Below the pieces are notes generated by a model. It saw only the letters and a program-made list of their open reading frames with translations. It was not told the DNA's origin and searched no databases. The translations under genes and the position numbers were made by a program. A stretch of 64,000 nucleotides of DNA. It comes from Candidatus Shapirobacteria bacterium. GTDB taxonomy: Bacteria > Patescibacteriota > Microgenomatia > UM-FILTER-40-11. Within the stretch, counting starts at the first letter, position 1. Every line of letters starts with the position of its first letter. The DNA lies in NCBI GenBank assembly GCA_020059745.1, contig JAGVBK010000004.1, positions 306,511 to 370,510 on the forward strand. Reading direction: 5' to 3'. Shown piece by piece: positions 1 through 64,000 of the stretch.

Positions 1-1
1 A

Positions 2-526
2 AACATTGGCGCAACTTTAGGCGAAGAATCTGTGGAAAAAAGCGTCAGAGCCGGAGTAATTGGTCTTCTTTTTGTTATGGCGTTTATGTGGGCTTATTAT
101 GGAAAGCTTGGCTTTTTGGCTGATTTGGCGCTTGTCAGCTATGGTCTTATTACCCTTGCTTTATATAAAATCATTCCCGTGACCCTGACTTTGCCGGGGG
201 TTGCCGGTTTTTTGCTTTCCGTGGGTATGGCGGTTGACGCCAATATTCTTATTTTTGAAAGAATGAAAGAAGAGGTAAGGACAGGGAAACCCTTGAAAAC
301 AGCCATGGAACTTGGTTTTGGCCGGGCTTGGGATTCAATCAGGGATGCCAATATCTGTACACTAATTACTGCTTTTATTCTTTTTAATCCTTTTAACTGG
401 AATTTTCTTAATGTTTCCGGCATGGTTAGAGGTTTTGCCTTAACTTTAGCTATTGGAATTGCGGTGTCGCTATTTACAGGGGTTGTGGTTACCAGAAATT
501 TAATAAGAATTTTTTACAGGGGATAA
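2..526 (+). CDS. secD: Protein-export membrane protein SecD, C-terminal part (5' end lies outside the window)
   Basis: The frame is open from the window start. Multi-TM C-terminal SecD/SecF-type domain (…AVDANILIFERMKEE…), immediately followed by secF 4 bp downstream. Confidence 0.8.
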   Translation, partial: NIGATLGEESVEKSVRAGVIGLLFVMAFMWAYYGKLGFLADLALVSYGLITLALYKIIPVTLTLPGVAGFLLSVGMAVDANILIFERMKEEVRTGKPLKTAMELGFGRAWDSIRDANICTLITAFILFNPFNWNFLNVSGMVRGFALTLAIGIAVSLFTGVVVTRNLIRIFYRG

Positions 527-529
527 AAA

Positions 530-1417
530 ATGAATTTCATGAAATACAAATGGCTTTACTTTTTAGTTTCCCTTTTAGCGATTGTCCCCGGCCTTTTTTC
601 TTTATTTAAATGGGGGCTTAATCCATCGGTTGATTTTACCGGTGGCTCTCTTCTTGAGCTTGAGTTTGAAAAAGAAGTAAAAAAGGAAGACTTGCCTGAA
701 ATTAAAAGTTTGATTGAAGAAAACGGCTTTGAGGTAAACTCAATCCAGTTTTCAGGAGAGAAAAGATTGCTTTTTAAAACCCAACCTTTGGCTAGAGAAG
801 ATGTTTCTTCAATCACAGTAGCCATTGCTCAAAAGAAAAACGAAAAGCCAATTGAGCTTAGGTTTGACACCGTGGGTCCGACTTTAGGAAAGGAATTGCT
901 TGAAAAAACCTTTATTGCCATTGCCCTGGCTTCAGGTTTTATTCTTTTGTATGTCTGGCGTCAATTCAAAGACCCAATGTTTGGTGTGACCGCAATTTTG
1001 GCAATGTTTCATGATTCCCTGGTTTTGCTGGGAGTTTTCAGTCTTTTAGGCCATTTTAAAGGTGTGGAAATAGATACTCTTTTTGTGACCGCGGTCTTAA
1101 CCATTCTTTCCTTTTCCGTTCATGATACCGTCGTTGTCTACGACCGAATTAGGGAATCGCAAAAAAGGTTAAGAGGAGCAAGTTTTAACGACTTAGTTAA
1201 TAAAGCAGTGGCAGAAACCCTTTCCCGTTCAATAAACAACTCAATGACCATTATTTTTATGCTTACTGCTTTGTTTTTATTAGGCGGAGCAACGACAAAG
1301 TGGTTTGTTTTGGCTCTTCTTATCGGTACAATTTCCGGCACTTATTCATCGACTTTTACCGCCGCGCCTTTGCTTGTGGTTTGGAATGATCTTAAAAGCA
1401 AGAAAACTAGGATTTGA
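530..1417 (+). CDS. secF: Protein-export membrane protein SecF
   Basis: 295-aa ORF with the N-terminal TM plus DFTGG motif typical of SecF and the C-terminal SecD/F membrane domain. Classic secD-secF adjacency. Confidence 0.85.
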   Translation: MNFMKYKWLYFLVSLLAIVPGLFSLFKWGLNPSVDFTGGSLLELEFEKEVKKEDLPEIKSLIEENGFEVNSIQFSGEKRLLFKTQPLAREDVSSITVAIAQKKNEKPIELRFDTVGPTLGKELLEKTFIAIALASGFILLYVWRQFKDPMFGVTAILAMFHDSLVLLGVFSLLGHFKGVEIDTLFVTAVLTILSFSVHDTVVVYDRIRESQKRLRGASFNDLVNKAVAETLSRSINNSMTIIFMLTALFLLGGATTKWFVLALLIGTISGTYSSTFTAAPLLVVWNDLKSKKTRI

Positions 1418-2774
1418 ACTCTTTAAGCTTTTTTAAAAGAGGCTCTCTTTTATTTTCTACCTTTTTTTCAACCACTTCTTTAAAAAGGTCATTTAACACT
1501 TCTCCTACTTTAGGCCCGGATTTTATTTTCAGGATTTCCATAACATCTTTTCCGTTTACCTTAAGGTCTGTAACTGAAAAGGGTTGTTTTTGAACTTCGG
1601 CAAGTCTTTGTTTGAATTTTTCCAAACGCCAGGAGGTTTCTTTTGCACCTCCGCCCAAGCGGTCGCCGGTTCTTAGGGCAAGAATGTCCTCAAGGTTTTC
1701 CTTGCCTACGTTTCTTATAAACCTTCTGATGGCAGAATCAGTTTGCCTTTCGTCAACGGTAAACAAATGCCAGCGTACTAAGGTTGTTAAGCGTTTTGCA
1801 TCTTTTTTAGAAAGCTTCAGTCTTTCGGCAATGCCTTGGGCAATCTTGGCGCCCACCACCTCGTGGTTGTAAAAAGTTCTTTGTTCACCCTCGCCCTTGG
1901 CCGTATAAGGTTTGCCGATATCATGAATCAAGCTGGCCAGCCTCACAATTGGATCTCTACTGGGAGTGAATTTTAAAGAAAGAAGTGAGTGTGTCCAAAC
2001 ATCGTAAATATGGTGTTTGGCCTGGGCCATTTCATAACCTTTTTCAAGTTCAGGAATAATGTGGCTTAAAAGAGAGCTTGTTTTAAGCAAAGTTATCCCT
2101 TCAGTCGGAAAGTCGGTAGCCAGTATCTTTAAAAGCTCGTCTCTTATTCTTTCCGCGGAAATGTACTTAAGAAGTGAAGCGTTTTTACTAATGGCGGCAA
2201 AGGTATTTTCCTCAATAGTGAAACCAAGTTGGCTGGCAAAACGGACGGCTCTGAGCATTCTTAGGGCGTCTTCAGAAAAGCGCTCATTAGGGTTTCCGAC
2301 TGCTTTTATGGTTTTATTTTTTAAATCATCCAGGCCGTTAAACAAATCAATAAGCTCAAGGTCGTTATCCTTTGGTCCGATGGCCATGGCATTAATGGTG
2401 AAATCTCTTCTTTTTAAGTCTTCTTCCAAAGAATTTCCCCAAAAAACCTGGTCGGGTCTTCTTTTGTCAGAGTAACCCTTTTCACTTCTGTAGGTGGTAA
2501 TTTCGTATTTTACTTCCCCCTTTTTTGTTTTAATTATTAACCCGACAGTACCAAAGACATTGTCGTAAAAACTTTTTGGAAAAATTTTTTGAATTTCTTC
2601 AGGCGTAGCGTTGGTGGTAAAATCAGCTTCAATAAAACTACCCTTAAGAAGTGAATCCCTGACTGCGCCGCCGACAAGGAAAATTTCCCACCCCCCTTGC
2701 CTAAAGGCAGTAAAAATTTCAATTACCTCTTGAGGGATTTTTTTGGCTAATTTTTCTTCAACTAAGCACCGCAT
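1407..2774 (-). CDS. cca: CCA-adding tRNA nucleotidyltransferase / poly(A) polymerase family with HD domain
   Basis: N-terminal Pol-beta NTase motif (FLVGGAVRDSLLG … DFTINAMA), central HD motif (LIHDIGKP), 455 aa. Confidence 0.8.
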   Translation of the reverse strand: MRCLVEEKLAKKIPQEVIEIFTAFRQGGWEIFLVGGAVRDSLLKGSFIEADFTTNATPEEIQKIFPKSFYDNVFGTVGLIIKTKKGEVKYEITTYRSEKGYSDKRRPDQVFWGNSLEEDLKRRDFTINAMAIGPKDNDLELIDLFNGLDDLKNKTIKAVGNPNERFSEDALRMLRAVRFASQLGFTIEENTFAAISKNASLLKYISAERIRDELLKILATDFPTEGITLLKTSSLLSHIIPELEKGYEMAQAKHHIYDVWTHSLLSLKFTPSRDPIVRLASLIHDIGKPYTAKGEGEQRTFYNHEVVGAKIAQGIAERLKLSKKDAKRLTTLVRWHLFTVDERQTDSAIRRFIRNVGKENLEDILALRTGDRLGGGAKETSWRLEKFKQRLAEVQKQPFSVTDLKVNGKDVMEILKIKSGPKVGEVLNDLFKEVVEKKVENKREPLLKKLKEFKS

Positions 2775-4457
2775 ATGCTAAAATTGTATCACATGAACTG
2801 GAAAATCCTAAATAAACCCAAAAAAGAAATACTGGAAAACAAAGAAATTATTGAAATAATTTTGGAAAACCGCGGTCTTAAAACAAAAGAGGCGGTAGGA
2901 GAATTTCTTAACCCTGCTGATCCGGAAGAGTTTAAAGCCAAAGACTTGGGGATTGACGAGGCGGAAGTAAAACAAGCCATAAAAAGAATCAAAAGAGCAA
3001 TTGACGAAAAAGAGGATATTTTGGTTTACGGCGATTATGATGCCGACGGTATTTGTGCTACTGCCATTTTGTGGGAAACGCTTTTTAAATTGACAAAAAA
3101 AGTCCTTCCCTATATTCCCCAAAGGTTCAGTGAGGGCTATGGTTTCAATAAAGATTCTATTCAGAGAATAAAAGAGGAAAACCCTAATCTAAAGCTTATT
3201 ATTGCCGTTGATCACGGTATTACCGGAAACGAAAAAATTTGTTTTGCCAAAGAATTGGGGGTTGATGTCATTGTCTGTGATCATCACCAGGTGGGTAAAG
3301 AAAAGCCTTTATGTGAAGCAGTTGTCCACACAACCCAGGTTTGTGCGGCGGCAATTTCCTGGTTTATGGCCAAGGAAATTTGTCTTGCCTTTGAAACAAA
3401 AAGAAAAAAAAGCGAGCACCTTGATTTAGTGGCCATTGCTTCTGTTGCTGACCTTGAGCCTTTGGTGGGAGTAAACAGAAGTTTTGTTAAATTTGGGTTA
3501 AGCGCTTTAAACAAAACTGACCGGCTCGGAATTCTCTCAATCTTAGAGGAAGCAGGAATTGAAAAAGGCAGCATTGGTACTTATGAAATTGGTTTTATCA
3601 TTGCACCCCGGATAAATGCTATGGGTAGGATGGAGCACGCTTTAGAGTCGCTCAGACTTCTTTGTACTACCAACCCAATTAAAGCCAAAGAATTGGCCCA
3701 AAAACTGGGTTTAACTAACAAGGAAAGGCAGGAATTAACCGAAGAAACTACACACCATGCTAAAAATTTGTTTCTTGAGGAGTACAAAGAAAGACTTCCC
3801 AAGCTTATTCTTATCAGCCACGAAACCTACCAGGAAGGAGTAATTGGTTTGGCGGCAGGAAAGCTGACTGAGGAGTTTTACCGGCCCTCAATTGTGATTG
3901 CCAAAGGCGAAGTTTATTCAAAAGCTTCTGCCCGTTCTGTCAGCGGGTTTAATATTATTGAAGCGATCCGTGCCAGCTCAGAATATTTAGTTGAAGCAGG
4001 AGGCCATCCCATGGCTGCCGGGTTTACGGTGGAAACTGTAAAAATTGAAGAGTTTAAGAGAAGAATTCTTGAGGAAGCAGAAAAGCAAATTACCGATGAT
4101 ATTCTGGAAAAAAGCTTAAAAATTGATTTAAAGCTTCCTCTTGGGCTTATCAATCTTGGTTTGTGGAAAGAAATCAGCAAGCTTGCTCCTTTTGGCCTTG
4201 GTAATCCTGAGCCTGTTTTTGCTTCAGAAGCAGTGGTAAAGGACAAAAGAAAAGTAGGCTCAACAGGAAAACACCTGAAAATGATTTTAGGCTTTGACAA
4301 AGCTGGTTTTGTTGAAGGAATCGGCTTTAACTTGGGAGAAAAAGCTGAAGAAATTACCCTGGGCGATAAGATAGAGATTGCCTTTAGCGTTACCTTAAAT
4401 GAGTGGAACGGAAACAAAAAAATTGAGGTAAAGATAAAAGATATAAGAAAGATTTAA
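2775..4457 (+). CDS. recJ: Single-stranded-DNA-specific exonuclease RecJ
   Basis: DHH-family motifs (DYDADGICATAIL, VCDHHQ), a GGHPMAAG DHHA1 motif and a C-terminal OB-like region. The true start may be the internal ATG at 2793 (MNWKIL…). Confidence 0.85.
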   Translation: MLKLYHMNWKILNKPKKEILENKEIIEIILENRGLKTKEAVGEFLNPADPEEFKAKDLGIDEAEVKQAIKRIKRAIDEKEDILVYGDYDADGICATAILWETLFKLTKKVLPYIPQRFSEGYGFNKDSIQRIKEENPNLKLIIAVDHGITGNEKICFAKELGVDVIVCDHHQVGKEKPLCEAVVHTTQVCAAAISWFMAKEICLAFETKRKKSEHLDLVAIASVADLEPLVGVNRSFVKFGLSALNKTDRLGILSILEEAGIEKGSIGTYEIGFIIAPRINAMGRMEHALESLRLLCTTNPIKAKELAQKLGLTNKERQELTEETTHHAKNLFLEEYKERLPKLILISHETYQEGVIGLAAGKLTEEFYRPSIVIAKGEVYSKASARSVSGFNIIEAIRASSEYLVEAGGHPMAAGFTVETVKIEEFKRRILEEAEKQITDDILEKSLKIDLKLPLGLINLGLWKEISKLAPFGLGNPEPVFASEAVVKDKRKVGSTGKHLKMILGFDKAGFVEGIGFNLGEKAEEITLGDKIEIAFSVTLNEWNGNKKIEVKIKDIRKI

Positions 4458-4480
4458 GGAAAACGGAAGGATGCAAAAAA

Positions 4481-5959
4481 ATGACAGAAGAGCTAAAACG
4501 GCTTTTTTCCAAAATCCAAAGCTATAATACTGAAGCTGATTTCGGACTGATAGAAAAAGCTTACAGCTTTGCCCAATCTGCCCACAGCAGTCAAAAAAGG
4601 CTTTCCGGGGATCCCTTTTTTGTTCACCCCCTGGCTGTAGCCAATATTCTTGCCGACTATAAACTTGACACAATTTCAATTGTGGCAGGGTTTTTGCACG
4701 ACACATTGGAAGACTGCGAGGTGTCTAAAGAAGAAATTGAAAAGGAGTTTGGAGAAAGTGTTTTGGAAATTGTGGAAGGGGTGACTAAGATCGGAGAAAT
4801 CAGCCTTCGCGGCTCATCAGAAGAATCTTTTGTGGAAAACTTAAGAAAAATGTTACTGGCAATGTCAAAAGATCTGCGGGTGATTTTGGTAAGACTGGCT
4901 GACCGGTACCATAACATGCAGACCTTGCAGTATTTGCCCCCTGAAAAAAGGATAAAAAATGCCAAAGAGACACTTGAGGTTTATGCGCCTTTGGCGGAAA
5001 GGCTGGGCATGGGAGAAATGAAAGGAAGCCTTGAAGATCTTGCTTTTCCCTATGTATATCCTGAAGAGTACAAGTGGCTTATTGAGCATTCCCGGCCTTA
5101 TTATAAAAAAGCGGAAGAATTTTTGGAAAAAGCTACGCGCGAAGTTTATAAAAAATTGGCTGAGGACGGTATCAGAGTTAAAATCACTTCTCGCTCAAAG
5201 CACCTTTACAGCTTGTGGCGTAAACTCTTGAGGCCGGAAATTGACAAGGACATAAACCGGGTTTATGACCTGGTGGCAATGAGAATACTGACTGACAGCG
5301 TTAGGGATTGTTATGCAACTTTAGGAATTGTTCATTCTCTTTGGAAGCCGATTCCGGCAATAGGTATCAGAGATTTTATTGCCCAGCCCAAACCAAACGG
5401 CTACCGTTCCATTCACACCACTGTTTTTTCTTTTAAAGAAAGGATTACTGAAGTTCAGATAAGAACTTTTGAGATGCACGAAGAAGCTGAATACGGGGTG
5501 GCTGCCCATTGGCAGTATGCTGAAGCAAAAACAAAAGGGGTGAGCGGCAGAAAGCTGGAAGCCGGGGTTTTTACTGCTCCAGACAAGCTTTCTTGGGTAA
5601 AACAGCTGGTTGTTTGGCAGAACGAAGTGGTTGATTCAAAAGAATTTTTGGAGGCCTTAAGGTTTGACGCTTTAACGCACCGGATTTTTATTTTCTCCCC
5701 TAAGGGAGATGTTTATGATTTGCCCGAAGGAGCTACTCCGGTTGATTTTGCTTACGCCGTGCATTCTGATTTGGGAAACCAGACTTATGGCTCTTTGGTT
5801 AACGGTAAGATGGTGTCTTTAGATCACAAGCTTAAAAGCGGTGATATGGTTGAGATAATTAAAAAAGAAGGAGTTAAACCCTCAGAAAAATGGCTGCGCT
5901 TTGTTACCACGCAACTTGCTAAAAATAGAATCTCCCGCTATCTGCGTGAGAAAAGCTGA
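4481..5959 (+). CDS. RelA/SpoT-family (p)ppGpp synthetase/hydrolase, short form (HD - synthetase - TGS, no ACT/RRM)
   Basis: HD hydrolase motif (FLHDTLED), RelA/SpoT synthetase core (YRSIHTTV, EVQIRT), TGS domain (FSPKGDVYDLPEGATPVDFAYAVHSDLG). Only 492 aa. Confidence 0.8.
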   Translation: MTEELKRLFSKIQSYNTEADFGLIEKAYSFAQSAHSSQKRLSGDPFFVHPLAVANILADYKLDTISIVAGFLHDTLEDCEVSKEEIEKEFGESVLEIVEGVTKIGEISLRGSSEESFVENLRKMLLAMSKDLRVILVRLADRYHNMQTLQYLPPEKRIKNAKETLEVYAPLAERLGMGEMKGSLEDLAFPYVYPEEYKWLIEHSRPYYKKAEEFLEKATREVYKKLAEDGIRVKITSRSKHLYSLWRKLLRPEIDKDINRVYDLVAMRILTDSVRDCYATLGIVHSLWKPIPAIGIRDFIAQPKPNGYRSIHTTVFSFKERITEVQIRTFEMHEEAEYGVAAHWQYAEAKTKGVSGRKLEAGVFTAPDKLSWVKQLVVWQNEVVDSKEFLEALRFDALTHRIFIFSPKGDVYDLPEGATPVDFAYAVHSDLGNQTYGSLVNGKMVSLDHKLKSGDMVEIIKKEGVKPSEKWLRFVTTQLAKNRISRYLREKS

Positions 5960-5981
5960 TGAATGGTATATAATTTCCCAT

Positions 5982-7313
5982 ATGAATAGAACTTTGGTTT
6001 CTGAAACCACCGCAAAAATCGGAGAAGAAGTGCTTGTAAAAGGTTGGGTCAACACGCGAAGGGACCATGGAAAAATCATTTTCATTGATTTAAGGGATAA
6101 AACAGGCTTGGTCCAGGTAGTTTTTGTTGACAGCCAAAAAGCAAAGGAATTAAGACCCGAATGGGTGGTTGAAGTAAAAGGGGTGGTTAAGCAAAGACCG
6201 GAAAAACTTATTAACCCAAGGCTTGGAACCGGCAAAATTGAAATCGAGGCCAAAGAGCTTAATATTTTGGCCAAATCAGAGGAGCTTCCTTTTGATACCG
6301 GAAGCGAAGAGCTTAATGTCAGCTTGCCGGTTTTGCTTGACTTCCGGCCTCTAAGCTTAAGACATCCCAGAAACCGGGCTGTTTTTAAGGTTCAGGAAAC
6401 AATTATTGCTTCTTTCCGGGAAGTGCTTCGCGAAGAAAGTTTTACTGAAATTCAGGTTCCCACTATTGTTCCCAGTATTACCGAGGGAGGGGCGCAGGTC
6501 TTTAAGATTAAATACTTTGACAAAGAGGCTTTTTTAGCCCAGTCGCCACAGCTTTACAAGCAAATCATGGTGGGAGTTTTTGAGAGGGTTTTTACTCTGG
6601 CACACGCTTACCGGGCTGAGCCTTCTGTTACCACTCGGCACGTGACTGAGTATGTGGGTTTGGATGCAGAAATGGGGTTTATCTCCTCTTTTGAAGACAT
6701 CATGGACACGGTTGAAAAAGTAATCAGAAGAATTTTTGTTAACCTTGAAAAAGAAAACAAAGAAGAACTATCAATGTTTAACGCCACTATCCCGAAGCTT
6801 TCTTCCAAAATTCCCCGGATAAAAATGAGGGAAGCCCAAGAAATAATTTTCAGAAGAACCGGCCGCGACAATAGAAATGAGCCTGATCTTGAGCCTGAAG
6901 ATGAAAGGGAAATCTGCCGCTACAGTATGGAAGAATATGGCTCTGAGCTTGTTTTTATTACCCATTATCCAACTAAAAAAAGGCCTTTTTATACTTTTCC
7001 TGACCCGAAAGATCCTGAGTATACGGAAAGCTTTGACCTCATTGGCCGGGGATTGGAATGGGTAACCGGCGGCAGAAGAATTAATGATTATGAAATGTTG
7101 GTTGAACACATTAAAAAATGGGGTAACCGGCCGGAGGATTTTGAAATTTATTTGCAAGCCTTTAAATACGGCATGCCGCCCGAAGGAGGCTTTTGTTTAG
7201 GGGCGGAGAGAATAACCATGCAGGTTTTAGGTCTTGAAAATGTTAGAGAAGCAAGCCTTTTCCCCAGAGACATGGAAAGAATTGATCTTAAATTACCCAA
7301 AAAAGAAGAATAA
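5982..7313 (+). CDS. aspS: Aspartyl-tRNA synthetase, archaeal/eukaryal-type (probably non-discriminating)
   Basis: N-terminal OB anticodon-binding domain, class II motif 2 (FKIKYFDKEAFLAQSPQLYKQ), motif 3 (GGFCLGAERITM), and a C-terminal …FPRD typical of archaeal-type AspRS. The start was chosen at the ATG at 5982, after the rel stop. Confidence 0.8.
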   Translation: MNRTLVSETTAKIGEEVLVKGWVNTRRDHGKIIFIDLRDKTGLVQVVFVDSQKAKELRPEWVVEVKGVVKQRPEKLINPRLGTGKIEIEAKELNILAKSEELPFDTGSEELNVSLPVLLDFRPLSLRHPRNRAVFKVQETIIASFREVLREESFTEIQVPTIVPSITEGGAQVFKIKYFDKEAFLAQSPQLYKQIMVGVFERVFTLAHAYRAEPSVTTRHVTEYVGLDAEMGFISSFEDIMDTVEKVIRRIFVNLEKENKEELSMFNATIPKLSSKIPRIKMREAQEIIFRRTGRDNRNEPDLEPEDEREICRYSMEEYGSELVFITHYPTKKRPFYTFPDPKDPEYTESFDLIGRGLEWVTGGRRINDYEMLVEHIKKWGNRPEDFEIYLQAFKYGMPPEGGFCLGAERITMQVLGLENVREASLFPRDMERIDLKLPKKEE

Positions 7314-7314
7314 A

Positions 7315-8313
7315 ATGGAAAGTAAGAAGCTCCTTTTCCTGCAAAAATCAAAAAAGACAAAAAAAGAAGACAAAAAGTCTTTGGCCAATTCTTTTTTCTT
7401 TCCTCTTTTAAGTTTATGGATAATCCTTGTTTTACTTTTTTTAGGCTCAAAAATAATCAAGGCTGAGCCGGAAATTGTTGGAAAAAAAGAGGCCCTTGGC
7501 TTTAGGCAGCTTTTACCTTCACCAATGCCTTATCCAGTTAACCGGAAAGTTTCTGTGACCCCGGAAGTAAGTGCAAAATCAATTTACATTATTGATTCAG
7601 GCTCAATGAGAGTCCTTTACGAAAAGAATCCGGAGGAAAGACTTTTTCCCGCTTCGACTACAAAGATAATGACTGCCCTTGTTGCTCTTGAGCATTACCG
7701 TACAGACCAGATTTTGAAAGCCGGAAACACCGAAGTTGAGGGTAATGTAATAGAGCTTGAGCCTGAGGAGCAGATGTCGGTTGAAAACCTTCTTTATGGG
7801 CTTCTTGTTGGTTCTGGTAATGACGCTGCCTTTGCCTTGTCTGAAAATTATCCCGGGAAAACCCCGGGCTTTGTTGAGGCGATGAACAGAAAAGCCCAGG
7901 AAATAAACCTTAAAAACACGCGGTTTACTAACCCGGTAGGTTTTGATGAACCCGGGCATTTTTCAACTGCCAAAGATCTGGCCTTGCTCACGGCAGAAGC
8001 AGTTAAGAACCCGGTTTTTTCAAGGATTGTGGCCACTTCGGGTCTAACCCTTACGGACGTTTCCGGTACCAAGACCCATTATCTTAAAAATACAAACGAG
8101 CTTATTGGACAAGTGGAGGGAGTGGTTGGAGTGAAAACAGGCTGGACAGAAAACGCAGGGGAGTGTTTAGTTAGTCTTGCTGAGAGAAAAGACGCTAGGG
8201 TGATTTCCGTTGTTCTTGGCAGTACTGGCCGTTTTGAAGAATCAAAAAGTCTAATTGATTGGACCTTTCAGAACTTTGACTGGGTTTCTATTCTACCAGC
8301 CAGCTATCACTAA
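7315..8313 (+). CDS. D-alanyl-D-alanine carboxypeptidase (S11 peptidase / low-MW PBP)
   Basis: SxxK (ASTTK), SxN (SGN) and KTG (KTGWT) motifs in the canonical order. N-terminal TM anchor. Start ATG at 7315, immediately after the aspS stop. Confidence 0.75.
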   Translation: MESKKLLFLQKSKKTKKEDKKSLANSFFFPLLSLWIILVLLFLGSKIIKAEPEIVGKKEALGFRQLLPSPMPYPVNRKVSVTPEVSAKSIYIIDSGSMRVLYEKNPEERLFPASTTKIMTALVALEHYRTDQILKAGNTEVEGNVIELEPEEQMSVENLLYGLLVGSGNDAAFALSENYPGKTPGFVEAMNRKAQEINLKNTRFTNPVGFDEPGHFSTAKDLALLTAEAVKNPVFSRIVATSGLTLTDVSGTKTHYLKNTNELIGQVEGVVGVKTGWTENAGECLVSLAERKDARVISVVLGSTGRFEESKSLIDWTFQNFDWVSILPASYH

Positions 8314-9337
8314 CAGCGGGAACATAAGCAATAAAATCGTTATCTCCCTCAAAAACAATTACCGGCTGCAAATAAGTTTGCGGCTTTTCGCTTTCATAAT
8401 AAGCAAGGTAAGCATTTCTGATAACTATTTTTCCTTCAGGATTATTCCCTAAGTTGGCAATAAAACCCTTGCCCCCAATCAGGGCAGACCAGGCGGTTTT
8501 GGTGTCTTTAAGCGGATAGGTGGCAAAATTGTTTTCTGAAATAGGGTAATGGTAATACTTAGCGTCAATAATTCCCTTGTTGTGGGCAGAAGAAGAAATA
8601 AGCAGGGAAACATTGGCGTCTTTGGGGTTAGGAGGTAAAATCTTAAGACCCTCAAGTTCTTTTCTGAATAAATTGACTTTGGCAAAAACTGACTCATGAT
8701 AAATGGAATTTACCAGGTTTCCGTTTAGATATTTGAGAAAGATAACTTCGCTTTCGCCTTCCATTAATTCTTTGGTTAAAACATCTGCGCCTTGAAGAAA
8801 GCCCCTTGCTGTTGAGATGGCCTGGGTGTCATGAGGAGGAGACCCCCTGGAAAGGATTTCAATGTCGTTTTTCCAGTCATAAGAAAGCTGAAAGTTCCGG
8901 GTCAAACAGTCAACCTCTAAAGTAGTTTTGGGAACCGTGTCGGTTGAGAATCTAAAAAAATACTGGTCTATTTCTAAAGGCTCTTTGTTAAAGCCCAGCT
9001 TTTTAGCCCAAAGTCTGGTATTTTCTTTGGTGGAGAAATTGGGTGACGGTTGGGGGATAAAAAAGACTTTTGCTTGGGTGGGCAAGCTGGGCAAAGAGCC
9101 GGAAATTGTTTCCAGCTTAAAGTTTAAAGTGGGAAGGTTTTGCCTTTCCGGAAAAGTAAGCTTAGGCAGTTTGCCAAAAGCTACGGTTGGTGGCGGTGGC
9201 GGTGGCGGGTGGGTCTTTTTCCAGTAGGCCTGAAAAGTTAAAAACAAAAACCTTAAAAAAAGCAAGGCAACGATAGCAGCAGAACCAAACTTAATTGTTT
9301 TTCGGGAATAGTAAGCGGTTTCTGTTAAAGTAGCCAT
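8288..9337 (-). CDS. Hypothetical membrane-anchored extracytoplasmic protein with poly-proline linker
   Basis: 349-aa ORF with an N-terminal TM helix and a P8 tract encoded by (GGTGGC)n. No recognisable catalytic motif. Confidence 0.45.
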   Translation of the reverse strand: MATLTETAYYSRKTIKFGSAAIVALLFLRFLFLTFQAYWKKTHPPPPPPPTVAFGKLPKLTFPERQNLPTLNFKLETISGSLPSLPTQAKVFFIPQPSPNFSTKENTRLWAKKLGFNKEPLEIDQYFFRFSTDTVPKTTLEVDCLTRNFQLSYDWKNDIEILSRGSPPHDTQAISTARGFLQGADVLTKELMEGESEVIFLKYLNGNLVNSIYHESVFAKVNLFRKELEGLKILPPNPKDANVSLLISSSAHNKGIIDAKYYHYPISENNFATYPLKDTKTAWSALIGGKGFIANLGNNPEGKIVIRNAYLAYYESEKPQTYLQPVIVFEGDNDFIAYVPAVSDSWLVE

Positions 9338-9417
9338 TTTTTAAAGATAGAGAGTATTTTGAGTATAGCTTTGCTTCATGGTAAAATCAAGGCTATACAT
9401 ATTTATTTTAATGAAAA

Positions 9418-10830
9418 ATGGATAAGATAAAAACCCGTTTTGCTCCCAGTCCGACCGGTTACCTTCATATCGGCGGCTTAAGAACCGCTCTTTATTCTTT
9501 TGCTTTTGCAAAAAGCAAAGGCGGGAATTTTCTTTTAAGAATAGAAGACACCGACAGAAGCCGCTTTGTTCCTGGAGCAACAGAAAGAATTTATGAAATA
9601 TTAAAAATATTTAACCTTAACTGGGATGAGGGGCCTTTAGTGGGCGGGCCAAACGGCCCGTATGTTCAGTCGGAAAGAGCAAAAGAAGGTATTTACCAAA
9701 ATTTTGCCCAAAAACTGGTTGATGAAGGCCATGCTTATTATTGTTTTTGCCCTCCTCAGACAAAAGAGGAAATCAAAAAAGAACATGAAGGCAAAAAAAT
9801 AAGCTTAAGAGACGAAGCTTGCCGCAGCTTAAGCAAAGAAGAGATTGAAAAAAAGCTTAAACGAGGTATAAAACCGGCCATTCGGCTTAAGGTTCCTGAA
9901 AAAGAGAAAATCTCTTTCAAGGATTTTGTCTTGAGGAAAGAAGTTACCTGGGAATCGGAAAATATTGACGAGGTAATGCTTCTTAAATCTGACGGTTTTC
10001 CCACCTATCACCTGGCGGTAGTGGTTGATGATTACCTTATGGGAATAACTCACATTATAAGAGGCAGAGACTGGCTTCCCAGTACGCCTGTTCACCTTCT
10101 GCTTTTTAAATACTTAGATTTCAGCTTGCCCGAGATAGGACACTTGACTGATATCTTAGATCCTGGCGGCGGCAAGCTTTCCAAAAGAAAAGGCACAGTT
10201 TCCGTGGAAGAGTTTTTGAAAGAAGGTTACCTGCCGGAAGCGCTTTTAAACTTTATCATGTTATTAGGCTGGGCGCCTAAAGATAATCGGGAGATTTTTT
10301 CCCTTAAGGAGTTTGTGGAAAACTTTGAAAAAGGGGATTTGCAGATCTCAAATCCGGTTTTTAACCGGGTTAAGCTTGACTGGTTTAACGGCCATTACAT
10401 CAGACAAAAGGCTGATGAAGAATTGGTCTCTTTGCTTGAACCTTTTGCGCCAAAAGATGCGGAAAGAAAAACTATGCTTAAGATAACTTCTTTAATTAAA
10501 GACAGACTGGTTAAACTTTCTGATTTTAAAACCTATACCGGCTTTTTCTTTGAAACCCCGGAAGTTGATCCTTGTCTTTTTAAGGATTTGCCATATAATG
10601 AGCACCTAAGCGAGGCGGTAGCTGCTCTTAAAGAAATCGAAAATTGGAATAACGAAGAAATTCAAAAAACATTAGGAAAACTGATTGAAAAAAAAGGTTG
10701 GAAAACAGGGGACTTTTACATGAGTTTCCGCGTTGCTTTAACCGGCAGCAGGTTTACCCCTCCTGTCACCGAGTCTGCGGAGATACTCGGCAAAGAAGAA
10801 ACGCTTAAAAGACTTGAGAATCTTCTTTGA
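9418..10830 (+). CDS. gltX: Glutamyl-tRNA synthetase
   Basis: HIGH motif (PSPTGYLHIGG) and KMSKS-type motif (KLSKR). 470 aa, class I catalytic core. Confidence 0.9.
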   Translation: MDKIKTRFAPSPTGYLHIGGLRTALYSFAFAKSKGGNFLLRIEDTDRSRFVPGATERIYEILKIFNLNWDEGPLVGGPNGPYVQSERAKEGIYQNFAQKLVDEGHAYYCFCPPQTKEEIKKEHEGKKISLRDEACRSLSKEEIEKKLKRGIKPAIRLKVPEKEKISFKDFVLRKEVTWESENIDEVMLLKSDGFPTYHLAVVVDDYLMGITHIIRGRDWLPSTPVHLLLFKYLDFSLPEIGHLTDILDPGGGKLSKRKGTVSVEEFLKEGYLPEALLNFIMLLGWAPKDNREIFSLKEFVENFEKGDLQISNPVFNRVKLDWFNGHYIRQKADEELVSLLEPFAPKDAERKTMLKITSLIKDRLVKLSDFKTYTGFFFETPEVDPCLFKDLPYNEHLSEAVAALKEIENWNNEEIQKTLGKLIEKKGWKTGDFYMSFRVALTGSRFTPPVTESAEILGKEETLKRLENLL

Positions 10831-10927
10831 CATAGATCTTCAGGCTCATTTTTAAACTTATAGTCTTTTGTTATTTTAATTACTGAAAATTTAGCAGTTT
10901 TGCAATAAAGTATGGTAATCACAAAAG

Positions 10928-11563
10928 ATGGAAAAACCTGATTTTGAAACAATTTTTGAAAGCCTGACTCCTGTTAAACTTTTTAAAGGAGATAAAATCG
11001 GCAAAAACACAGAAGGTAATCTTCTTACCTACATTAAGTCAGGTTATGTTCGGCTTTACACTGTTTTGGCAAGCGGAGAAGAAGTGACTCTTCATATTTT
11101 TAAGCCGGGTCTTTTTCTGCCTATTTTGACTGATAAAATTATTCCCGGAAAGTACACCCTTGAAGCCTTAACTTCGGTAGAGGTTTATGAAATTTCTGAA
11201 GACGACCTTGCCAAGCTGGGTATTTCTAATCCTGAAGCGGTGGTACCATTGTTGAGGGTTGGTTTTGAGGGTGTTGAGGAACTTTTTGACCGTATTGAAT
11301 CGCTGGCTTCCGGCGATGCTTATACCAAAGTTGTTTCTTTTTTCTGTCTGCTTTTTAATAATGAAAACGGTTCAAAAAACTTAAAACCAGGTTTTCCTTT
11401 AACTCATCGGGTTGTGGCCAGCCTTACCGGTTTAACCCGGGAAACAGTAACCATTCAAATGCTTAAGCTTAAGAAAAAAGGTCTTATCGTTGGTAAGGGC
11501 AGGAATTTAATGATAAAAGACCTTGAGCTTTTGAGAAAAGAATGCCCTCTCTCTGAAGAATAA
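10928..11563 (+). CDS. Crp/Fnr-family transcriptional regulator (cNMP-binding-like + HTH)
   Basis: N-terminal beta-roll cNMP-binding-like fold. C-terminal HTH (RVVASLTGLTRETVTIQMLKLKKKGLI). Confidence 0.55.
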   Translation: MEKPDFETIFESLTPVKLFKGDKIGKNTEGNLLTYIKSGYVRLYTVLASGEEVTLHIFKPGLFLPILTDKIIPGKYTLEALTSVEVYEISEDDLAKLGISNPEAVVPLLRVGFEGVEELFDRIESLASGDAYTKVVSFFCLLFNNENGSKNLKPGFPLTHRVVASLTGLTRETVTIQMLKLKKKGLIVGKGRNLMIKDLELLRKECPLSEE

Positions 11564-11620
11564 AACTTCGTATCTTTAATTTAAGCCTCATTTTTGGTAA
11601 AATTAGCCATAGATTTCTTT

Positions 11621-11694
11621 TGCCCGGTCGTCTAACGGTAGGACTTCAGATTCTGGATCTGACTATTGGGGTTCGAATCCCTGCCGGGCAGCCA
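11621..11694 (+). tRNA. tRNA-Gln (anticodon CTG), CCA encoded
   Basis: Cloverleaf with a U1-A72 acceptor stem (UGCCCGG/CCGGGCA), an anticodon stem-loop UCAGA-UUCUGGA-UCUGA (anticodon CUG), a GGGGTTCGAATCCC T-arm, discriminator G and an encoded CCA. Confidence 0.8.
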
Positions 11695-11785
11695 GTATAT
11701 GCACCCAAGGTGACTCGGGTGCCTCAAATAGCCCTTCTTATCTTTTCAAATCGCTATTTTCAGAAGCGAGGATTATAACCGTTCT

Positions 11786-12364
11786 TTGCCCTCAAAAATC
11801 CTCCGTTCGAATCTCTACTTTGGTGTGTTTATAGGATATAATTATCCATATATGGTTAAAAAATTCTCTGTAGGGTACGTTGTTATTATTGGAGCCCTTC
11901 TTGTTCTCGGAATTGCTGGTTTTTTCTGGCTTAACAAGCCAAATGAAGAAAATTTTAAGGCTCCGGGAAGAGATTGGAATTCACCTAAAAAGGTTGAGGA
12001 TTACTTTATTGAAAGATTAAGGATGACGCCCCAGGAAGCCTCTGAAATCAGATCAAAGCCAGGAGTTGACGGAACAGTTGATTTAAGAATAAGCACCAAT
12101 GTTACCCTGGAAGGACTTGTCGGAAATCTTTATTATTACGGTTTTGTACGAGATGAAGACACTCTCCGGTACGCTTTAGAAAATACTCAAGATACTACTC
12201 CGAGTGAAAATGCAATAAAAGCTGGCAAAAGCGGAACGATTGATACGAATGCTGAATACAGAATTTCTGAAGATATGACAACCTGGGAGATTGCAGATAT
12301 TTTATTAAATAAGCCATCCGGTCATTTTAGTTATGATGAGTACGGCTATTTCTTTATGCCTTAG
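11786..12364 (+). CDS. Hypothetical membrane-anchored protein, possibly a YceG/MltG-like N-terminal domain
   Basis: TM helix (VVIIGALLVLGIAGFFWL) followed by ~140 aa. Weak resemblance to the MltG N-terminal region. The real start is probably the internal ATG (MVKKFS…). Confidence 0.3.
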   Translation: MPSKILRSNLYFGVFIGYNYPYMVKKFSVGYVVIIGALLVLGIAGFFWLNKPNEENFKAPGRDWNSPKKVEDYFIERLRMTPQEASEIRSKPGVDGTVDLRISTNVTLEGLVGNLYYYGFVRDEDTLRYALENTQDTTPSENAIKAGKSGTIDTNAEYRISEDMTTWEIADILLNKPSGHFSYDEYGYFFMP

Positions 12365-12893
12365 TCTTTTTGGAATTTTCTGGGGGTTCGTTTCCAGAAA
12401 ATCTTTTAACATAGTCGATCCATGTTTTTTTAGATGGAACTATTTCTTTGTGGAGCATGCCAATAGTTTCCATTCCGCACATAAATAGCTGCCCTAAGGC
12501 CTCATCGTAAGAGTGGTTTTTAAAATCTGAATTTAACGGTTCTTTAAAGTTTAACCAATTATGAACTACTGAATTTCTCTCTTTTCGGTATTTGTGTAGT
12601 TGTAATTTCAGGTTTTTACTAATAACTTTTGCCTTGAATAAATAATCTATAACAGATGCAAAAGATCCCTCCTTGGGGTTTTTAAGAATCTTGTTATATT
12701 TTTCTGGCTGTTTTGAAACATTGCAATAAATAAAATAGCCTAAAAAAGTTAGCCCCTCAATTAATGACACTAACTCAAAGTTAGCTCCAGTCTTTGACTC
12801 GAGAAAAAGTTTTCTAAATGTTGTAGGAGTATAGTCTCTATAAGGGACGCCTCCTTTATCATTAATTTTTATCGAAAAGTTATATTGATTCAT
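12354..12893 (-). CDS. HEPN-like protein (Rx4H motif)
   Basis: 179-aa ORF. Contains RNSVVH (R-x4-H), the signature of HEPN RNase domains, near a predicted helical core. Divergent from the R-M/OLD operon. Confidence 0.4.
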   Translation of the reverse strand: MNQYNFSIKINDKGGVPYRDYTPTTFRKLFLESKTGANFELVSLIEGLTFLGYFIYCNVSKQPEKYNKILKNPKEGSFASVIDYLFKAKVISKNLKLQLHKYRKERNSVVHNWLNFKEPLNSDFKNHSYDEALGQLFMCGMETIGMLHKEIVPSKKTWIDYVKRFSGNEPPENSKKTKA

Positions 12894-13169
12894 AATATAA
12901 GGAAATTATATATCAAACGCTTTATTCGAGAGGAGCTCCGCAGACCTCTTTATTATGAATGTAAAGTTGTTTCCCGAACACTTTAGTGATTTCTCTTTTT
13001 TCTTCATCCGTGCCGTTTCTTAGAATGTGTTGGGCAAATATTAATAGCTAGAGACAAGAAGGATTTAAGGGACTGGTATTTAAGTTGAGATTTTTTTCTG
13101 AATTTCAGCGAGATTTTTAACTTCTATGTTCTTCCAATTTTGCCTCAAAAGTGCTAGGATTTAAGTCAT

Positions 13170-14873
13170 ATGGCACAAGATTATAGCAATTGGACCAAAG
13201 AGGATCTAATTGAAGAAATGAAGCGCTTAAGAAAGCGTAAAAAATACGGTTTAGTTTGGGAAGATAAGCCAGAAGATGTAGTTGAGCAATGCAAAAAAGA
13301 ACTTCCAGTTCTAGAAGAAGTTAAAGATAAAGAAATTTCCACAGATTCAGATAAACCAGTCAATTTGTTAATAGAGGGCGACAACTTCCATGCGCTTTCT
13401 GTATTGAACTACACTCACAAAAATAAAATTGATCTCATTTATATAGATCCTCCTTATAATACGGGCGCAAGAGATTGGAAGTACAACAACGACTATGTCG
13501 ACATAAACGATGTTTTTCGACACAGTAAATGGATTTCAATGATGAGCAATAGGCTCAAAATTGCAAAAAATCTACTGAAAAGAGATGGTGTTTTAATCTG
13601 CACAATTGATAAAAATGAAAATGCAACATTACTCCTATTACTTGAGGAACTTTTTCCTGCATATGACGTAACAACAGTTGTTATAGAACATAATCCAAAG
13701 GGTTTACCTAGTAGCAATTTTTCCTATTCACACGAATACGCTCACTTTGTTATTCCCAAAGGGTTGTCAGTTATTGGTAAAAACCCTGCGACGAAAGAAG
13801 ATACAAGAAATTTAAGAAGGGCGGGGCGAGCATCATATAGAACAGAACGTCCTACTATGTTTTATCCAATATATATTAAAGATGGGAAAGTGAAGCGGAT
13901 CGGCCCCATTCCTGAAGCATCATTCCATCCTGGGAAACGATCAATTTTGAAAGATAATGGAGAAATCGAGATTTGGCCGATTGATGATAGAGGAAAAGAA
14001 AGAAGATGGCATTTCGGGTTAGATTCAATTGAAGATCATATTGAGAGAATAGGAGTAAAAGAGAAAAACGGCGACTATCAACTCTATGTAACCGCTGTTC
14101 CTGCTAGATATAAGACTGTTTGGACTGGTGGAGATTTGGATGCTGGTAAATATGGCACATCACTTGTGAAAGAGATTATTGGGAAAGAATTTCCTTTCCC
14201 AAAGTCACTATATGCAACCGCAAAATGTTTAGAAACTGTTGTATACAAAAAAGAAAATGCAACAATTTTAGATTTTTTTGCAGGATCAGGAACTACTGGC
14301 CATGCAGTCATGATGATGAATCAACAGTATGGAGGGAGCAGAAATTTTATTTTATGCACAAATAATGAACTTAACGGCCAAGAAAAGGAATTAAGGGAAA
14401 AAGGATTGACTGAGCAAGAAATTCAGGAGTATGGAATTTGTCGTGCAGTTACGTACCCCAGAATAAGGAAAGTTATTGAGGGTTATAACAATACTAAGGG
14501 AATAAAAGCTAATCTTAAATATTTTATAACCTCTTTTGTTCCAGCAGATCCAACAGATAAAAATAAGATCGAATTAACCAAAAAAGCAACAGAGATGTTA
14601 TGTATTAAAGAAGATACCTTTGAGGAAGCTGAATTCAAAGAAAAGTTTAAGATATTTAGAAATAAAAACCACTATACGGGAATTATTTTCGATCATCAGG
14701 CTATAGACGACTTCAAAAGGGCCATTAAAGATATTGATGGCAGGTTTAGTGTATATGTATTCTCATTGGGTGATGATACTTTTGATGACGAGTTCGCAGA
14801 CATTAAAAATAAAGTTAAGTTATCGCCTATTCCTGAAGCAATATTGAGGGTTTATAGAAGAATATTTAAGTAA
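13170..14873 (+). CDS. mod: Type III restriction-modification system methyltransferase (Mod); beta-class N6-adenine/N4-cytosine MTase
   Basis: Motif IV DPPY (IYIDPPYNTG) precedes motif I (FFAGSGTTGHAV), i.e. the beta-class order typical of Type III Mod. 567 aa with a central variable (TRD) region. Followed by a Res gene. Confidence 0.85.
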   Translation: MAQDYSNWTKEDLIEEMKRLRKRKKYGLVWEDKPEDVVEQCKKELPVLEEVKDKEISTDSDKPVNLLIEGDNFHALSVLNYTHKNKIDLIYIDPPYNTGARDWKYNNDYVDINDVFRHSKWISMMSNRLKIAKNLLKRDGVLICTIDKNENATLLLLLEELFPAYDVTTVVIEHNPKGLPSSNFSYSHEYAHFVIPKGLSVIGKNPATKEDTRNLRRAGRASYRTERPTMFYPIYIKDGKVKRIGPIPEASFHPGKRSILKDNGEIEIWPIDDRGKERRWHFGLDSIEDHIERIGVKEKNGDYQLYVTAVPARYKTVWTGGDLDAGKYGTSLVKEIIGKEFPFPKSLYATAKCLETVVYKKENATILDFFAGSGTTGHAVMMMNQQYGGSRNFILCTNNELNGQEKELREKGLTEQEIQEYGICRAVTYPRIRKVIEGYNNTKGIKANLKYFITSFVPADPTDKNKIELTKKATEMLCIKEDTFEEAEFKEKFKIFRNKNHYTGIIFDHQAIDDFKRAIKDIDGRFSVYVFSLGDDTFDDEFADIKNKVKLSPIPEAILRVYRRIFK

Positions 14874-14879
14874 ATTTTT

Positions 14880-15521
14880 ATGAAAAAGAAAAAACAAACG
14901 ATAAGCAAGGAATTGAGGATGCCTCATATATATCGAGAGGATTTGGAAAAGATAGAAAATCTTATTTTAAATGAACTAAAGCCGAGAGAGTATAAAATTG
15001 AAACCAATGAATATGAGTATGAAAAGGTAGAACAATTGCAAAAAGACTTGGGAACAGCGGTAGACTTGCATGTCCAAACTTATACTCCCTACTTGAGTAT
15101 AGATTTTAATAAAAATAGTGCCAGAGTATATTCTGGCGATGACGATTTAAAAACCATGGGAGCATTTGATCAAATATTCTCAATTCTGTCTAAGAAAGAG
15201 AGAAGGGTTTTGTATTATCTATCGAAAGTTTCCGTATGGGTTGCTCCAATATTATTTTTTGCTCCTATCCGTGCGCTTGCGGAAATTGACAAAGTCGATA
15301 ACCCGAAACTTTGGGTAGTACTCGGTGTTGTACTAGTAAGCGCACTCTGGTGGGTTATCGGTTTTTACTCATCTCTTTATAAATTCTCAATAATCGATTT
15401 CACTTATTTAAAAGAGAAGCCAAACTTTATTGTACGCAATAAGGATCAAATTATTCTCGTGGTTATTGGAGCAATAATAGGGGCTATTGCAACAATTGTT
15501 TTTAATAAGATACTTTTTTAA
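14880..15521 (+). CDS. Hypothetical membrane protein inserted between mod and res
   Basis: 213-aa ORF. Hydrophilic N-terminal ~110 aa, then 2-3 predicted TM helices (VWVAPILFFAPI…, LWVVLGVVLVSALWWVIGF…, IILVVIGAIIGAIATIVF). Lies 6 bp after mod and 3 bp before res. Confidence 0.5.
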   Translation: MKKKKQTISKELRMPHIYREDLEKIENLILNELKPREYKIETNEYEYEKVEQLQKDLGTAVDLHVQTYTPYLSIDFNKNSARVYSGDDDLKTMGAFDQIFSILSKKERRVLYYLSKVSVWVAPILFFAPIRALAEIDKVDNPKLWVVLGVVLVSALWWVIGFYSSLYKFSIIDFTYLKEKPNFIVRNKDQIILVVIGAIIGAIATIVFNKILF

Positions 15522-15524
15522 GCT

Positions 15525-17750
15525 ATGCAATTAAAAGACTACCAACACACAGCTATTAAAAAACTATTAGCCAGAAGCAAAGAGCTTTTGGCCCAAAGTG
15601 GCGAGAAAAAAATCATTTTCAAAGCCCCTACAGGATCAGGCAAGACAATCATGATGGCCGAGTTTTTGAAACAGATGGTTGATGACTCTGAGATAAAAAC
15701 TCCGCTGTCTTTTATCTGGACGGCTCCCCGAAAACTACATACTCAAAGCAAGGAAAAGTTGGTTAGGTATTTTGACACTACCAGGGCTATCGAGTGTTCA
15801 GATTTTGAGGAATTAACTGATAAGCAGATCGGTGAGAATGAGATTTTATTTTTGAATTGGGAGAGTATCAACAAAAAAGACAAAAATACCATTGTCAAAG
15901 AGAATGAGAAAGAGTTTTATTTAGGCAAAATTATCGAAAACACCAAAGACGAGGACCGAGAGGTTGTGTTGGTTATTGATGAAAGTCACCATCACGCCAC
16001 TAGTGAAATATCCCACAGCCTTATAACGGATATTGGGCCGAGATTAACCATAGAAGTGTCAGCAACACCAGTTATTCAAGATCCCGATGAGATTGTATCC
16101 GTGCCACTTGAGGATGTCAAGATGGAGGGAATGATAAAGAAATCTGTCTTACTAAACCCGAATTTCAAAAATGTTCTTTCTGGCGACAATGTTACCTCTG
16201 CTCTAGCCGACGGGACCGACATGATGGTGCTTGAGGAAGCATTGAAGAAACGTACAGAATTGGTAAAAGCATATCAAGATGCGGGGATTAACGTTAACCC
16301 ATTACTGCTCATTCAACTTCCAGATAGAAAAACACAGCAAGAGGATTTAATAAAAGACGAGATCATCCGACACCTAAAAGACAAACACGGAATGACGACT
16401 GAAAACGGACGTCTGGCAATATACCTATCTGAGGAAAAAGAAAATCTTGAGAACATATCGAAAAATGATCAGGAAACCGAAGTGCTTATTTTCAAACAAG
16501 CGATTGCTCTGGGTTGGGATTGCCCTCGTGCGCAGATATTAGTGCTATTTAGGGATTGGAAGAGTTTAACATTCTCAGTGCAAACTGTTGGCCGAATTAT
16601 GCGCATGCCCGAGCCAGACATGGGTCACTATGAAAACGAAATTCTCAATTTTGGATATGTCTACACTAATTTAACCAATATCGAAATTAAAGAAGATATG
16701 GCTAGAAGCTATGTCACCATCTACACCAGCAAGAGGATTGATAGCTACAAACCATTGGAACTTACCTCTGTGTATCGTTTGCGACATCGCGAGAAAACAC
16801 GCTTAAGTCCGTTGTTTATTCGTCTATTCCTAGAGGAAGCCAAAGAGTACAAGCTAGAAGAAAAAATTGAAACCAAAGGGCAAAAACTAGAGTTGACGTT
16901 TATATCTGATTATCAGGCTGGTGGTGTGGATCAATTAATTAATGCAGAAATCCGGGGAGAAGCCAAGATTGATACGGAAAACGAAACTGATCTGCAAAAG
17001 CTGTACGATTTCTTCGTTAGAAACAACCTCACCCCTTTTTATCCAGAGGATCGTTCTATTGGTAGGGTTAAAGAGGCCATCTACTACTTTTTCAAAGAAC
17101 AGTTAAAGATGGATTACGGCAAGTATTTTGCCGAGATCATTAATATTGTTCTTAGCGAGAAAAACAGGCAACATTTCGTCAATGTCATTGATAAAACTAA
17201 AGAGCGGTATATTGCCGAAACCCAAAAGCGAGAGGCTAAACTACAACAATTATCGGATTGGGAGGTGCCACAACAGCTCAACTACGGCGGGGATTATGTT
17301 GCTCTTAAAGTCGGCCGATCGGTAATGACTCCTTTTTATTATGACAACCGCTGGAAAACAGAGGAAGCATTTATCAAGTTTTTAGAACAATCAAACCAGA
17401 TTGAATGGTGGTTTAAGAATGGAGATAGAGATTCAACATTCTTTGCCGTGCCGTATATGGAAAATGGCAATCAAAATCCTTTTTATGTTGACTTTATTGT
17501 TAAGTTTAAGAACGGCACGATAGGGTTATATGACACCAAAGGTGGCAGAACAATTAAGGATGCTAAAGAGAAAAGTGATGGGTTACAAGATTACATTGGG
17601 GCACAAAATAAAAAGGGTAAAAAAATGGTTGGCGGGATTGTGGCGAATACTAACTCAAGGGACTACTCGGGTAGATGGGTTTGTTACAAGGGCCAGAGCA
17701 GCGATCTTGTGCTAGATAATTTCTCTAACTGGGAAACGTTGGAATTATAA
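15525..17750 (+). CDS. res: Type III restriction enzyme Res subunit (SF2 helicase-like ATPase + C-terminal endonuclease)
   Basis: Walker A (KAPTGSGKT) and a DEAH-like box (LVIDESHHH). C-terminal nuclease-like motif (…VKFKNGTIGLYDTKGG…). 741 aa. Confidence 0.85.
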   Translation: MQLKDYQHTAIKKLLARSKELLAQSGEKKIIFKAPTGSGKTIMMAEFLKQMVDDSEIKTPLSFIWTAPRKLHTQSKEKLVRYFDTTRAIECSDFEELTDKQIGENEILFLNWESINKKDKNTIVKENEKEFYLGKIIENTKDEDREVVLVIDESHHHATSEISHSLITDIGPRLTIEVSATPVIQDPDEIVSVPLEDVKMEGMIKKSVLLNPNFKNVLSGDNVTSALADGTDMMVLEEALKKRTELVKAYQDAGINVNPLLLIQLPDRKTQQEDLIKDEIIRHLKDKHGMTTENGRLAIYLSEEKENLENISKNDQETEVLIFKQAIALGWDCPRAQILVLFRDWKSLTFSVQTVGRIMRMPEPDMGHYENEILNFGYVYTNLTNIEIKEDMARSYVTIYTSKRIDSYKPLELTSVYRLRHREKTRLSPLFIRLFLEEAKEYKLEEKIETKGQKLELTFISDYQAGGVDQLINAEIRGEAKIDTENETDLQKLYDFFVRNNLTPFYPEDRSIGRVKEAIYYFFKEQLKMDYGKYFAEIINIVLSEKNRQHFVNVIDKTKERYIAETQKREAKLQQLSDWEVPQQLNYGGDYVALKVGRSVMTPFYYDNRWKTEEAFIKFLEQSNQIEWWFKNGDRDSTFFAVPYMENGNQNPFYVDFIVKFKNGTIGLYDTKGGRTIKDAKEKSDGLQDYIGAQNKKGKKMVGGIVANTNSRDYSGRWVCYKGQSSDLVLDNFSNWETLEL

Positions 17751-17756
17751 GAATCT

Positions 17757-19559
17757 ATGAAAATCAATAAACTAATTCTGGACAATTTTAGAAATTTCCA
17801 GGATAAGATTGCTGTTGATTTTAATAGCCTTACAGTTGTTATTGGGAAAAACGATTTAGGTAAATCTACTATTCTCGAGGCATTGGATATATTTATCAAT
17901 GAAGGCTCCTCTTTAGTCAAGCTTGATAAAGATGACGCGTGTAAAAGATCTCAATCAGATGAATTTTCGATAGGCGTTGTTTTTTCAGAGTATCCTGAAA
18001 GAGTTGATATTGACGAAGGCAACCAAACTTCTTTGGAAGATGAGTATCTATTAAACCGAGACAGTTTATTGGAAATTCATAAGCATTATAAAAATGGAAA
18101 ATGTACTGGTGTTTATATTCACGCATTGCACCCTACTACTGAAGAAGCAAAAGATCTATTACTAAAAAAGCAGCAAGAGTTAAAGAAAATCGTTGAAGAT
18201 AATGGCTACGCTTGTGACAACAAAACAAAAAATGCCTCTTTACGTAAAGTCATACGAGAAGGTGTTGGAGATTTAAAGTTAGAAGAAATTGATATACCTG
18301 TTAACGAAGAAGATGCTAAAAGGATATGGGGAAAACTACAAACTTATTTGCCAGTATATGCATTGTTCCAGTCCGATAGAGCAAATAAAGATGAGGATCG
18401 AGAAGTCCAAGATCCGATGAAATTAGCGATAAAAGAAATATTACAAAAGGAAGATTTGCAGGAAAAACTAAGAGGTATAGCTAATGAAGTTGAAGAGATT
18501 TCTAAAGAGATTGCACACAAGACGCTTGAAAAATTGGCCGAAATGAACCCTGATATTGCTAGAGAGCTTAAACCAGTTATTCCTCCATGCTCTGACTTAA
18601 AATGGGATTCTGTTTTTAAGAATATTGAGATATCAAGCGATGATGGTGTGCCGCTAAATAAACGTGGAAGCGGTGTTAGAAGGTTAGTTTTGTTAAACTT
18701 TTTTAGAGCAAGAGCGGAAGAACAAAGGAATCTAGACTCAAAATCAAATGTAGTGTATGCAATCGAGGAGCCAGAAACATCACAACACCCCAACCATCAA
18801 AAGATACTTATCAAAGCACTGAAAGATTTGGCCGATCAAGAAGGAAGACAAATTTTTATAACGACACATAGTCCTTCGTTAGTTCAATTGTTACCAAAAG
18901 ATTGTGTGCGCTTGTTATGCAAGAAAGACGGAAATCTTGAAATTATTAGTGGAGACTTGGCAATTTCAGACATAATAGACGATTTGGGTGTTCTTCCAAT
19001 AATCGGTAAGGTTGCAGTCTTTGTTGAAGGAGAAACTGACAGAGAGTTTCTGCTAAATATCGGTGCAATAAACGAGTTAAAACAAATTATTGATATTAGT
19101 AAGATCTCAATAATACCGCTTGGTGGAAGCACGCTTGAAAGATGGATAAATAGAAACTATTTAGACGGATCAAATATTGTTGAATTTCATCTATATGACA
19201 AAGACAGTGATGAAAAGTACAAAGAAGCAGTAAGCAAGATCAACGAAAGAGCCGACAACTCAAAAGGGCAGTTAACGAAATCGCTAGAAATTGAAAATTA
19301 TATTCATCCCTCGCTCGTTGAAGGATGTGATAGGCTTTCTAGTATTTCATGCACTTCGATAAAAAGCCAGTGGAAGAATAAAGACATACCTCAATTTGTC
19401 TCGCAAAAAACTGGGATTGACGAATTGGTAGTAAAAGAAATTCTTTGTTGCTCTCTATCAAAGAAGATGAATAAGCAATTGATGGAGGAGATTAACATTT
19501 GGGATGAGGTTGAAGGTTGGTTTGAAAGTGTTAAGAGTATGACTGAGCAAACAAGATAA
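17757..19559 (+). CDS. OLD-family ATP-dependent endonuclease (ABC-type ATPase + Toprim)
   Basis: Walker A GKNDLGKST. OLD-type Walker B/D-loop (VVYAIEEPETSQHP). C-terminal Toprim (VFVEGETDREFL … YDKDSDEKY, giving E…DxD). 600 aa. Confidence 0.85.
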   Translation: MKINKLILDNFRNFQDKIAVDFNSLTVVIGKNDLGKSTILEALDIFINEGSSLVKLDKDDACKRSQSDEFSIGVVFSEYPERVDIDEGNQTSLEDEYLLNRDSLLEIHKHYKNGKCTGVYIHALHPTTEEAKDLLLKKQQELKKIVEDNGYACDNKTKNASLRKVIREGVGDLKLEEIDIPVNEEDAKRIWGKLQTYLPVYALFQSDRANKDEDREVQDPMKLAIKEILQKEDLQEKLRGIANEVEEISKEIAHKTLEKLAEMNPDIARELKPVIPPCSDLKWDSVFKNIEISSDDGVPLNKRGSGVRRLVLLNFFRARAEEQRNLDSKSNVVYAIEEPETSQHPNHQKILIKALKDLADQEGRQIFITTHSPSLVQLLPKDCVRLLCKKDGNLEIISGDLAISDIIDDLGVLPIIGKVAVFVEGETDREFLLNIGAINELKQIIDISKISIIPLGGSTLERWINRNYLDGSNIVEFHLYDKDSDEKYKEAVSKINERADNSKGQLTKSLEIENYIHPSLVEGCDRLSSISCTSIKSQWKNKDIPQFVSQKTGIDELVVKEILCCSLSKKMNKQLMEEINIWDEVEGWFESVKSMTEQTR

Positions 19560-19562
19560 CTT

Positions 19563-20330
19563 ATGAGTCAATATTACAATCCAAACAGAACAAGAAATAT
19601 TTATGATCCAAAATCTAGCGAGTTGTTTCGCCTGAGTCGTGGAAAGATAGACAATTTCATTACGTGCCCACGTTGTTTTTATCTTGACCGGAAACTGGGA
19701 ATTGCTCAGCCTCCCGGATATCCTTTTTCTCTTAATTCCGCTGTCGATAAACTTCTCAAAAAAGAACTTGATATTCACCGAGCAAAGGGGACACCACATC
19801 CTTTAATGAAAACTTACGGTGTCGATGCAATTCCTTTAACTCACGAAAAAATTGAAGAATGGCGGGATTCGCTAAGGGGAGGGATTACTTTCAGGATAGA
19901 AGGAAGTAATGTCGTGGTAACCGGCGGAGTTGATGATATGTGGATTAATCCCCAGAGTGAATATATTGTTGTTGACTATAAAGCAACTTCCAAAGAAGAG
20001 GAAGTAACTTTAGATGCCGACTGGCAGATTGGCTATAAAAGGCAAATGGAAATTTACCAGTGGCTTTTCAGAAAGAACGGTTTTGCGGTTTCTTCGACTG
20101 GTTATTTTGTTTATTGCAATGGCAATACAGATAAGGAAGCCTTTGATGGAAAGTTGGAATTTGATATTAAGATTATTCCCTATTTAGGAGATGATTCTTG
20201 GGTTGAAAATACCATTCATGATGCAATTGATTGCTTAAACAGTAATGAGATTCCGGCTCCTGGGGCAGATTGTGATTACTGCCGGTATGTAGAAGCGGTT
20301 AGAAAAATTGATGAGGTTGCTTATGCTTAA
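19563..20330 (+). CDS. Cas4-like PD-(D/E)xK nuclease with a 4-Cys (Fe-S) cluster
   Basis: N-terminal CPRCFYL motif (as in Cas4/AddB), D…(IVVDYK) PD-(D/E)xK core, a QMEIYQWL (QxxxY) motif and a C-terminal CDYC pair. 255 aa. Begins 3 bp after the OLD gene. Confidence 0.65.
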   Translation: MSQYYNPNRTRNIYDPKSSELFRLSRGKIDNFITCPRCFYLDRKLGIAQPPGYPFSLNSAVDKLLKKELDIHRAKGTPHPLMKTYGVDAIPLTHEKIEEWRDSLRGGITFRIEGSNVVVTGGVDDMWINPQSEYIVVDYKATSKEEEVTLDADWQIGYKRQMEIYQWLFRKNGFAVSSTGYFVYCNGNTDKEAFDGKLEFDIKIIPYLGDDSWVENTIHDAIDCLNSNEIPAPGADCDYCRYVEAVRKIDEVAYA

Positions 20331-20709
20331 AAAAATTGAAACTGCCGATGAGTTTATTAAGAGGAAAACTGATGAGTTTTCTAAAAATAAATTAATTGAA
20401 ATAAAAGATATCGGTCGAAGCGGAAAACATTTTTTAGCTCGTGAAGCTTGGACTTTTATGCCACAAGGGAATTTGGGTGATAAAGTGTTTGTTATCGAAA
20501 GGTTTAGAAAAGAATCAACTGAAGGAAAAATTGCGTACACAGATTCCTGGAAGAAAGGAGATATTGAGTACCGCATCGGATATTTCATTATTGGGAAAAT
20601 TGGTAAAGCGGCTGGAAGATGGGTCTGGGGACAATATTGCCCTTTGATTCCTCATGAAGATTTAGATAAATTATTATCCAAAGCAAGGCAAGAAGGAACA
20701 CTTCTTTAA
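20323..20709 (+). CDS. Hypothetical small protein, last gene of the R-M/OLD/Cas4-like operon
   Basis: ~129-aa ORF overlapping the Cas4-like stop by 8 bp (ATG at 20323; the ORF track used an upstream TTG). No recognisable motif. Confidence 0.45.
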   Translation: MLKKIETADEFIKRKTDEFSKNKLIEIKDIGRSGKHFLAREAWTFMPQGNLGDKVFVIERFRKESTEGKIAYTDSWKKGDIEYRIGYFIIGKIGKAAGRWVWGQYCPLIPHEDLDKLLSKARQEGTLL

Positions 20710-20821
20710 ATTAAACGATTTTCGTATTTAGATAAAGAATCGAAATGAAAACAAAAAATTCTTTGAAAAACACCATGGAAGTGGGCGGTTAGTATGGGTT
20801 TATAGTACAATGACAAAATAG

Positions 20822-21745
20822 ATGAAAGAGTTACAGATTGTTTATTCGAATAATTATCTTAAATACGATCTTGGAGAAGACAATCCCATTTCCCGGGATA
20901 AAACTGGAAAGTTTTTACGATTTCTTAAAGAAGAAGGAAGCATTCCCTTCCGGGTGCATGAGGCACCGAAAGCAACCGATAGCGACATTCTTCTTGCCCA
21001 CACAGAAAGGTACTTAAACAGAGTAAGGCAGGCTGCGATAAATGGAGTCGAACTCGATCCTGATACTCCGGTTAACTTGGAAACATTAGAAGGAGCATAT
21101 TATATTGTTGGAGGAACAATTCTCTGCCTTAGTTTGGCTCTTGAAGACCAACGAGTAGTCAATATTATTGGAGGAATGCACCACTCTGGCTCATATTTCG
21201 GATCAGGATTCTGCATTTTTAACGATCATGCCATTGCTATTAGAAAGCTCCAGAAAGAAGGAAAAATTGAAAAAGTAACAGTGTATGATTTAGATGTACA
21301 TGCAGGACAGGGAACCCAAGAAATTTTTTATGAAGATCCTACGGTTTTGACCGTCTCTATCCATCAAGATCCCAATACTCTCTATCCGGGAACCGGGTTT
21401 GATTGGCAGAGAGGAAGAGGAGCTGGGCTGGGAATGAACATTAATATCCCGCTTCCCCCTGGAACTACCGAAGAAATATATCTTGAAGCTTTGGATTCAG
21501 TCTTGGAACAAACCAGAAGTTATACCTCTGATATGAGAGTTTTACTTTTGGGTGTCGATACTTATAAGGGAGATTTACTAGGCGGTTTCCGGCTAGAACA
21601 AGAAAGTTTTAGAAAAATTGGGGAAAGATTCCGTGATTTTCATAAATTAGCTGTTCTTTTCGGTGGCGGTTATTCAAGAAAAATTCCTGACTTGTGGATG
21701 AAATTTTTAGAAGGATACTTAGGAGTTCCTTCTCATATCGTCTGA
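20822..21745 (+). CDS. Histone deacetylase-family (arginase/deacetylase fold) protein
   Basis: HDAC motifs GGMHHSGSYFGSGFCIFND and DLDVHAGQGTQ (Zn ligands D-H-D). 307 aa. Confidence 0.8.
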   Translation: MKELQIVYSNNYLKYDLGEDNPISRDKTGKFLRFLKEEGSIPFRVHEAPKATDSDILLAHTERYLNRVRQAAINGVELDPDTPVNLETLEGAYYIVGGTILCLSLALEDQRVVNIIGGMHHSGSYFGSGFCIFNDHAIAIRKLQKEGKIEKVTVYDLDVHAGQGTQEIFYEDPTVLTVSIHQDPNTLYPGTGFDWQRGRGAGLGMNINIPLPPGTTEEIYLEALDSVLEQTRSYTSDMRVLLLGVDTYKGDLLGGFRLEQESFRKIGERFRDFHKLAVLFGGGYSRKIPDLWMKFLEGYLGVPSHIV

Positions 21746-22288
21746 CACGAGTTTTCTTATTTCTTCGGCTTTACTACTTTTATTCTGTTTTGCCTTTAAC
21801 TTGAGGTATTCATCTAACTCTCTTTCGATTTCTAAATTAAATCTGACGGTGGATTTATTTAACTCAACCCATTTGAGGAAATCCTCTATTATTTTTTTTA
21901 AATTTGTCTTTTTATATTTTTGTTTCTTTAAATATTTATAATAATTTGAACTAATAAAGAAATCGCTTAAGGGAGAATCTTCTACTTTATCCGAATCTTT
22001 AATTAAAAGTAACGTTGGAATATTCTTTTGAAGAGATAGAACTAGCTGCTGGCCGACTGCGGAGATATTATGCGAATATTCAAGAATTACCGCATCGGAT
22101 TCTTTAATGGCTTTTTCTGTCAGTTCATACATTTTGCTGACAGTTATTTCCTTATTACCTTTTATTTCTTCGTCAATCCAGTCTCTGGACAGTTTGTGTC
22201 CTAACAGGCATATTTGTTGACGTATTTTCAGATAATCTGTTTTGTTTTTTTTGAAACCCGGCAATGATCCCCCGAAAAAAACTTTCAT
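21719..22288 (-). CDS. Two-domain protein: N-terminal nucleoside 2-deoxyribosyltransferase-like (SLOG/Rossmann-like) domain fused to a C-terminal ribbon-helix-helix (CopG-like) domain
   Basis: N-terminus MKVFFGGSLPG … DAVILEYSHNISAVGQQLVLS resembles the NDT/TIR-like Rossmann motif pattern. C-terminus TVRFNLEIERELDEYLKLKAKQNKSSKAEEIRKLV is a canonical RHH beta-strand plus two helices. Confidence 0.4.
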   Translation of the reverse strand: MKVFFGGSLPGFKKNKTDYLKIRQQICLLGHKLSRDWIDEEIKGNKEITVSKMYELTEKAIKESDAVILEYSHNISAVGQQLVLSLQKNIPTLLLIKDSDKVEDSPLSDFFISSNYYKYLKKQKYKKTNLKKIIEDFLKWVELNKSTVRFNLEIERELDEYLKLKAKQNKSSKAEEIRKLVSDDMRRNS

Positions 22289-22324
22289 TGTCGGTATTAT
22301 ACATCATTTGCATTATTATAGGTA

Positions 22325-23827
22325 TTGCTGTACAATCAGTGTACATTTTCTATATTTATAAATGTGTCAATATTAAAGGTTATTGAAATCGGTTTTGGTC
22401 CTCATGCTAAAAGGATATATTTTCCTGCCCTGCAAGAATTAGGAAAAGAATTTAATGTTAGTCTTTCATTGGTTGTCGATCTTAAGCAACAAGAATTTGA
22501 TATAAGAGACTTTTTCTCTGACTATGCAGACAAACCAGATTTTCTTTTTGTTGATCCTTTTGAAGGAAATCTTCCTAAAGAGGTAGATGACTTTTTAAAT
22601 AATTATGTTGCCAAGCATAAAATTGATGGAGTAATAATTTCCACAGAACCCCTTTGCCATTATGCCTACGCTAAATGGGCTTTAAAAGTCGGTTTGAACA
22701 TCCTTATGGATAAACCAATTACCACTAAAAAAGAAGTGGTTACAGATTTATCAGCAGCAAAAAAAATTGAAAGTGATTATATGGAATTGTTAAAAGATTA
22801 TCTCAATCTCCAAGAACAAAAGGAAACTGTTTTCATAATTAACACCCAACGGCGTTTTCACCCTGGTTTTAATCTTGTTAATGAACTTCTCTCTGAGGTT
22901 GCCGTCAAGACCAATTGTCCGATTACAGCAATACAAGCCACTCATTGTGACGGGCAGTGGAGACTTCCAAACGAAATAGTAACACAACAATACCATCCAT
23001 ATTGCAGCGGATACGGAAAAGGCTCGCATAGCGGTTATCATATTTTTGATTCAGTTTATCAATTTTATAAGGTATCTAAATTAACAGCCAAAATAGCTGA
23101 TTCGATGGAAATTTTTAGTTCTTTTTTTCAGCCTAAGGGCTTCTTATTTCAATTAAATCAAAATGATTATGAAAAATATTTTGGAAAGGCATACTCAACA
23201 GTTAGAAAATATTCCGACAACAGACTATATAAGATGTTCTCTGGTTATGGTGAAATGGATCTTTCCGCTATTGTGAGGCTTAAAAGGGGAGAAGATTGCA
23301 TAGGGAATATAGCTATTAATCTAATGCATAACGGTTTTGCCCGAAGATCGTGGGTAAAGCCAGGAAAAGATCTTTATAAAGGAAACGGAAGAGTTAAACA
23401 TGAATATCACAACATAGAGCAAGGGCCATTTCAAAATATTCAGATTCACTCTTATCAATCAAAAGACAAACATGATACTAACACTAAAGATGATTATCTC
23501 CTCGGAGGCAACAGCCATTTTGATATTTATGTCTTTAGAAATAAAGACATAACGGGAGACAAAGATCCGTTAAAAATTTTTAGAATGTCAGACCTGAAAA
23601 AATATTGCCCAGAAGTGCAAGATGATAAATTGGCTATCGAAAGTGTTAAGCATCGAGTTGTCAAAGAATTCTTGAGTTGTTTGGTGGGTAAAAGGAGTAA
23701 AATCGAACTTACTTCTAATATCGATGATCATTTAATGCCCGTGCAAATAATGAGCGGTATTTATAGGTCACATAATAATTATATTAGAGGGTTGAATCCG
23801 TTGGTTAGATATAACTTAACTTTATGA
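22325..23827 (+). CDS. Gfo/Idh/MocA-family NAD(P)-dependent oxidoreductase
   Basis: N-terminal Rossmann dinucleotide-binding region (VIEIGFGPHAKRIYFPAL) and the family EKP-like motif (STEPLCHYAYAKWALKVGLNILMDKP). The true start is probably downstream of 22325 (a GTG near 22364). Confidence 0.55.
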   Translation: MLYNQCTFSIFINVSILKVIEIGFGPHAKRIYFPALQELGKEFNVSLSLVVDLKQQEFDIRDFFSDYADKPDFLFVDPFEGNLPKEVDDFLNNYVAKHKIDGVIISTEPLCHYAYAKWALKVGLNILMDKPITTKKEVVTDLSAAKKIESDYMELLKDYLNLQEQKETVFIINTQRRFHPGFNLVNELLSEVAVKTNCPITAIQATHCDGQWRLPNEIVTQQYHPYCSGYGKGSHSGYHIFDSVYQFYKVSKLTAKIADSMEIFSSFFQPKGFLFQLNQNDYEKYFGKAYSTVRKYSDNRLYKMFSGYGEMDLSAIVRLKRGEDCIGNIAINLMHNGFARRSWVKPGKDLYKGNGRVKHEYHNIEQGPFQNIQIHSYQSKDKHDTNTKDDYLLGGNSHFDIYVFRNKDITGDKDPLKIFRMSDLKKYCPEVQDDKLAIESVKHRVVKEFLSCLVGKRSKIELTSNIDDHLMPVQIMSGIYRSHNNYIRGLNPLVRYNLTL

Positions 23828-25182
23828 CAGATATTAGTGCAATAAAAGCTCTTGCTTTTGGCCTGCTTGATGGCGGCGGAGATATATTTACTAATTTTCC
23901 TGGATATCTGTCACACCAACTATTTTCGTCTCTGGGCGGAAAGAATACTTCTGTGAACGAAAAAACAGCTTATGAAATAGCTTGGGGGTCAAGTTTTGCT
24001 GGTAGAAGAAGTGCAGTAATGTTTAAAAATGTCGGATTAAATGTTGCTGCAGATCCTTTTTTGAACTCCATGCTTCTTGGTATAAATGCTGGTTTGGTAA
24101 TAATTGTTTTTGACGACGTTTATGTCGAGGGGTCTCAATCGCGGCAAGATTCAAGACACTATTTTAATTTTTTTAGGGGATTGTGGTTTGAGCCATATAA
24201 TGTTCAGAATGCTTATGATGTTGCTTATAAATCTTTTTCTCTTTCTGAAAAGTATAAAACACCGGTGATAATTAGGGTCACAAATCCACTTATCAATATG
24301 TCGAGTGATTTAAAAAGAAAGAAAAAGCAGAAAAAGAGTAATAAGCCTGTCTATGATCATAGAAAATTTGTTGTGCACCCTACAAACTATCTTTATCAAA
24401 GAAAAACGCTACTTAAGAAGAATGACAGAATTCAAAAGTATATTAATGGCCTATACAAGAATGTGTTTGTCGAAACAAAGGATAATTTATTTGTCTTCGG
24501 TTGTTGTGTAAATGAACAAAAAAAATACTTAAAAGATAACTATGGCAGAGTACAGTTCTTTACTTATCCTCTTCCTCAAAAGACTACTAATTTAATTAAA
24601 AAGTCGAAGAATTTAATTGTTTTAGAACAAGGCGATGATTTTGCTTGTCGTGAAGTTGGAAATTTGACGAAAAATTTGCTGTTAGGAAATAATACTGGCT
24701 CAATGCCGGATATGTCGAAAAATTATATTGTTTCTAAAAACTATGAGAAGTTATTTTCTGCAGTTAAAGCTATTCGGCCTACTTTTGTTATTGGTGACTT
24801 GGGTGAATATACCAAAGACACTTACGGAACGATAGATGCCTGCCTTTGCTTAGGTTCAAGTATTGGAGTTGCAACCGGTTGTGCTTTAGCTGGATATCAA
24901 AAGTCGTTGGTAATAACTGGAGATGGTGCTTATTTACATTCAGGCAAAAACGCATTAATGGAATCAATAGAAAGGAAAATTACGCTAAAAATTGTTGTTC
25001 TCTGCAATGGGGGATGTAGAGTAACTGGGGGTCAAAAAATTCCGGGGGATTTGTTTGATCAACCAAAGGAAGTTAGGGTTTTTAAACTTAACTATGATAA
25101 GACAACGACTGCTGTTTTCAAGGAAACTTTAAAAAAAATGATTGATTCAAAGTTTACCACCATATTATATGTTTTGATGTAA
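23824..25182 (+). CDS. Thiamine-diphosphate-dependent enzyme (Pyr + PP domains)
   Basis: C-terminal ThDP-binding motif GDGAYLHSGKNALMESIERKITLKIVVLCNGG (GDG…NG). N-terminal Pyr-domain-like region. 452 aa. Confidence 0.5.
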   Translation: MTDISAIKALAFGLLDGGGDIFTNFPGYLSHQLFSSLGGKNTSVNEKTAYEIAWGSSFAGRRSAVMFKNVGLNVAADPFLNSMLLGINAGLVIIVFDDVYVEGSQSRQDSRHYFNFFRGLWFEPYNVQNAYDVAYKSFSLSEKYKTPVIIRVTNPLINMSSDLKRKKKQKKSNKPVYDHRKFVVHPTNYLYQRKTLLKKNDRIQKYINGLYKNVFVETKDNLFVFGCCVNEQKKYLKDNYGRVQFFTYPLPQKTTNLIKKSKNLIVLEQGDDFACREVGNLTKNLLLGNNTGSMPDMSKNYIVSKNYEKLFSAVKAIRPTFVIGDLGEYTKDTYGTIDACLCLGSSIGVATGCALAGYQKSLVITGDGAYLHSGKNALMESIERKITLKIVVLCNGGCRVTGGQKIPGDLFDQPKEVRVFKLNYDKTTTAVFKETLKKMIDSKFTTILYVLM

Positions 25183-25185
25183 TCC

Positions 25186-25806
25186 ATGAAAGAAAGGCCG
25201 TATTACTTACATTTTGAAGGGATGGATCTTGCAGGAAAAACAACTGCAACTCAAAATTTTATTAAATCAACAGGGGCCGAATGGAACATAAGGAGAAATT
25301 CCCTTTCGAGAGAAAATCCAATACACTTGCTTGCTGATTCTTTAAGAAAAGCAGAAGCATATGATGCGGAAGTCTTGGGGAATTTATATGTGGCTGCCCT
25401 GATGGCAGATATTCATTCTTTTCAATGGCCAGGCAAGGATACCATCCAAGACTCAACAATTATATTAAGATCTATTGCCTTTCACACAGTTAGGGGCACA
25501 CCGAGGATCAGGGAAGTACTTCTGGATTTGTTGCCAGAGCATCCTAAATTTGATGCTTCATTTGTTTTTACCGCCAGTATTGAAAAAAGGCTTGAACGTT
25601 TGCAAAGGAGAATTGCTTTAGCTCCCCAAGAAGTTTCAGAAGAAGACATGATGGTAATAAGGAAGCCGGAGAAATTTTTGGCAATGGAAGCGGTGATGGT
25701 GGATATGGCCAAAATGGCTTTCCATTCAGTTATAGTTGATACCTCCACATTAACTCCGGACATGGTTGTTGGTGTGATTCATCAAAATTTTAGATTTGAG
25801 AAATGA
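25186..25806 (+). CDS. Thymidylate-kinase-like P-loop nucleotide kinase
   Basis: P-loop FEGMDLAGKTT (compare TMPK ExxDGxGKTT), 206 aa, with the core/LID arrangement of the dNMP kinase fold. Confidence 0.5.
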   Translation: MKERPYYLHFEGMDLAGKTTATQNFIKSTGAEWNIRRNSLSRENPIHLLADSLRKAEAYDAEVLGNLYVAALMADIHSFQWPGKDTIQDSTIILRSIAFHTVRGTPRIREVLLDLLPEHPKFDASFVFTASIEKRLERLQRRIALAPQEVSEEDMMVIRKPEKFLAMEAVMVDMAKMAFHSVIVDTSTLTPDMVVGVIHQNFRFEK

Positions 25807-27221
25807 AAGAAACTCAGCCGCAAGGATATCGCCATCTCGAGGCATTACACTATTTGGCCGGGATACCTTTTGTTGAGCATTTGGGTGTACGAGCCAATAA
25901 GGAAAAGATTTTAGAAGATTTGGGTTTTAGTAAAGGAACCAACATTGCTTTAAAAAAAGAATTCCTTTTACCAGAACCGGATGAAAATCTTTTAGGAATT
26001 GAGGATTATCTTGTTCAACAAATATCTCAAGGAAGATTTGTCGCAATGTTATTCAAGGATGGCCGTTGGGAGTCGATGGGTGGAGCGCCGGTGACTTATC
26101 TTATGGCCGAGAAGGACATCCGAGATAAATTGGTTTTTAGCAATGGGAAACTAATAGAAGTTAGTGCCCACGATGGCAAAGTACTTCAAATCGATCGTGA
26201 AATTTCCCTTCAAACATATTCTAGAAGAAAATCAATTGCTTCAACAGTGTCAGGCTTTGCAAATTACGAAGATCCTATCACTGTGAGGCTAGGTGGAGGT
26301 TTTAGACTGCAGTTAGATGATTTAGTTTTTATTGACGGTGAGCCGCACCTTTTGTTCTCCGGGCACTTTTCATTTAATGATATGGGGTCGAGAGTTTTAG
26401 CTTTATCTTGCAAAGAAGACTGTGCAGTGCCGAGATATGAAACATCATTTCTTTTAAAAATTAATAGTGGGCAATTATCTTTTATGGGTGATATGGAATT
26501 TCAAAGAGCTTCTGGCTCTTCAGGCAGTGTGAGAACGGTGGTTAATAAAGTGGTCTCAAGTTTGTTTTATCATGATGGTAAAGCTATTAGTGAGCTGACA
26601 AAGATGCTTTTAAGCGTCAAGCCAGTGATGGGGATCCATCAATTTGAGGGGATATTTAGTATTCCCAGTGAATCTGAAATAAGTGCTGAAATTATTGATT
26701 TTGATGGACTTGAAGCGTTTGATGTTGGGTTTCAAGGACTACAAATAGATCCTTCTGAGAGACTTATCCGAGGACAACTTAGAAGAGCTGGTTTTCTTAC
26801 AACTGACCCCGAAAGCCTGCTTCAATATATTGCCTATAGAAGAAGAGTTGCTGCGACCGTAGGTGAATTAATTAAATCCAGTGAAATTCCGGACGACATT
26901 AAAGAAAGACTGAGCCAACAATTTATCAATTCATTTGATCTTTTTACGCGAAACAGAACGGATCCGGTCAAACTAGGAAGATTGCTTGATACCCTGTGTC
27001 TTGATTGGGAGGATACAACTAACCCGCAAGTCAAATATTTTCGGAATGAAAATGACATGTTGATTATGTTTTCTGTTGAAGGTTTTAATCTAGCGTTTTG
27101 GAAAGACAGTGGAAAACTTGTTGATTGCTCCAATTTAAGAAAAATAGCGGCTAAATTAAGTCGGGTTGTTGGAAAAGAAATCTTGCCTGTTCATTTATCG
27201 GCATTAAAGGAAGGCGATTAG
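25803..27221 (+). CDS. Hypothetical protein (472 aa), no recognisable motifs
   Basis: Long ORF with a start overlapping the previous gene's stop. Coding-like composition. Confidence 0.45.
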   Translation: MKETQPQGYRHLEALHYLAGIPFVEHLGVRANKEKILEDLGFSKGTNIALKKEFLLPEPDENLLGIEDYLVQQISQGRFVAMLFKDGRWESMGGAPVTYLMAEKDIRDKLVFSNGKLIEVSAHDGKVLQIDREISLQTYSRRKSIASTVSGFANYEDPITVRLGGGFRLQLDDLVFIDGEPHLLFSGHFSFNDMGSRVLALSCKEDCAVPRYETSFLLKINSGQLSFMGDMEFQRASGSSGSVRTVVNKVVSSLFYHDGKAISELTKMLLSVKPVMGIHQFEGIFSIPSESEISAEIIDFDGLEAFDVGFQGLQIDPSERLIRGQLRRAGFLTTDPESLLQYIAYRRRVAATVGELIKSSEIPDDIKERLSQQFINSFDLFTRNRTDPVKLGRLLDTLCLDWEDTTNPQVKYFRNENDMLIMFSVEGFNLAFWKDSGKLVDCSNLRKIAAKLSRVVGKEILPVHLSALKEGD

Positions 27222-27270
27222 GAGATTACTAAATAACTATAATTTATTTTAATGAGTTAAAGGAGAAAAA

Positions 27271-27870
27271 ATGAATTTACCTAACTTTAAGTATTTTTAT
27301 AATAATAAAGCTAAAACTCTTGATGTAGTTTTACATGGTGGTTCTCAGGGCATGGATTCTGGATTTATAAGCAAGATTGTTGGTGCTTCAAGAAAGACTG
27401 GCAATAGCGTTGTCGCTTTTAACTTTCCCTACATTGAAAGAGGTGAAGAAAACTCCTCCGGGCCGGAATTAGTTGAGGAAATTGATGCATTGCAATCAAT
27501 TCTCGATTTTTGTCAGTCCGATAAATTTAAGTCTGTTAGATTAATTGGTAAATCTTTAGGGGGAGTTGTTGCTGGACATTATTTGAAAAAACTTAATGGA
27601 GACCAACTGAATAAATTTAGTCTGATTATTTTTGGTTATGATATTGGCTACATTGATTTAAAAAGTTTCCCCGGGAAAATTGTTATTATTCAGGGAAGTA
27701 AGGACAAATTTGGAGATATTGAAGCGGTTAAAAAGGACATGAATGGAACTGCTTCAAATGACATAACCTATTTATCTATTGAAGGAGCGGATCATAGTTA
27801 CCGAATTCCGGAAACAAAAGAACCAATCTATGAAGACGAAGCGGTGAATGTTGCTTTTGGGCGAACCTGA
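27271..27870 (+). CDS. Alpha/beta-hydrolase fold protein (dienelactone-hydrolase/esterase-like)
   Basis: Nucleophile elbow GKSLGG and a later His (DHSY) in the order expected for a Ser-Asp-His triad. 199 aa. Confidence 0.5.
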   Translation: MNLPNFKYFYNNKAKTLDVVLHGGSQGMDSGFISKIVGASRKTGNSVVAFNFPYIERGEENSSGPELVEEIDALQSILDFCQSDKFKSVRLIGKSLGGVVAGHYLKKLNGDQLNKFSLIIFGYDIGYIDLKSFPGKIVIIQGSKDKFGDIEAVKKDMNGTASNDITYLSIEGADHSYRIPETKEPIYEDEAVNVAFGRT

Positions 27871-28215
27871 AGCATTGTTAGATACGTCAAACTACATTAA
27901 CTAGTTTCTTTTTTGTACTGTCCCAAATGTCTCATTTAGCCTTGAATGTGATACACTAGTGATAGTTGCTTATGGGACTAAATGGTACTAGACCCGTATG
28001 CTCAGCCAAGACGAGCAATCACCTTAAATACTAATTATTATTCAGGTTTTGGCTGAGTTAAGTTGTTGACAACAAGGTAAAAATTGTTGTTTAATCTAAC
28101 TAGCTCTATAGCGAAAGTTGTAGGGTTAGGGGGTTTCTAGCAATAGATTCTCTCGTGAGGAGAGGCTTCAGCAATGGAGTCTCTTTTCTTTTTAGAGACC
28201 AGAGCATGCTTATTC

Positions 28216-30033
28216 TTAATCTTTAATTCCTCTGGCGATTTTTTTTGCTAAGGCTTCGTCTAAAATTTTCTTTCTTATCCTTATATTTTGAGGGGTGACT
28301 TCAACCAGCTCGTCATCATTAATATATTCAAGAGAATCCTCCAGACTCATGGTTCTTGGAGCATCAAAGTGTTCAGTTTGCCCTTTAACTCTTGCTCTTT
28401 GGTTGGAAGCTCTTTTTTCCTTACAGGCATTGACCTGAATGTCTCCAGGCCGAGAGCTTTGGCCAATGACCTGGCCTTTGTAAACATAAACAGAGGGACC
28501 GTAGAAAAGCTCGCCTCTTTCTTGAAGACCGGAAATAGCATACATTAAAGTATTGCCTGATTCACAGTTAACTAAAGAGCCGTTTTCCCTGCCGTTAAAA
28601 ACACCTTTTTCAGGAGCAAACTCATAAAAGCTGGTGTTAATAACTCCTAAGCCCCGGCTGTCGGTTAAAAACTGGCTGCGAAAGCCAAAAAGCCCTTTAG
28701 TAGGGACAATAAATTCCAAATATGCAGTTTGGTCAATGATTTCCATTTTCTGCATTTCACCATACCTGCTTCCCAGCTGTTGGATTATTGTACCAGCTAA
28801 ATCTTCTGGCACTTCAATAAAAACATTTTCATAAGGAACTAAAGTTTTTCCGTCAACAACCTTTGTAATAACCTGGGGCCTAGATACTTCCAGTTCATAG
28901 CCTTCCCGTCTTAACCTCTCAATTAAGATGGCCAGATGAAGCTCTCCCCGGCCGGATAAGGTCCAGCCGCCATTAGGATTATCTTCAACTTTCAAGGCCA
29001 CATCAGTTTCCAACTCTTTATAAAGCCTTTCACCCAGCTTTCTTGAGGTTGTAAACTGGCCTTCTTTTCCTGCCAACGGCGAAGTATTAACATTAAAAGT
29101 CATTTTTACGGTTGGCTCTTCGACACTAAGAAGGGGGAGGGCAACCGGATTTTCCGGATCGGCAAGTGTTTCACCAATGGTTATTTCCGGAATTCCGGCA
29201 ATAGCGACAATATCTCCGCTTGAAATCTCTTCCCTGGTTTCAACTCTGTTTAATCCCTCAAAGGTCATAACACTGGAAAGGACGCAATTTCGCTTTTCGC
29301 CGAGTCTGTTTATATAGGCAATAGTTTGGCCTTGTTTTAAAACTCCGTTATAAACCCTGCCTACGGCAATCCTGCCTTTGTAGCTGTCGCCGGTAATGGT
29401 AGTAACTAACATTTGCAGCGGTAAGTTTTTGTCTCCGGTTGGTGCGGGAATATGGTTTATGATTGCATCAAAAACGGGAGTAATGTCAGCCATATCCTCA
29501 ATTTGGGGATCTTTTCCTGCTTTGCCTAATTTTGCCGAGGCATACAAAACCGGGTAATCAATGATTTCGTCGTCAGCGCCTAAATCGATGAACAAATCAA
29601 AAACCTTGTTAAGCACCTCGTTAATTTTTTTATCGGGAATGTCAACCTTATTAATCACCACGACTATTTTTAGCTTTAATTCCAATGCTTTTTTTAAGAC
29701 AAATCTGGTTTGGGGCATTGGCCCGTCCTTGGCATCAACTAAAAGCAAGCAGCCATCCGCCATCCGTAATACCCTCTCAACCTCGCCGCCGAAGTCAGCA
29801 TGTCCCGGAGTGTCAATGATGTTTATTTTAGTTCCTTGATAGACAACAGAAGCATTTTTGGAAAAAATAGTAATTCCTCTTTCTTTTTCCAGGTCGTTAC
29901 TGTCCATAATGCAAGTACTCTCCGCCACTTCTTTTGAGAGTTCTGTTTTTGATTGGCGCAGCAAGGCATCAACCAGGGTTGTTTTGCCATGGTCAACGTG
30001 CGCAATAATGGCGACATTTCTTAGATTGTTCAT
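28216..30033 (-). CDS. typA: Translational GTPase TypA/BipA
   Basis: G1 AHVDHGKTT, G3 DTPGH, G4 NKVD. 605 aa with the characteristic C-terminal TypA domain. Confidence 0.9.
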   Translation of the reverse strand: MNNLRNVAIIAHVDHGKTTLVDALLRQSKTELSKEVAESTCIMDSNDLEKERGITIFSKNASVVYQGTKINIIDTPGHADFGGEVERVLRMADGCLLLVDAKDGPMPQTRFVLKKALELKLKIVVVINKVDIPDKKINEVLNKVFDLFIDLGADDEIIDYPVLYASAKLGKAGKDPQIEDMADITPVFDAIINHIPAPTGDKNLPLQMLVTTITGDSYKGRIAVGRVYNGVLKQGQTIAYINRLGEKRNCVLSSVMTFEGLNRVETREEISSGDIVAIAGIPEITIGETLADPENPVALPLLSVEEPTVKMTFNVNTSPLAGKEGQFTTSRKLGERLYKELETDVALKVEDNPNGGWTLSGRGELHLAILIERLRREGYELEVSRPQVITKVVDGKTLVPYENVFIEVPEDLAGTIIQQLGSRYGEMQKMEIIDQTAYLEFIVPTKGLFGFRSQFLTDSRGLGVINTSFYEFAPEKGVFNGRENGSLVNCESGNTLMYAISGLQERGELFYGPSVYVYKGQVIGQSSRPGDIQVNACKEKRASNQRARVKGQTEHFDAPRTMSLEDSLEYINDDELVEVTPQNIRIRKKILDEALAKKIARGIKD

Positions 30034-30152
30034 AAGACCATAAAAAAACTGCGTGTTACCGCAGAATAATATTCCTCGGGAATATTTCTATTATACTATT
30101 TTTGCCAGGATTTTGCCATATTGACCAAAAAACAAAAATATCCCATAGTCAT

Positions 30153-30181
30153 TTGACAAACAGAATGCATGATGTTATAAT
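30153..30181 (+). promoter_or_regulatory. Sigma70-type promoter: TTGACA - 17 bp - extended -10 TGtTATAAT
   Basis: Perfect -35 at 30153-30158 and TGnTATAAT at 30173-30181, with the +1 ~180 nt upstream of the DEAD-box helicase ATG. The leader contains a 7-bp hairpin (GCAGATT…AATCTGC). Confidence 0.5.
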
Positions 30182-30359
30182 CATTTTTGTATTTGCAGAT
30201 TGAAAGAATAAATCTGCTTAAATTTAGTTGAATTTTAAGTTTAATTGATAAAGATACCTCAAGTTTATAAACTTTTTTCTGTATCTTTTCTTCGTAACTT
30301 TATATCTTTCTTATTTAGGCAGTTTCATTCTTTTAAATCCGCAGTACTTCAGGAATACC

Positions 30360-31556
30360 ATGTATAGAAAGTTTGGACAAAGATCTCAAGGAAGGCAAAA
30401 TTTTAACCGTTTTAATGGGAATCAAAATCGTGGAGCAAGGCCGGTTAAGGCCTTTAACCCGATTGAGTTTATAAACAACATTCCCGAGGTAAAAAAAGAG
30501 GAAAAAGAACAAGAGAATATTATTACTCATTCATTTTCGGATTTCCAAATTGCTCCGGAACTTAAAAGGAATATTTTAGAAAAGGGGTACACAAAACCAA
30601 CCCCAATTCAAGACAGGGCAATTGAGCCTATTTTGGAAGGCAAGGATTTGGTGGGAATAGCCAATACCGGAACCGGAAAAACCGCCGCATTTCTAATTCC
30701 TCTTATAAACAAGGTGTTAAAAGACAGAAGACAGAAAGTGTTAATCCTTACTCCGACGCGCGAATTGGCAACACAGATTAAAAGTGAATTTTTAGACTTT
30801 TCCAGATTTTTAAATATTTTTGCCTGTCTTTGTATTGGTGGCGAAGATATCAGAAGACAGATCCGGGATTTGTCAAGAAATCCTAATTTTATTGTGGCGA
30901 CGCCGGGCAGAGTTCAGGATTTAATTGGCTCAAGGGCAATCAATCTTAGTAGCTTTTCTTCGGTTGTTTTAGACGAAGCAGACAGAATGGTTGATATCGG
31001 GTTTATTAAAGACATTAAATACATTGTTTCTCTTTTACCCAAAACTCGCCAGTCACTTTTCTTTTCGGCAACAATAGATAACGAAGTTCAGCAGATTTTA
31101 CAAAGCTTTGTTCAAGATCCTGTTACTGTTTCTGTTAAAACAAGGGACACTTCCCAAAATATTACTCAAAAGGTAATTCTGGTTGAAAAAACTAAAAAAG
31201 TTGAAGTTCTCCATGATTTACTGATTAAGGAAGATTTTGTAAAGGTCCTTGTTTTTGGAAGAACAAAACATGGTGTGCAAAGGCTTTCAGACGAACTTGC
31301 GGCAAGAGGTTTTAAAGCAGGAGCAATACACGGGGACAAAAGGCAAAGCCAAAGAAATAGAACCTTGGAACTTTTTAAGAAGGATGAAATAAACATTTTG
31401 ATTGCGACCGATGTGGCCTCAAGAGGGCTTGATATTCCCAATGTCAGTCATGTAATCAATTTTGATTTGCCTGAATCAAGGGACGCATACATTCACAGGA
31501 TCGGAAGAACCGGCAGAGCTGACAAAAAGGGAATTGCTTTAACTTTTGTTAATTAA
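30360..31556 (+). CDS. DEAD-box ATP-dependent RNA helicase
   Basis: Q-motif (FSDFQIAPEL…PTPIQ), Walker A (TGTGKT), DEAD, SAT and HRIGRTGR motifs. R/G/N-rich N-terminal tail. Confidence 0.85.
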   Translation: MYRKFGQRSQGRQNFNRFNGNQNRGARPVKAFNPIEFINNIPEVKKEEKEQENIITHSFSDFQIAPELKRNILEKGYTKPTPIQDRAIEPILEGKDLVGIANTGTGKTAAFLIPLINKVLKDRRQKVLILTPTRELATQIKSEFLDFSRFLNIFACLCIGGEDIRRQIRDLSRNPNFIVATPGRVQDLIGSRAINLSSFSSVVLDEADRMVDIGFIKDIKYIVSLLPKTRQSLFFSATIDNEVQQILQSFVQDPVTVSVKTRDTSQNITQKVILVEKTKKVEVLHDLLIKEDFVKVLVFGRTKHGVQRLSDELAARGFKAGAIHGDKRQSQRNRTLELFKKDEINILIATDVASRGLDIPNVSHVINFDLPESRDAYIHRIGRTGRADKKGIALTFVN

Positions 31557-31558
31557 AT

Positions 31559-31861
31559 TTATCTTGATCTTCTGTCTGATCGTCCCTGTCCTCGGCCTGA
31601 TTCCCTTTCTTCCCTCGGCCTGGCGATGTTTACAGTAATTTTCCTATTGTCAATTTCTTTTCCGTTAAACATTTGAATTGCTTTTTGGGCTTCCTCGGTG
31701 CTGCTCATTTCCACAAATCCAAAACCTTTGCTCCGGCCGGAAAACTTGTCGGAAATAATATTGACACTCACGACATTCCCTGCTTGGGAAAACATATCTC
31801 TTAATTGCGCATCGGAATAGTCATAAGGCAACCCGCCGACATAAAGCCTATTTTCTTCCAT
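31559..31861 (-). CDS. RNA-binding protein with RRM domain
   Basis: RNP-2 (LYVGGL) and RNP-1 (KGFGFVEM), with a C-terminal RG-rich tail. 100 aa. Confidence 0.75.
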   Translation of the reverse strand: MEENRLYVGGLPYDYSDAQLRDMFSQAGNVVSVNIISDKFSGRSKGFGFVEMSSTEEAQKAIQMFNGKEIDNRKITVNIARPREERESGRGQGRSDRRSR

Positions 31862-32025
31862 TAAAAATCACATCCTAACTAAACTTATATTTCTATATCC
31901 TACCCCAAAATTGTAATAACAATATGAAGTTTTAACATAGAAAGAGTAAGAATCGAAAGGGTTTGGTGCTGTTTTAATTACCTGATTTTAATTTTTCTTT
32001 TAAAAAGTTTATTAATAATCTCTTT

Positions 32026-32784
32026 ATGAAAAAATTGCCGGTGATTATTTTTCTTTTGGGGATTTTTGTTGTTATTCTAATTTATTTTGAGGCAAACCCG
32101 TTTTTAAAGAAGGAGCTTTCAGGGGAGAAAGAATTCTCAGCAAATGAAAAAGACTTGCTTTTGCCGGATATTGTTGTGTCTTCTCCCGCCGAGCTTTACA
32201 TTGAACAAACAGGAGAGGAAAAGAAAATCCGTTTCAGTACCACTTTTTATAACCAGGGAGAAGGCAGGCTTGAACTTGTTGGCCGAAAGGATTCCCAACG
32301 CCAGGTTATTAACGCCTCGCAAAAAATAGTTGCTGCTGATGGTTCTACGATCGAAAGAGAGGTTGGGGAATTTGTTCTTCATCCGGAACACAGCCACTGG
32401 CATGTTGAAGATTATGTTGTTTTTGAGCTTTGGAGCCTTGAAGAGGATGGGCAAAAAGATAAGCTTCTTGCTAAAACCCGGAAAATGAGCTTTTGTATTT
32501 GGGACCAGGAAGCGTTTGATTTGTCTCTTGAAGGTTCTCCCCAAAGCCCTCGCTTTTTATCCTGCAACAGCGAAACGCAAGGCTTGTCTGTTGGCTGGTC
32601 TGATACCTATCTTGCTAATGTTGAGGGTCAGGAGCTTGACATTAGCCAAATTTCTGATGGTAAGTATAGAATAACAACCTTCGTAAACCCTGACCAAAAA
32701 ATATTTGAAAGCAATTATGATAACAACAAAATAGAACTTGAGGTTGAAATAGTAAAAGACAGAATCACTATTTTAAATAACTAA
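32026..32784 (+). CDS. Secreted lysyl-oxidase-like (LOX catalytic domain-like) protein
   Basis: Signal/TM anchor. His cluster HPEHSHWHVEDY aligns with the LOX copper site (WEWHSCHQHYH). The C-terminal VNPDQKIFESNYDNN aligns with LOX …VNPSYLVPESDYTNN. A conserved Cys-pair region MSFCIW…FLSC is also present. Confidence 0.5.
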   Translation: MKKLPVIIFLLGIFVVILIYFEANPFLKKELSGEKEFSANEKDLLLPDIVVSSPAELYIEQTGEEKKIRFSTTFYNQGEGRLELVGRKDSQRQVINASQKIVAADGSTIEREVGEFVLHPEHSHWHVEDYVVFELWSLEEDGQKDKLLAKTRKMSFCIWDQEAFDLSLEGSPQSPRFLSCNSETQGLSVGWSDTYLANVEGQELDISQISDGKYRITTFVNPDQKIFESNYDNNKIELEVEIVKDRITILNN

Positions 32785-33786
32785 TCTGTTTAAAAGGTAG
32801 CCCAATAAAAGTATTTGGGGGGTACCGACAAGAATTAAGGCCACCGCTGCTTTTTTCCCAATATTTGAGGCAATAATTCCAATTTCAGTAAAATCTGTGA
32901 CCACGCCTGCCTGAAGAAAAACAAAGGCATTTCCAAAAGCCCCAGTTCTTTGGAAAAGTTCAAAAGCCATTGGGGCCGAGCCTTCCGAGCAAACTTCAAT
33001 TATTGAAGCTACTATTAGTGTTGCCAGTAAACCTAAAATACTGGGACCAAAAAACTGGTGGAAAATATCTTCAGGTACATATGTCCCTAAAAAGGAGGCA
33101 ACCAAAAAACCGATAAGTATCCACCAGACAACCATTTTAGAAAGCATCCAGCTTTCAAGAACAACTCCCTTTACCGTGTTTTTCCACCCCGGCCAAACAA
33201 AATGAACTTTTTGCTTTTCAGAGACAGTATTATTTTTCCTTCCTTCAATAATTCCTTTTTGCTCAAGAACCTGAAAAATGAGTCCGGAGATAGTGGCGAT
33301 TATTATTGCCCCAAAAATAATAAAAAGGGCGTTTAATCCAAAAAGGGAAAAAAGAAGAACTGTCAGTGCAAAATTTGCCCAAGGCGCTGCCAACAAAAAA
33401 GCTAATGTTGCGGCTGACGAAGCCCCCTTTTTGTAAAGGGAAACAGCGATGGCAAGAATGCCGTGCGAACAAGCAGAAGCTAAGAATCCTAAAAGAACGG
33501 CGATAAAAATGCTTTTTTTACCTCTTGATAAGAGATTGACCATCAGCTGTTCGGGAATTAAAATATCAACAAGTCCTCCAATTAAAAGCCCCAGGAGTAT
33601 TGCCCACCAGGTAAGGCTAAGATAGCCCAGAAATCTTGCAAAAACCGGGGTTAAGATTCCGATTCCAAAATACAAAAGAACAAAGTGGAAACCGACAAGT
33701 CCGGCTATCACCGTTAACACTAAAAATAGCGGTTCTTTATACCAAGGCTTTTTTTCATGATTGCAGCAGGAGGCGGTGTTTTCCAT
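32773..33786 (-). CDS. Predicted permease (DUF318/UPF0718-like polytopic membrane protein)
   Basis: 337 aa, ~8 TM helices. N-terminal SCCNHE motif. Lies in an operon with a CsoR-like regulator. Confidence 0.45.
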   Translation of the reverse strand: MENTASCCNHEKKPWYKEPLFLVLTVIAGLVGFHFVLLYFGIGILTPVFARFLGYLSLTWWAILLGLLIGGLVDILIPEQLMVNLLSRGKKSIFIAVLLGFLASACSHGILAIAVSLYKKGASSAATLAFLLAAPWANFALTVLLFSLFGLNALFIIFGAIIIATISGLIFQVLEQKGIIEGRKNNTVSEKQKVHFVWPGWKNTVKGVVLESWMLSKMVVWWILIGFLVASFLGTYVPEDIFHQFFGPSILGLLATLIVASIIEVCSEGSAPMAFELFQRTGAFGNAFVFLQAGVVTDFTEIGIIASNIGKKAAVALILVGTPQILLLGYLLNRLVI

Positions 33787-34412
33787 TAGACGGGCTTTGC
33801 TTTAAAGGTACTAAAAATTTGCAGGTTTAAGATTTCTTCCAGGGTGACTATTTCAGGATTAAAGGTAATGTTAAACCGGTTTGGCAGGGAAAATTTAATG
33901 CTTTCAATACCTTCAATTTTTTGAAGCTCCTCGCCAACAAGAGGAGCATGCCCGGAGCAGGGAATGTCAACGCTTATAGCAGCTGAAGAAAGGCTTTGCC
34001 CGGAAACATTTTTTGAATTATTGGTTAGCCTAAAGTTAGTCATCAGGGGAAAAATTACTAAAAAGAAGAGAAGATTTACTCCTATCATGCTTGAATAAAG
34101 AACAGATAAATATTTTTTCTTTTTTTTAATTCCTTCAAAGGAGAGCAGGTTTTGCCTTTTTAAATACAAAAAAGAGGAGAGAGAAGCAAAAAATAAAGAT
34201 AAAAAAATCAGCAAGGGGAAGAAATAAGAGTTAAGCATCCAGTTTCTTAAAAGGGAAGTGGCAGAGGTTGCACCAACAACAGAAAGTATTATGAAAGCAA
34301 GGCAAAAACCGTGTGGTAAAAGGCCGTATAAAAACCCCTTTTTAAAAGTGTCTGTCTCTGTGTTTCCACCAACATGGCAACAACTTTTATTTTCCATTTT
34401 CTTTTTCACCAA
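33786..34412 (-). CDS. Membrane protein with N-terminal CC-H motif and a C-terminal HMA-like region
   Basis: 208 aa. SCCHVGG at the N-terminus, 4-5 TM helices, and a C-terminal ~70 aa (…IPCSGHAP…) reminiscent of a metal-binding ferredoxin-like fold. Confidence 0.35.
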   Translation of the reverse strand: MVKKKMENKSCCHVGGNTETDTFKKGFLYGLLPHGFCLAFIILSVVGATSATSLLRNWMLNSYFFPLLIFLSLFFASLSSFLYLKRQNLLSFEGIKKKKKYLSVLYSSMIGVNLLFFLVIFPLMTNFRLTNNSKNVSGQSLSSAAISVDIPCSGHAPLVGEELQKIEGIESIKFSLPNRFNITFNPEIVTLEEILNLQIFSTFKAKPV

Positions 34413-34668
34413 AAACTTGGATTAATTCATTAAGAACTTTGACTCTTTGTTTTTCGTCTTTACCCCTAACGGCAGTGGTAACACAGGTATCAAGATGGTT
34501 TTGCAAGATAAGCTCGTTTACTTTTTTTAAAGCGGCGATAACTGCCTGATTTTGGCGGATAACATCAATGCAATAGCTATTTTGTTCGATCATTCTTATG
34601 TTTCCCTTAAGATGACCGAGAAGATAGTTCATTCTTTTTATAATTTGTTTGTCTTTTGTTTCCGTCAT
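34387..34668 (-). CDS. CsoR/RcnR/FrmR-family metal-sensing transcriptional repressor
   Basis: 93 aa. Conserved C-H-C pattern (…YCIDV…H…C…) of the DUF156/CsoR family. Confidence 0.65.
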   Translation of the reverse strand: MTETKDKQIIKRMNYLLGHLKGNIRMIEQNSYCIDVIRQNQAVIAALKKVNELILQNHLDTCVTTAVRGKDEKQRVKVLNELIQVFGEKENGK

Positions 34669-34748
34669 TTAATTTAAAATACCCTCCCCTGGGGGGTTTG
34701 TCAAGTATTTACTTTTTTTAATCTTAATGATCCTGTAAAATTGTAACA

Positions 34749-35849
34749 ATGAAGAAATCATTTGTTTTTCTCTTTTCTCTTTTTCTTCTTAATTTTTTTC
34801 CCCAAGCTGTTTTAGGTCAGGAAGTTGCTAGGGAAGAAATACTTGAAGCCGAAGTTTTAAGTGTTTTAGAAAAAGGAAAAATTGAAATTGCGGGCAGCAT
34901 GCAAGAGTATCAAAAGCTTGAGCTTTTGGTTACAAAAGGCAGCCTTAAAGATCAGAAAATTATTGTGGAAAACGGCACGCTTCCCACTACCAGCCAAATG
35001 GTTCTTAAAAAAGGAGATAAAGTAATGCTAGTTGAAGGTGAAGATTTCGAGGGTAACCGGTTTTATCAAATAACAGATTATGTGAGAAGAGACTCTCTTT
35101 TGCTTCTCTTTTGCTTATTTTTGGTTTTGGTAGTGTCAATTGCCGGCATAAGGGGTTTTATGTCTGTTTTAGGTATGGGATTTTCTTTTTTAGTAATTTT
35201 TTTGTTTGTCCTGCCCCGGATTTCTTCAGGCGCTAACCCGGTCATGATTGCAATTTTGGGTTCATTTTTTATTGTTCCTGCCACCTTTTTTTTATCGCAC
35301 GGTTTTAACAAAAAAACAGTAGTGGCAATTGCAGGAACCGTGGTTGCTTTAATGTTCACCGGCTTGCTTGCCGGTTTTTTTGTTGATAATGCCAGGTTAA
35401 CCGGGTTTTCTTCCGAAGAGGCAGGTTTTTTACAGTTTCACCACAACGGGATTATAAATATTAAAGGGCTGCTTCTTGCCGGAATTATTATTGGTGTTCT
35501 TGGCGTTTTGGATGATATTACCATTTCCCAATCGGCGGTTGTGTTCCAGCTTAAAGATTCAAACCCCAAGATTAAAAAAGGAGAACTTTACAAAAGAGCG
35601 ATGTCAGTAGGCAAAGACCATATTTCCTCAATGGTTAATACTTTGGTTTTGGTTTACACCGGTGCGGCCTTGCCTCTTCTTCTCCTTTTTATAAATAATC
35701 CCCGGCCTTTTTCCGAGGTAATAAATTACGAAATTATTGCTGACGAAATAGTGAGAACCCTTGTGGGCAGTGTTGGTTTGATTTTAGCAGTTCCGGTAAC
35801 AACCTTTTTTGCTGTTTTTGCCGCTAAATCTTTTAAAGAAAAAGACTAA
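34749..35849 (+). CDS. YibE/F-family membrane protein
   Basis: Signal peptide, an extracytoplasmic N-terminal domain, then a multi-TM C-terminal region with the YibE/F arrangement. Confidence 0.5.
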   Translation: MKKSFVFLFSLFLLNFFPQAVLGQEVAREEILEAEVLSVLEKGKIEIAGSMQEYQKLELLVTKGSLKDQKIIVENGTLPTTSQMVLKKGDKVMLVEGEDFEGNRFYQITDYVRRDSLLLLFCLFLVLVVSIAGIRGFMSVLGMGFSFLVIFLFVLPRISSGANPVMIAILGSFFIVPATFFLSHGFNKKTVVAIAGTVVALMFTGLLAGFFVDNARLTGFSSEEAGFLQFHHNGIINIKGLLLAGIIIGVLGVLDDITISQSAVVFQLKDSNPKIKKGELYKRAMSVGKDHISSMVNTLVLVYTGAALPLLLLFINNPRPFSEVINYEIIADEIVRTLVGSVGLILAVPVTTFFAVFAAKSFKEKD

Positions 35850-35913
35850 ATTTTGTTGTTTGTTATCTTTCTTTTCGGTTATACTTAAAGGGCCTTTGGC
35901 TATGCTTTAAAAG

Positions 35914-38403
35914 ATGCATTTTTCTACTTATTCAGCTAAAACCGGAAACGAGGTAATTAATGAATTTACGACTTCACCCCAAGGGCTTTCTTCGGAAGAA
36001 GTAAGGCTGAGGCGAAAACAATACGGGCTAAACGAACTTTCGGCGGCGAGGCTTCATTGGTATGACATTTTATTAAGGCAGTTTAAATCTCCTTTTCTTT
36101 ACCTTCTTTTGAGTGCCTCTTTTGTTTCCTTTGTTTTGGGTCAGATTGTTGACGGCTTAATGATCCTTCTTTTTGTTTTAATTAACGCCTTTTTGGGTTT
36201 TATACAGGAATTCCGTTCTGAAAAAACCCTACAACTTCTTAAGAATTATGTGGTTGTTAAAAGTAGGGTATTGAGAAACGGTGAAGAAGAGATTATCAAA
36301 AGCAGCGAGCTTGTTCCCGGAGATATTCTGATCTTAAATCCGGGTGACATTATTCCCGCTGATGTGCGTTTTATTGAATGTGAAAGCTTGGTGATTGATG
36401 AATCTTCCCTTACCGGCGAGTCGGTTGAAATTGAGAAAACCAGCAAAAAAGCAGAAAGCGAAACCAAGGAAATTTACCAGGCAAAAAATATTGGGTTTGC
36501 TGGTACCAACATAAAAAAGGGTAAGGCTTTAGGGGTGGTTATCAGTATCGGCAAAAATACCCAGATTGGCAACATTGCTTCCCTTGCTTCAGGTCAAAAA
36601 GGCGGGAGTAATTTTGAAAAAGGTATTGCCCGGTTAAGCGGTTTTGTTTTAAAACTGGTGGGAATTACTTTGGTTTTTGTCTTTATTGCCAATATTATTC
36701 TTAAAGGGCCGGTTGAAATTCCTAAACTGTTTATTTTTGTGGTCGCATTGGCTGTAAGTGTTATTCCTGAAACTCTGCCGGTAATTACCATTTTTTCTTT
36801 TTCCCGCGGTGCGCTCAAGCTAGCAAAAAGAAGGGTAGTTATTAAAAGGCTTTCTTCAATTGAAGACCTGGGCGGTGTTGAGGTCTTGTGTACCGACAAG
36901 ACAGGAACCATTACGGAAAACAAGCTGGCAGTAAGCGGCTTTTATCCAAAAGAATCAAAGGCTATCCTGTTTGCTAGTCTTGCAGGGACTCTTTCTGAAA
37001 AGACAAATGATTCTTTTGAATTGGCTTTAACAGAAGCTTTAGGAGAAAAAGAGAAAAAAGCTTATAAAGAATTTGAGAGAATAAAAGAGCTCCCTTTTGA
37101 CCCGGAAAGAAAGAGAAACAGCGTTTTGGTTAAAAGAAAAAACGAGTACTTTTTGGTGACTAAAGGAGCACCTGAGGTAATTTTTGATCTTACCAAAACT
37201 GCGGGTTTTCCAAAGAAAGACTGTTTTGGCTGGATTGAAAGTGAAGGAAGGCTGGGAAAAAGGGTAATTGCCGTTGCCAGAAAAAAGCTTAAAGAAGATT
37301 TTAGAGATTTGGAAAAAGAAGAGAAAGACCTTGAGTTTATAGGACTTCTTTCTTTTTATGACCCCTTAAAAAAGACTGCCCCGGCCGCTATTGCCAACGC
37401 CAAAAGCTTGGGAGTGCAGATAAAGATTCTTACCGGTGACAGTAAAGAAGTGGCTGGCGCAATCGCTTATGAAATCGGCTTAATTGACAGCGAAAAAGAA
37501 GTTGTAACCGGAAGGGAATTTAACTCTTTTTCCTATGAGGAAAAGATAAAAGCAGTTTTTGGCTATAAAGTATTTGCCAGAGTAACACCAGAGCAAAAAT
37601 ACGAAATTATAAAGCTTCTTCAAGCAAAATATTCAGTTGGTTTTCTTGGCGACGGCATTAATGACGCGCCGGCGCTTAAAGCGGCAAATGTGGCTTTGGT
37701 AGTTCAGGGGGCAACGGATATTGCCCGCGAATCGGCAGATATTGTTCTTTTAAACAAAAGTTTAAGCGATATTATTGAGGGAATCAAAGAAGGAAGAAAA
37801 ATCTTTGGGAACACTGTTAAATATATAAAAGCGACGCTTTCCTCAAACTTTGGCAACTTTTACGCCGTGGCAATTGCCTCGCTTTTTATTCCTTTTCTAC
37901 CGCTTTTGCCTTTGCAAATCCTTCTTATTAATCTCTTAACAGATTTTCCTATGATTTCTGTTGCCACGGATAATTTGGACGAAAGAGAACTAAAAGTTCC
38001 CAAGAGTTATGACATAAGAGAGATAACGCTTTTTTCAACGGTAATGGGTTTGGTTAGTTCACTTTTTGACTTTCTTTTTTTCATTCTCTTTTTCCGCGCC
38101 TCTGCTCAAGTACTTCAAACTAGCTGGTTTATTGAAAGCATTCTTACCGAGCTTGTTTTTATCTTTTCCGTAAGAAGCAGGGTTAGCTTTTTAAAGACCT
38201 CAAAGCCTTCTTTTGCTTTGCTGAGTTTAACAGGGCTTTGTCTGGTTCTTACTATCGGTTTGCCTTTTTCTGGGCTTGGCCGGCAGTTTTTCGGATTTGT
38301 CTCGCCGCCAAAAGAAAGCATTGCCATTGTTTTACTGCTTACTTTTTTCTATTTTGTTTCTTCAGAAATAGTAAAAGCCGCTTATTACCGCATCTACAAA
38401 TAA
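35914..38403 (+). CDS. P-type cation-transporting ATPase (type II/III, Ca2+/Mg2+-type)
   Basis: DKTGTIT phosphorylation motif, TGES, TGDSKEVA, GDGINDAPALK. 829 aa with 10 TM. Confidence 0.85.
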   Translation: MHFSTYSAKTGNEVINEFTTSPQGLSSEEVRLRRKQYGLNELSAARLHWYDILLRQFKSPFLYLLLSASFVSFVLGQIVDGLMILLFVLINAFLGFIQEFRSEKTLQLLKNYVVVKSRVLRNGEEEIIKSSELVPGDILILNPGDIIPADVRFIECESLVIDESSLTGESVEIEKTSKKAESETKEIYQAKNIGFAGTNIKKGKALGVVISIGKNTQIGNIASLASGQKGGSNFEKGIARLSGFVLKLVGITLVFVFIANIILKGPVEIPKLFIFVVALAVSVIPETLPVITIFSFSRGALKLAKRRVVIKRLSSIEDLGGVEVLCTDKTGTITENKLAVSGFYPKESKAILFASLAGTLSEKTNDSFELALTEALGEKEKKAYKEFERIKELPFDPERKRNSVLVKRKNEYFLVTKGAPEVIFDLTKTAGFPKKDCFGWIESEGRLGKRVIAVARKKLKEDFRDLEKEEKDLEFIGLLSFYDPLKKTAPAAIANAKSLGVQIKILTGDSKEVAGAIAYEIGLIDSEKEVVTGREFNSFSYEEKIKAVFGYKVFARVTPEQKYEIIKLLQAKYSVGFLGDGINDAPALKAANVALVVQGATDIARESADIVLLNKSLSDIIEGIKEGRKIFGNTVKYIKATLSSNFGNFYAVAIASLFIPFLPLLPLQILLINLLTDFPMISVATDNLDERELKVPKSYDIREITLFSTVMGLVSSLFDFLFFILFFRASAQVLQTSWFIESILTELVFIFSVRSRVSFLKTSKPSFALLSLTGLCLVLTIGLPFSGLGRQFFGFVSPPKESIAIVLLLTFFYFVSSEIVKAAYYRIYK

Positions 38404-38762
38404 CCCTGCAAAGCAGCTGTATCAATAATATTTACTTTCGTGGCTTCAATTCCCCCTTCAATTGGCGTGCCTGCTACCTCAATTATCATACTCTCACTTA
38501 GGCTGGTTCTTGAAACCGGATTATTAAGCTCACTTAAAACTTCAGTTTTATTAGTTACATATAAAGGTAGCGGGTTTCCTGTTTCTTCTTCTAAAATAGT
38601 TACTAAAATTGAGTCTTTGTAGGCTACGGTGGTTTTTGAAACCGAGATGACTCTTCCCTTAAAAAGAAACAAATTTTCATTTGCTCCTTGCCTTAACCCC
38701 AAGAAAAAAAGCAGGCTGCCTAAAAAAAGAAGCAAGAAGACGGCAATAACAAGTTTTCTCAC
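38394..38762 (-). CDS. Small secreted/membrane-anchored hypothetical protein
   Basis: 122 aa with an N-terminal hydrophobic signal/anchor. Coding-like. Confidence 0.35.
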   Translation of the reverse strand: MRKLVIAVFLLLFLGSLLFFLGLRQGANENLFLFKGRVISVSKTTVAYKDSILVTILEEETGNPLPLYVTNKTEVLSELNNPVSRTSLSESMIIEVAGTPIEGGIEATKVNIIDTAALQGYL

Positions 38763-38853
38763 CAGTATATTTAAGAAAACAAAATTTAACGCACAGTAAG
38801 CATTTGGTAATAATTAGGAAATTTTTGGATTGAGCAAAGAAAAACCTGCCGGC

Positions 38854-39474
38854 CTAAGCAAACATTTGGAGTGCTTCTTTTAATAAAACAGGAGAACCAT
38901 GTCCAGGATAAACAATGGTATACGGATCAATTTCTGAGAACCTTTTTATTGAATCTTTATAATCTTTTTCTGAACTATATGAAAAGTCGGTTCTGCCTAT
39001 TCCTTGTTCAAAAAGAGTATCTCCAGAAAAAATGACTTTTTCTTGAGGGAAATGCAGGCAAACACTTCCCGGTGTATGCCCTGGAGTTTTTATAATGTTA
39101 AAAGACATTCCTTCAAGGCTTATGTTTTCTTCTTTTTCCAAATCAATCGAAGGATCTGGAGGCAGGATAATGACTTTCGAGTTTAGCCAGTAAGAGGCAG
39201 AATTTTTTGAATTTTTTAGCAAAAATAGATCTTTGAAATTAATGGCAAAAGGAATTTTGAAGTTTGTTTGCAGTTCGCCGGTTGCTAAAACATGGTCAAA
39301 GTGGCCGTGGGTAGCAACAATCAAAAGGGGATTGAGCTTTAAAAAAATAACTCTTTCGCTTAAAAAATTACCCTCGTCTCCAGGGTCGATGATAATGCAG
39401 TTTTTGTTTTGGGAATTATAAACTAAGTAACAGTTGGCGTTTAATTCACCTACGGAAAAAGTTTCAATTTCCAT
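38854..39474 (-). CDS. MBL-fold metallo-hydrolase
   Basis: HxHxDH motif (VATHGHFDHV) plus downstream His/Asp ligands. 206 aa. Confidence 0.75.
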   Translation of the reverse strand: MEIETFSVGELNANCYLVYNSQNKNCIIIDPGDEGNFLSERVIFLKLNPLLIVATHGHFDHVLATGELQTNFKIPFAINFKDLFLLKNSKNSASYWLNSKVIILPPDPSIDLEKEENISLEGMSFNIIKTPGHTPGSVCLHFPQEKVIFSGDTLFEQGIGRTDFSYSSEKDYKDSIKRFSEIDPYTIVYPGHGSPVLLKEALQMFA

Positions 39475-39566
39475 TTGCCCATTATAACTCTTTCCCTTAA
39501 GTCTTTTTGTAAATTTATTATTAATTTATTAAAAAACTTTTACAATCGGTTGATATTTTTTCCTTA

Positions 39567-40205
39567 ATGGAAGAAAAAGGAATTTCAACCGTAGGAACAA
39601 TTTTTTTAATGATATTTCTTTTGATAGCCGGAATTGCTGTTCTGGGCCTGACTGGAGTTATTGATTTAAGCTATCCTAGGGTAATTAGTCCGACACCGCC
39701 CGCGGAAATCACTCCGGCTGATCTTTCTCCCTCTCCGACTCCTAATCCTGAAATTGAGGGTTGGGAAACTTTTTCTTCTGAAGAAATTGGTTTTTCTATT
39801 GAATACCCCTCGGATATTAATATAAGCAGAATGGAAGATACGGTGGTCATGACAAAACAAGGCCCAACCCAAAGACAAAATACTGAGTTTTATGATGGAA
39901 TAAGCCTTAGTTTTAGCTCTGGCCCATTAGGAGAAAGGAGCTTAAGGGAATTTGCCGAAGAAGAGGCAATTGGATATAGGCAACAGCCGGTAGTTGACGA
40001 GGTGAGCAACTTAAGGTTTGTAACCATAAACGACATTTCCGGTTATAGTTTTGATGTAGTTAGTCTAGGCGAGAGAACTTATATTTACCTTCCCCAGGGG
40101 GAAGATAGATATCTGCAGATCATTAACGCAACGGTTGATCCTGCTAACCAGGGGTTTTCCGAGACAGTTAACCTCATGTTTTCCACGCTTAGGATAAAGA
40201 CTTGA
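39567..40205 (+). CDS. Hypothetical membrane-anchored exported protein
   Basis: N-terminal TM helix, Pro/Thr-rich linker, ~150-aa globular part. Confidence 0.4.
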   Translation: MEEKGISTVGTIFLMIFLLIAGIAVLGLTGVIDLSYPRVISPTPPAEITPADLSPSPTPNPEIEGWETFSSEEIGFSIEYPSDINISRMEDTVVMTKQGPTQRQNTEFYDGISLSFSSGPLGERSLREFAEEEAIGYRQQPVVDEVSNLRFVTINDISGYSFDVVSLGERTYIYLPQGEDRYLQIINATVDPANQGFSETVNLMFSTLRIKT

Positions 40206-40211
40206 AGGCGC

Positions 40212-40610
40212 TTGATTTTTTGCTTTTGGTTTATTAATCTTCAGGTACTTATGAATATGAATACCCATCTTAAGGCCGCAAATTTTATTGCCAACTTAAT
40301 GGACAGGCAGTTTAAAATATTTAATTTTCGCTTTGGTTTGGACCCTATTTTGGGACTTATTCCCGGAGCCGGTGATATCATTTCTGTCTTGATTTCTTTT
40401 TACATTGTCTGGATAGGCCTGCAAATGAATCTTCCCAAAGAAAAAGTCTGGCAGATGATCGGTAATGTTTTAATGGATTTTGTTGTTGGTGCTGTCCCTC
40501 TTGTCGGCGATTTAGGTGATTTTATTATTAAAGCCAACACTAAAAATCTTGAAATCATTAAGGAAAGTAGAGCAGATATAGTTGAAGGGGAAATTGTTGA
40601 GCATCTTTAA
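40212..40610 (+). CDS. Small membrane protein (DUF4112-like)
   Basis: LDPILGLIPGAGDIIS motif and two TM segments. 132 aa. Confidence 0.35.
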   Translation: MIFCFWFINLQVLMNMNTHLKAANFIANLMDRQFKIFNFRFGLDPILGLIPGAGDIISVLISFYIVWIGLQMNLPKEKVWQMIGNVLMDFVVGAVPLVGDLGDFIIKANTKNLEIIKESRADIVEGEIVEHL

Positions 40611-40939
40611 TGAGAATATGGGATCTTCCACCTCATGTTTTGTGTGACAAGCACCTTCTTGCCGAGCACGGCGAGCTTCACGCTATCTGGTCAATATTGA
40701 CAAAAAATAAAAGCGGTTACTCAAGTCATCCGGAGGTAAAAAGATGGGAAGGAAAACTTAAAGCTCTTTTTTTGAGACACGAACTTCAGGTTAAGGAGAT
40801 TAAAAAAAGAGGTTTTCAACACAAAAGCCCGCTTGACGAAAGCTTTGCTGTTGGTAGAGGAAAACAGGATAAGCTTCTAAACACGCTTCCTGAACAAAGG
40901 CAGCTTCTTTATGCCAAGGGGTGTTCTTGTAAGGTTTAG
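40610..40939 (+). CDS. Pyrimidine-dimer DNA glycosylase, T4 endonuclease V (DenV) family
   Basis: N-terminal MRIWDLPPHVLCDKHLLAEHGELHAI aligns with T4 endoV [26 protein letters not shown] (catalytic N-terminus plus E23-equivalent). 109 aa. Confidence 0.55.
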   Translation: MRIWDLPPHVLCDKHLLAEHGELHAIWSILTKNKSGYSSHPEVKRWEGKLKALFLRHELQVKEIKKRGFQHKSPLDESFAVGRGKQDKLLNTLPEQRQLLYAKGCSCKV

Positions 40940-41394
40940 TTTCGAAGCTCTTTTATTAAGAAAAACAATTTTCCAACGGTTGTCTCAAAACCTTCTTTGC
41001 CGTAAAGGTTAAAAATTGCATACAAAAAAACAAGGCCAAGAATTATTCCGAGAATTTTAACCAAACTTCTAAGCATGGCATAGCTTTCTTGAGATTTTCT
41101 AATACTGTCATATGAAGTAAAGCTGACATTGCTTGCCGATTGGGCGGGTGGGGAAATTGAAGCCTGGGAAGGCTGGTTGGTGTAAGCAGTAACCGGGGTA
41201 ACTATTTGAATGTTTTGGATATTGGTTTTATTTTTAAGGTTTTTTTCTTCCCTTTTGACTGCTTCCATGGCGCTTTGGATTTCTTCTTCGGAGTTCCCTG
41301 CAGCCAAAAGATTGCTCCTGATAGTTTCCTCGTCAAGGTTATATAAAGAAACTCTTTTAATATAGTCGACAATCTCCTGGACATACATGCCCAT
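40936..41394 (-). CDS. Hypothetical membrane protein
   Basis: 152 aa with a C-terminal TM helix. Coding-like. Confidence 0.3.
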   Translation of the reverse strand: MGMYVQEIVDYIKRVSLYNLDEETIRSNLLAAGNSEEEIQSAMEAVKREEKNLKNKTNIQNIQIVTPVTAYTNQPSQASISPPAQSASNVSFTSYDSIRKSQESYAMLRSLVKILGIILGLVFLYAIFNLYGKEGFETTVGKLFFLIKELRN

Positions 41395-41435
41395 ATATAA
41401 ATTATTTATATTTATGAGGTGAGTGTCAAATCTTG

Positions 41436-41705
41436 TTAGTTTGCCTTAATTTTAAGAGGACTTTTTACAAGCGGCTCTGACATGACGGAGCTATCATTAA
41501 CAGGATCATAACGTTCAGGAGGAGTTCCGAGGATCCAATGGGTAGAGACTACTTCGTAAGTATCAATATCATTTTTCCCGCCTGCTGCCTTTGCTTTATT
41601 TACTTTGACTTCAGCAATACCTAAAGAAATGGTATGGCCTTCCGGGTCTTTTTTTCTTATGAGAAATCTTTGTGTCAGGTTTGGTGCTTCTCTTTCTGTA
41701 AACAT
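41436..41705 (-). CDS. Hypothetical small protein
   Basis: 89-aa ORF abutting the downstream gene. Low-complexity-free composition. Confidence 0.3.
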   Translation of the reverse strand: MFTEREAPNLTQRFLIRKKDPEGHTISLGIAEVKVNKAKAAGGKNDIDTYEVVSTHWILGTPPERYDPVNDSSVMSEPLVKSPLKIKAN

Positions 41706-41707
41706 AT

Positions 41708-42838
41708 TTACCTTTTTATTAGGTTTCTTATTTCAATAAATAAAGCTCCTAAGCCAAAAAGGGTAGCAAACGCGGAAAAAAGCGGGCCGATAAAGGGGAT
41801 TGAGGCAAGGATGAAATATATTGCTAACCCTAAAACAAAAACCCAGACCGTTTCTGTTTTCTTTCCTAACTTTTGCAGAACAAATGAGCCGATAAAATAA
41901 GAGATAAAGATTTTAGCGAGGTAAAGAATTATCAGGTAAACAAAAAGAAGGATAAAAGCCAGAGGCAGTCCGACTAAAGTTAAAGCCAGAATAATAAAGA
42001 CAAAAGGGAAAAGCACCACACTTAAAAAGCCAATTCCTAGTGAAAGCCAGGGGCTTTTTCCCAATAAAGAAGCTGTTTCTCCGACAAAACGGGGGAAAAG
42101 GTAAGTAAGAAGAATTCCGATTAAAAGTGAGGACAAGAAGCTAATAATTCTAAAGACAGCAGTTGTTCTTCTAAAAAAATTTTGAACATCTTGGCTTTGG
42201 GGAACATTAATCCTTGAAGAAGTTCTTCTTTCGATTTGGCCAGAAACAGTGGCTTGTTTTTCAATGTTAGCTTGATTTTCGCTGTAATATGTTAAGTCTC
42301 CGGCAATGACTGCGCCTGAGACAACCCTTAAATTATTAGTTGCCGCTTCTACATTTCCGGAGATGTTATCTAAAATATTAATCGTTTCGGCTCCAGCCCT
42401 CACGTTGCCATTAACAGGAGCGGCTATAATCACACTGCCTGCTCCGGTAACAAGATTTCCCGAAAGGGTTGCTTCGTTAACAATTTCCAAAGTTCCTGCT
42501 GCGACGCTTAAGTCATCACCGATTTGACCGCTAACAATTACCTGGCCGCCAGCTATTCTTGCATCTTCGCCTATTTTCCCTGAGACATTGACAACACCGC
42601 CCGCAGCGACCAGATCGCCGTTTACGGTGCCATCGACAAGAACCTGTCCTCCGGCAGCATAAACATCGCCGTTTACAGTGCCTGAGATGTAAACAGTCTG
42701 GCCAGCTGCGAAATAATCGTCGTTGACAATTTCGTCCCGAGGAAGAGTAATGATTCTATCTTTTTCTTGGGCAAAAACAGAGAAGGGAAAAAGAAACAAA
42801 AGAAAAAAGATTATAAAAAGTTTTTTTACTGATTTCAT
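41708..42838 (-). CDS. Bactofilin-like beta-helix repeat protein with a C-terminal multi-TM domain
   Basis: Signal peptide. ~150 aa of G/V/A-rich repeats (GDVYAAGGQVLVDGTVNGDLVAAGGVVNVSGKIGEDARIAGGQVIVSG…) typical of the bactofilin/polymer-forming cytoskeletal family. Then 5-6 TM helices. Confidence 0.45.
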   Translation of the reverse strand: MKSVKKLFIIFFLLFLFPFSVFAQEKDRIITLPRDEIVNDDYFAAGQTVYISGTVNGDVYAAGGQVLVDGTVNGDLVAAGGVVNVSGKIGEDARIAGGQVIVSGQIGDDLSVAAGTLEIVNEATLSGNLVTGAGSVIIAAPVNGNVRAGAETINILDNISGNVEAATNNLRVVSGAVIAGDLTYYSENQANIEKQATVSGQIERRTSSRINVPQSQDVQNFFRRTTAVFRIISFLSSLLIGILLTYLFPRFVGETASLLGKSPWLSLGIGFLSVVLFPFVFIILALTLVGLPLAFILLFVYLIILYLAKIFISYFIGSFVLQKLGKKTETVWVFVLGLAIYFILASIPFIGPLFSAFATLFGLGALFIEIRNLIKR

Positions 42839-43208
42839 AAATCAACATAATATAGAAGATTAGAAAAAAACAGTCAAGCAATTTTCCCTTGACAATAAGC
42901 ATATAATTAGGTTCATGGAGAGGCTGGTTTGTTTTCAATGGTTTTTTCCTTCACCGACAAAAAGTGGGGGAAAAATTATTCCTGCTCCCCCTGAGGCAGT
43001 TTTAAAAAGAGACGAGTTAAAAGATACCTGGCTTTTTAAGGAAAAACACCCTCAGGAAGTTTATTGTGTTTCGCTTTCTCCTTCTACTAAAAACGGTGAA
43101 ACCGGTTACTCTGTTAAGGCAGAAATAATTATAAGAGGGACTGAGAGAAATTAACTTTTAAGTTTCTGCTTGACTTTGCTTTCTCTTTATTTTAAACACT
43201 GGGTTTAG

Positions 43209-44210
43209 ATGGAGGATGAATACTACACAACCTCAAAGGTGAAAAAATGGTATAAAACCTGGTGGGGGATACTTCTTTTGCTTGTTTTAATACCTTTTTT
43301 CTGGCCTTTTCTGGCCGGTGGTTTTATTGCTTTTTGGATTTTCAAAAACCTGGCCAGCCAGCCGCTTAAGTTTATTTTGGCTTGTTTTATTCTTATCCCA
43401 ACAATCATTTTTGGCAGTATCTGGACGACAGTTTTACTTGGTTTTGAAGAACTTTCTCCCGGAAAAATACAAATTGAAAGCCCTCAGGTTATGTCTTTGC
43501 CGGAAACAACCCCCACTAATTTTCCGGTAGAAACCACTCCTTCGGCAGAGAAGAATATGTCTGAATATTTTTCTGAAACGGATAAAGCGGAAGCTAATGA
43601 TCGCGCCGTTTCTTTGGTGGTCCGGGTTATTGATGGCGATACGATTGAAATTGAGGACGGGATAAGAGTAAGGCTTATTGGTATAAACACGCCCGAGCTT
43701 GGGGATTCAAGGACTTCAGCTGAATGCTTTGCCAGAGAAGCCTATTTTAAAACAAAAGAACTTTTAGAAGGGCAAACCATTGCTTTAGAAAGAGATGTTT
43801 CTGAAACTGATCGCTACGGGAGGCTTTTGAGGTACATTTATCTTGAAGATGTTTTTATAAATGAACTATTGGTAAGACAAGGCTTTGCCTATGCTTCTTC
43901 TTATCCTCCTGATGTTAAATATCAGGAAATTTTAAGTAAGGCGGAAAAAGAGGCTAGAGAAGAAAGTGCAGGGCTTTGGTCTTTGTGTAATATTTCACCA
44001 GAACCGACAGACTCAGAAGCAAGTATTTTAAAACCAACTGTTTTTGCTCCAGTATCGGGAGAATACACCTGTAATTGTTCGAAAACCTGCACTGAGATTT
44101 CTTCTTGTGAAGAGGCTCAATACTTACTTAATGTTTGTGGTTGCGCTGCCAGAGATGCCGACAAAGACGGTATTGCTTGTGACGGTGTTCCTCTAAAGTG
44201 CCAGAATTGA
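43209..44210 (+). CDS. Membrane-anchored thermonuclease (staphylococcal nuclease family) with a C-terminal Excalibur Ca-binding domain
   Basis: SNase motifs (VVRVIDGDTIEI … RLIGINTPE … DRYGRLL), preceded by TM helices. C-terminal Cys-rich region with DADKDGIACD (Excalibur DxDxDGxxCE). Confidence 0.75.
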   Translation: MEDEYYTTSKVKKWYKTWWGILLLLVLIPFFWPFLAGGFIAFWIFKNLASQPLKFILACFILIPTIIFGSIWTTVLLGFEELSPGKIQIESPQVMSLPETTPTNFPVETTPSAEKNMSEYFSETDKAEANDRAVSLVVRVIDGDTIEIEDGIRVRLIGINTPELGDSRTSAECFAREAYFKTKELLEGQTIALERDVSETDRYGRLLRYIYLEDVFINELLVRQGFAYASSYPPDVKYQEILSKAEKEAREESAGLWSLCNISPEPTDSEASILKPTVFAPVSGEYTCNCSKTCTEISSCEEAQYLLNVCGCAARDADKDGIACDGVPLKCQN

Positions 44211-44313
44211 CATTGTTAAGGCTGTTTGTTTTTATGCTCTCTTTCAGTCTTCTTACTCTTTTTTAACTTTTTTATCATCTTTATATAAAAAGATGGAACC
44301 GTAAAGGACTCTT

Positions 44314-44817
44314 ATGGTATATCTTAAAGCTGTGGCCATTGGTTTATCAGTATTGGCAATAATTGCCCTTAAAAATCTTTCCGCACAGCTTGGCAGCCTT
44401 GAGCAGTTTGTCAGAACCGCTTATTTTTTTCAAGGAAACGCGCCATCTAAAGAAAGCGGAATCTCCATTAAGGAAGAAGACGAGGTTATAAGCGAAAGCT
44501 CAACTTCAGCAGAGTTGAAGGAAGAATTAAAACTTGGAGATTTTCATTACCCTGAAGCTGAAGTAGTCAATTTTGGAGGGAATAGTTTTCTTTTAAAAAC
44601 TAGTGATAGTGTGGAAGTGGTAACCGACTGGTATAAAAAAAGAATTTCCGATAAAAAAATGGGGATAAAAAACTTTATTCAAACCAGAACAAACGATAAT
44701 TTTTCAAACTTGCTTCAGGGAAAAGGGGAAAAAGAAGACATTAAAGTTGAAATTGAAAAAGAAAGTAATGATTCAAAAGTCAGCATTATAGTTACTATTA
44801 ATAGTTTTAATAATTAA
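44314..44817 (+). CDS. Hypothetical exported protein
   Basis: 167 aa, signal peptide, acidic/K-rich. Confidence 0.35.
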   Translation: MVYLKAVAIGLSVLAIIALKNLSAQLGSLEQFVRTAYFFQGNAPSKESGISIKEEDEVISESSTSAELKEELKLGDFHYPEAEVVNFGGNSFLLKTSDSVEVVTDWYKKRISDKKMGIKNFIQTRTNDNFSNLLQGKGEKEDIKVEIEKESNDSKVSIIVTINSFNN

Positions 44818-44825
44818 AAAGGAAA

Positions 44826-45389
44826 ATGAAGGAAGAAAACAACTCTAGCTTTCTTAAATCTTTGTTAAAATACTTTTTAATTGCTGTGCCAGTTATTCTT
44901 GTTTCAGTGGTTTCTTTCTTAATTGGGAAAAAAAGCCTGTCTTTGCCGCCTACTCAAAGTAGCGAAAAAGTTCTTTCAGTTGAAGCCAGGCCAACTAAGG
45001 AAATCGGCAAGGAAATTAGTCTTGAGGTTGGTAACCCTGAAGAGGGAAAAATAAAGTATGTGGTTGACTCCGCCGAAATATTAAAACAAATTGTTGTTAA
45101 AGGCCAAGACGTAAGCGCGGTTCCCGGAAGGGCTTTTCTTGTTTTAAACCTTAAGATTACCAATGAAAGAAAAAACGGCATCCAAATTAATACCCGTGAT
45201 TTTATAAGGCTTTCTTCCCTGGGAGAGGAATGGGCTGCCCCGGAAATTCATAATGATCCGGTTGAAGTTCAGGCAATTTCCACAAAAATTACCAAAATCG
45301 GATTCCCAATAAACGACAGTGACAGGCAGTTTAAATTAAAGATTGGAAAAATTGACGGGGAAAAAGAGGAAATTGATTTAAACTTCTAA
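44826..45389 (+). CDS. Hypothetical exported protein (DUF4352-like)
   Basis: TM/signal anchor, then a beta-rich domain (…AFLVLNLKITNERKNGIQINTRDFIRL…). Confidence 0.35.
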   Translation: MKEENNSSFLKSLLKYFLIAVPVILVSVVSFLIGKKSLSLPPTQSSEKVLSVEARPTKEIGKEISLEVGNPEEGKIKYVVDSAEILKQIVVKGQDVSAVPGRAFLVLNLKITNERKNGIQINTRDFIRLSSLGEEWAAPEIHNDPVEVQAISTKITKIGFPINDSDRQFKLKIGKIDGEKEEIDLNF

Positions 45390-45537
45390 TGAATTGCTAA
45401 AAAGTTGCAATTCTAATTGCCTTTACTTAACTCTTACCTGTTATTTATTCGCTTCTAAATATAAAACTATATTCTTCCAATAGAAGTGCTTCCCTTTTGG
45501 GAATACTTTAAAAGAAAGGAGGTGAGAAAATAATAAA

Positions 45538-46752
45538 ATGTTTTTTAAAAAATTTTTTGCTTTAATTGTCACCCTTTCACTTCTCTTTAGCGCTTTTACC
45601 CCCGCAGTTTTTGCAGCCACAGAGACCGAGATTTCCGGTAACGGCAGTTTTTCAACAAATACTGTTGATATCGTGGAAAGCGAAAACAAAGTGGTGGTTC
45701 AGAATAATGACGCTGTTATTGAAAACATCATTAATTCGGAAGCGATTTCAGGGAAAAATAATGTTGGTGACAACACCGGAGGGGATGTTTCCCTTTTTAC
45801 CGGTAACGCAATTACCAGTGTTGAGGTGAGTAACTTGGCAAATCTAAACCAGGCTTCAATTGAAGACTGTGACGGTTGCCCGAGTGATGAAACGGCAAAA
45901 ATTTCCGGTAACGGTTCAATGTCTGACAATGATATAACTAAGTTTTCATGCACGGATATCGCTGTTTTCCAAGACAATTTTGCCGATTTTAACAATGATG
46001 TGAATGCTAAGGCTGTATCCGGCTATAACGATGCCAACGGAAATACCGGCGGCGATGTTACGGTTAGCACTGGAGCTGCGGGAGCGAGTATCGTAATTGA
46101 TAACACGGCCAATGCAAATATTGCCACCGTTGGAGGTGATGAAAACGGCGAGGAAACAGGGGCTGTTGAGGCGACTATCGCCGGTAACGGTTCCTATAGC
46201 CTTAATAACATCAGCCTTTTTGAAAATAGGCTTGTTTCAATTGTTCAGGAAAACCTCGCTTTGATAACAAATCAGGCCAATGCCGAGGCTGTTTCCGGTA
46301 AAAACGACGTTTTTGACAACACTGGCGGCAGCGTTTTTGTAGACACTGGCACAGCGCTTGCTGATGTTGAAATCAACAATTTGGCTAACTTTAATTGGGC
46401 CGATGTTGAGTGTTGTCTTACCCAGGAAGCAACCGAAATTTCAGGAAACGGTTCTGTTTCCAGCAATAACGTTTTCTTAGATGAAATCGATTCCTTGTTT
46501 CTTTTTCAGAATGAAGGAGAGAATGAGGGAGGCTGGCTTCAGTTTAGCAACTGGGTAGATGCTTATCCGAAAAGCGGTTATAACGATGCTTTTCGTAACA
46601 CAGGTTCAGTACAATCAGACCCCACCTTATTTACCGGCATGGCAGTGTCAGAAGTTGATGTGGAAAACACCGGAGGATTAAATGTCTTTGGCGATTTTCC
46701 GGAACTTGATTTTGAGTTTAACCTAGGACAGGTGTGGGGGCTGCTTTTTTAA
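45538..46752 (+). CDS. Secreted repeat protein, ~4 repeats of ~90 aa
   Basis: Signal peptide, then repeats each containing ISGNGS…N…(V/I)SG(K/Y)N(D/N)…NTGG(D/S)V…TG.A…V.N.AN.N. Paralogous to the next gene. Confidence 0.5.
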   Translation: MFFKKFFALIVTLSLLFSAFTPAVFAATETEISGNGSFSTNTVDIVESENKVVVQNNDAVIENIINSEAISGKNNVGDNTGGDVSLFTGNAITSVEVSNLANLNQASIEDCDGCPSDETAKISGNGSMSDNDITKFSCTDIAVFQDNFADFNNDVNAKAVSGYNDANGNTGGDVTVSTGAAGASIVIDNTANANIATVGGDENGEETGAVEATIAGNGSYSLNNISLFENRLVSIVQENLALITNQANAEAVSGKNDVFDNTGGSVFVDTGTALADVEINNLANFNWADVECCLTQEATEISGNGSVSSNNVFLDEIDSLFLFQNEGENEGGWLQFSNWVDAYPKSGYNDAFRNTGSVQSDPTLFTGMAVSEVDVENTGGLNVFGDFPELDFEFNLGQVWGLLF

Positions 46753-46777
46753 ATAAAAGAACCTAACTTGGGAAGTA

Positions 46778-46809
46778 GGGAGGTTCACTAGCACTTCGGT
46801 GAACCCCCT
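46778..46809. other. Strong RNA hairpin between two paralogous repeat-protein genes
   Basis: GGGAGGTTCAC-N10-GTGAACCCCCT: an 11-bp stem (one A·C mismatch, one G·U) with a 10-nt loop. No adjacent U-tract on the + strand. Confidence 0.5.
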
Positions 46810-46833
46810 ACAAACCAAGAAAAAAATAAAAAA

Positions 46834-49017
46834 ATGGAAAAAGAAATGAGAAGATTAAAAAAAATAATATCAATAATAGTAGTAGCTTTGTTTCTTTTTG
46901 CCCGGGCAGTTCCGGTTTTGGGTTATGAAGTGCCGGAAGCTCCTAGCGCTCCTTCGGCGCCAACTTCACCTTCAGTTCCCGAAGCGCCTTCGGCTCCTAC
47001 CTTGGAAGAAGCGTTAAGCCCGGAAACGACTCAAGCCGAGGAGACAGAGAGCCCAAGCCCAGAAGCCCAGGCACCGGAAAGTAGCAGCGAAACAAACGAA
47101 ACAGAGCCGAGTGTAACCCAAACACCAGATTCTCAGCCAACACTTACTCCTACTGAAACAAGCCAAGCCTTACCTGTCGGCCAAGAAGGCGAGGCGGAAA
47201 TTATTACCGGAGACGCTACAAATACTGCAAACCTTTTTACCCAGGCGAACACAAACACGAATATAAGCTCTGATGAAGAAAGCAGTGGAGCTAATTCTGA
47301 AAACAGCGGCAATGGTTCAGATTCCCAAAACCAAAGCCTAATTTCTTTAGAAAGCGAAAGTTCAAACTTTCAGGAAAACAGTAGCGAGATGGGAAATTTG
47401 CTTGAGCTTTCCACGGAAACAGGAAGTAATTCTGCTTCTCAAAATCTTGGCGACTCGGAAATTTTTTCCGGAGACGCGAATACAGGGGCAACTGTAATTA
47501 CGGCTGCTAATACTAACATTGACGGTGTTGCTATGGCGGAGTTTAATGTTACAGATGACCATGTGGGGGATATTGTTTTGGATTTTGAAAGTGCCGCACC
47601 GGTTTCATACAATGATGCCAACACTTTTAACCAGGGTAACGGAGCAGGGTCAGTTAATGAGGCCCAAATTGCCACTTTTGAACAAGATGCTTCCTTTCAG
47701 GAAAATAACGCTGACTTAGAAAATAATCTTTATCTTTCTTCAGATAGCGGTAACAACAACACAAGTCTTAATACTGGCGGCGATTCAGAAATTAATACCG
47801 GAGATGCTAATGTAGCGGCAAATGTAGTTTCCTTTCTAAACAACAATATCGCCGGAAATGTGGTTTTAGGGGTGGTTAATATTTTCGGGAATTTGGTTGG
47901 CGACATCATTCTTCCTGAAGGAGCTTTTGAAAGCGCTTCTTTGGCTTCTTCAGCTCAAAATACAGGGAACGGCTCAGGTTCAGAAAATGAAGTTAAGTTA
48001 AATAGTAGTTCAAATTCTGAAACAAGCCAGGCAAACCAGGCCGAGATTGAAAATAACCTTAAGCTAAAAGCCAATACCGGCAGCAACGAAGCGGCCAGGA
48101 ACACTGGCGGCGAGACAGAAGTGATTACCGGGGACGCCAACATCGAAACAAGGACAGTCAATGTAGCCAATTCAAACATTGAATGCGGCAACCTTTGGCT
48201 GGTAATAATAAATGAGGCAGGAAATTGGATTGGCCGCATTGTCGGCACTTCCGGGAATGCCAATGTTGCCGGGTCAGAAGAAATGGATATTACGGTTGAT
48301 GAAAAGGGTAATGTTTCTGTCCAAAACAGCGATAATGGTGCCGGATCAAATAATAATAGCGAGGTTGCCAGTGAAGAAAATAGTCAAACCGAACAAAAAA
48401 ATGAAGCAAAAATTGTCAATAATCTCAATCTTGAGGCCAATACCGGCGGTAACAAAGCCAACGACAATACCGGAGGAGATTCAACCATAAGAACAGGCGA
48501 TGCCAATATTATTGCCAATATTATTAACTTTGTAAACAACAACATCAGCTCAAACGGAAAAATACTAGTGACAGTGATTAATGTTTTTGGCGATTGGGTG
48601 GGCAACTTCCTGCCACCGGGGGCAGGACCGGAGGGTGGCGAGGAACCGGTTGGCGGCCAGGACAATGAAGATGAAGTTGCAGAGGAAGAAAATAGTGAGG
48701 AAACTGAAACAAACGAGGATTACGATTATGATTATTCCTGGAACTGGGAGGACTATTACCTAAATGAAGAAAGAGCAGAGGAAGTTTCCTATTACAGGGA
48801 AAATGCCTATCTTGGCTACCAGTCAAGCGGAAAAGTTGCCGGAAGCTCAAACCAAACAGAGGAGGAAAGCAATGAGGATGACAGTTTCCTCTCTGTGGAA
48901 GCGATTACTGATAACAGTGTGCCGAAAAACAAGATTAAAGTTAATCTTGCCTGGCTTACTTTAACCTTGCCTTTACTTGGACTAACTGTTCTTGTTAGAA
49001 GATTAATGAGAAGATAG
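46834..49017 (+). CDS. Cell-surface repeat protein: signal peptide, PEAPSAP linker, >=6 'TGDAN' repeats, acidic segment, C-terminal TM anchor
   Basis: Repeats of the form (I/V)xTGDANxxANxxNxxN(S/N)NI…V(I/L)NxxGNWxG…, a D/E/Y-rich segment (EDYDYDYSWNWEDYY), and a terminal LAWLTLTLPLLGLTVLVRRLMRR anchor. 727 aa. Confidence 0.5.
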   Translation: MEKEMRRLKKIISIIVVALFLFARAVPVLGYEVPEAPSAPSAPTSPSVPEAPSAPTLEEALSPETTQAEETESPSPEAQAPESSSETNETEPSVTQTPDSQPTLTPTETSQALPVGQEGEAEIITGDATNTANLFTQANTNTNISSDEESSGANSENSGNGSDSQNQSLISLESESSNFQENSSEMGNLLELSTETGSNSASQNLGDSEIFSGDANTGATVITAANTNIDGVAMAEFNVTDDHVGDIVLDFESAAPVSYNDANTFNQGNGAGSVNEAQIATFEQDASFQENNADLENNLYLSSDSGNNNTSLNTGGDSEINTGDANVAANVVSFLNNNIAGNVVLGVVNIFGNLVGDIILPEGAFESASLASSAQNTGNGSGSENEVKLNSSSNSETSQANQAEIENNLKLKANTGSNEAARNTGGETEVITGDANIETRTVNVANSNIECGNLWLVIINEAGNWIGRIVGTSGNANVAGSEEMDITVDEKGNVSVQNSDNGAGSNNNSEVASEENSQTEQKNEAKIVNNLNLEANTGGNKANDNTGGDSTIRTGDANIIANIINFVNNNISSNGKILVTVINVFGDWVGNFLPPGAGPEGGEEPVGGQDNEDEVAEEENSEETETNEDYDYDYSWNWEDYYLNEERAEEVSYYRENAYLGYQSSGKVAGSSNQTEEESNEDDSFLSVEAITDNSVPKNKIKVNLAWLTLTLPLLGLTVLVRRLMRR

Positions 49018-49022
49018 AAAAA

Positions 49023-49307
49023 TTATCTTCTGCTTCTTCGCCTAGCTCTTTCAGCTCTGGCTACTTCTCCGGCAATGTCCAGCTCTTTGGGGTGTTCGCC
49101 GTCAACATCAAGGTAAAGTCCCCACTCCTGCTCGCTTTTCAAGGTATCGTCGTCTGACTCAGGATTGGGCATGCTTCCGCTTATTGTTTCCTCGTCATAA
49201 TACTCAGGAAAGCTGGTCATGGTTTCAAACTCTTCTTCAGAGAGACGGGTACTTTCGATTCTGACAACACTGGAATTTTTAAACCTATTTGAATCTTTGT
49301 TTGCCAT
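49023..49307 (-). CDS. Hypothetical small acidic protein
   Basis: 94 aa ORF with a C-terminal RRRSRR tail. Confidence 0.3.
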   Translation of the reverse strand: MANKDSNRFKNSSVVRIESTRLSEEEFETMTSFPEYYDEETISGSMPNPESDDDTLKSEQEWGLYLDVDGEHPKELDIAGEVARAERARRRSRR

Positions 49308-49310
49308 TTT

Positions 49311-49601
49311 TTACTCGCTTTTTCTGGCCACGAATTTGTTAAAACGGCTTTCTTCCCCTTCACGAGTTTTTTCCTGGTAAAGAAGAGCCAGATTCTTGTT
49401 TTCAAAGATTTTAAAAAATTCTTCCCAAGAGATATGTTCAAGGTTTTCTTTTGTTCCTAAAGGAGGAAAGTCAAACCTGAGGATGCCACCATTTTCTTCT
49501 CCAGTTCCTTTAACCATGGAGGGAATACCGCCTCTTTGTTCGGCCCATTTTCTTATTGTTTCGTGGTCAGCGGTAATTTTGCTTTCGCTCTCTTCTGCCA
49601 T
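49311..49601 (-). CDS. Hypothetical small protein
   Basis: 96-aa ORF, 3 bp from the downstream ORF. Coding-like. Confidence 0.35.
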   Translation of the reverse strand: MAEESESKITADHETIRKWAEQRGGIPSMVKGTGEENGGILRFDFPPLGTKENLEHISWEEFFKIFENKNLALLYQEKTREGEESRFNKFVARKSE

Positions 49602-49670
49602 AATTATCTATATTGATAATATTGGAGAGACTTTAAGAGTTTATATGAAGAAAGTAATAAAATCGTAAAT

Positions 49671-50234
49671 TCAGACTCTTTCAACGTATTGGCCCGTTTC
49701 CACATTTATTGAAACCGTGTCGCCTTCTTTTATGAACAAAGGAACCTGGAGACGATATCCGGTTTCAACTTCAACTTCTTTAGTGGCACCGGTGACTGTG
49801 TTGCCTTTTGCTCCGGCCTCTGAAGCCACCACCTTAAGCTTTACTTTTAGAGGCGGCCTTAAAGCAACTGCCTGATTTTCCAGGGTATAAACTTGGTAAG
49901 TTTCGCCCTCTTTCATTAAAGGAAGAAAGTTTCCTGCCATTTCTTTGGGTAAGGTTAATTGCTCGTAAGTTTGAGGGTTAATGAAAAAAAGCTCGCCGCT
50001 GTCTTTGTAAAGATACTGAAGCTCTTTGGTTTCCAAAGGCGCTTCCTCAAGCTTTTCTCCTGATTTAAAAGTAAAGTCAATAACATTGCCGGTTTTTAAG
50101 TTTTTAAGTTTTGTCCTAAAAAAAGCTGAACCTTTTCCTGGCGAAACAAAGGTTTTGTCAACCACAATATGGGGAGCATCGCGAAAAATAATGCATGTTC
50201 CTTTTTTTAAATCAGAAGTGGAAATTGTTGCCAT
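49671..50234 (-). CDS. efp: Elongation factor P
   Basis: 187 aa with the KOW-like N-terminus (…KPGKGSAFFRTKLKN…) carrying the modifiable Lys, and two OB domains. Confidence 0.9.
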   Translation of the reverse strand: MATISTSDLKKGTCIIFRDAPHIVVDKTFVSPGKGSAFFRTKLKNLKTGNVIDFTFKSGEKLEEAPLETKELQYLYKDSGELFFINPQTYEQLTLPKEMAGNFLPLMKEGETYQVYTLENQAVALRPPLKVKLKVVASEAGAKGNTVTGATKEVEVETGYRLQVPLFIKEGDTVSINVETGQYVERV

Positions 50235-50283
50235 ATTGGCATATTTTAAAACCGAAGCTTTTTTTTGTAAAGATAGAAAGAGG

Positions 50284-51297
50284 CTAAAGGCAAAAAGGAT
50301 TGGTTTCTCTTATGTCTTTTGAATCAGTAAAAAGCATAATTAGCCGGTCAATTCCGACGGCAATGCCCGAAGTTTCAGACATGCCTTCTTTTAAAGCCTC
50401 AATAAAATCCCTATCAGGTTCAAAGACCTTCATTTTTTTTCTTTTTCTTTCCTCAAGGTCACTTCTAAGCCTTTTTTCTTGTTCCTTCCAGTCAGTTAGT
50501 TCTGAATAACCATTGCCGAGCTCAATTCCGGCTAGGTAAAACTCCATTCTTTCCGCGTATTTTTTATCTTTTTCTTTTATCTTTGAAAGCGCCGCTAAGG
50601 GAGCTGGGTAATCATAAAGTATTAAAGCCGGGCTTTTCAGAAGCTCTTTTTCAACTTCATTTAAAAATATTTGGTGATAAAGCTCTTCCCAGCTTGAGTT
50701 TTCGGTAAGGTAGCCCTTTTTTTGGCAAATTTGCTCGGCCTTTTTTGGGTCTAAAAACTCATCAAGGTCAACTCCGGCATATTTTTTAAAAGCCTCTTTA
50801 CAGGAAATCCTAAGCCAAGGAGAATTAACATCAACTTCTTCTCCTTGGTAGAAAATTCTATCCTTTTTAAGCCCGTTTTTTATGAATCTGACTAAGTTTT
50901 CACAGTCATCCATGAGGTTTTTATAGTTTCCGCCGGTTCGGTACCATTCAAGAATGTTAAATTCTTTTAAATGAAGCGGATCTTGCTCGTTTTGGTCGCG
51001 GTAAGCTTTAGTGATTTGAAAGATGTTTTCAAATCCCGCTACCAGCATTTTTTTTAAAAGAAACTCGGGAGACGGAGTTAAAAAGATCCTTTGCTCTTGA
51101 TCTTTTATTTCATATACCTCATTAAAGGGACTTGGGTCAGGGGAAGTAACCAAAGTTGGAGAATCAACTTCCAAAAATCCCTCTTTATCAAAAAATTCTC
51201 TTATTAGCTTAAGAATTTTTGCTTTTGTATAAATTTTTTCCCTTAAAAGTGGATCGTTTTTTAATTTTTCCCAGATTGGCCTCATTTTTAATTGCAA
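50284..51297 (-). CDS. epmA: EF-P lysyl-transferase EpmA (PoxA/GenX; LysRS-like class II core without anticodon-binding domain)
   Basis: Class II aaRS motifs (…FLEVDSPTL…, FQITKAYRDQ…, GIAVGIDRLIM) in a 337-aa protein directly upstream of efp. Confidence 0.7.
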   Translation of the reverse strand: MQLKMRPIWEKLKNDPLLREKIYTKAKILKLIREFFDKEGFLEVDSPTLVTSPDPSPFNEVYEIKDQEQRIFLTPSPEFLLKKMLVAGFENIFQITKAYRDQNEQDPLHLKEFNILEWYRTGGNYKNLMDDCENLVRFIKNGLKKDRIFYQGEEVDVNSPWLRISCKEAFKKYAGVDLDEFLDPKKAEQICQKKGYLTENSSWEELYHQIFLNEVEKELLKSPALILYDYPAPLAALSKIKEKDKKYAERMEFYLAGIELGNGYSELTDWKEQEKRLRSDLEERKRKKMKVFEPDRDFIEALKEGMSETSGIAVGIDRLIMLFTDSKDIRETNPFCL

Positions 51298-51326
51298 TAT
51301 AGATTAGTTATTGATATGCTTTATAT

Positions 51327-51989
51327 ATGCGACAAGGTAATAAAACATTCTTGATTATATTACCTTTTTTAATCTTTGTCGCTGCTTCCGTTTTAGGTTT
51401 AAGTATAAGAAACTTTAATCTTGTGGAAAAATCCGGAGGTTGTGGCTGTGATTTTGAAAACACTACCGGAGAGTTTGTTGCTGAAAAAAAGGCATATTTT
51501 TTAAGTAAGGAGATAACTCCACCTTTGACTGCTTTTGCGGAGCCGGAGAAATCGGTTTTAGGCGAAAATTCAGGCGAAGAAAAATGGATTGAGGTTGACC
51601 TTTCTGAGCAAAAAATTATTGCCTGGGAAGGTGAAAATAAATTTCTGGAATCAGCTATTTCTTCAGGTAAATGGAACAGAACGCCAAAGGGCGTGTTTAA
51701 TATTTGGGCTAAGTTTAAATACACCAAAATGTCAGGGGGCAATAAAGAAGACAACACTTATTACTACTTGCCTAATGTCCCTTACACCATGTATTTTTAT
51801 AAAGGGTTTGGTTTGCACGGAACTTATTGGCACGATAATTTCGGTGAACCCATGTCCCACGGTTGTGTGAATTTGCCCACCCTGGTTGCAGAAAAGCTTT
51901 TTTACTGGACAACACCGGTTTTGCCGACAGGTAAAAAATCAGTATTTGCAGAAAGTAATTCAGGAACCAGAGTAGTCGTCCACGATTAG
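51327..51989 (+). CDS. L,D-transpeptidase (YkuD-family)
   Basis: Catalytic motif HGTYWHDNFGEPMSHGCVNL (His…Ser-His-Gly-Cys). TM anchor. Confidence 0.75.
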   Translation: MRQGNKTFLIILPFLIFVAASVLGLSIRNFNLVEKSGGCGCDFENTTGEFVAEKKAYFLSKEITPPLTAFAEPEKSVLGENSGEEKWIEVDLSEQKIIAWEGENKFLESAISSGKWNRTPKGVFNIWAKFKYTKMSGGNKEDNTYYYLPNVPYTMYFYKGFGLHGTYWHDNFGEPMSHGCVNLPTLVAEKLFYWTTPVLPTGKKSVFAESNSGTRVVVHD

Positions 51990-52118
51990 CCAAATTTTAG
52001 TAAAAATTCTTTCATTTTTTACATAGATATTACATTTTTTTGAGCTTGTGGCGGTTGACTTTTAGCAATCTACATGCTAAACTGCCAATATAATTTAAAT
52101 TAAAAGGAGACTTAAGAA

Positions 52119-54488
52119 ATGTCACTTTTGACCAATGAAGAAGTAAACAATGGAACATTGACCGTACCTCTAGTTGCCCTTCGGGATGTTGTTATTTTTC
52201 CTCATACAGAAACTCCTCTGACCTTCGGCAGGATAAAGTCAAACGCCGCCATTTCTGCCGCTTTTAAAAATAATAAGAAAATTGCCTTTGTTTGCCAAAG
52301 AAATTCCCGCACGGAGGTGCCGGGAGAAAAAGATTTTTATTCAGTCGGCACCCTGGCTTCAATTGATCACCTGATTGAAAGCAATGGCAATATCCATGCT
52401 TTAGTCAGAGGTATTTCCAGGGTAAGAATTGAAAATGTTGTCCAAAACGAACCCTATTTTTTAGCTGAAGTTCGGGAAGACAAAGAAACTGTGGTTGAAA
52501 ACGATGAGCTTAGGGCTATGGTTAAGCACGTTACGGACCAAATTCAGAGAATCTTCAACTTGGGTAAAGCTATTGATGTGATGGTACTTATGAAACTTCT
52601 TTCCGGCGTTTCTTATGAAGAGCTTTCAAACCAGGTTGCCTCAATTTTGGATTTAAAACCCCACGACAAACAGCTGCTCTTGGAAATTCCTTTAATAAAC
52701 GAAAGACTGGAAAGAGTGGCGGAAAGGCTTTCCTACGAGATAAAAATACTTGAGCTTGAAAAATCAATTGCCAACAAAACCCAAGCTAAATTTGACAAAG
52801 GAATGAGAGAGGCGGTCTTAAGGGAAAGGAAAAAAACAATTGAAAAGGAATTGGGAGAACTGGGAGCAGAAGACGAAGAGGAAAAGGACATTCTGGACCT
52901 TAAGGAAAAAATTGAAAAAGCAAAGATGACGGCCGCGGCATACAAAAAAGCGACGGAGGAGCTTAATCGCTTAAGAAAAATGTCTGCCAATAATCCGGAA
53001 ATGGGTTACATTAAAACCTATCTTGACTGGTTGGTTTCCCTTCCTTGGTCAAACGAAAGCTCAAGCGAAGTTAGCCTAAAGAGAGCCCAAAAGGTCTTAG
53101 ATGAAGACCATTACGGTCTTGAGAAGATAAAAGAAAGAATTCTTGAATACCTTGCGGTTATGAAGCTTAAAAATGAGAGTGAAGGCAAGAAAGATGTTGA
53201 AGGCAGCGGTCCGACTATCCTTTGCTTTATCGGCCCTCCTGGAGTTGGAAAGACTTCGCTGGGAAAGTCCATTGCCAAAGCTTTGGGGCGGAAGTTTGTT
53301 AGGGTTTCTTTAGGAGGGATCAGGGATGAAGCAGAGATAAGAGGCCACCGCCGGACCTATGTTGGCGCTTTGCCGGGAAGGATTATTCAGGGAATTAAAA
53401 ATGCCGGTACCAATAACCCCGTTTTTATGCTTGATGAAATTGATAAAATCGGCATTGATTTTAGAGGCGATCCATCTTCAGCCTTGCTTGAAGCTTTGGA
53501 TCCTGAGCAAAATAGAGAATTTTCCGATCATTATCTGGAAGTTCCCTTTGACTTATCTAAAGTCTTTTTTGTCGCCACCGGCAATATGTTGGAAACAATT
53601 CCGCCGGCCTTAAGGGATAGGATGGAAGTTATTCGTTTCCCGGGCTACACTGAAGAGGAAAAGTATAATATTGCCAAAAACTATCTTTGGCCAAAACAGC
53701 TTAAAAGCAATGGTCTTGAAAACAAAGATCTGGTTCTTTCTGACGAGGCTTTAAGGGAAATAATTCAAAGCTACACGCGTGAGGCGGGAGTAAGAAATTT
53801 GGAAAGAAATCTTGCTTCAGTTTGCCGTAAGATTGCCAAAAGGATTGCTGAAGGGAAAATCATTGAGAAAGAAATTACTGTTTCCCGGATAAGGAGATTT
53901 TTGGGGCCGGAGAGAATTCTGAAAACCGCTCTTGAAGAAAAAGATACCGTTGGGATGTCAACCGGCTTGGCTTGGACAGAGGCGGGCGGAGAAGTGCTTT
54001 TTGTGGAGGTGGCGCTAATGCCGGGCAAGGGGCAGCTTTTGCTCACCGGCCAGCTTGGAGATGTAATGAAAGAATCTTGCCAGGCAGCCATGACTTTTAC
54101 TAAAAGTCATGTGAAGGAATTGGGTATTAACGAAAAAGCGGTTAAGAATGTTGATGTGCATATTCATGTCCCCGAGGGTGCTGTGCCTAAAGACGGACCT
54201 TCCGCCGGAGTGGCCATGGCAACTGCTCTTGTTTCTGCAGTTACCGGAAAACCAGCCAAAAAAGATGTAGCTATGACTGGTGAAATTACCCTAAGAGGGA
54301 GGGTTTTAGAAATCGGCGGAGTAAAAGAAAAAATTCTGGCAGCAAGAAGGGCTGGGATAAAAACTGTTGTTCTGCCTAAAAACAACAGGAAAGACCTTCA
54401 GGAAATTCCGGCTGCAGTTAAGAAGGATTTGAATATTGTCTTTGTCGACAATCTGTTTGATGCCTTTAAACACACCATTAAGCATTAA
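52119..54488 (+). CDS. lon: ATP-dependent Lon protease
   Basis: N-terminal LAN domain, AAA+ Walker A GPPGVGKTS, and a protease Ser-Lys dyad context (DGPSAG … K). 789 aa. Confidence 0.9.
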   Translation: MSLLTNEEVNNGTLTVPLVALRDVVIFPHTETPLTFGRIKSNAAISAAFKNNKKIAFVCQRNSRTEVPGEKDFYSVGTLASIDHLIESNGNIHALVRGISRVRIENVVQNEPYFLAEVREDKETVVENDELRAMVKHVTDQIQRIFNLGKAIDVMVLMKLLSGVSYEELSNQVASILDLKPHDKQLLLEIPLINERLERVAERLSYEIKILELEKSIANKTQAKFDKGMREAVLRERKKTIEKELGELGAEDEEEKDILDLKEKIEKAKMTAAAYKKATEELNRLRKMSANNPEMGYIKTYLDWLVSLPWSNESSSEVSLKRAQKVLDEDHYGLEKIKERILEYLAVMKLKNESEGKKDVEGSGPTILCFIGPPGVGKTSLGKSIAKALGRKFVRVSLGGIRDEAEIRGHRRTYVGALPGRIIQGIKNAGTNNPVFMLDEIDKIGIDFRGDPSSALLEALDPEQNREFSDHYLEVPFDLSKVFFVATGNMLETIPPALRDRMEVIRFPGYTEEEKYNIAKNYLWPKQLKSNGLENKDLVLSDEALREIIQSYTREAGVRNLERNLASVCRKIAKRIAEGKIIEKEITVSRIRRFLGPERILKTALEEKDTVGMSTGLAWTEAGGEVLFVEVALMPGKGQLLLTGQLGDVMKESCQAAMTFTKSHVKELGINEKAVKNVDVHIHVPEGAVPKDGPSAGVAMATALVSAVTGKPAKKDVAMTGEITLRGRVLEIGGVKEKILAARRAGIKTVVLPKNNRKDLQEIPAAVKKDLNIVFVDNLFDAFKHTIKH

Positions 54489-56005
54489 ATCTGGTTCACC
54501 TCAAGAAAATCCCGCAGTTTCCGATAGTAGTTTGTAAGACCCTTTCTTGTAGTGCTTGGGGGGGAATTAAAAGAGGAATTAGGAAAAGATCCCTGGCCTT
54601 CTTCATTTTTCTTATAAAGATCAAACAAAAAAGCTCTGCCTTCTTTTTCTATATGGGAAACTTCGAACTTTTCGGAAAGAAAATTGCCGATTTGCCTGTC
54701 TTTAGAAGAGCAGTTTGCATAGCAGGAAAAAACAAAAAAACGCCATTTGCCTTCAAGCGCATCATTTTTAATTTCTTCCTCAGACCAATAAATTTTTATC
54801 GGCAGCCCGGTTTTGTAACGAAAAAGCTCCTCATTAAAATCCCAATTAACGCCAATTTTTTCCGTGCCAATTAAAGGGGTAATTTCATCTATAAAATTGT
54901 TCTGCCAGAGGGATTTTTTAACTTGTTTGTCTTTGTAGCTTATAACCAACAAGCAAAAAACAAGGTTTAAGGCAAAACTAAAACAAAAAAACAACCTAAA
55001 ATACCTTTTTTTGTTTTCAAAAAGAATTACAGAGCTGCGGCTTAAGGTAAGGATAAAAAAAGGAGAAAGATAGTAGAGCCAGTAGGGGTGGGCGAAAGTG
55101 CCGTTTAAAAAAAGGACAATGTTTAAGATGCCAAAAACCAAAAAAACGAAAACTTCTTTTTTAATTTTTTCTTTAACAAGATAAAAAATGGGGAGAAAGG
55201 CTAGGGGAGAAAAGTAAATAAAAATTCTAATCAAGGTAAGGATAAAAAGTTTTAAAAAAGGATACTCTTTTCCTAAAAACTCATTTCCCAAGCTGCGGAC
55301 AAGATAGGCGGTAGTTAGTTCCTTAAAGCCGACAAGGAAGGAAACATAGGTCAAAAATAAAAGCAAAGTAACTAGGGAGGTGAGCAGATATTTAACTTGC
55401 TTTTTATCTTTATAAATAATAAAAAATGAAAAAAGAAAAAGGAAAAAAGTCCAATCAGATAAACTTCCGAAAACAGTGGTAAAAAAAAGTAAAAAAGTTT
55501 TAAACGCAAACTCTTTTTCCCACAGAAAAACAAAAACAAGGCTAAAAAAAAGTACCCAGGGTTCAAACTGGATTAATTTTCCGAAAGAGAGGAGGAAAGG
55601 GCAGAGTGAAGCAAGTATTAAGGTTAAATATCCTTCTTTTTCTCCCCAAATTCTTTTTGAAATTAAAAACAAAAGTAAAACTGAGGCCAAAGTAAGTAAA
55701 ACCGGGAAAAATCTTCCCGGCCAGAAATTTTCAAAGCCAAATAGAGTATAGCTTAAAAGGGTAGAAAGCTGAAGAAGCGGAGGGTGGTGAAGATAATATT
55801 CGAACCTCTCCCCGACTTTCCTATTAACAGGACCAAACTTTGTATTTAAAAGGCCGTATTTCTGGTAGTTCTTGGCTTGGATTGAATAGGTGGCGTTATT
55901 ATTGCCAAAAGGGCCGACAAAGGGTAAATTTATATCTTTTAGAAAATAGATAAGACAGAAAAGAAAAGATAAAGCGGCAATTATTTTTAAAAAATGGATT
56001 TTCAT
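54485..56005 (-). CDS. GT-C-fold glycosyltransferase (family 39 / ArnT-PMT-like), polytopic membrane protein
   Basis: 506 aa, >10 TM helices, with an N-terminal loop with acidic residues. Paralogous organisation to the adjacent divergent gene. Confidence 0.5.
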   Translation of the reverse strand: MKIHFLKIIAALSFLFCLIYFLKDINLPFVGPFGNNNATYSIQAKNYQKYGLLNTKFGPVNRKVGERFEYYLHHPPLLQLSTLLSYTLFGFENFWPGRFFPVLLTLASVLLLFLISKRIWGEKEGYLTLILASLCPFLLSFGKLIQFEPWVLFFSLVFVFLWEKEFAFKTFLLFFTTVFGSLSDWTFFLFLFSFFIIYKDKKQVKYLLTSLVTLLLFLTYVSFLVGFKELTTAYLVRSLGNEFLGKEYPFLKLFILTLIRIFIYFSPLAFLPIFYLVKEKIKKEVFVFLVFGILNIVLFLNGTFAHPYWLYYLSPFFILTLSRSSVILFENKKRYFRLFFCFSFALNLVFCLLVISYKDKQVKKSLWQNNFIDEITPLIGTEKIGVNWDFNEELFRYKTGLPIKIYWSEEEIKNDALEGKWRFFVFSCYANCSSKDRQIGNFLSEKFEVSHIEKEGRAFLFDLYKKNEEGQGSFPNSSFNSPPSTTRKGLTNYYRKLRDFLEVNQI

Positions 56006-56019
56006 TTTGTCTGTATAAT

Positions 56020-57606
56020 TTGCTTAAGTATATGATGATTAAAAGGTTCAAAGCAAAGAGAAGCCGGCAGGATATTTTAGCAGCGGCTCTCATAATGTTA
56101 TTTTTCTTTTTGCAGGTTAATTTGATTTTTAAAGAATCCCGGGTTTTTGATGAACACCTTTTTTTAAATGCAGGTTATCAGTTTTTAAAAAACAAAGATT
56201 TTACCGCAGATCCCTACAATCCTCCCCTGGCCCGGGAAATTACCAGCATTCCCCTTCTTTTTAATTTTAATTTGATAAACGACCCTTTTCTTTTTTGGCC
56301 AAGGCTTATGGTAGTTATCTTTTCTTTAGGCCTGGTCTGGATTTTATATACTTGGTCAAAAAAGCTTTGGGGAAAAGCAGCAGCGCTTTTAAGTCTTTTC
56401 ATTTTTTTGCTAACTCCGGAGATTTTGGCCCACAGCCATTTGGCCTTAACCGACCTTTTGACTGCTTTCTTTCTATTTTTAAGCTATTTTTTCTTTGATA
56501 AATACTTTATTCAAAAAAAGAACCCCGGTCCTAAAGAAAAAATTATTTTTTTTCTTTTTTTAGGACTTTCTTTGGCCGTAAGAACGGTGAATCTTTTTTT
56601 GTCGGCCCCCCTGCTTTTTTATTATCTTCTTTTTATGAGGAAAGAAAATATTATTAAAGTAAAAGATTTTGCCTGGGGTATTGTTATTGCAGTAGCCATA
56701 ATTTGGGCTACCTATTTTTTTACTTTTGAGCCGGCCTTGGGCTATAGGAGAGACCCAAACAGAGAAGCTTTTAATTTTGTAGAAAAATATCCCCGCCTCT
56801 CTTTCTTGCTTGAAAAACCAATTCCATTAGGCAGTTACATAAGTACTTATAAAAGCAATTTCATTTTTTTAAAAACAGACAAGCTTCCCAAATATGCGGC
56901 TTTCGCGGGAAAAGAAATCGGCAAAGGACCAGGTTATTTAACCCTCATTGTTTTTTTATTAAAAACCCCAATTCCTCTTTTAATTATGTTTCTCTATCCC
57001 CTTTTAAAGAAAGAAAAAAACAAGACTGAAAAATTTATTAAGTTCACTTCCCTTTTCATTTTTCTTGAAATTCTTTTTTTAGGAACTGATTTAAGGATTC
57101 GGTATTTTTTGTCTTTATATCCGCTGTTAACAATACTAAGCGGAAGGACAATCACCGATTTTATTAAAGAAACAAAAACAAAAATAATTCTTGCCGGGTT
57201 AGCATGCTGGCTCTTAATTAGCGCAAAAAACACCTATCCCCATTTTTTGACCTTTTTTAATGAAATAGCTGGCGGTAGGGATGAGGCTTACAAAATTGTA
57301 GTTGATTCAAATCTTGACTGGGGGCAAGGTTTACCGAGTCTTAAAAACTACCTGGAAAAAAACAAAGTTAACGATTACCAGCTTGCTTACTTTGGCAGTG
57401 CAAACCCAAAAGAGTACGGGCTTAATTACGAAAGAATAAAAGATTTTAATCCTCTGGAAACAAAAGAGATAAAAGAGTTAAACACAAAAAAACCAATTAT
57501 AATTTCGGCAAGTTGCTGGTACTATTGCGGTTACTACCAAAACAAAGAGTTGATAAATAAAAACCCAATAATAATAGATGGCCAATTTCTACTGTTTAAC
57601 AAATGA
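56020..57606 (+). CDS. GT-C-fold glycosyltransferase (family 39 / ArnT-PMT-like)
   Basis: N-terminal FDEHLF…DPYNPPLAREI loop motif typical of ArnT/PMT-type enzymes. >10 TM. 528 aa. Confidence 0.55.
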   Translation: MLKYMMIKRFKAKRSRQDILAAALIMLFFFLQVNLIFKESRVFDEHLFLNAGYQFLKNKDFTADPYNPPLAREITSIPLLFNFNLINDPFLFWPRLMVVIFSLGLVWILYTWSKKLWGKAAALLSLFIFLLTPEILAHSHLALTDLLTAFFLFLSYFFFDKYFIQKKNPGPKEKIIFFLFLGLSLAVRTVNLFLSAPLLFYYLLFMRKENIIKVKDFAWGIVIAVAIIWATYFFTFEPALGYRRDPNREAFNFVEKYPRLSFLLEKPIPLGSYISTYKSNFIFLKTDKLPKYAAFAGKEIGKGPGYLTLIVFLLKTPIPLLIMFLYPLLKKEKNKTEKFIKFTSLFIFLEILFLGTDLRIRYFLSLYPLLTILSGRTITDFIKETKTKIILAGLACWLLISAKNTYPHFLTFFNEIAGGRDEAYKIVVDSNLDWGQGLPSLKNYLEKNKVNDYQLAYFGSANPKEYGLNYERIKDFNPLETKEIKELNTKKPIIISASCWYYCGYYQNKELINKNPIIIDGQFLLFNK

Positions 57607-57636
57607 TAAAATGAGAGAGTAACCACAATTCGTCTT

Positions 57637-58875
57637 ATGAAAAGTTCTAAAAATGATGACAAGATTATTATCTCCGGGAATACTGTTGTTCATGAATCGG
57701 CGGGAGGATACTTATTTTCTGAAGAGAACGGCAAACTTTATGTAGCTCTTTTGATAAACACTGAAGGAAAATATTTTGTTCCCAAGGGACACTTGAGAAA
57801 AGGAGAATCTTCGGAGCAGGCTGCCTTAAGAGAGATCAATGAAGAACTTTGTTTAAACCAATTTCCTATTAGAAAGGTGGCGAAAGTAGGATTGGTTAAA
57901 TATTCATTTAATAAGCCAAATGATCCAAAAGAACACGAAAAAACTTGCCACATGTATGTGTGCGAAGTTCAAAACAGGATAACTATTAAACCCTTGATTG
58001 ACGAAAAATATGTTGAGACTCGCTGGGTTGAGGTTGGCGTTGCCTTGGAGAAGATTGAACACGAGAGAGAAATGTTATTAGAGGCAGTTAATTTGTACAA
58101 AAGTTATAGAAATTTATCTTCTTTTGTTTCTGAAACTGTAAATTTATTAAAAAAAACTTTAATGAATAACCTTCTAGCCATAATTGACTCTGGAAGTTAT
58201 TCCTCAGGGGGATATAAACCTAATTGGAGCGATATAGATTTACTGCTTGTAGTGAAAAAGTTAGATACTCCAACAAAGTTAAAAGTTGCACAGGTCTCGT
58301 CACGGTTGAAAGGGAATTACAATATTGATTTAGGACTAAACATTATTACAGGAAAAGATTATTCATCTCCAATAAATCCGACAGCAACATTGGCGGGAAA
58401 GACTCTTCAGGCATTACTTGAAATGTCTTTAGACGATAAACGAATTATTTATATTGTTGATGAATTGGGGAAGGCTTATATTCCTTCCCAAAATGAAATT
58501 AAGGAATTTAGCTACTCTGATATTGCAAAGTTTGTAATTTTGAATAGAAAGGCTTTAACGTCATCAGAGGTTAACAACCCTGAAAAGTTTAAGAAAATTG
58601 TTGAAAAACAAATTAGATACGCATTTATTATGATGAAGCTTGCAATTCAGTACTATGAGATAAACCTATATGAAACCAAGTTAGATATTTTAACTTCAGC
58701 AAAAAGAAAATTTACAGATTATGACTTTTTGTCAATGGGAAAAATTTTAGAAGTAACTAAAAATTGGTCTTTAATTGTGGAAAAGAAAGACCTTTTGGCT
58801 GTTTTAAAAATTGTTGATGATTTTATCGAAAATTTCTCTAAATATTTTTTTTTGAAAGTATCTTTAAAAAAATGA
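57637..58875 (+). CDS. Fusion protein: N-terminal Nudix hydrolase + Pol-beta-superfamily minimal nucleotidyltransferase + helical C-terminal domain
   Basis: Nudix box GHLRKGESSEQAALREINEELCL (Gx5Ex7REUxEExGU). NTase motif IIDSGSYSSGGYKPNWSDIDLLLVV (GSx9-13DxD). ~150-aa alpha-helical C-terminus, as in KNTase/ANT-type enzymes. Confidence 0.6.
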   Translation: MKSSKNDDKIIISGNTVVHESAGGYLFSEENGKLYVALLINTEGKYFVPKGHLRKGESSEQAALREINEELCLNQFPIRKVAKVGLVKYSFNKPNDPKEHEKTCHMYVCEVQNRITIKPLIDEKYVETRWVEVGVALEKIEHEREMLLEAVNLYKSYRNLSSFVSETVNLLKKTLMNNLLAIIDSGSYSSGGYKPNWSDIDLLLVVKKLDTPTKLKVAQVSSRLKGNYNIDLGLNIITGKDYSSPINPTATLAGKTLQALLEMSLDDKRIIYIVDELGKAYIPSQNEIKEFSYSDIAKFVILNRKALTSSEVNNPEKFKKIVEKQIRYAFIMMKLAIQYYEINLYETKLDILTSAKRKFTDYDFLSMGKILEVTKNWSLIVEKKDLLAVLKIVDDFIENFSKYFFLKVSLKK

Positions 58876-60017
58876 AAAATGTTAGAGCAGTTCAAAACGT
58901 CCTCTTTGAAAAATACAGAAATTTCCCTCCGTTTCTAACAATCGTTGAGAAAAAATTAGGTGAAACAATTGTTTCTGTAGAAGACTTGTTTAAGTTTTAT
59001 GGAATTAAATCAAACAACATCATTATAACAACTATTGATAAAAAAAGATCTTTGAAACGATATGTACTAAAACGTTCTTCGGCAGAAAATATAGTTAATG
59101 AATTTAGGGGTACTGAGTTAATTTCAAAATACTTACCTGTGGCTAAAGTTTTATTTACGTTTAAAGTCAGCGGTGAGTCATGGTTACTCAGGGATTATAT
59201 ATCTGGAGTATCGATGGCAGATATCACGAATTACTTTGAGCAGTTAAAAAAAATCCAGCAATTGCTAGAGCTTGAAAGAGAAAAAGAAAGAATAATAGTA
59301 AATGGATATATAAAACTTGAAAATAAAATAAATAGTAAAGACTATTTAGTTTTACCTACTAATAAATTATTTCACCAGAGATTACTGGGTGAACGTTATA
59401 GAGACTTTTTTATAGATGGAGAATTCATGTCTCTATATATAAATAAAAGAGTTGTTTTAAATGGCAGAAAGTTTCCTTTAACTTTAGCCGAGATATTTCA
59501 GAACCTCAAGGAGAAATATTCTCAAACTAGAGAAATGGCTGTATTTCCTGGCCATGGAGATGGGCATCACGGAAATATGTTGGTGTCTAACGAAGGAAAA
59601 ATTACTTTTTTCGACAACGAGTATTCGTGTATCATGCCTTCATATATGGATCTATCAAAGCCATACTATAATGATTTACTAGGAATGTTATTCTATTACT
59701 TTCATGATAGATTATTAGATTATTTTAGTATTAAATCTTATGACGAGGGCAAAACAACATTAAATTTGAAGATTAAGTTGAACAAAAAGATTGGCACAAG
59801 AATGGAGATTACCAAAATCAAGCTGCAAGAAAGGCGGAATTTTCTTAAGGATAGCCAAAACTATTTAAAATTAAATGACTATCTTTTTATGTGCCATACA
59901 CTAAATAAAAATCCGAATTTATTTCCTAAGAAAATTCTTGTAATCTTCCTAGCATTCAGCGAAATTTTAAATGAATTTGATTCTTTCAACCCCGAATCAA
60001 TTTATTCTTATTTTTAA
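58872..60017 (+). CDS. Protein-kinase-like phosphotransferase (APH/choline-kinase family)
   Basis: Catalytic loop HGDGHHGNMLV (Brenner-type HGDxHxxN) and an FFDNEYS (DFG-equivalent) motif. 381 aa. Overlaps the upstream gene by 4 bp. Confidence 0.55.
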   Translation: MKNVRAVQNVLFEKYRNFPPFLTIVEKKLGETIVSVEDLFKFYGIKSNNIIITTIDKKRSLKRYVLKRSSAENIVNEFRGTELISKYLPVAKVLFTFKVSGESWLLRDYISGVSMADITNYFEQLKKIQQLLELEREKERIIVNGYIKLENKINSKDYLVLPTNKLFHQRLLGERYRDFFIDGEFMSLYINKRVVLNGRKFPLTLAEIFQNLKEKYSQTREMAVFPGHGDGHHGNMLVSNEGKITFFDNEYSCIMPSYMDLSKPYYNDLLGMLFYYFHDRLLDYFSIKSYDEGKTTLNLKIKLNKKIGTRMEITKIKLQERRNFLKDSQNYLKLNDYLFMCHTLNKNPNLFPKKILVIFLAFSEILNEFDSFNPESIYSYF

Positions 60018-60044
60018 GAATTAATTTGATATAATAATCATTAA

Positions 60045-60803
60045 ATGATAGAAAGAAACGTGATAGGAGAAAACGATTGGGAGTCAGTTGCTTTAGGAAA
60101 TACAATAGAAATAAAATCGACCGACGGCCTTGAAGTCAAAATCTTAAACCCAGAAAACATAAAGAATGTTTTAAGTCAAGCAAACTTCTCAAAGCCTCTG
60201 TTTATTTTTATTTCCGGAACAAGCGAATCTGGTAAAAGTACATTTGGTAAACTAGCTGTCAAAACGGGCATAGCACATAGACTTAAAATATATAAAACTC
60301 TTGCTGAAATGTCAGGAGAGAAGGGATTGCCCGAGATGGTGGATAATCCATTTAATTACGCAACCAGTATTGCAACGAACCAAGAACTTGTTGAAGAAGT
60401 AAGCAATAAAATCTTAGAAAATTATGTAGGTTTGATGCAACAAACAGATATACCGATAGCCGTAGTTGAGACAATCAAACATCAGTGGATGGTCGAGCAA
60501 TTTAGGGGGGATTCAAGCATTAGATTTTTATCAATATTTATAGATGCAGATTTAGAAAAAAGAATTGTGAGAGAATCTAAAAAGTCTGGTAAGTCCATAG
60601 ACATTGTAAGATCTGAGGTTCACAAAAAGGATGTAATGAAACAAACTTTGGGTTCGGAAGAGGTTGAGAATTCGGCCGATATATATATTTCAAACAACGG
60701 AAGCCTTGAATCATATGAAGATATGATACTTTCTTTCCTAAAAATTCTGCGAAGTCATTCAATAATTTATTCGGGCGAAGCTCACGATTATTCCTTGGAT
60801 TGA
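60045..60803 (+). CDS. P-loop NTPase, nucleotide/nucleoside-kinase-like
   Basis: Walker A ISGTSESGKST after a ~55-aa N-terminal extension. DAD…R region resembles the CMP/dephospho-CoA kinase fold. 252 aa. Confidence 0.45.
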   Translation: MIERNVIGENDWESVALGNTIEIKSTDGLEVKILNPENIKNVLSQANFSKPLFIFISGTSESGKSTFGKLAVKTGIAHRLKIYKTLAEMSGEKGLPEMVDNPFNYATSIATNQELVEEVSNKILENYVGLMQQTDIPIAVVETIKHQWMVEQFRGDSSIRFLSIFIDADLEKRIVRESKKSGKSIDIVRSEVHKKDVMKQTLGSEEVENSADIYISNNGSLESYEDMILSFLKILRSHSIIYSGEAHDYSLD

Positions 60804-60804
60804 C

Positions 60805-61479
60805 ATGATAGAAATTTCTTCTTCTTTCGTTGAAACGGTTGAATCATCAGTTGGCAGGGAAGATTTTGGTTTCAATAATAAATTTGGCCTAATGCTTATT
60901 GGCCACGATGCAATAAATTTAGATATTACTGAATTTATTATTTCATATACCCTAGGTCGTCTCAAAATTAGTTCGCCCAGTGTGGAACTCGCGGGAGTGA
61001 TAATATTGGCTTCAATTTCCAGAGAACAAACCAGAGAGATTTATCCCGAACTAGAAGGAAAATTATTTGAAGCATTTGTAAATGCTTTTGAAAAAGAGGA
61101 AAGTGTTTTAGTCGTATTCCAACAAACTGACCCCATGAATAAAGAATACGATTTTATTTCGGAAATAAACAAAATAAAGGGAAAAATTAAAAAGCATAAA
61201 CCTAGAGGAGAAAGCACGGGATGGAAAGATTCAATTCGAGGAGCAACTCCGTTACCGGGCGATAGAGCAAGATATGAAGAAGTCGGTAAAAAAATCGATG
61301 AAGGAAATCTTTCTCTCGAGGATTATCTCAAACTTACACATCATCTGGTTCACAGCCCCGATAATGCTGAAGAGATAGCGGGGCTTTATTTATTAATTGG
61401 AGAAGATTATAAAAAAGAAATTTTTGGTGATAATGTCGAAAATTTTGACATGTGGGTCCAAAAAATTGTAACTAAATAG
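60805..61479 (+). CDS. Hypothetical protein, last gene of the Nudix-NTase operon
   Basis: 224-aa ORF starting 1 bp after the previous stop. No recognisable motif. Confidence 0.35.
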   Translation: MIEISSSFVETVESSVGREDFGFNNKFGLMLIGHDAINLDITEFIISYTLGRLKISSPSVELAGVIILASISREQTREIYPELEGKLFEAFVNAFEKEESVLVVFQQTDPMNKEYDFISEINKIKGKIKKHKPRGESTGWKDSIRGATPLPGDRARYEEVGKKIDEGNLSLEDYLKLTHHLVHSPDNAEEIAGLYLLIGEDYKKEIFGDNVENFDMWVQKIVTK

Positions 61480-61506
61480 GAAATATTTTTTTAAAATACA
61501 AAAATT

Positions 61507-61595
61507 TGGTGACCCCACCCGGATTCGAACCCCGTAAAACTTTACCTTTCGTTCGAAGAACTCAAGGGGCAGTTGACGGGGCAGGCCGGGGTTAG
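61507..61595 (-). ncRNA. tRNA-like element (canonical T-loop + 3' ACCA) that does not fold into a standard cloverleaf
   Basis: The minus strand ends …ACGGGGTTCGAATCCGGGTGGGGTCACCA, a T-loop followed by a 7-nt acceptor-like strand, a discriminator and CCA. The T-stem has two G·G mismatches, and no 5-bp/7-nt anticodon arm could be found in the 89 nt between tRNA-Glu and the CCA. Confidence 0.3.
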
Positions 61596-61668
61596 TGACG
61601 CCTATGGGAGTCGAACCCATGTTACAAGGATGAGAACCTTGCGTCCTAGGCCACTAGACGAAGGCGCC
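61596..61668 (-). tRNA. tRNA-Glu (anticodon CTC), CCA not encoded
   Basis: Minus-strand cloverleaf: acceptor GGCGCCU/AGGCGUC, D-arm UUCGUCUAGUGGCCUAGGAC (as in bacterial tRNA-Glu), anticodon stem-loop CAAGG-UUCUCAU-CCUUG, T-arm AUGGG-UUCGACU-CCCAU, discriminator A. Confidence 0.8.
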
Positions 61669-61761
61669 GCGTAAAATTCACTTCGTTCATGACGCGGTGA
61701 ACCGGCGTAAGTTTATCGCGTCCTACGCGGCTTCACACGCGGAAAGTTAATTAGCCTTGTT

Positions 61762-61813
61762 ATTATACCAATTTTAGGTAGATATTGACAAATAGATTTT
61801 TAAGCCTTATTAT
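61762..61813. promoter_or_regulatory. Back-to-back divergent sigma70-like promoters sharing a palindromic -35 (TTGACAA)
   Basis: + strand: TTGACA (61785-90), 17 bp, TATTAT (61808-13), upstream of greA. - strand: TTGTCA (61791-86), 18 bp, TATAAT (61767-62), upstream of tRNA-Glu with a GC-rich ~85-nt leader. Confidence 0.4.
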
Positions 61814-61899
61814 CACCAAGTATTAGGAAAAACTAGGCATAGTGGCGGAGCCACTTTTTTGTTTTCCCGAAATTTTTAATTTTTGTAAAATATTTAACT

Positions 61900-62364
61900 A
61901 TGGAAGAAAAAGTATACTTAACAAAAGAAGGGATGGAAAAGCTTAATGAAGAGCTAAAATCCCTTAAAGAAAAAGAAAGGCCGGAAACAGTAGAAAGACT
62001 TGCCCTGGCAAGAATGCAGGGTGATTTAAGCGAAAATACCGAATATGCTGCCGCCCGAGATGCTCTTGCGTTTATAGACGGCAGGATTGAAGAAATTGAG
62101 GAGATTCTTAAAAACGTAGTTTTGATTGAAGAAAAAAACGGGCCCAAAGAAAGTGTTGATGTTGGTTGCAAAGTGACAGTCAGAACAAACGGCAGTGAGC
62201 ATGTTTATCACATCGTTGGCGAATGGGAAGCTGATCCTTCTAAGAAAAAGGTTTCTCCTTCTTCACCATTAGGTCAGGCTTTGATTGGCAGAAGAGCTGG
62301 AGAAGAAGTTGAGTTTGAAGCTCCGGCAGGCAAAGTCGTTTTTACCGTGGTTAAGATTGACTGA
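61900..62364 (+). CDS. greA: Transcription elongation factor GreA
   Basis: N-terminal coiled-coil with the acidic tip (…RMQGDLSENTEYAAARD…), C-terminal FKBP-like domain. 154 aa. Confidence 0.85.
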   Translation: MEEKVYLTKEGMEKLNEELKSLKEKERPETVERLALARMQGDLSENTEYAAARDALAFIDGRIEEIEEILKNVVLIEEKNGPKESVDVGCKVTVRTNGSEHVYHIVGEWEADPSKKKVSPSSPLGQALIGRRAGEEVEFEAPAGKVVFTVVKID

Positions 62365-62404
62365 TCTTAACACTGCCTTCTATTTGTGCTAAAATCTCCC
62401 TTAA

Positions 62405-63844
62405 ATGTCAACACTTGACGAACTGCGCAAGCAAAGAATAGAAAAGCTCAAAAAAATCAGGGAACTGGGGATTGACCCTTATCCTGCAGTTTCCCGACGC
62501 GAACAAACAAACGCCGAAGCCCTGAAAATGCTTAGCGAAAAGGTTACTGTGGTTGGAAGGTTGCGGGCGCTTCGGGGGCATGGCGGTTCCTCTTTTGCTG
62601 ACCTGGTTGACCAAACAGGGCGTATTCAGCTTTTTTTCTCAAGGCAGGAGATAGGAGAAGAAAAGTATCAACTTCTTAAACTGCTTGATTTGGGTGATTT
62701 TATTGAAGTCAGCGGTGAGGTTTTTAATACACAAGCTGGAGAAACCACAGTTAAGGTAAAAGACCTCAGATTGCTTACAAAATCAATAAGACCGCTTCCG
62801 GAAAAATGGCACGGGCTTGTGGATACGGAAACGAGGCTCAGAAAAAGATATCTGGACCTTATTATGAATCCAGAGGTTAGGGAATTGTTTATTAAAAAAG
62901 CAAACTTTTGGCAGGCAGCTAGAAAGTTTCTGAAGGAAAAAGACTTTTTGGAAGTGGAGACACCGGTTTTGGAAGCTATTCCCGGCGGTGCCGATGCCCG
63001 GCCTTTTATTACTCACCACCATACTTTGGATATTGATCTTTATCTTAGAATTTCTCTGGAGCTTCACTTAAAAAGACTGATGGTGGGTGGTTATGACAAA
63101 GTTTTTGAGATTGGCAGAATTTTCAGGAACGAAGGGATAGATGCTGAGCACCTTCAGGATTATACCCAGCTTGAATTTTACTGGGGGTATGCGGACTATA
63201 ACAAGCTAATGGACTTTGTTGAAGAATTTTATAAATTTTTAGTAAAAGAAACTATGGGCAGCCTAAAAACCATGCGCCAGGGGCAGGAAATTGACTGGTC
63301 AGGCAAGTGGGACAGGGTTGATTATAGCGAAATTTTTAAAGAGAAAACCGGTCTTGATCCGCTTGGGGTTTCTTTAGAGGAACTTGAGAAAAAGGCAAAG
63401 GAATTAAAAATAAAATATGAGGAAAATATCGGCAAAGGTAGGCTGATAGATTTAATTTATAAAAAAATGGTTCGGCCTTCTTTGGTTAAACCTTGTTTTT
63501 TAATTAATCTGCCTGTTGAAATTTCTCCTTTGGCGAAAAGAATTCCTGAAAAACCAGAGCTTACCCAAAGGATATTGGTTATGGCTGGCGGTACAGAGCT
63601 TGGCAATGGATTTTCCGAGCTTAATGACCCGATTGATCAAAAAGAAAGGTTTATTGAGCAGCAAAAATTAAGGGAAGCCGGAGACGAAGAAGCACAAATG
63701 TATGACCGTGATTTTGTGGAAGCTTTGGAATATGGTATGCCGCCGACAGCAGGTTTTGGTATGAGCGAGCGTGTCTTTTCCTTTTTAGTGGACAAGCCGA
63801 TTAGGGAAACAGTTTTCTTCCCCACCATGAGAGGAAACGAATAA
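62405..63844 (+). CDS. lysS: Lysyl-tRNA synthetase, class II
   Basis: N-terminal OB anticodon-binding domain, motif 2 (…FRNEGIDAEHLQDYTQLEFY…), motif 3 (GFGMSERV). 479 aa. Confidence 0.9.
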   Translation: MSTLDELRKQRIEKLKKIRELGIDPYPAVSRREQTNAEALKMLSEKVTVVGRLRALRGHGGSSFADLVDQTGRIQLFFSRQEIGEEKYQLLKLLDLGDFIEVSGEVFNTQAGETTVKVKDLRLLTKSIRPLPEKWHGLVDTETRLRKRYLDLIMNPEVRELFIKKANFWQAARKFLKEKDFLEVETPVLEAIPGGADARPFITHHHTLDIDLYLRISLELHLKRLMVGGYDKVFEIGRIFRNEGIDAEHLQDYTQLEFYWGYADYNKLMDFVEEFYKFLVKETMGSLKTMRQGQEIDWSGKWDRVDYSEIFKEKTGLDPLGVSLEELEKKAKELKIKYEENIGKGRLIDLIYKKMVRPSLVKPCFLINLPVEISPLAKRIPEKPELTQRILVMAGGTELGNGFSELNDPIDQKERFIEQQKLREAGDEEAQMYDRDFVEALEYGMPPTAGFGMSERVFSFLVDKPIRETVFFPTMRGNE

Positions 63845-63846
63845 AA

Positions 63847-64000
63847 TGATAAAAAGAGAAGAAGCCTTAGAGCTTATTGAAAGCAAGGTTGAAAACAAAA
63901 ACATTATTAAGCACATGATTGCCACCGAGGCTTTAATGGCCGGTGTTTATGATGAACTTGAAAAAAGAAGCAGAACAAAAGAAGAATTGGGAGGGAGCCG
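63847..64000 (+). CDS. Partial ORF, 5' end only (possible HD-domain phosphohydrolase)
   Basis: Open frame from the ATG at 63847 to the window end (MIKREEALELIESKVENKNIIKHMIATEALMAG…). The H…A pattern is suggestive of an HD hydrolase N-terminus. Truncated by the window. Confidence 0.3.

Follow-up and report, generated by a model that had tools for sequence, protein, structure and literature searches.

A mobile operon of Candidatus Shapirobacteria with a DNPH1-like regulator, and its possible role in a nucleotide-derived small-molecule pathway

Introduction

Which pathway is encoded by the enzyme genes that adjoin a Type III restriction-modification (R-M) operon in the 64-kb window, the whole stretch of Candidatus Shapirobacteria DNA analyzed here, and does this neighbor take part in it? 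The first-pass annotation had proposed nucleoside- or nucleotide-type small-molecule chemistry or an R-M-linked DNA hypermodification pathway. Its gene list and domain guesses, including an "NDT-like-RHH" protein, were reproduced by Pfam, NCBIfam, PDB profile and Foldseek matches; between 20822 and 27870, seven of seven open reading frames and six of six domain calls were confirmed. The features are:

20822..21745, plus strand: HDAC-family zinc deacetylase/amidohydrolase gene (PF00850, 2.9e-65)
21719..22288, minus strand: regulator, 189 aa, DNPH1/nucleoside-2-deoxyribosyltransferase-like domain plus ribbon-helix-helix (profile, Pfam and structure-model searches)
22307..22336, plus strand: promoter-like element TTTGCA-18-TACAAT (consensus scan)
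22329..22345, plus strand: putative operator TGTACAATCAGTGTACA, two palindromic TGTACA hexamers 11 bp apart, TGTACA-N5-TGTACA (conservation across loci)
22364..23827, plus strand: Gfo/Idh/MocA-like NAD(P) oxidoreductase, 487 aa (PF01408, 2.2e-6, above gathering score)
23824..25182, plus strand: IorA-derived ThDP-dependent enzyme, 452 aa (NCBIfam IOR_alpha, 5e-59; TPP_enzyme_C, 4.4e-10)
25186..25806, plus strand: thymidylate-kinase-like P-loop kinase (Pfam Thymidylate_kin)
25803..27221, plus strand: 472-aa protein of an uncharacterized family (open reading frame; invariant motifs)
27271..27870, plus strand: small alpha/beta hydrolase, Abhydrolase_11 (PF20408, 2.8e-18)
28157..28188, plus strand: terminator-like hairpin, 14-bp stem followed by a T-run (consensus scan and sequence reading)

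Results

Gene Organization

The conserved unit consists of the divergent regulator gene and a five-enzyme operon (22364-27870), ordered Gfo/Idh/MocA-like dehydrogenase, Fe-S-free IorA-like ThDP enzyme, thymidylate-kinase-like (Tmk-like) kinase, 472-aa protein and Abhydrolase_11 hydrolase. The five co-directional genes described earlier are joined by two 4-bp overlaps (ThDP start 23824 and Gfo stop 23827; 472-aa start 25803 and kinase stop 25806), the ThDP stop (25182) and kinase start (25186) are closely spaced, and the hydrolase start at 27271 follows the 472-aa stop at 27221 across a 49-bp gap. The first operon gene most likely starts at GTG 22364, in agreement with the N-termini of homologues, and not at TTG 22325, which precedes the promoter-like -10 box. 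Promoter-like sites are no more numerous across the region than expected by chance, and the element at 22307..22336 is to be read as a consensus match only. The hairpin sits between the operon and a convergent bipA gene.

The HDAC-family gene, previously counted as a cluster member, is indeed present, tail-to-tail with the regulator gene and overlapping it by 27 bp; it is, however, a clade-specific accessory deacetylase outside the universally conserved set. No loci other than those of the closest subclade (the window, L001/L022, L021, L023 and L028) have it beside the regulator, and the locus comparison found it absent from L004, L005, L013, L015, L019 and L029; the open reading frame upstream of it shows no conservation across loci. 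The nearest solved relatives of its product are HDAC6 catalytic domains, HDLP, acetylpolyamine amidohydrolases and HDAH.

Regulator and Putative Operator

Profile searches of the regulator against the PDB matched residues 3-138 to rat and human DNPH1 (E 3e-6) and, weakly, residues 142-188 to NikR/Arc ribbon-helix-helix proteins; this C-terminal motif spans approximately residues 145-188. Pfam detected RHH_1 in 13 and Nuc_deoxyrib_tr in 11 of 23 family members, and all top 50 PDB matches of the AF2 model (pLDDT 86) in Foldseek were DNPH1 (probability 1.00, TM 0.63-0.76). Two of the three catalytic residues of DNPH1 (Y24, D80 and E104, with roles described in PMC10603095) are substituted: Phe4 stands for Tyr, and Gln81, invariant in the family, for the Glu nucleophile; Asp65 is kept. 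At the base-contact positions the regulator carries R35-D36-W37 where DNPH1 has E55-H56; a sensor with a DNPH1 fold might also accept a sugar phosphate in place of a nucleotide. The family comprises 44 clusters in 5.8e9 proteins, its close members being 60-72% identical.

The putative operator overlaps the -10 box of the promoter-like element; five distinct loci keep it unchanged between the regulator and Gfo genes, the remaining intergenic sequence having diverged. The exact TGTACA-N5-TGTACA occurs once in the window and once each in L001/2/3/22, L019/20, L021 and L023, always at the identical intergenic position; L004 and L005, with a divergent regulator, share a different inverted repeat between the -35 and -10 boxes. 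The regulator would repress the operon in its ligand-free state, and a nucleoside-5'-monophosphate-like ligand (substrate, intermediate or product) would bind it and alter repression.

Enzymes of the Operon

The Gfo-like protein is unusually long; across nine homologues the GxGxxA Rossmann motif, LMDKP (canonical EKP) and SHSGxHxxD (canonical DxGxHxxD) are invariant. Only its Rossmann part matches solved structures, and the best NCBIfam match, to IolG, is weak (1.2e-5). The L001 homologue shares 75% identity with it, and that of the high-GC locus L038 40%; full-length homologues (32-34% identity) occur on plasmids of Streptomyces, Kitasatospora and Bacillus, either with a fused NUDIX domain (Bacillus) or with a phosphotransferase that is fused (Streptomyces) or adjacent, in regions resembling biosynthetic gene clusters that carry an NRPS-like gene, PPTase, MFS, GNAT and a PIG-L deacetylase. 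Its predicted step is the conversion of a hydroxyl group into a carbonyl on a substrate that is phosphorylated or linked to a nucleotide.

The ThDP enzyme derives from IorA, the alpha subunit of indolepyruvate:ferredoxin oxidoreductase, and is missing the ferredoxin domain; its IOR_alpha match is far below the cut-off (452 aa versus a 595-position model), and further profile matches are to 2-oxoacid:ferredoxin oxidoreductase alpha (5e-10) and to PP domains of decarboxylases and lyases. The ThDP motif GDG...N (G366, D367, N395) is invariant, whereas neither of the Fe-S ligand motifs CxxCxxCxxxC and CxxC was found in 22 family members; in contrast, outgroup IorA-like proteins have C[KT]GC, and one of them (P0158) is paired with IorB, a partner gene that is not present alongside the cassette enzyme. 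Since an Fe-S-free enzyme would be unable to pass electrons to ferredoxin, non-oxidative C-C chemistry is suggested, probably a decarboxylation, lyase or carboligation step that makes or uses an aldehyde.

Thymidylate_kin matches the window kinase just under the gathering score (1.2e-5) and 11 of 11 homologues (best 1e-10); the match to the PHROG thymidylate kinase is 1.7e-6, and that to Tmk in the PDB only E 0.014. The P-loop EGMDLxGK is invariant; in the alignment with Tmk 2plr, an invariant Ser90 replaces the Arg after the conserved Asp. The kinase is the most conserved cassette protein (86% identity to L001, versus 53% for the 472-aa protein) and would phosphorylate a phosphomonoester, NMP-like intermediate. 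The profile searches suggested in the first-pass annotation support its enzyme families; all cassette enzymes fall far below the equivalog cut-offs of characterized families.

The 472-aa protein carries the invariant motifs GGGFRLQxD, FSFNDxGSRVL, HQxEGI, ExIDFDG and a C-terminal REGD; giant repeat proteins have the same C-terminal domain. It matched no family in Pfam, NCBIfam, PADLOC or PHROGs, no sequence in the PDB and, as a model, no entry in BFVD; tblastn of plasmids and phages found no relative. The family is rare (39 clusters in 5.8e9 proteins; 78 representatives in 1.84e9). With the AF2 model (pLDDT 87.5), the best Foldseek PDB match was tubulin tyrosine ligase (E 7e-3, TM 0.2-0.29), and the modeled fold may be distantly tubulin-tyrosine-ligase/ATP-grasp-like. 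The hydrolase, with nucleophile elbow GKSLGG and weak PDB relatives among S33-type hydrolases and cinnamoyl esterases, follows the 472-aa gene in nearly all loci with downstream sequence (exception L015). The two proteins, the first possibly ATP-grasp-like, might form a final pair for ligation and ester or amide cleavage.

Distribution and Variant Cassettes

Regulator, Gfo, ThDP enzyme, kinase, 472-aa protein and hydrolase recur together at more than 10 distinct metagenomic loci, in L029 in rearranged order; since these are many independent contigs with 472-aa identities of 33-56%, the recurrence is far beyond chance. All assigned hosts of the full cassette are Patescibacteria; the cassette is horizontally mobile and almost confined to CPR/Patescibacteria, flanked from locus to locus by transposases, recombinases or different R-M systems. 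In the window, the cassette and the Type III R-M operon, with OLD gene(s) also next door, share a variable, lower-GC block next to tRNA-Gln; their adjacency reflects this shared residence and does not in itself indicate a functional link, and the Type III R-M and OLD genes are read as co-residents of a variable island and not as partners. Across homologous loci the R-M type varies or R-M is absent, and the neighboring defense genes are never the same; some variant cassettes sit among housekeeping genes.

Many relatives encode a generic SSADH/BADH-like aldehyde dehydrogenase, which follows the Gfo-ThDP pair in L008, L009, L010, L023 and L029; in L016 and L032 the gene after the pair encodes an SHMT-fold protein whose score with the fluorothreonine-transaldolase model exceeds its score with SHMT. 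Because one or the other gene follows the pair in different lineages, an aldehyde intermediate is proposed. Some loci carry the Gfo-ThDP-kinase trio but lack the 472-aa protein, among them L038, where the trio shares an operon with Csx3-AAA-like and cytidine-deaminase-like proteins; variant operons built on the Gfo-ThDP(-kinase) core contain NUDIX, HIT, cytidine-deaminase-like, ApaH-like and threonine-transaldolase-like genes and Fem/GNAT-like partners.

Discussion

The locus is best read as encoding a ligand-controlled pathway, with an aldehyde along the route, for a small molecule that is phosphorylated and derived from a nucleotide; the nucleotide or phosphate link is drawn because of the Tmk-like kinase, the NUDIX, HIT, cytidine-deaminase-like and ApaH-like neighbors, and the Gfo-NUDIX and Gfo-phosphotransferase fusions. 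With the inactivated DNPH1-like sensor, these observations lend indirect support to the nucleoside- or nucleotide-type chemistry proposed at first. That the cassette is a self-contained mobile operon for a specialized pathway to a nucleotide-derived bioactive compound, switched by a nucleotide-like ligand, is put forward tentatively, as somewhat short of an even chance; biosynthesis is favored over catabolism, and an antimetabolite for antagonism or defense is the favored product. Against this reading, secondary metabolism is sparse in CPR genomes, the cassette enzymes all score far below characterized equivalogs, and the match that points to an ATP-grasp fold for the 472-aa protein is weak. 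The window is missing both the aldehyde dehydrogenase and the threonine-transaldolase-like gene, and some variant cassettes sit among housekeeping genes, which counts against biosynthesis.

Inducible salvage, sanitation or catabolism, with an unusual nucleoside monophosphate or sugar phosphate as its substrate, is a rather unlikely but substantial alternative: the repressor would sense this compound as it comes in, the enzymes would oxidize, cleave (ThDP), re-phosphorylate and hydrolyze it, and in many relatives the generic aldehyde dehydrogenase would end the route. CPR bacteria rely on scavenged nucleotides, so that clearing or exploiting non-canonical ones would benefit them. Substrate-induced catabolic operons classically have this layout, in which the operator of a divergent ligand-binding repressor lies on the -10 box. 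Together, a dehydrogenase, a ThDP enzyme, a kinase and an aldehyde dehydrogenase recall the myo-inositol (iol) route, as does the weak IolG match; the housekeeping neighborhoods of some variants fit, and DNPH1 itself sanitizes the nucleotide pool (PMC10603095). Against this stand the biosynthetic hallmarks of the variants (threonine-transaldolase-like and Fem/GNAT-like partners) and of the surroundings of the Gfo-NUDIX fusion (NRPS-like, PPTase, MFS), a conserved set without transporter or nucleosidase, the rarity of the 472-aa family, and two features of the 472-aa protein that are uncommon in core enzymes of catabolism, namely its much faster evolution than the kinase and its repeat-protein domain. 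A role without nucleotides in ordinary metabolism of sugars, cyclitols or aromatic 2-oxo acids, for example from 2-hydroxy acid to 2-oxo acid (Gfo), aldehyde (ThDP decarboxylase) and acid (aldehyde dehydrogenase), with a sugar phosphate as the target of kinase and sensor, appears improbable. Sugars are the usual substrates of Gfo/Idh/MocA enzymes, the ThDP enzyme descends from indolepyruvate oxidoreductase, an aldehyde dehydrogenase is often next in line, and the nucleotide evidence is all indirect; yet no enzyme reaches the equivalog cut-off of a central pathway, and this reading has no ready account of five independent associations with nucleotides or phosphate: the DNPH1-like sensor, the Tmk-like kinase, the NUDIX and HIT neighbors, the cytidine-deaminase-like and ApaH-like neighbors, and the Gfo fusions.

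Anti-phage defense acting on the nucleotide pool, in which the regulator would detect an infection-specific nucleotide and the enzymes would deplete it or make a replication poison, is quite improbable, even with the L038 operon in its favor. Some phages make 5-hydroxymethyl-dUMP. This nucleotide is the preferred DNPH1 substrate according to two reports (PMC10483697, PMC12751057). None of the seven proteins, however, significantly matched the PADLOC defense families (the sole match, of the Gfo protein, has E 0.0078 and 13.9 bits), recombinases and transposases are as common next door as the ever-changing defense genes, whose co-location follows from residence in variable islands, and variants also sit among housekeeping genes; an obvious abortive-infection effector is missing, and transcriptional derepression would be slow for a defense response. 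DNA hypermodification or a non-canonical base pathway coupled to the R-M system can draw on the adjoining Type III operon and on the Tmk-like kinases that phage hypermodification pathways include; it is nevertheless highly improbable, and this part of the first-pass annotation is not supported. The conserved set has no DNA-acting transferase, glycosylase, TGT/DpdA-like or DNA-binding enzyme, R-M is inconstant across loci, and neither IMG/VR contigs (472-aa, ThDP and Gfo proteins) nor 50,697 GenBank phage records (472-aa and Gfo-like proteins) yielded homologues.

Among known systems, inducible catabolic operons just as typically combine a divergent substrate-sensing repressor with a dehydrogenase, a ThDP enzyme, a kinase and an aldehyde dehydrogenase, a point against the biosynthetic reading. 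The natural Glu-to-Gln change of the regulator parallels the engineered E104Q variant of human DNPH1, which is inactive but retains hmdUMP binding (PMC10603095), and the variant cassettes in which a transaldolase-like gene follows the Gfo-ThDP pair resemble obafluorin biosynthesis, where a ThDP decarboxylase supplies the aldehyde to such a transaldolase (PMC5490192).

Gene Organization and Domain Assignments

The cassette combines a divergently transcribed regulator gene with a five-gene operon; the gene of an HDAC-family protein lies next to the regulator gene:

20822-21745, + strand: HDAC-family protein (PF00850, 2.9e-65)
21719-22288, - strand: 189-aa regulator
22364-23827, + strand: Gfo/Idh/MocA-like (Gfo-like) protein (PF01408, 2.2e-6)
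23824-25182, + strand: ThDP enzyme (TPP_enzyme_C, 4.4e-10; IOR_alpha, 5e-59)
25186-25806, + strand: kinase (Thymidylate_kin, 1.2e-5)
25803-27221, + strand: 472-aa protein
27271-27870, + strand: small hydrolase, a minimal alpha/beta hydrolase (Abhydrolase_11, 2.8e-18)
28157-28188: strong hairpin with T-run ahead of the convergent bipA gene (consensus match only)

The open reading frames of the first-pass annotation were confirmed at these coordinates, and profile searches reproduced all of its domain guesses; its TTG start at 22325 for the first operon gene should probably be replaced by the GTG at 22364, since the latter yields the same N-terminus as in the homologs and lies downstream of a promoter-like -10 box. 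Four consecutive operon genes overlap or almost abut (stop/start positions 23827/23824, 25182/25186, and 25806/25803), and the fifth, the hydrolase gene, follows the 472-aa gene after 49 bp (27221/27271). Searches of all seven proteins against Pfam, NCBIfam, PADLOC, and PHROGs yielded no pathway-level assignment, and the 472-aa protein had no match in any of these databases; an Rfam scan of the 20-29 kb region returned no riboswitch or other RNA element. Neither an aldehyde dehydrogenase gene nor a remnant of one was found in the window. The ORF upstream of the HDAC gene is not conserved among the loci and was rejected as a cassette member. A 133-aa ORF with a TTG start (20308-20709), which overlaps the end of a nuclease gene and may not be a gene, had no family match and no homolog in any fetched locus. 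Further downstream, a lysyl-oxidase domain (PF01186, 1.9e-19), unusual for a Microgenomates genome, is present in the 252-aa protein encoded at 32026-32784.

Conservation and Variants of the Cassette

Relatives of the 472-aa protein are few: 39 among 5.8 billion protein clusters, and 78 among 1.84 billion representatives in an exhaustive profile search. Its four named genome matches, with hosts taken from MAG labels, all fall within the Patescibacteria (two Saccharimonadales, one Shapirobacteria, and one "Patescibacteria group"). A neighborhood recurs on other contigs (here numbered with the prefix L), consisting of a gene for a protein of ~189 aa on the opposite strand, followed by the Gfo-like, ThDP, kinase, 472-aa, and Abhydrolase_11 genes; this set is still found where the identity of the 472-aa protein is 33-39%. 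In locus L029 the same genes are distributed over both strands, a rearranged order that argues for functional and not merely inherited linkage. Between the window and L001, sequence identity is 86% for the kinase, 77% for the hydrolase, 75% for the Gfo-like protein, 69% for the HDAC protein, 68% for the regulator, 58% for the ThDP enzyme, and only 53% for the 472-aa protein.

The composition of the cassette varies among loci. L019 carries the regulator, Gfo-like, ThDP, kinase, and hydrolase genes without the 472-aa gene; L015 has two tandem kinase paralogs and lacks the hydrolase; L013 retains only the kinase, 472-aa, and hydrolase genes (3811-12018), without Gfo-like or ThDP genes. The arrangement in L013 suggests a module swap. 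A remnant of the Gfo-like N-terminus (85 aa) lies 5 kb upstream of the L013 trio, with glycosyltransferase, radical-SAM, APH, histidine-phosphatase, and RNase T genes in between. Deletion remnants of the cassette are found in L028 (573-2801) and L010 (9941-12680). In L028, the HDAC and regulator genes are joined straight to residue ~202 of the 472-aa gene; in L010, the C-terminal half of the 472-aa gene, the hydrolase gene, and an aldehyde dehydrogenase gene remain among housekeeping genes. Only in the closest subclade (the window, L001, L021, L023, and L028) does the HDAC gene occur with the cassette. L008, L009, L010, and L023 have an aldehyde dehydrogenase of ~458 aa after the hydrolase; another occurs inside the rearranged L029, and a 104-aa stump is present in L001.

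Genomic Surroundings

Upstream of the cassette, the window carries a tRNA gene and a run of Type III restriction-modification (R-M) and nuclease genes:

11621-11694: tRNA-Gln
13170-14873: Type III R-M, mod
15525-17750: Type III R-M, res
17757-19559: OLD-family ATPase-TOPRIM protein (best PADLOC match AriA, 2e-70; many GajA matches)
19563-20330: Cas4-like PD-(D/E)XK nuclease

The region 13170-20330 looks like a composite R-M/OLD operon. The res, OLD-family, and Cas4-like nuclease genes mutually abut behind mod; a 213-aa ORF between mod and res (14880-15521) had no family match. Together with the cassette, the R-M/OLD and Cas4-like genes fall into a block of lower GC content (11700-28200; 0.345-0.39, vs. 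0.40-0.42 outside), and tRNA-Gln is positioned exactly at its left edge. The block has the look of a genomic island next to a tRNA gene; a search for att-like direct repeats at its bounds found none. The flanks are not alike at any locus compared: they carry an IS element in L001, serine recombinases in L021 and L019, an rve transposase in L029, integrase fragments in L015, a 1336-aa T5orf172-ResIII-Eco57I enzyme in L023, and an Mrr fragment in L004. Since the flanks differ from locus to locus and the cassette shares the lower-GC block next to tRNA-Gln, the cassette is a conserved mobile unit and cargo of the flexible genome; it often resides in islands with defense genes, yet it has no fixed defense partner.

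The Regulator and Its Putative Operator

The 189-aa regulator belongs to a highly conserved family of 44 clusters. Over residues 3-138, the family profile matches DNPH1 of rat and human (E 3e-6), and residues 142-188 give weak matches to NikR/Arc ribbon-helix-helix profiles (E 0.2-0.7); among 23 family members, Pfam recognizes RHH_1 in 13 (best 0.0034) and Nuc_deoxyrib_tr in 11. The top 50 Foldseek matches of the AF2 model (pLDDT 86) are all DNPH1 (prob 1.00, TM 0.63-0.76); the ribbon-helix-helix strand appears as a helix in this monomer model. The regulator thus has the DNPH1/Rcl fold in its N-terminal 140 residues, and differs by the addition of a putative ribbon-helix-helix DNA-binding domain. 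The catalytic triad of DNPH1 consists of Y24, D80, and E104, with Glu as the nucleophile, and the inactivating E104Q mutant was used to trap bound hmdUMP (PMC10603095). The DNPH1 segments VYFCGS and GVGYELG align to VFFGGS and AVGQQL in the regulator, with Phe4 replacing Tyr and Gln81, invariant in 23 sequences, replacing the nucleophile Glu; the general-acid Asp is retained as Asp65 (equivalent to D80). Assignment of the regulator to the enzymes DNPH1 or nucleoside 2-deoxyribosyltransferase was rejected, since the Tyr-Asp-Glu triad is missing although the fold is present. As Gln81 corresponds to the inactive, hmdUMP-trapping E104Q exchange, the regulator appears to be a natural binding-competent, catalysis-dead DNPH1 and, by its residue pattern, a sensor pseudoenzyme instead of a hydrolase. 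Saccharimonadales-type regulators (26-27% identical) have Gly-Tyr-Ile at the Gln81 site, with Ile in place of the nucleophile Glu. The base-contacting E55-H56 of DNPH1 is replaced by R35-D36, followed by the invariant W37; the ligand of the regulator is therefore probably not hmdUMP itself. No relevant report of a DNPH1-RHH regulator was found in the literature searched.

The intergenic region between the regulator and Gfo-like genes contains TGTACAATCnnTGTACA, which is invariant in five distinct loci within diverged surrounding sequence. The 64-kb window has a single exact TGTACA-N5-TGTACA, at 22329-22345, and every locus with a close regulator homolog likewise has one, at the same position; this putative operator overlaps the -10 hexamer of the promoter-like TTTGCA-18-TACAAT (promoter and terminator were called by consensus matching only). 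Ribbon-helix-helix proteins of the CopG/Arc/MetJ kind bind repeated operator half-sites, a role that the tandem TGTACA hexamers may have here. Loci with divergent regulators share a different inverted repeat, located between their own TTGACT and TATTAT boxes; such a joint change of repeat and regulator clade is what a repressor and its cognate operator would be expected to show. A second conserved element, GGTATTATAC (22293-22303), lies 5-15 bp upstream of the regulator start codon and reads on the minus strand as the extended -10-like TGTATAAT; such a box would imply a leaderless regulator transcript.

Predicted Functions of the Cassette Enzymes

Members of the Gfo/Idh/MocA family are characterized by the catalytic Lys of an EKP motif and by a C-terminal DxGxHxxD motif. 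The Gfo-like protein scored 28.8 bits against PF01408 (gathering score 24) and carries a GxGxxA Rossmann motif with G10, G12, and A15 invariant in nine homologs; its invariant LMDKP and SHSGxHxxD resemble the EKP and DxGxHxxD motifs, with Glu changed to Asp and Asp to His. These motifs would fit an active Gfo/Idh/MocA dehydrogenase. The C-terminal 300 residues are extremely conserved; the C-terminal part had no match to a Pfam C-terminal domain, and PDB matches cover the Rossmann part only.

The ThDP enzyme is clearly derived from IorA, the alpha subunit of indolepyruvate:ferredoxin oxidoreductase, which in IorAB bears a 2x[4Fe-4S] ferredoxin domain and a proximal cluster; it scored 200 bits against IOR_alpha, its best family match, where the cut-off is 651. 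The diphosphate/Mg-binding motif of ThDP enzymes, GDG-X(24-30)-N(N), is intact: G366, D367, N395, and the Pyr-domain E46 are invariant in 25 sequences, and a GDG...N pattern matches the window enzyme and most relatives. With IorA and the 2-oxoacid:ferredoxin oxidoreductases it has in common the order of Pyr domain, domain II, and PP domain; it differs in being ~140 residues shorter, in lacking the ferredoxin domain, and in its translational coupling to the Gfo-like gene. Neither CxxCxxCxxxC nor CxxC occurs in the window enzyme or 21 relatives, and no IorB gene (PF01558) is present in the window or any cassette locus; outgroup IorA-like proteins carry C[KT]GC, and one of them (P0158) adjoins IorB. 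Lacking both the clusters and IorB, the enzyme could not work as an oxidoreductase that reduces ferredoxin; it would reasonably be a decarboxylase, lyase, or carboligase with non-oxidative chemistry.

The kinase is Tmk-like in fold, with Thymidylate_kin recognized in 11 of 11 homologs and a P-loop of the form EGMDLxGK. It was rejected as a Tmk ortholog: it scored 21 bits against the dTMP kinase model TIGR00041 (cut-off 83) and 25.6 against the Pfam model (27), and an invariant Ser90 replaces, in the alignment, the Arg after the conserved Asp of Tmk 2plr, which is the Arg of the DR(Y/H) motif. The HDAC protein belongs to the HDAC/acetylpolyamine amidohydrolase family: it matches PF00850 above the gathering score and essentially over its full length (221 bits, residues 24-287 of 307), with PDB relatives at 1e-44 to 1e-25.

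The 472-aa Protein

Invariant motifs of the 472-aa protein include GGGFRLQxD, FSFNDxGSRVL, HQxEGI, ExIDFDG, and a C-terminal REGD. Searches for relatives gave nothing significant in PDB sequences, in Foldseek against PDB or BFVD, or by tblastn against plasmids and phages, and none of ten tested relatives from the profile search (78 of 1.84e9) contained a Pfam domain. The AF2 model is confident (pLDDT 87.5), and its one recurring structural resemblance, a weak one, is to tubulin tyrosine ligase (TTL; Foldseek PDB, E 7e-3, TM 0.2-0.29), which is an ATP-grasp enzyme. ATP-grasp ligases have three domains, a Gly-rich loop, and acidic Mg2+ ligands on two neighboring strands of the C-domain. In the model, the invariant E282, D299, and D301 are located on a beta-hairpin, a placement that we take to resemble the ATP-grasp Mg ligands of TTL; an ATP-grasp-like nature of the protein would be a weak structural lead only. 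The last ~130 residues, with the REGD end, also form the C-terminus of repeat proteins of 750-1170 aa. In P0248, P0253, and related proteins of this kind, "NLEKFxxIDxxWL" repeats of ~38 aa are present and Pfam domains absent; one REGD-ended repeat protein stands alone beside alaS (L037, 8001-11207), and the neighborhood of the giant REGD-domain protein was uninformative. A 425-aa GNAT protein (L032) and a 435-aa hypothetical protein of Streptomyces clusters were rejected as distant homologs of the 472-aa protein (hhalign prob 0.1-0.3%).

A Wider Gfo-ThDP(-Kinase) Module

The ThDP family extends beyond the cassette, with about 1000 matches. In L016-18, a divergent HIT/cupin/NUDIX set is followed by Gfo-like, ThDP, and SHMT-fold genes; in L032, Gfo-like, ThDP, and kinase genes are found with an SHMT-fold gene, the 425-aa GNAT gene, and a NUDIX gene among housekeeping genes. 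The SHMT-fold proteins scored better against a fluorothreonine-transaldolase model (3e-67, 4e-84) than against SHMT (2.6e-55, 1.5e-59), all below cut-off, so that the transaldolase assignment follows from relative model score far below cut-off. L038 (3193-10430; GCA_013328895.1) belongs to a high-GC genome with proteins unlike those of CPR bacteria; its operon encodes a Csx3-AAA-like protein (PADLOC Csx3, 1e-9), a 476-aa cytidine-deaminase-like protein, Gfo-like protein, ThDP enzyme, and kinase (40, 36, and 39% identical to the window, respectively), and an ApaH-like metallophosphoesterase. RmuC and UvrD/PD-(D/E)XK genes lie downstream of this operon.

A long Gfo-like subfamily on actinomycete and Bacillus plasmids is 32-34% identical to the window protein over 96-99% of its length (plasmid records L040, 8992-11547; L041, 9010-10791; L042; L043). 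In all three actinomycete records examined (two Streptomyces, one Kitasatospora) a phosphotransferase comes straight after the Gfo-like gene, in one of them fused to it (851 aa), and a PIG-L deacetylase is nearby; the Kitasatospora record also has a NUDIX gene. GNAT proteins and LLM and Ldh-family oxidoreductases are further members of these actinomycete clusters. The Gfo-like protein of Bacillus tropicus carries a fused NUDIX domain whose Nudix box is intact, and its neighbors are an NRPS-like adenylation protein, a histidine phosphatase, a PPTase, and an MFS transporter. The plasmid clusters resemble the window in the Gfo-like protein followed by or fused to a kinase, in the presence of a deacetylase (PIG-L there, HDAC here), and in NUDIX genes nearby; they differ in lacking the ThDP enzyme, the Tmk-like kinase (an APH-type enzyme is found instead), and the 472-aa protein, and in having GntR in place of the DNPH1-RHH regulator.

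Pathway Interpretation

An aldehyde-consuming enzyme, either an aldehyde dehydrogenase or a threonine-transaldolase-like protein depending on lineage, repeatedly follows the Gfo-ThDP pair, and phosphate or nucleotide functions always surround the module: a dNMP-fold sensor, Tmk-like or APH-type kinases, NUDIX and HIT proteins, and also cytidine-deaminase-like, ApaH-like, and histidine phosphatase proteins. On the strength of these partners and surroundings, both guilt-by-association arguments, the operon is read as a ligand-controlled route. A phosphorylated, probably nucleotide-derived substrate would be oxidized first and rebuilt by ThDP chemistry via an aldehyde or keto intermediate; it would next receive a phosphate, and the finishing steps would fall to the 472-aa protein and the hydrolase. 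We tentatively favor synthesis of a bioactive nucleotide-like compound as the purpose of this route, a tilt that comes from the variant partners, namely the transaldolase, the Fem/GNAT-like protein, and the NRPS-like, PPTase, and MFS neighbors. The main rival is that an unusual nucleotide is salvaged or sanitized in an inducible manner; this reading agrees with the layout of the repressor as well as with CPR biology and, with the variant partners pointing to biosynthesis, is considered possible and rather unlikely. Plain sugar or 2-oxo-acid metabolism appears improbable. No cassette component passes as a member of a characterized orthologous family.

The proximity to R-M genes had led the first-pass annotation to consider a non-canonical base or nucleotide modification. 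A DNA hypermodification pathway, like those for phage thymidine/cytosine hypermodification or the Dpd type, is now a most improbable reading: such clusters occur in phage genomes or with a DNA-targeting enzyme, the conserved set contains no DNA- or dNMP-base-modifying transferase or hydroxymethylase domain (Pfam, NCBIfam), and IMG/VR viral contigs gave no relatives for the 472-aa, ThDP, and Gfo-like proteins, nor did GenBank phages for the 472-aa and Gfo-like proteins. A dedicated defense system would share with nucleotide-pool defense (dCTP deaminase/AvcD-type, dGTPase) and PADLOC candidates the location in variable islands near R-M genes and a nucleotide-kinase-like component, and one distant variant has cytidine-deaminase-like and Csx3-AAA-like proteins; unlike those systems, the window cassette has no deaminase or NTPase. 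None of the seven proteins was significant in PADLOC-DB v2, where the sole match was that of the Gfo-like protein to DHH_CorA (E 0.0078, 13.9 bits), and we know of no counterpart of multi-enzyme redox/ThDP chemistry among described defense systems; a defense role is accordingly rated as distinctly unlikely. In a metabolite-triggered, chemical form of defense, the dead-DNPH1 repressor would sense a nucleotide confined to infection or invasion, such as a hydroxymethylated dNMP made by a phage, the kind of natural substrate that DNPH1 has; the derepressed enzymes would oxidize the nucleotide (a hydroxymethyl group or a sugar hydroxyl becoming a carbonyl), followed by ThDP elaboration and phosphorylation, and the product would stop phage DNA synthesis or drain a phage-specific precursor, with the fast-evolving 472-aa protein as the step under arms-race pressure. 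This scenario as a whole, from infection sensing to enzyme derepression, seems very improbable.

CPR bacteria, or Patescibacteria, have tiny genomes with very little recognizable specialized metabolism; a conserved, mobile, tightly regulated cassette of six to eight genes is unexpected in such genomes, and provides a defined entry point into what CPR epibionts make or detoxify. Three parts are of wider interest: a transcription factor that uses a natural pseudo-DNPH1 to sense its ligand and whose operator is easy to test; an IorA lineage without any Fe-S cluster whose pairing with a dehydrogenase implies new ThDP chemistry; and a family of 472-aa proteins whose strong motifs look catalytic and for which 1.8 billion representative proteins include no detectable relatives. 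Should the product be a nucleotide analog, it would represent a new antimetabolite scaffold; if the pathway sanitizes non-canonical nucleotides, it would show pool protection in nucleotide-scavenging bacteria.

Comparison with Known Systems

The myo-inositol iol operon consists of IolG (Gfo/Idh/MocA), IolD (ThDP), IolC (kinase), and IolA (aldehyde dehydrogenase) under the repressor IolR. The cassette likewise places these enzyme classes under a repressor that would respond to a substrate, and IolG is the weak best NCBIfam match of the Gfo-like protein; yet the ThDP enzyme is IorA-like vs. acetolactate-synthase-like, the kinase is P-loop Tmk-like vs. PfkB, the repressor is not homologous, equivalents of IolE, IolB, and IolJ are missing, and the scores are far below cut-offs, so that the likeness is one of analogy only. 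In obafluorin biosynthesis, the ThDP 2-oxoacid decarboxylase ObaH passes a reactive aldehyde to the SHMT-like L-threonine transaldolase ObaG (PMC5490192). Variant cassettes follow a similar logic, by placing a fluorothreonine-transaldolase-like SHMT-fold gene, likened also to the transaldolases LipK and FTase, straight after the Gfo-ThDP(-kinase) genes; they differ in that the ThDP enzyme is IorA-like, not PDC-like, and a transaldolase is missing from the window cassette. Neither PADLOC nor the literature searched contained the gene combination. Enzyme operons under a repressor are a familiar kind of element on mobile islands; the new parts are the pseudo-DNPH1-RHH regulator, the Fe-S-free IorA paired with a long Gfo-like dehydrogenase, and the orphan 472-aa family.
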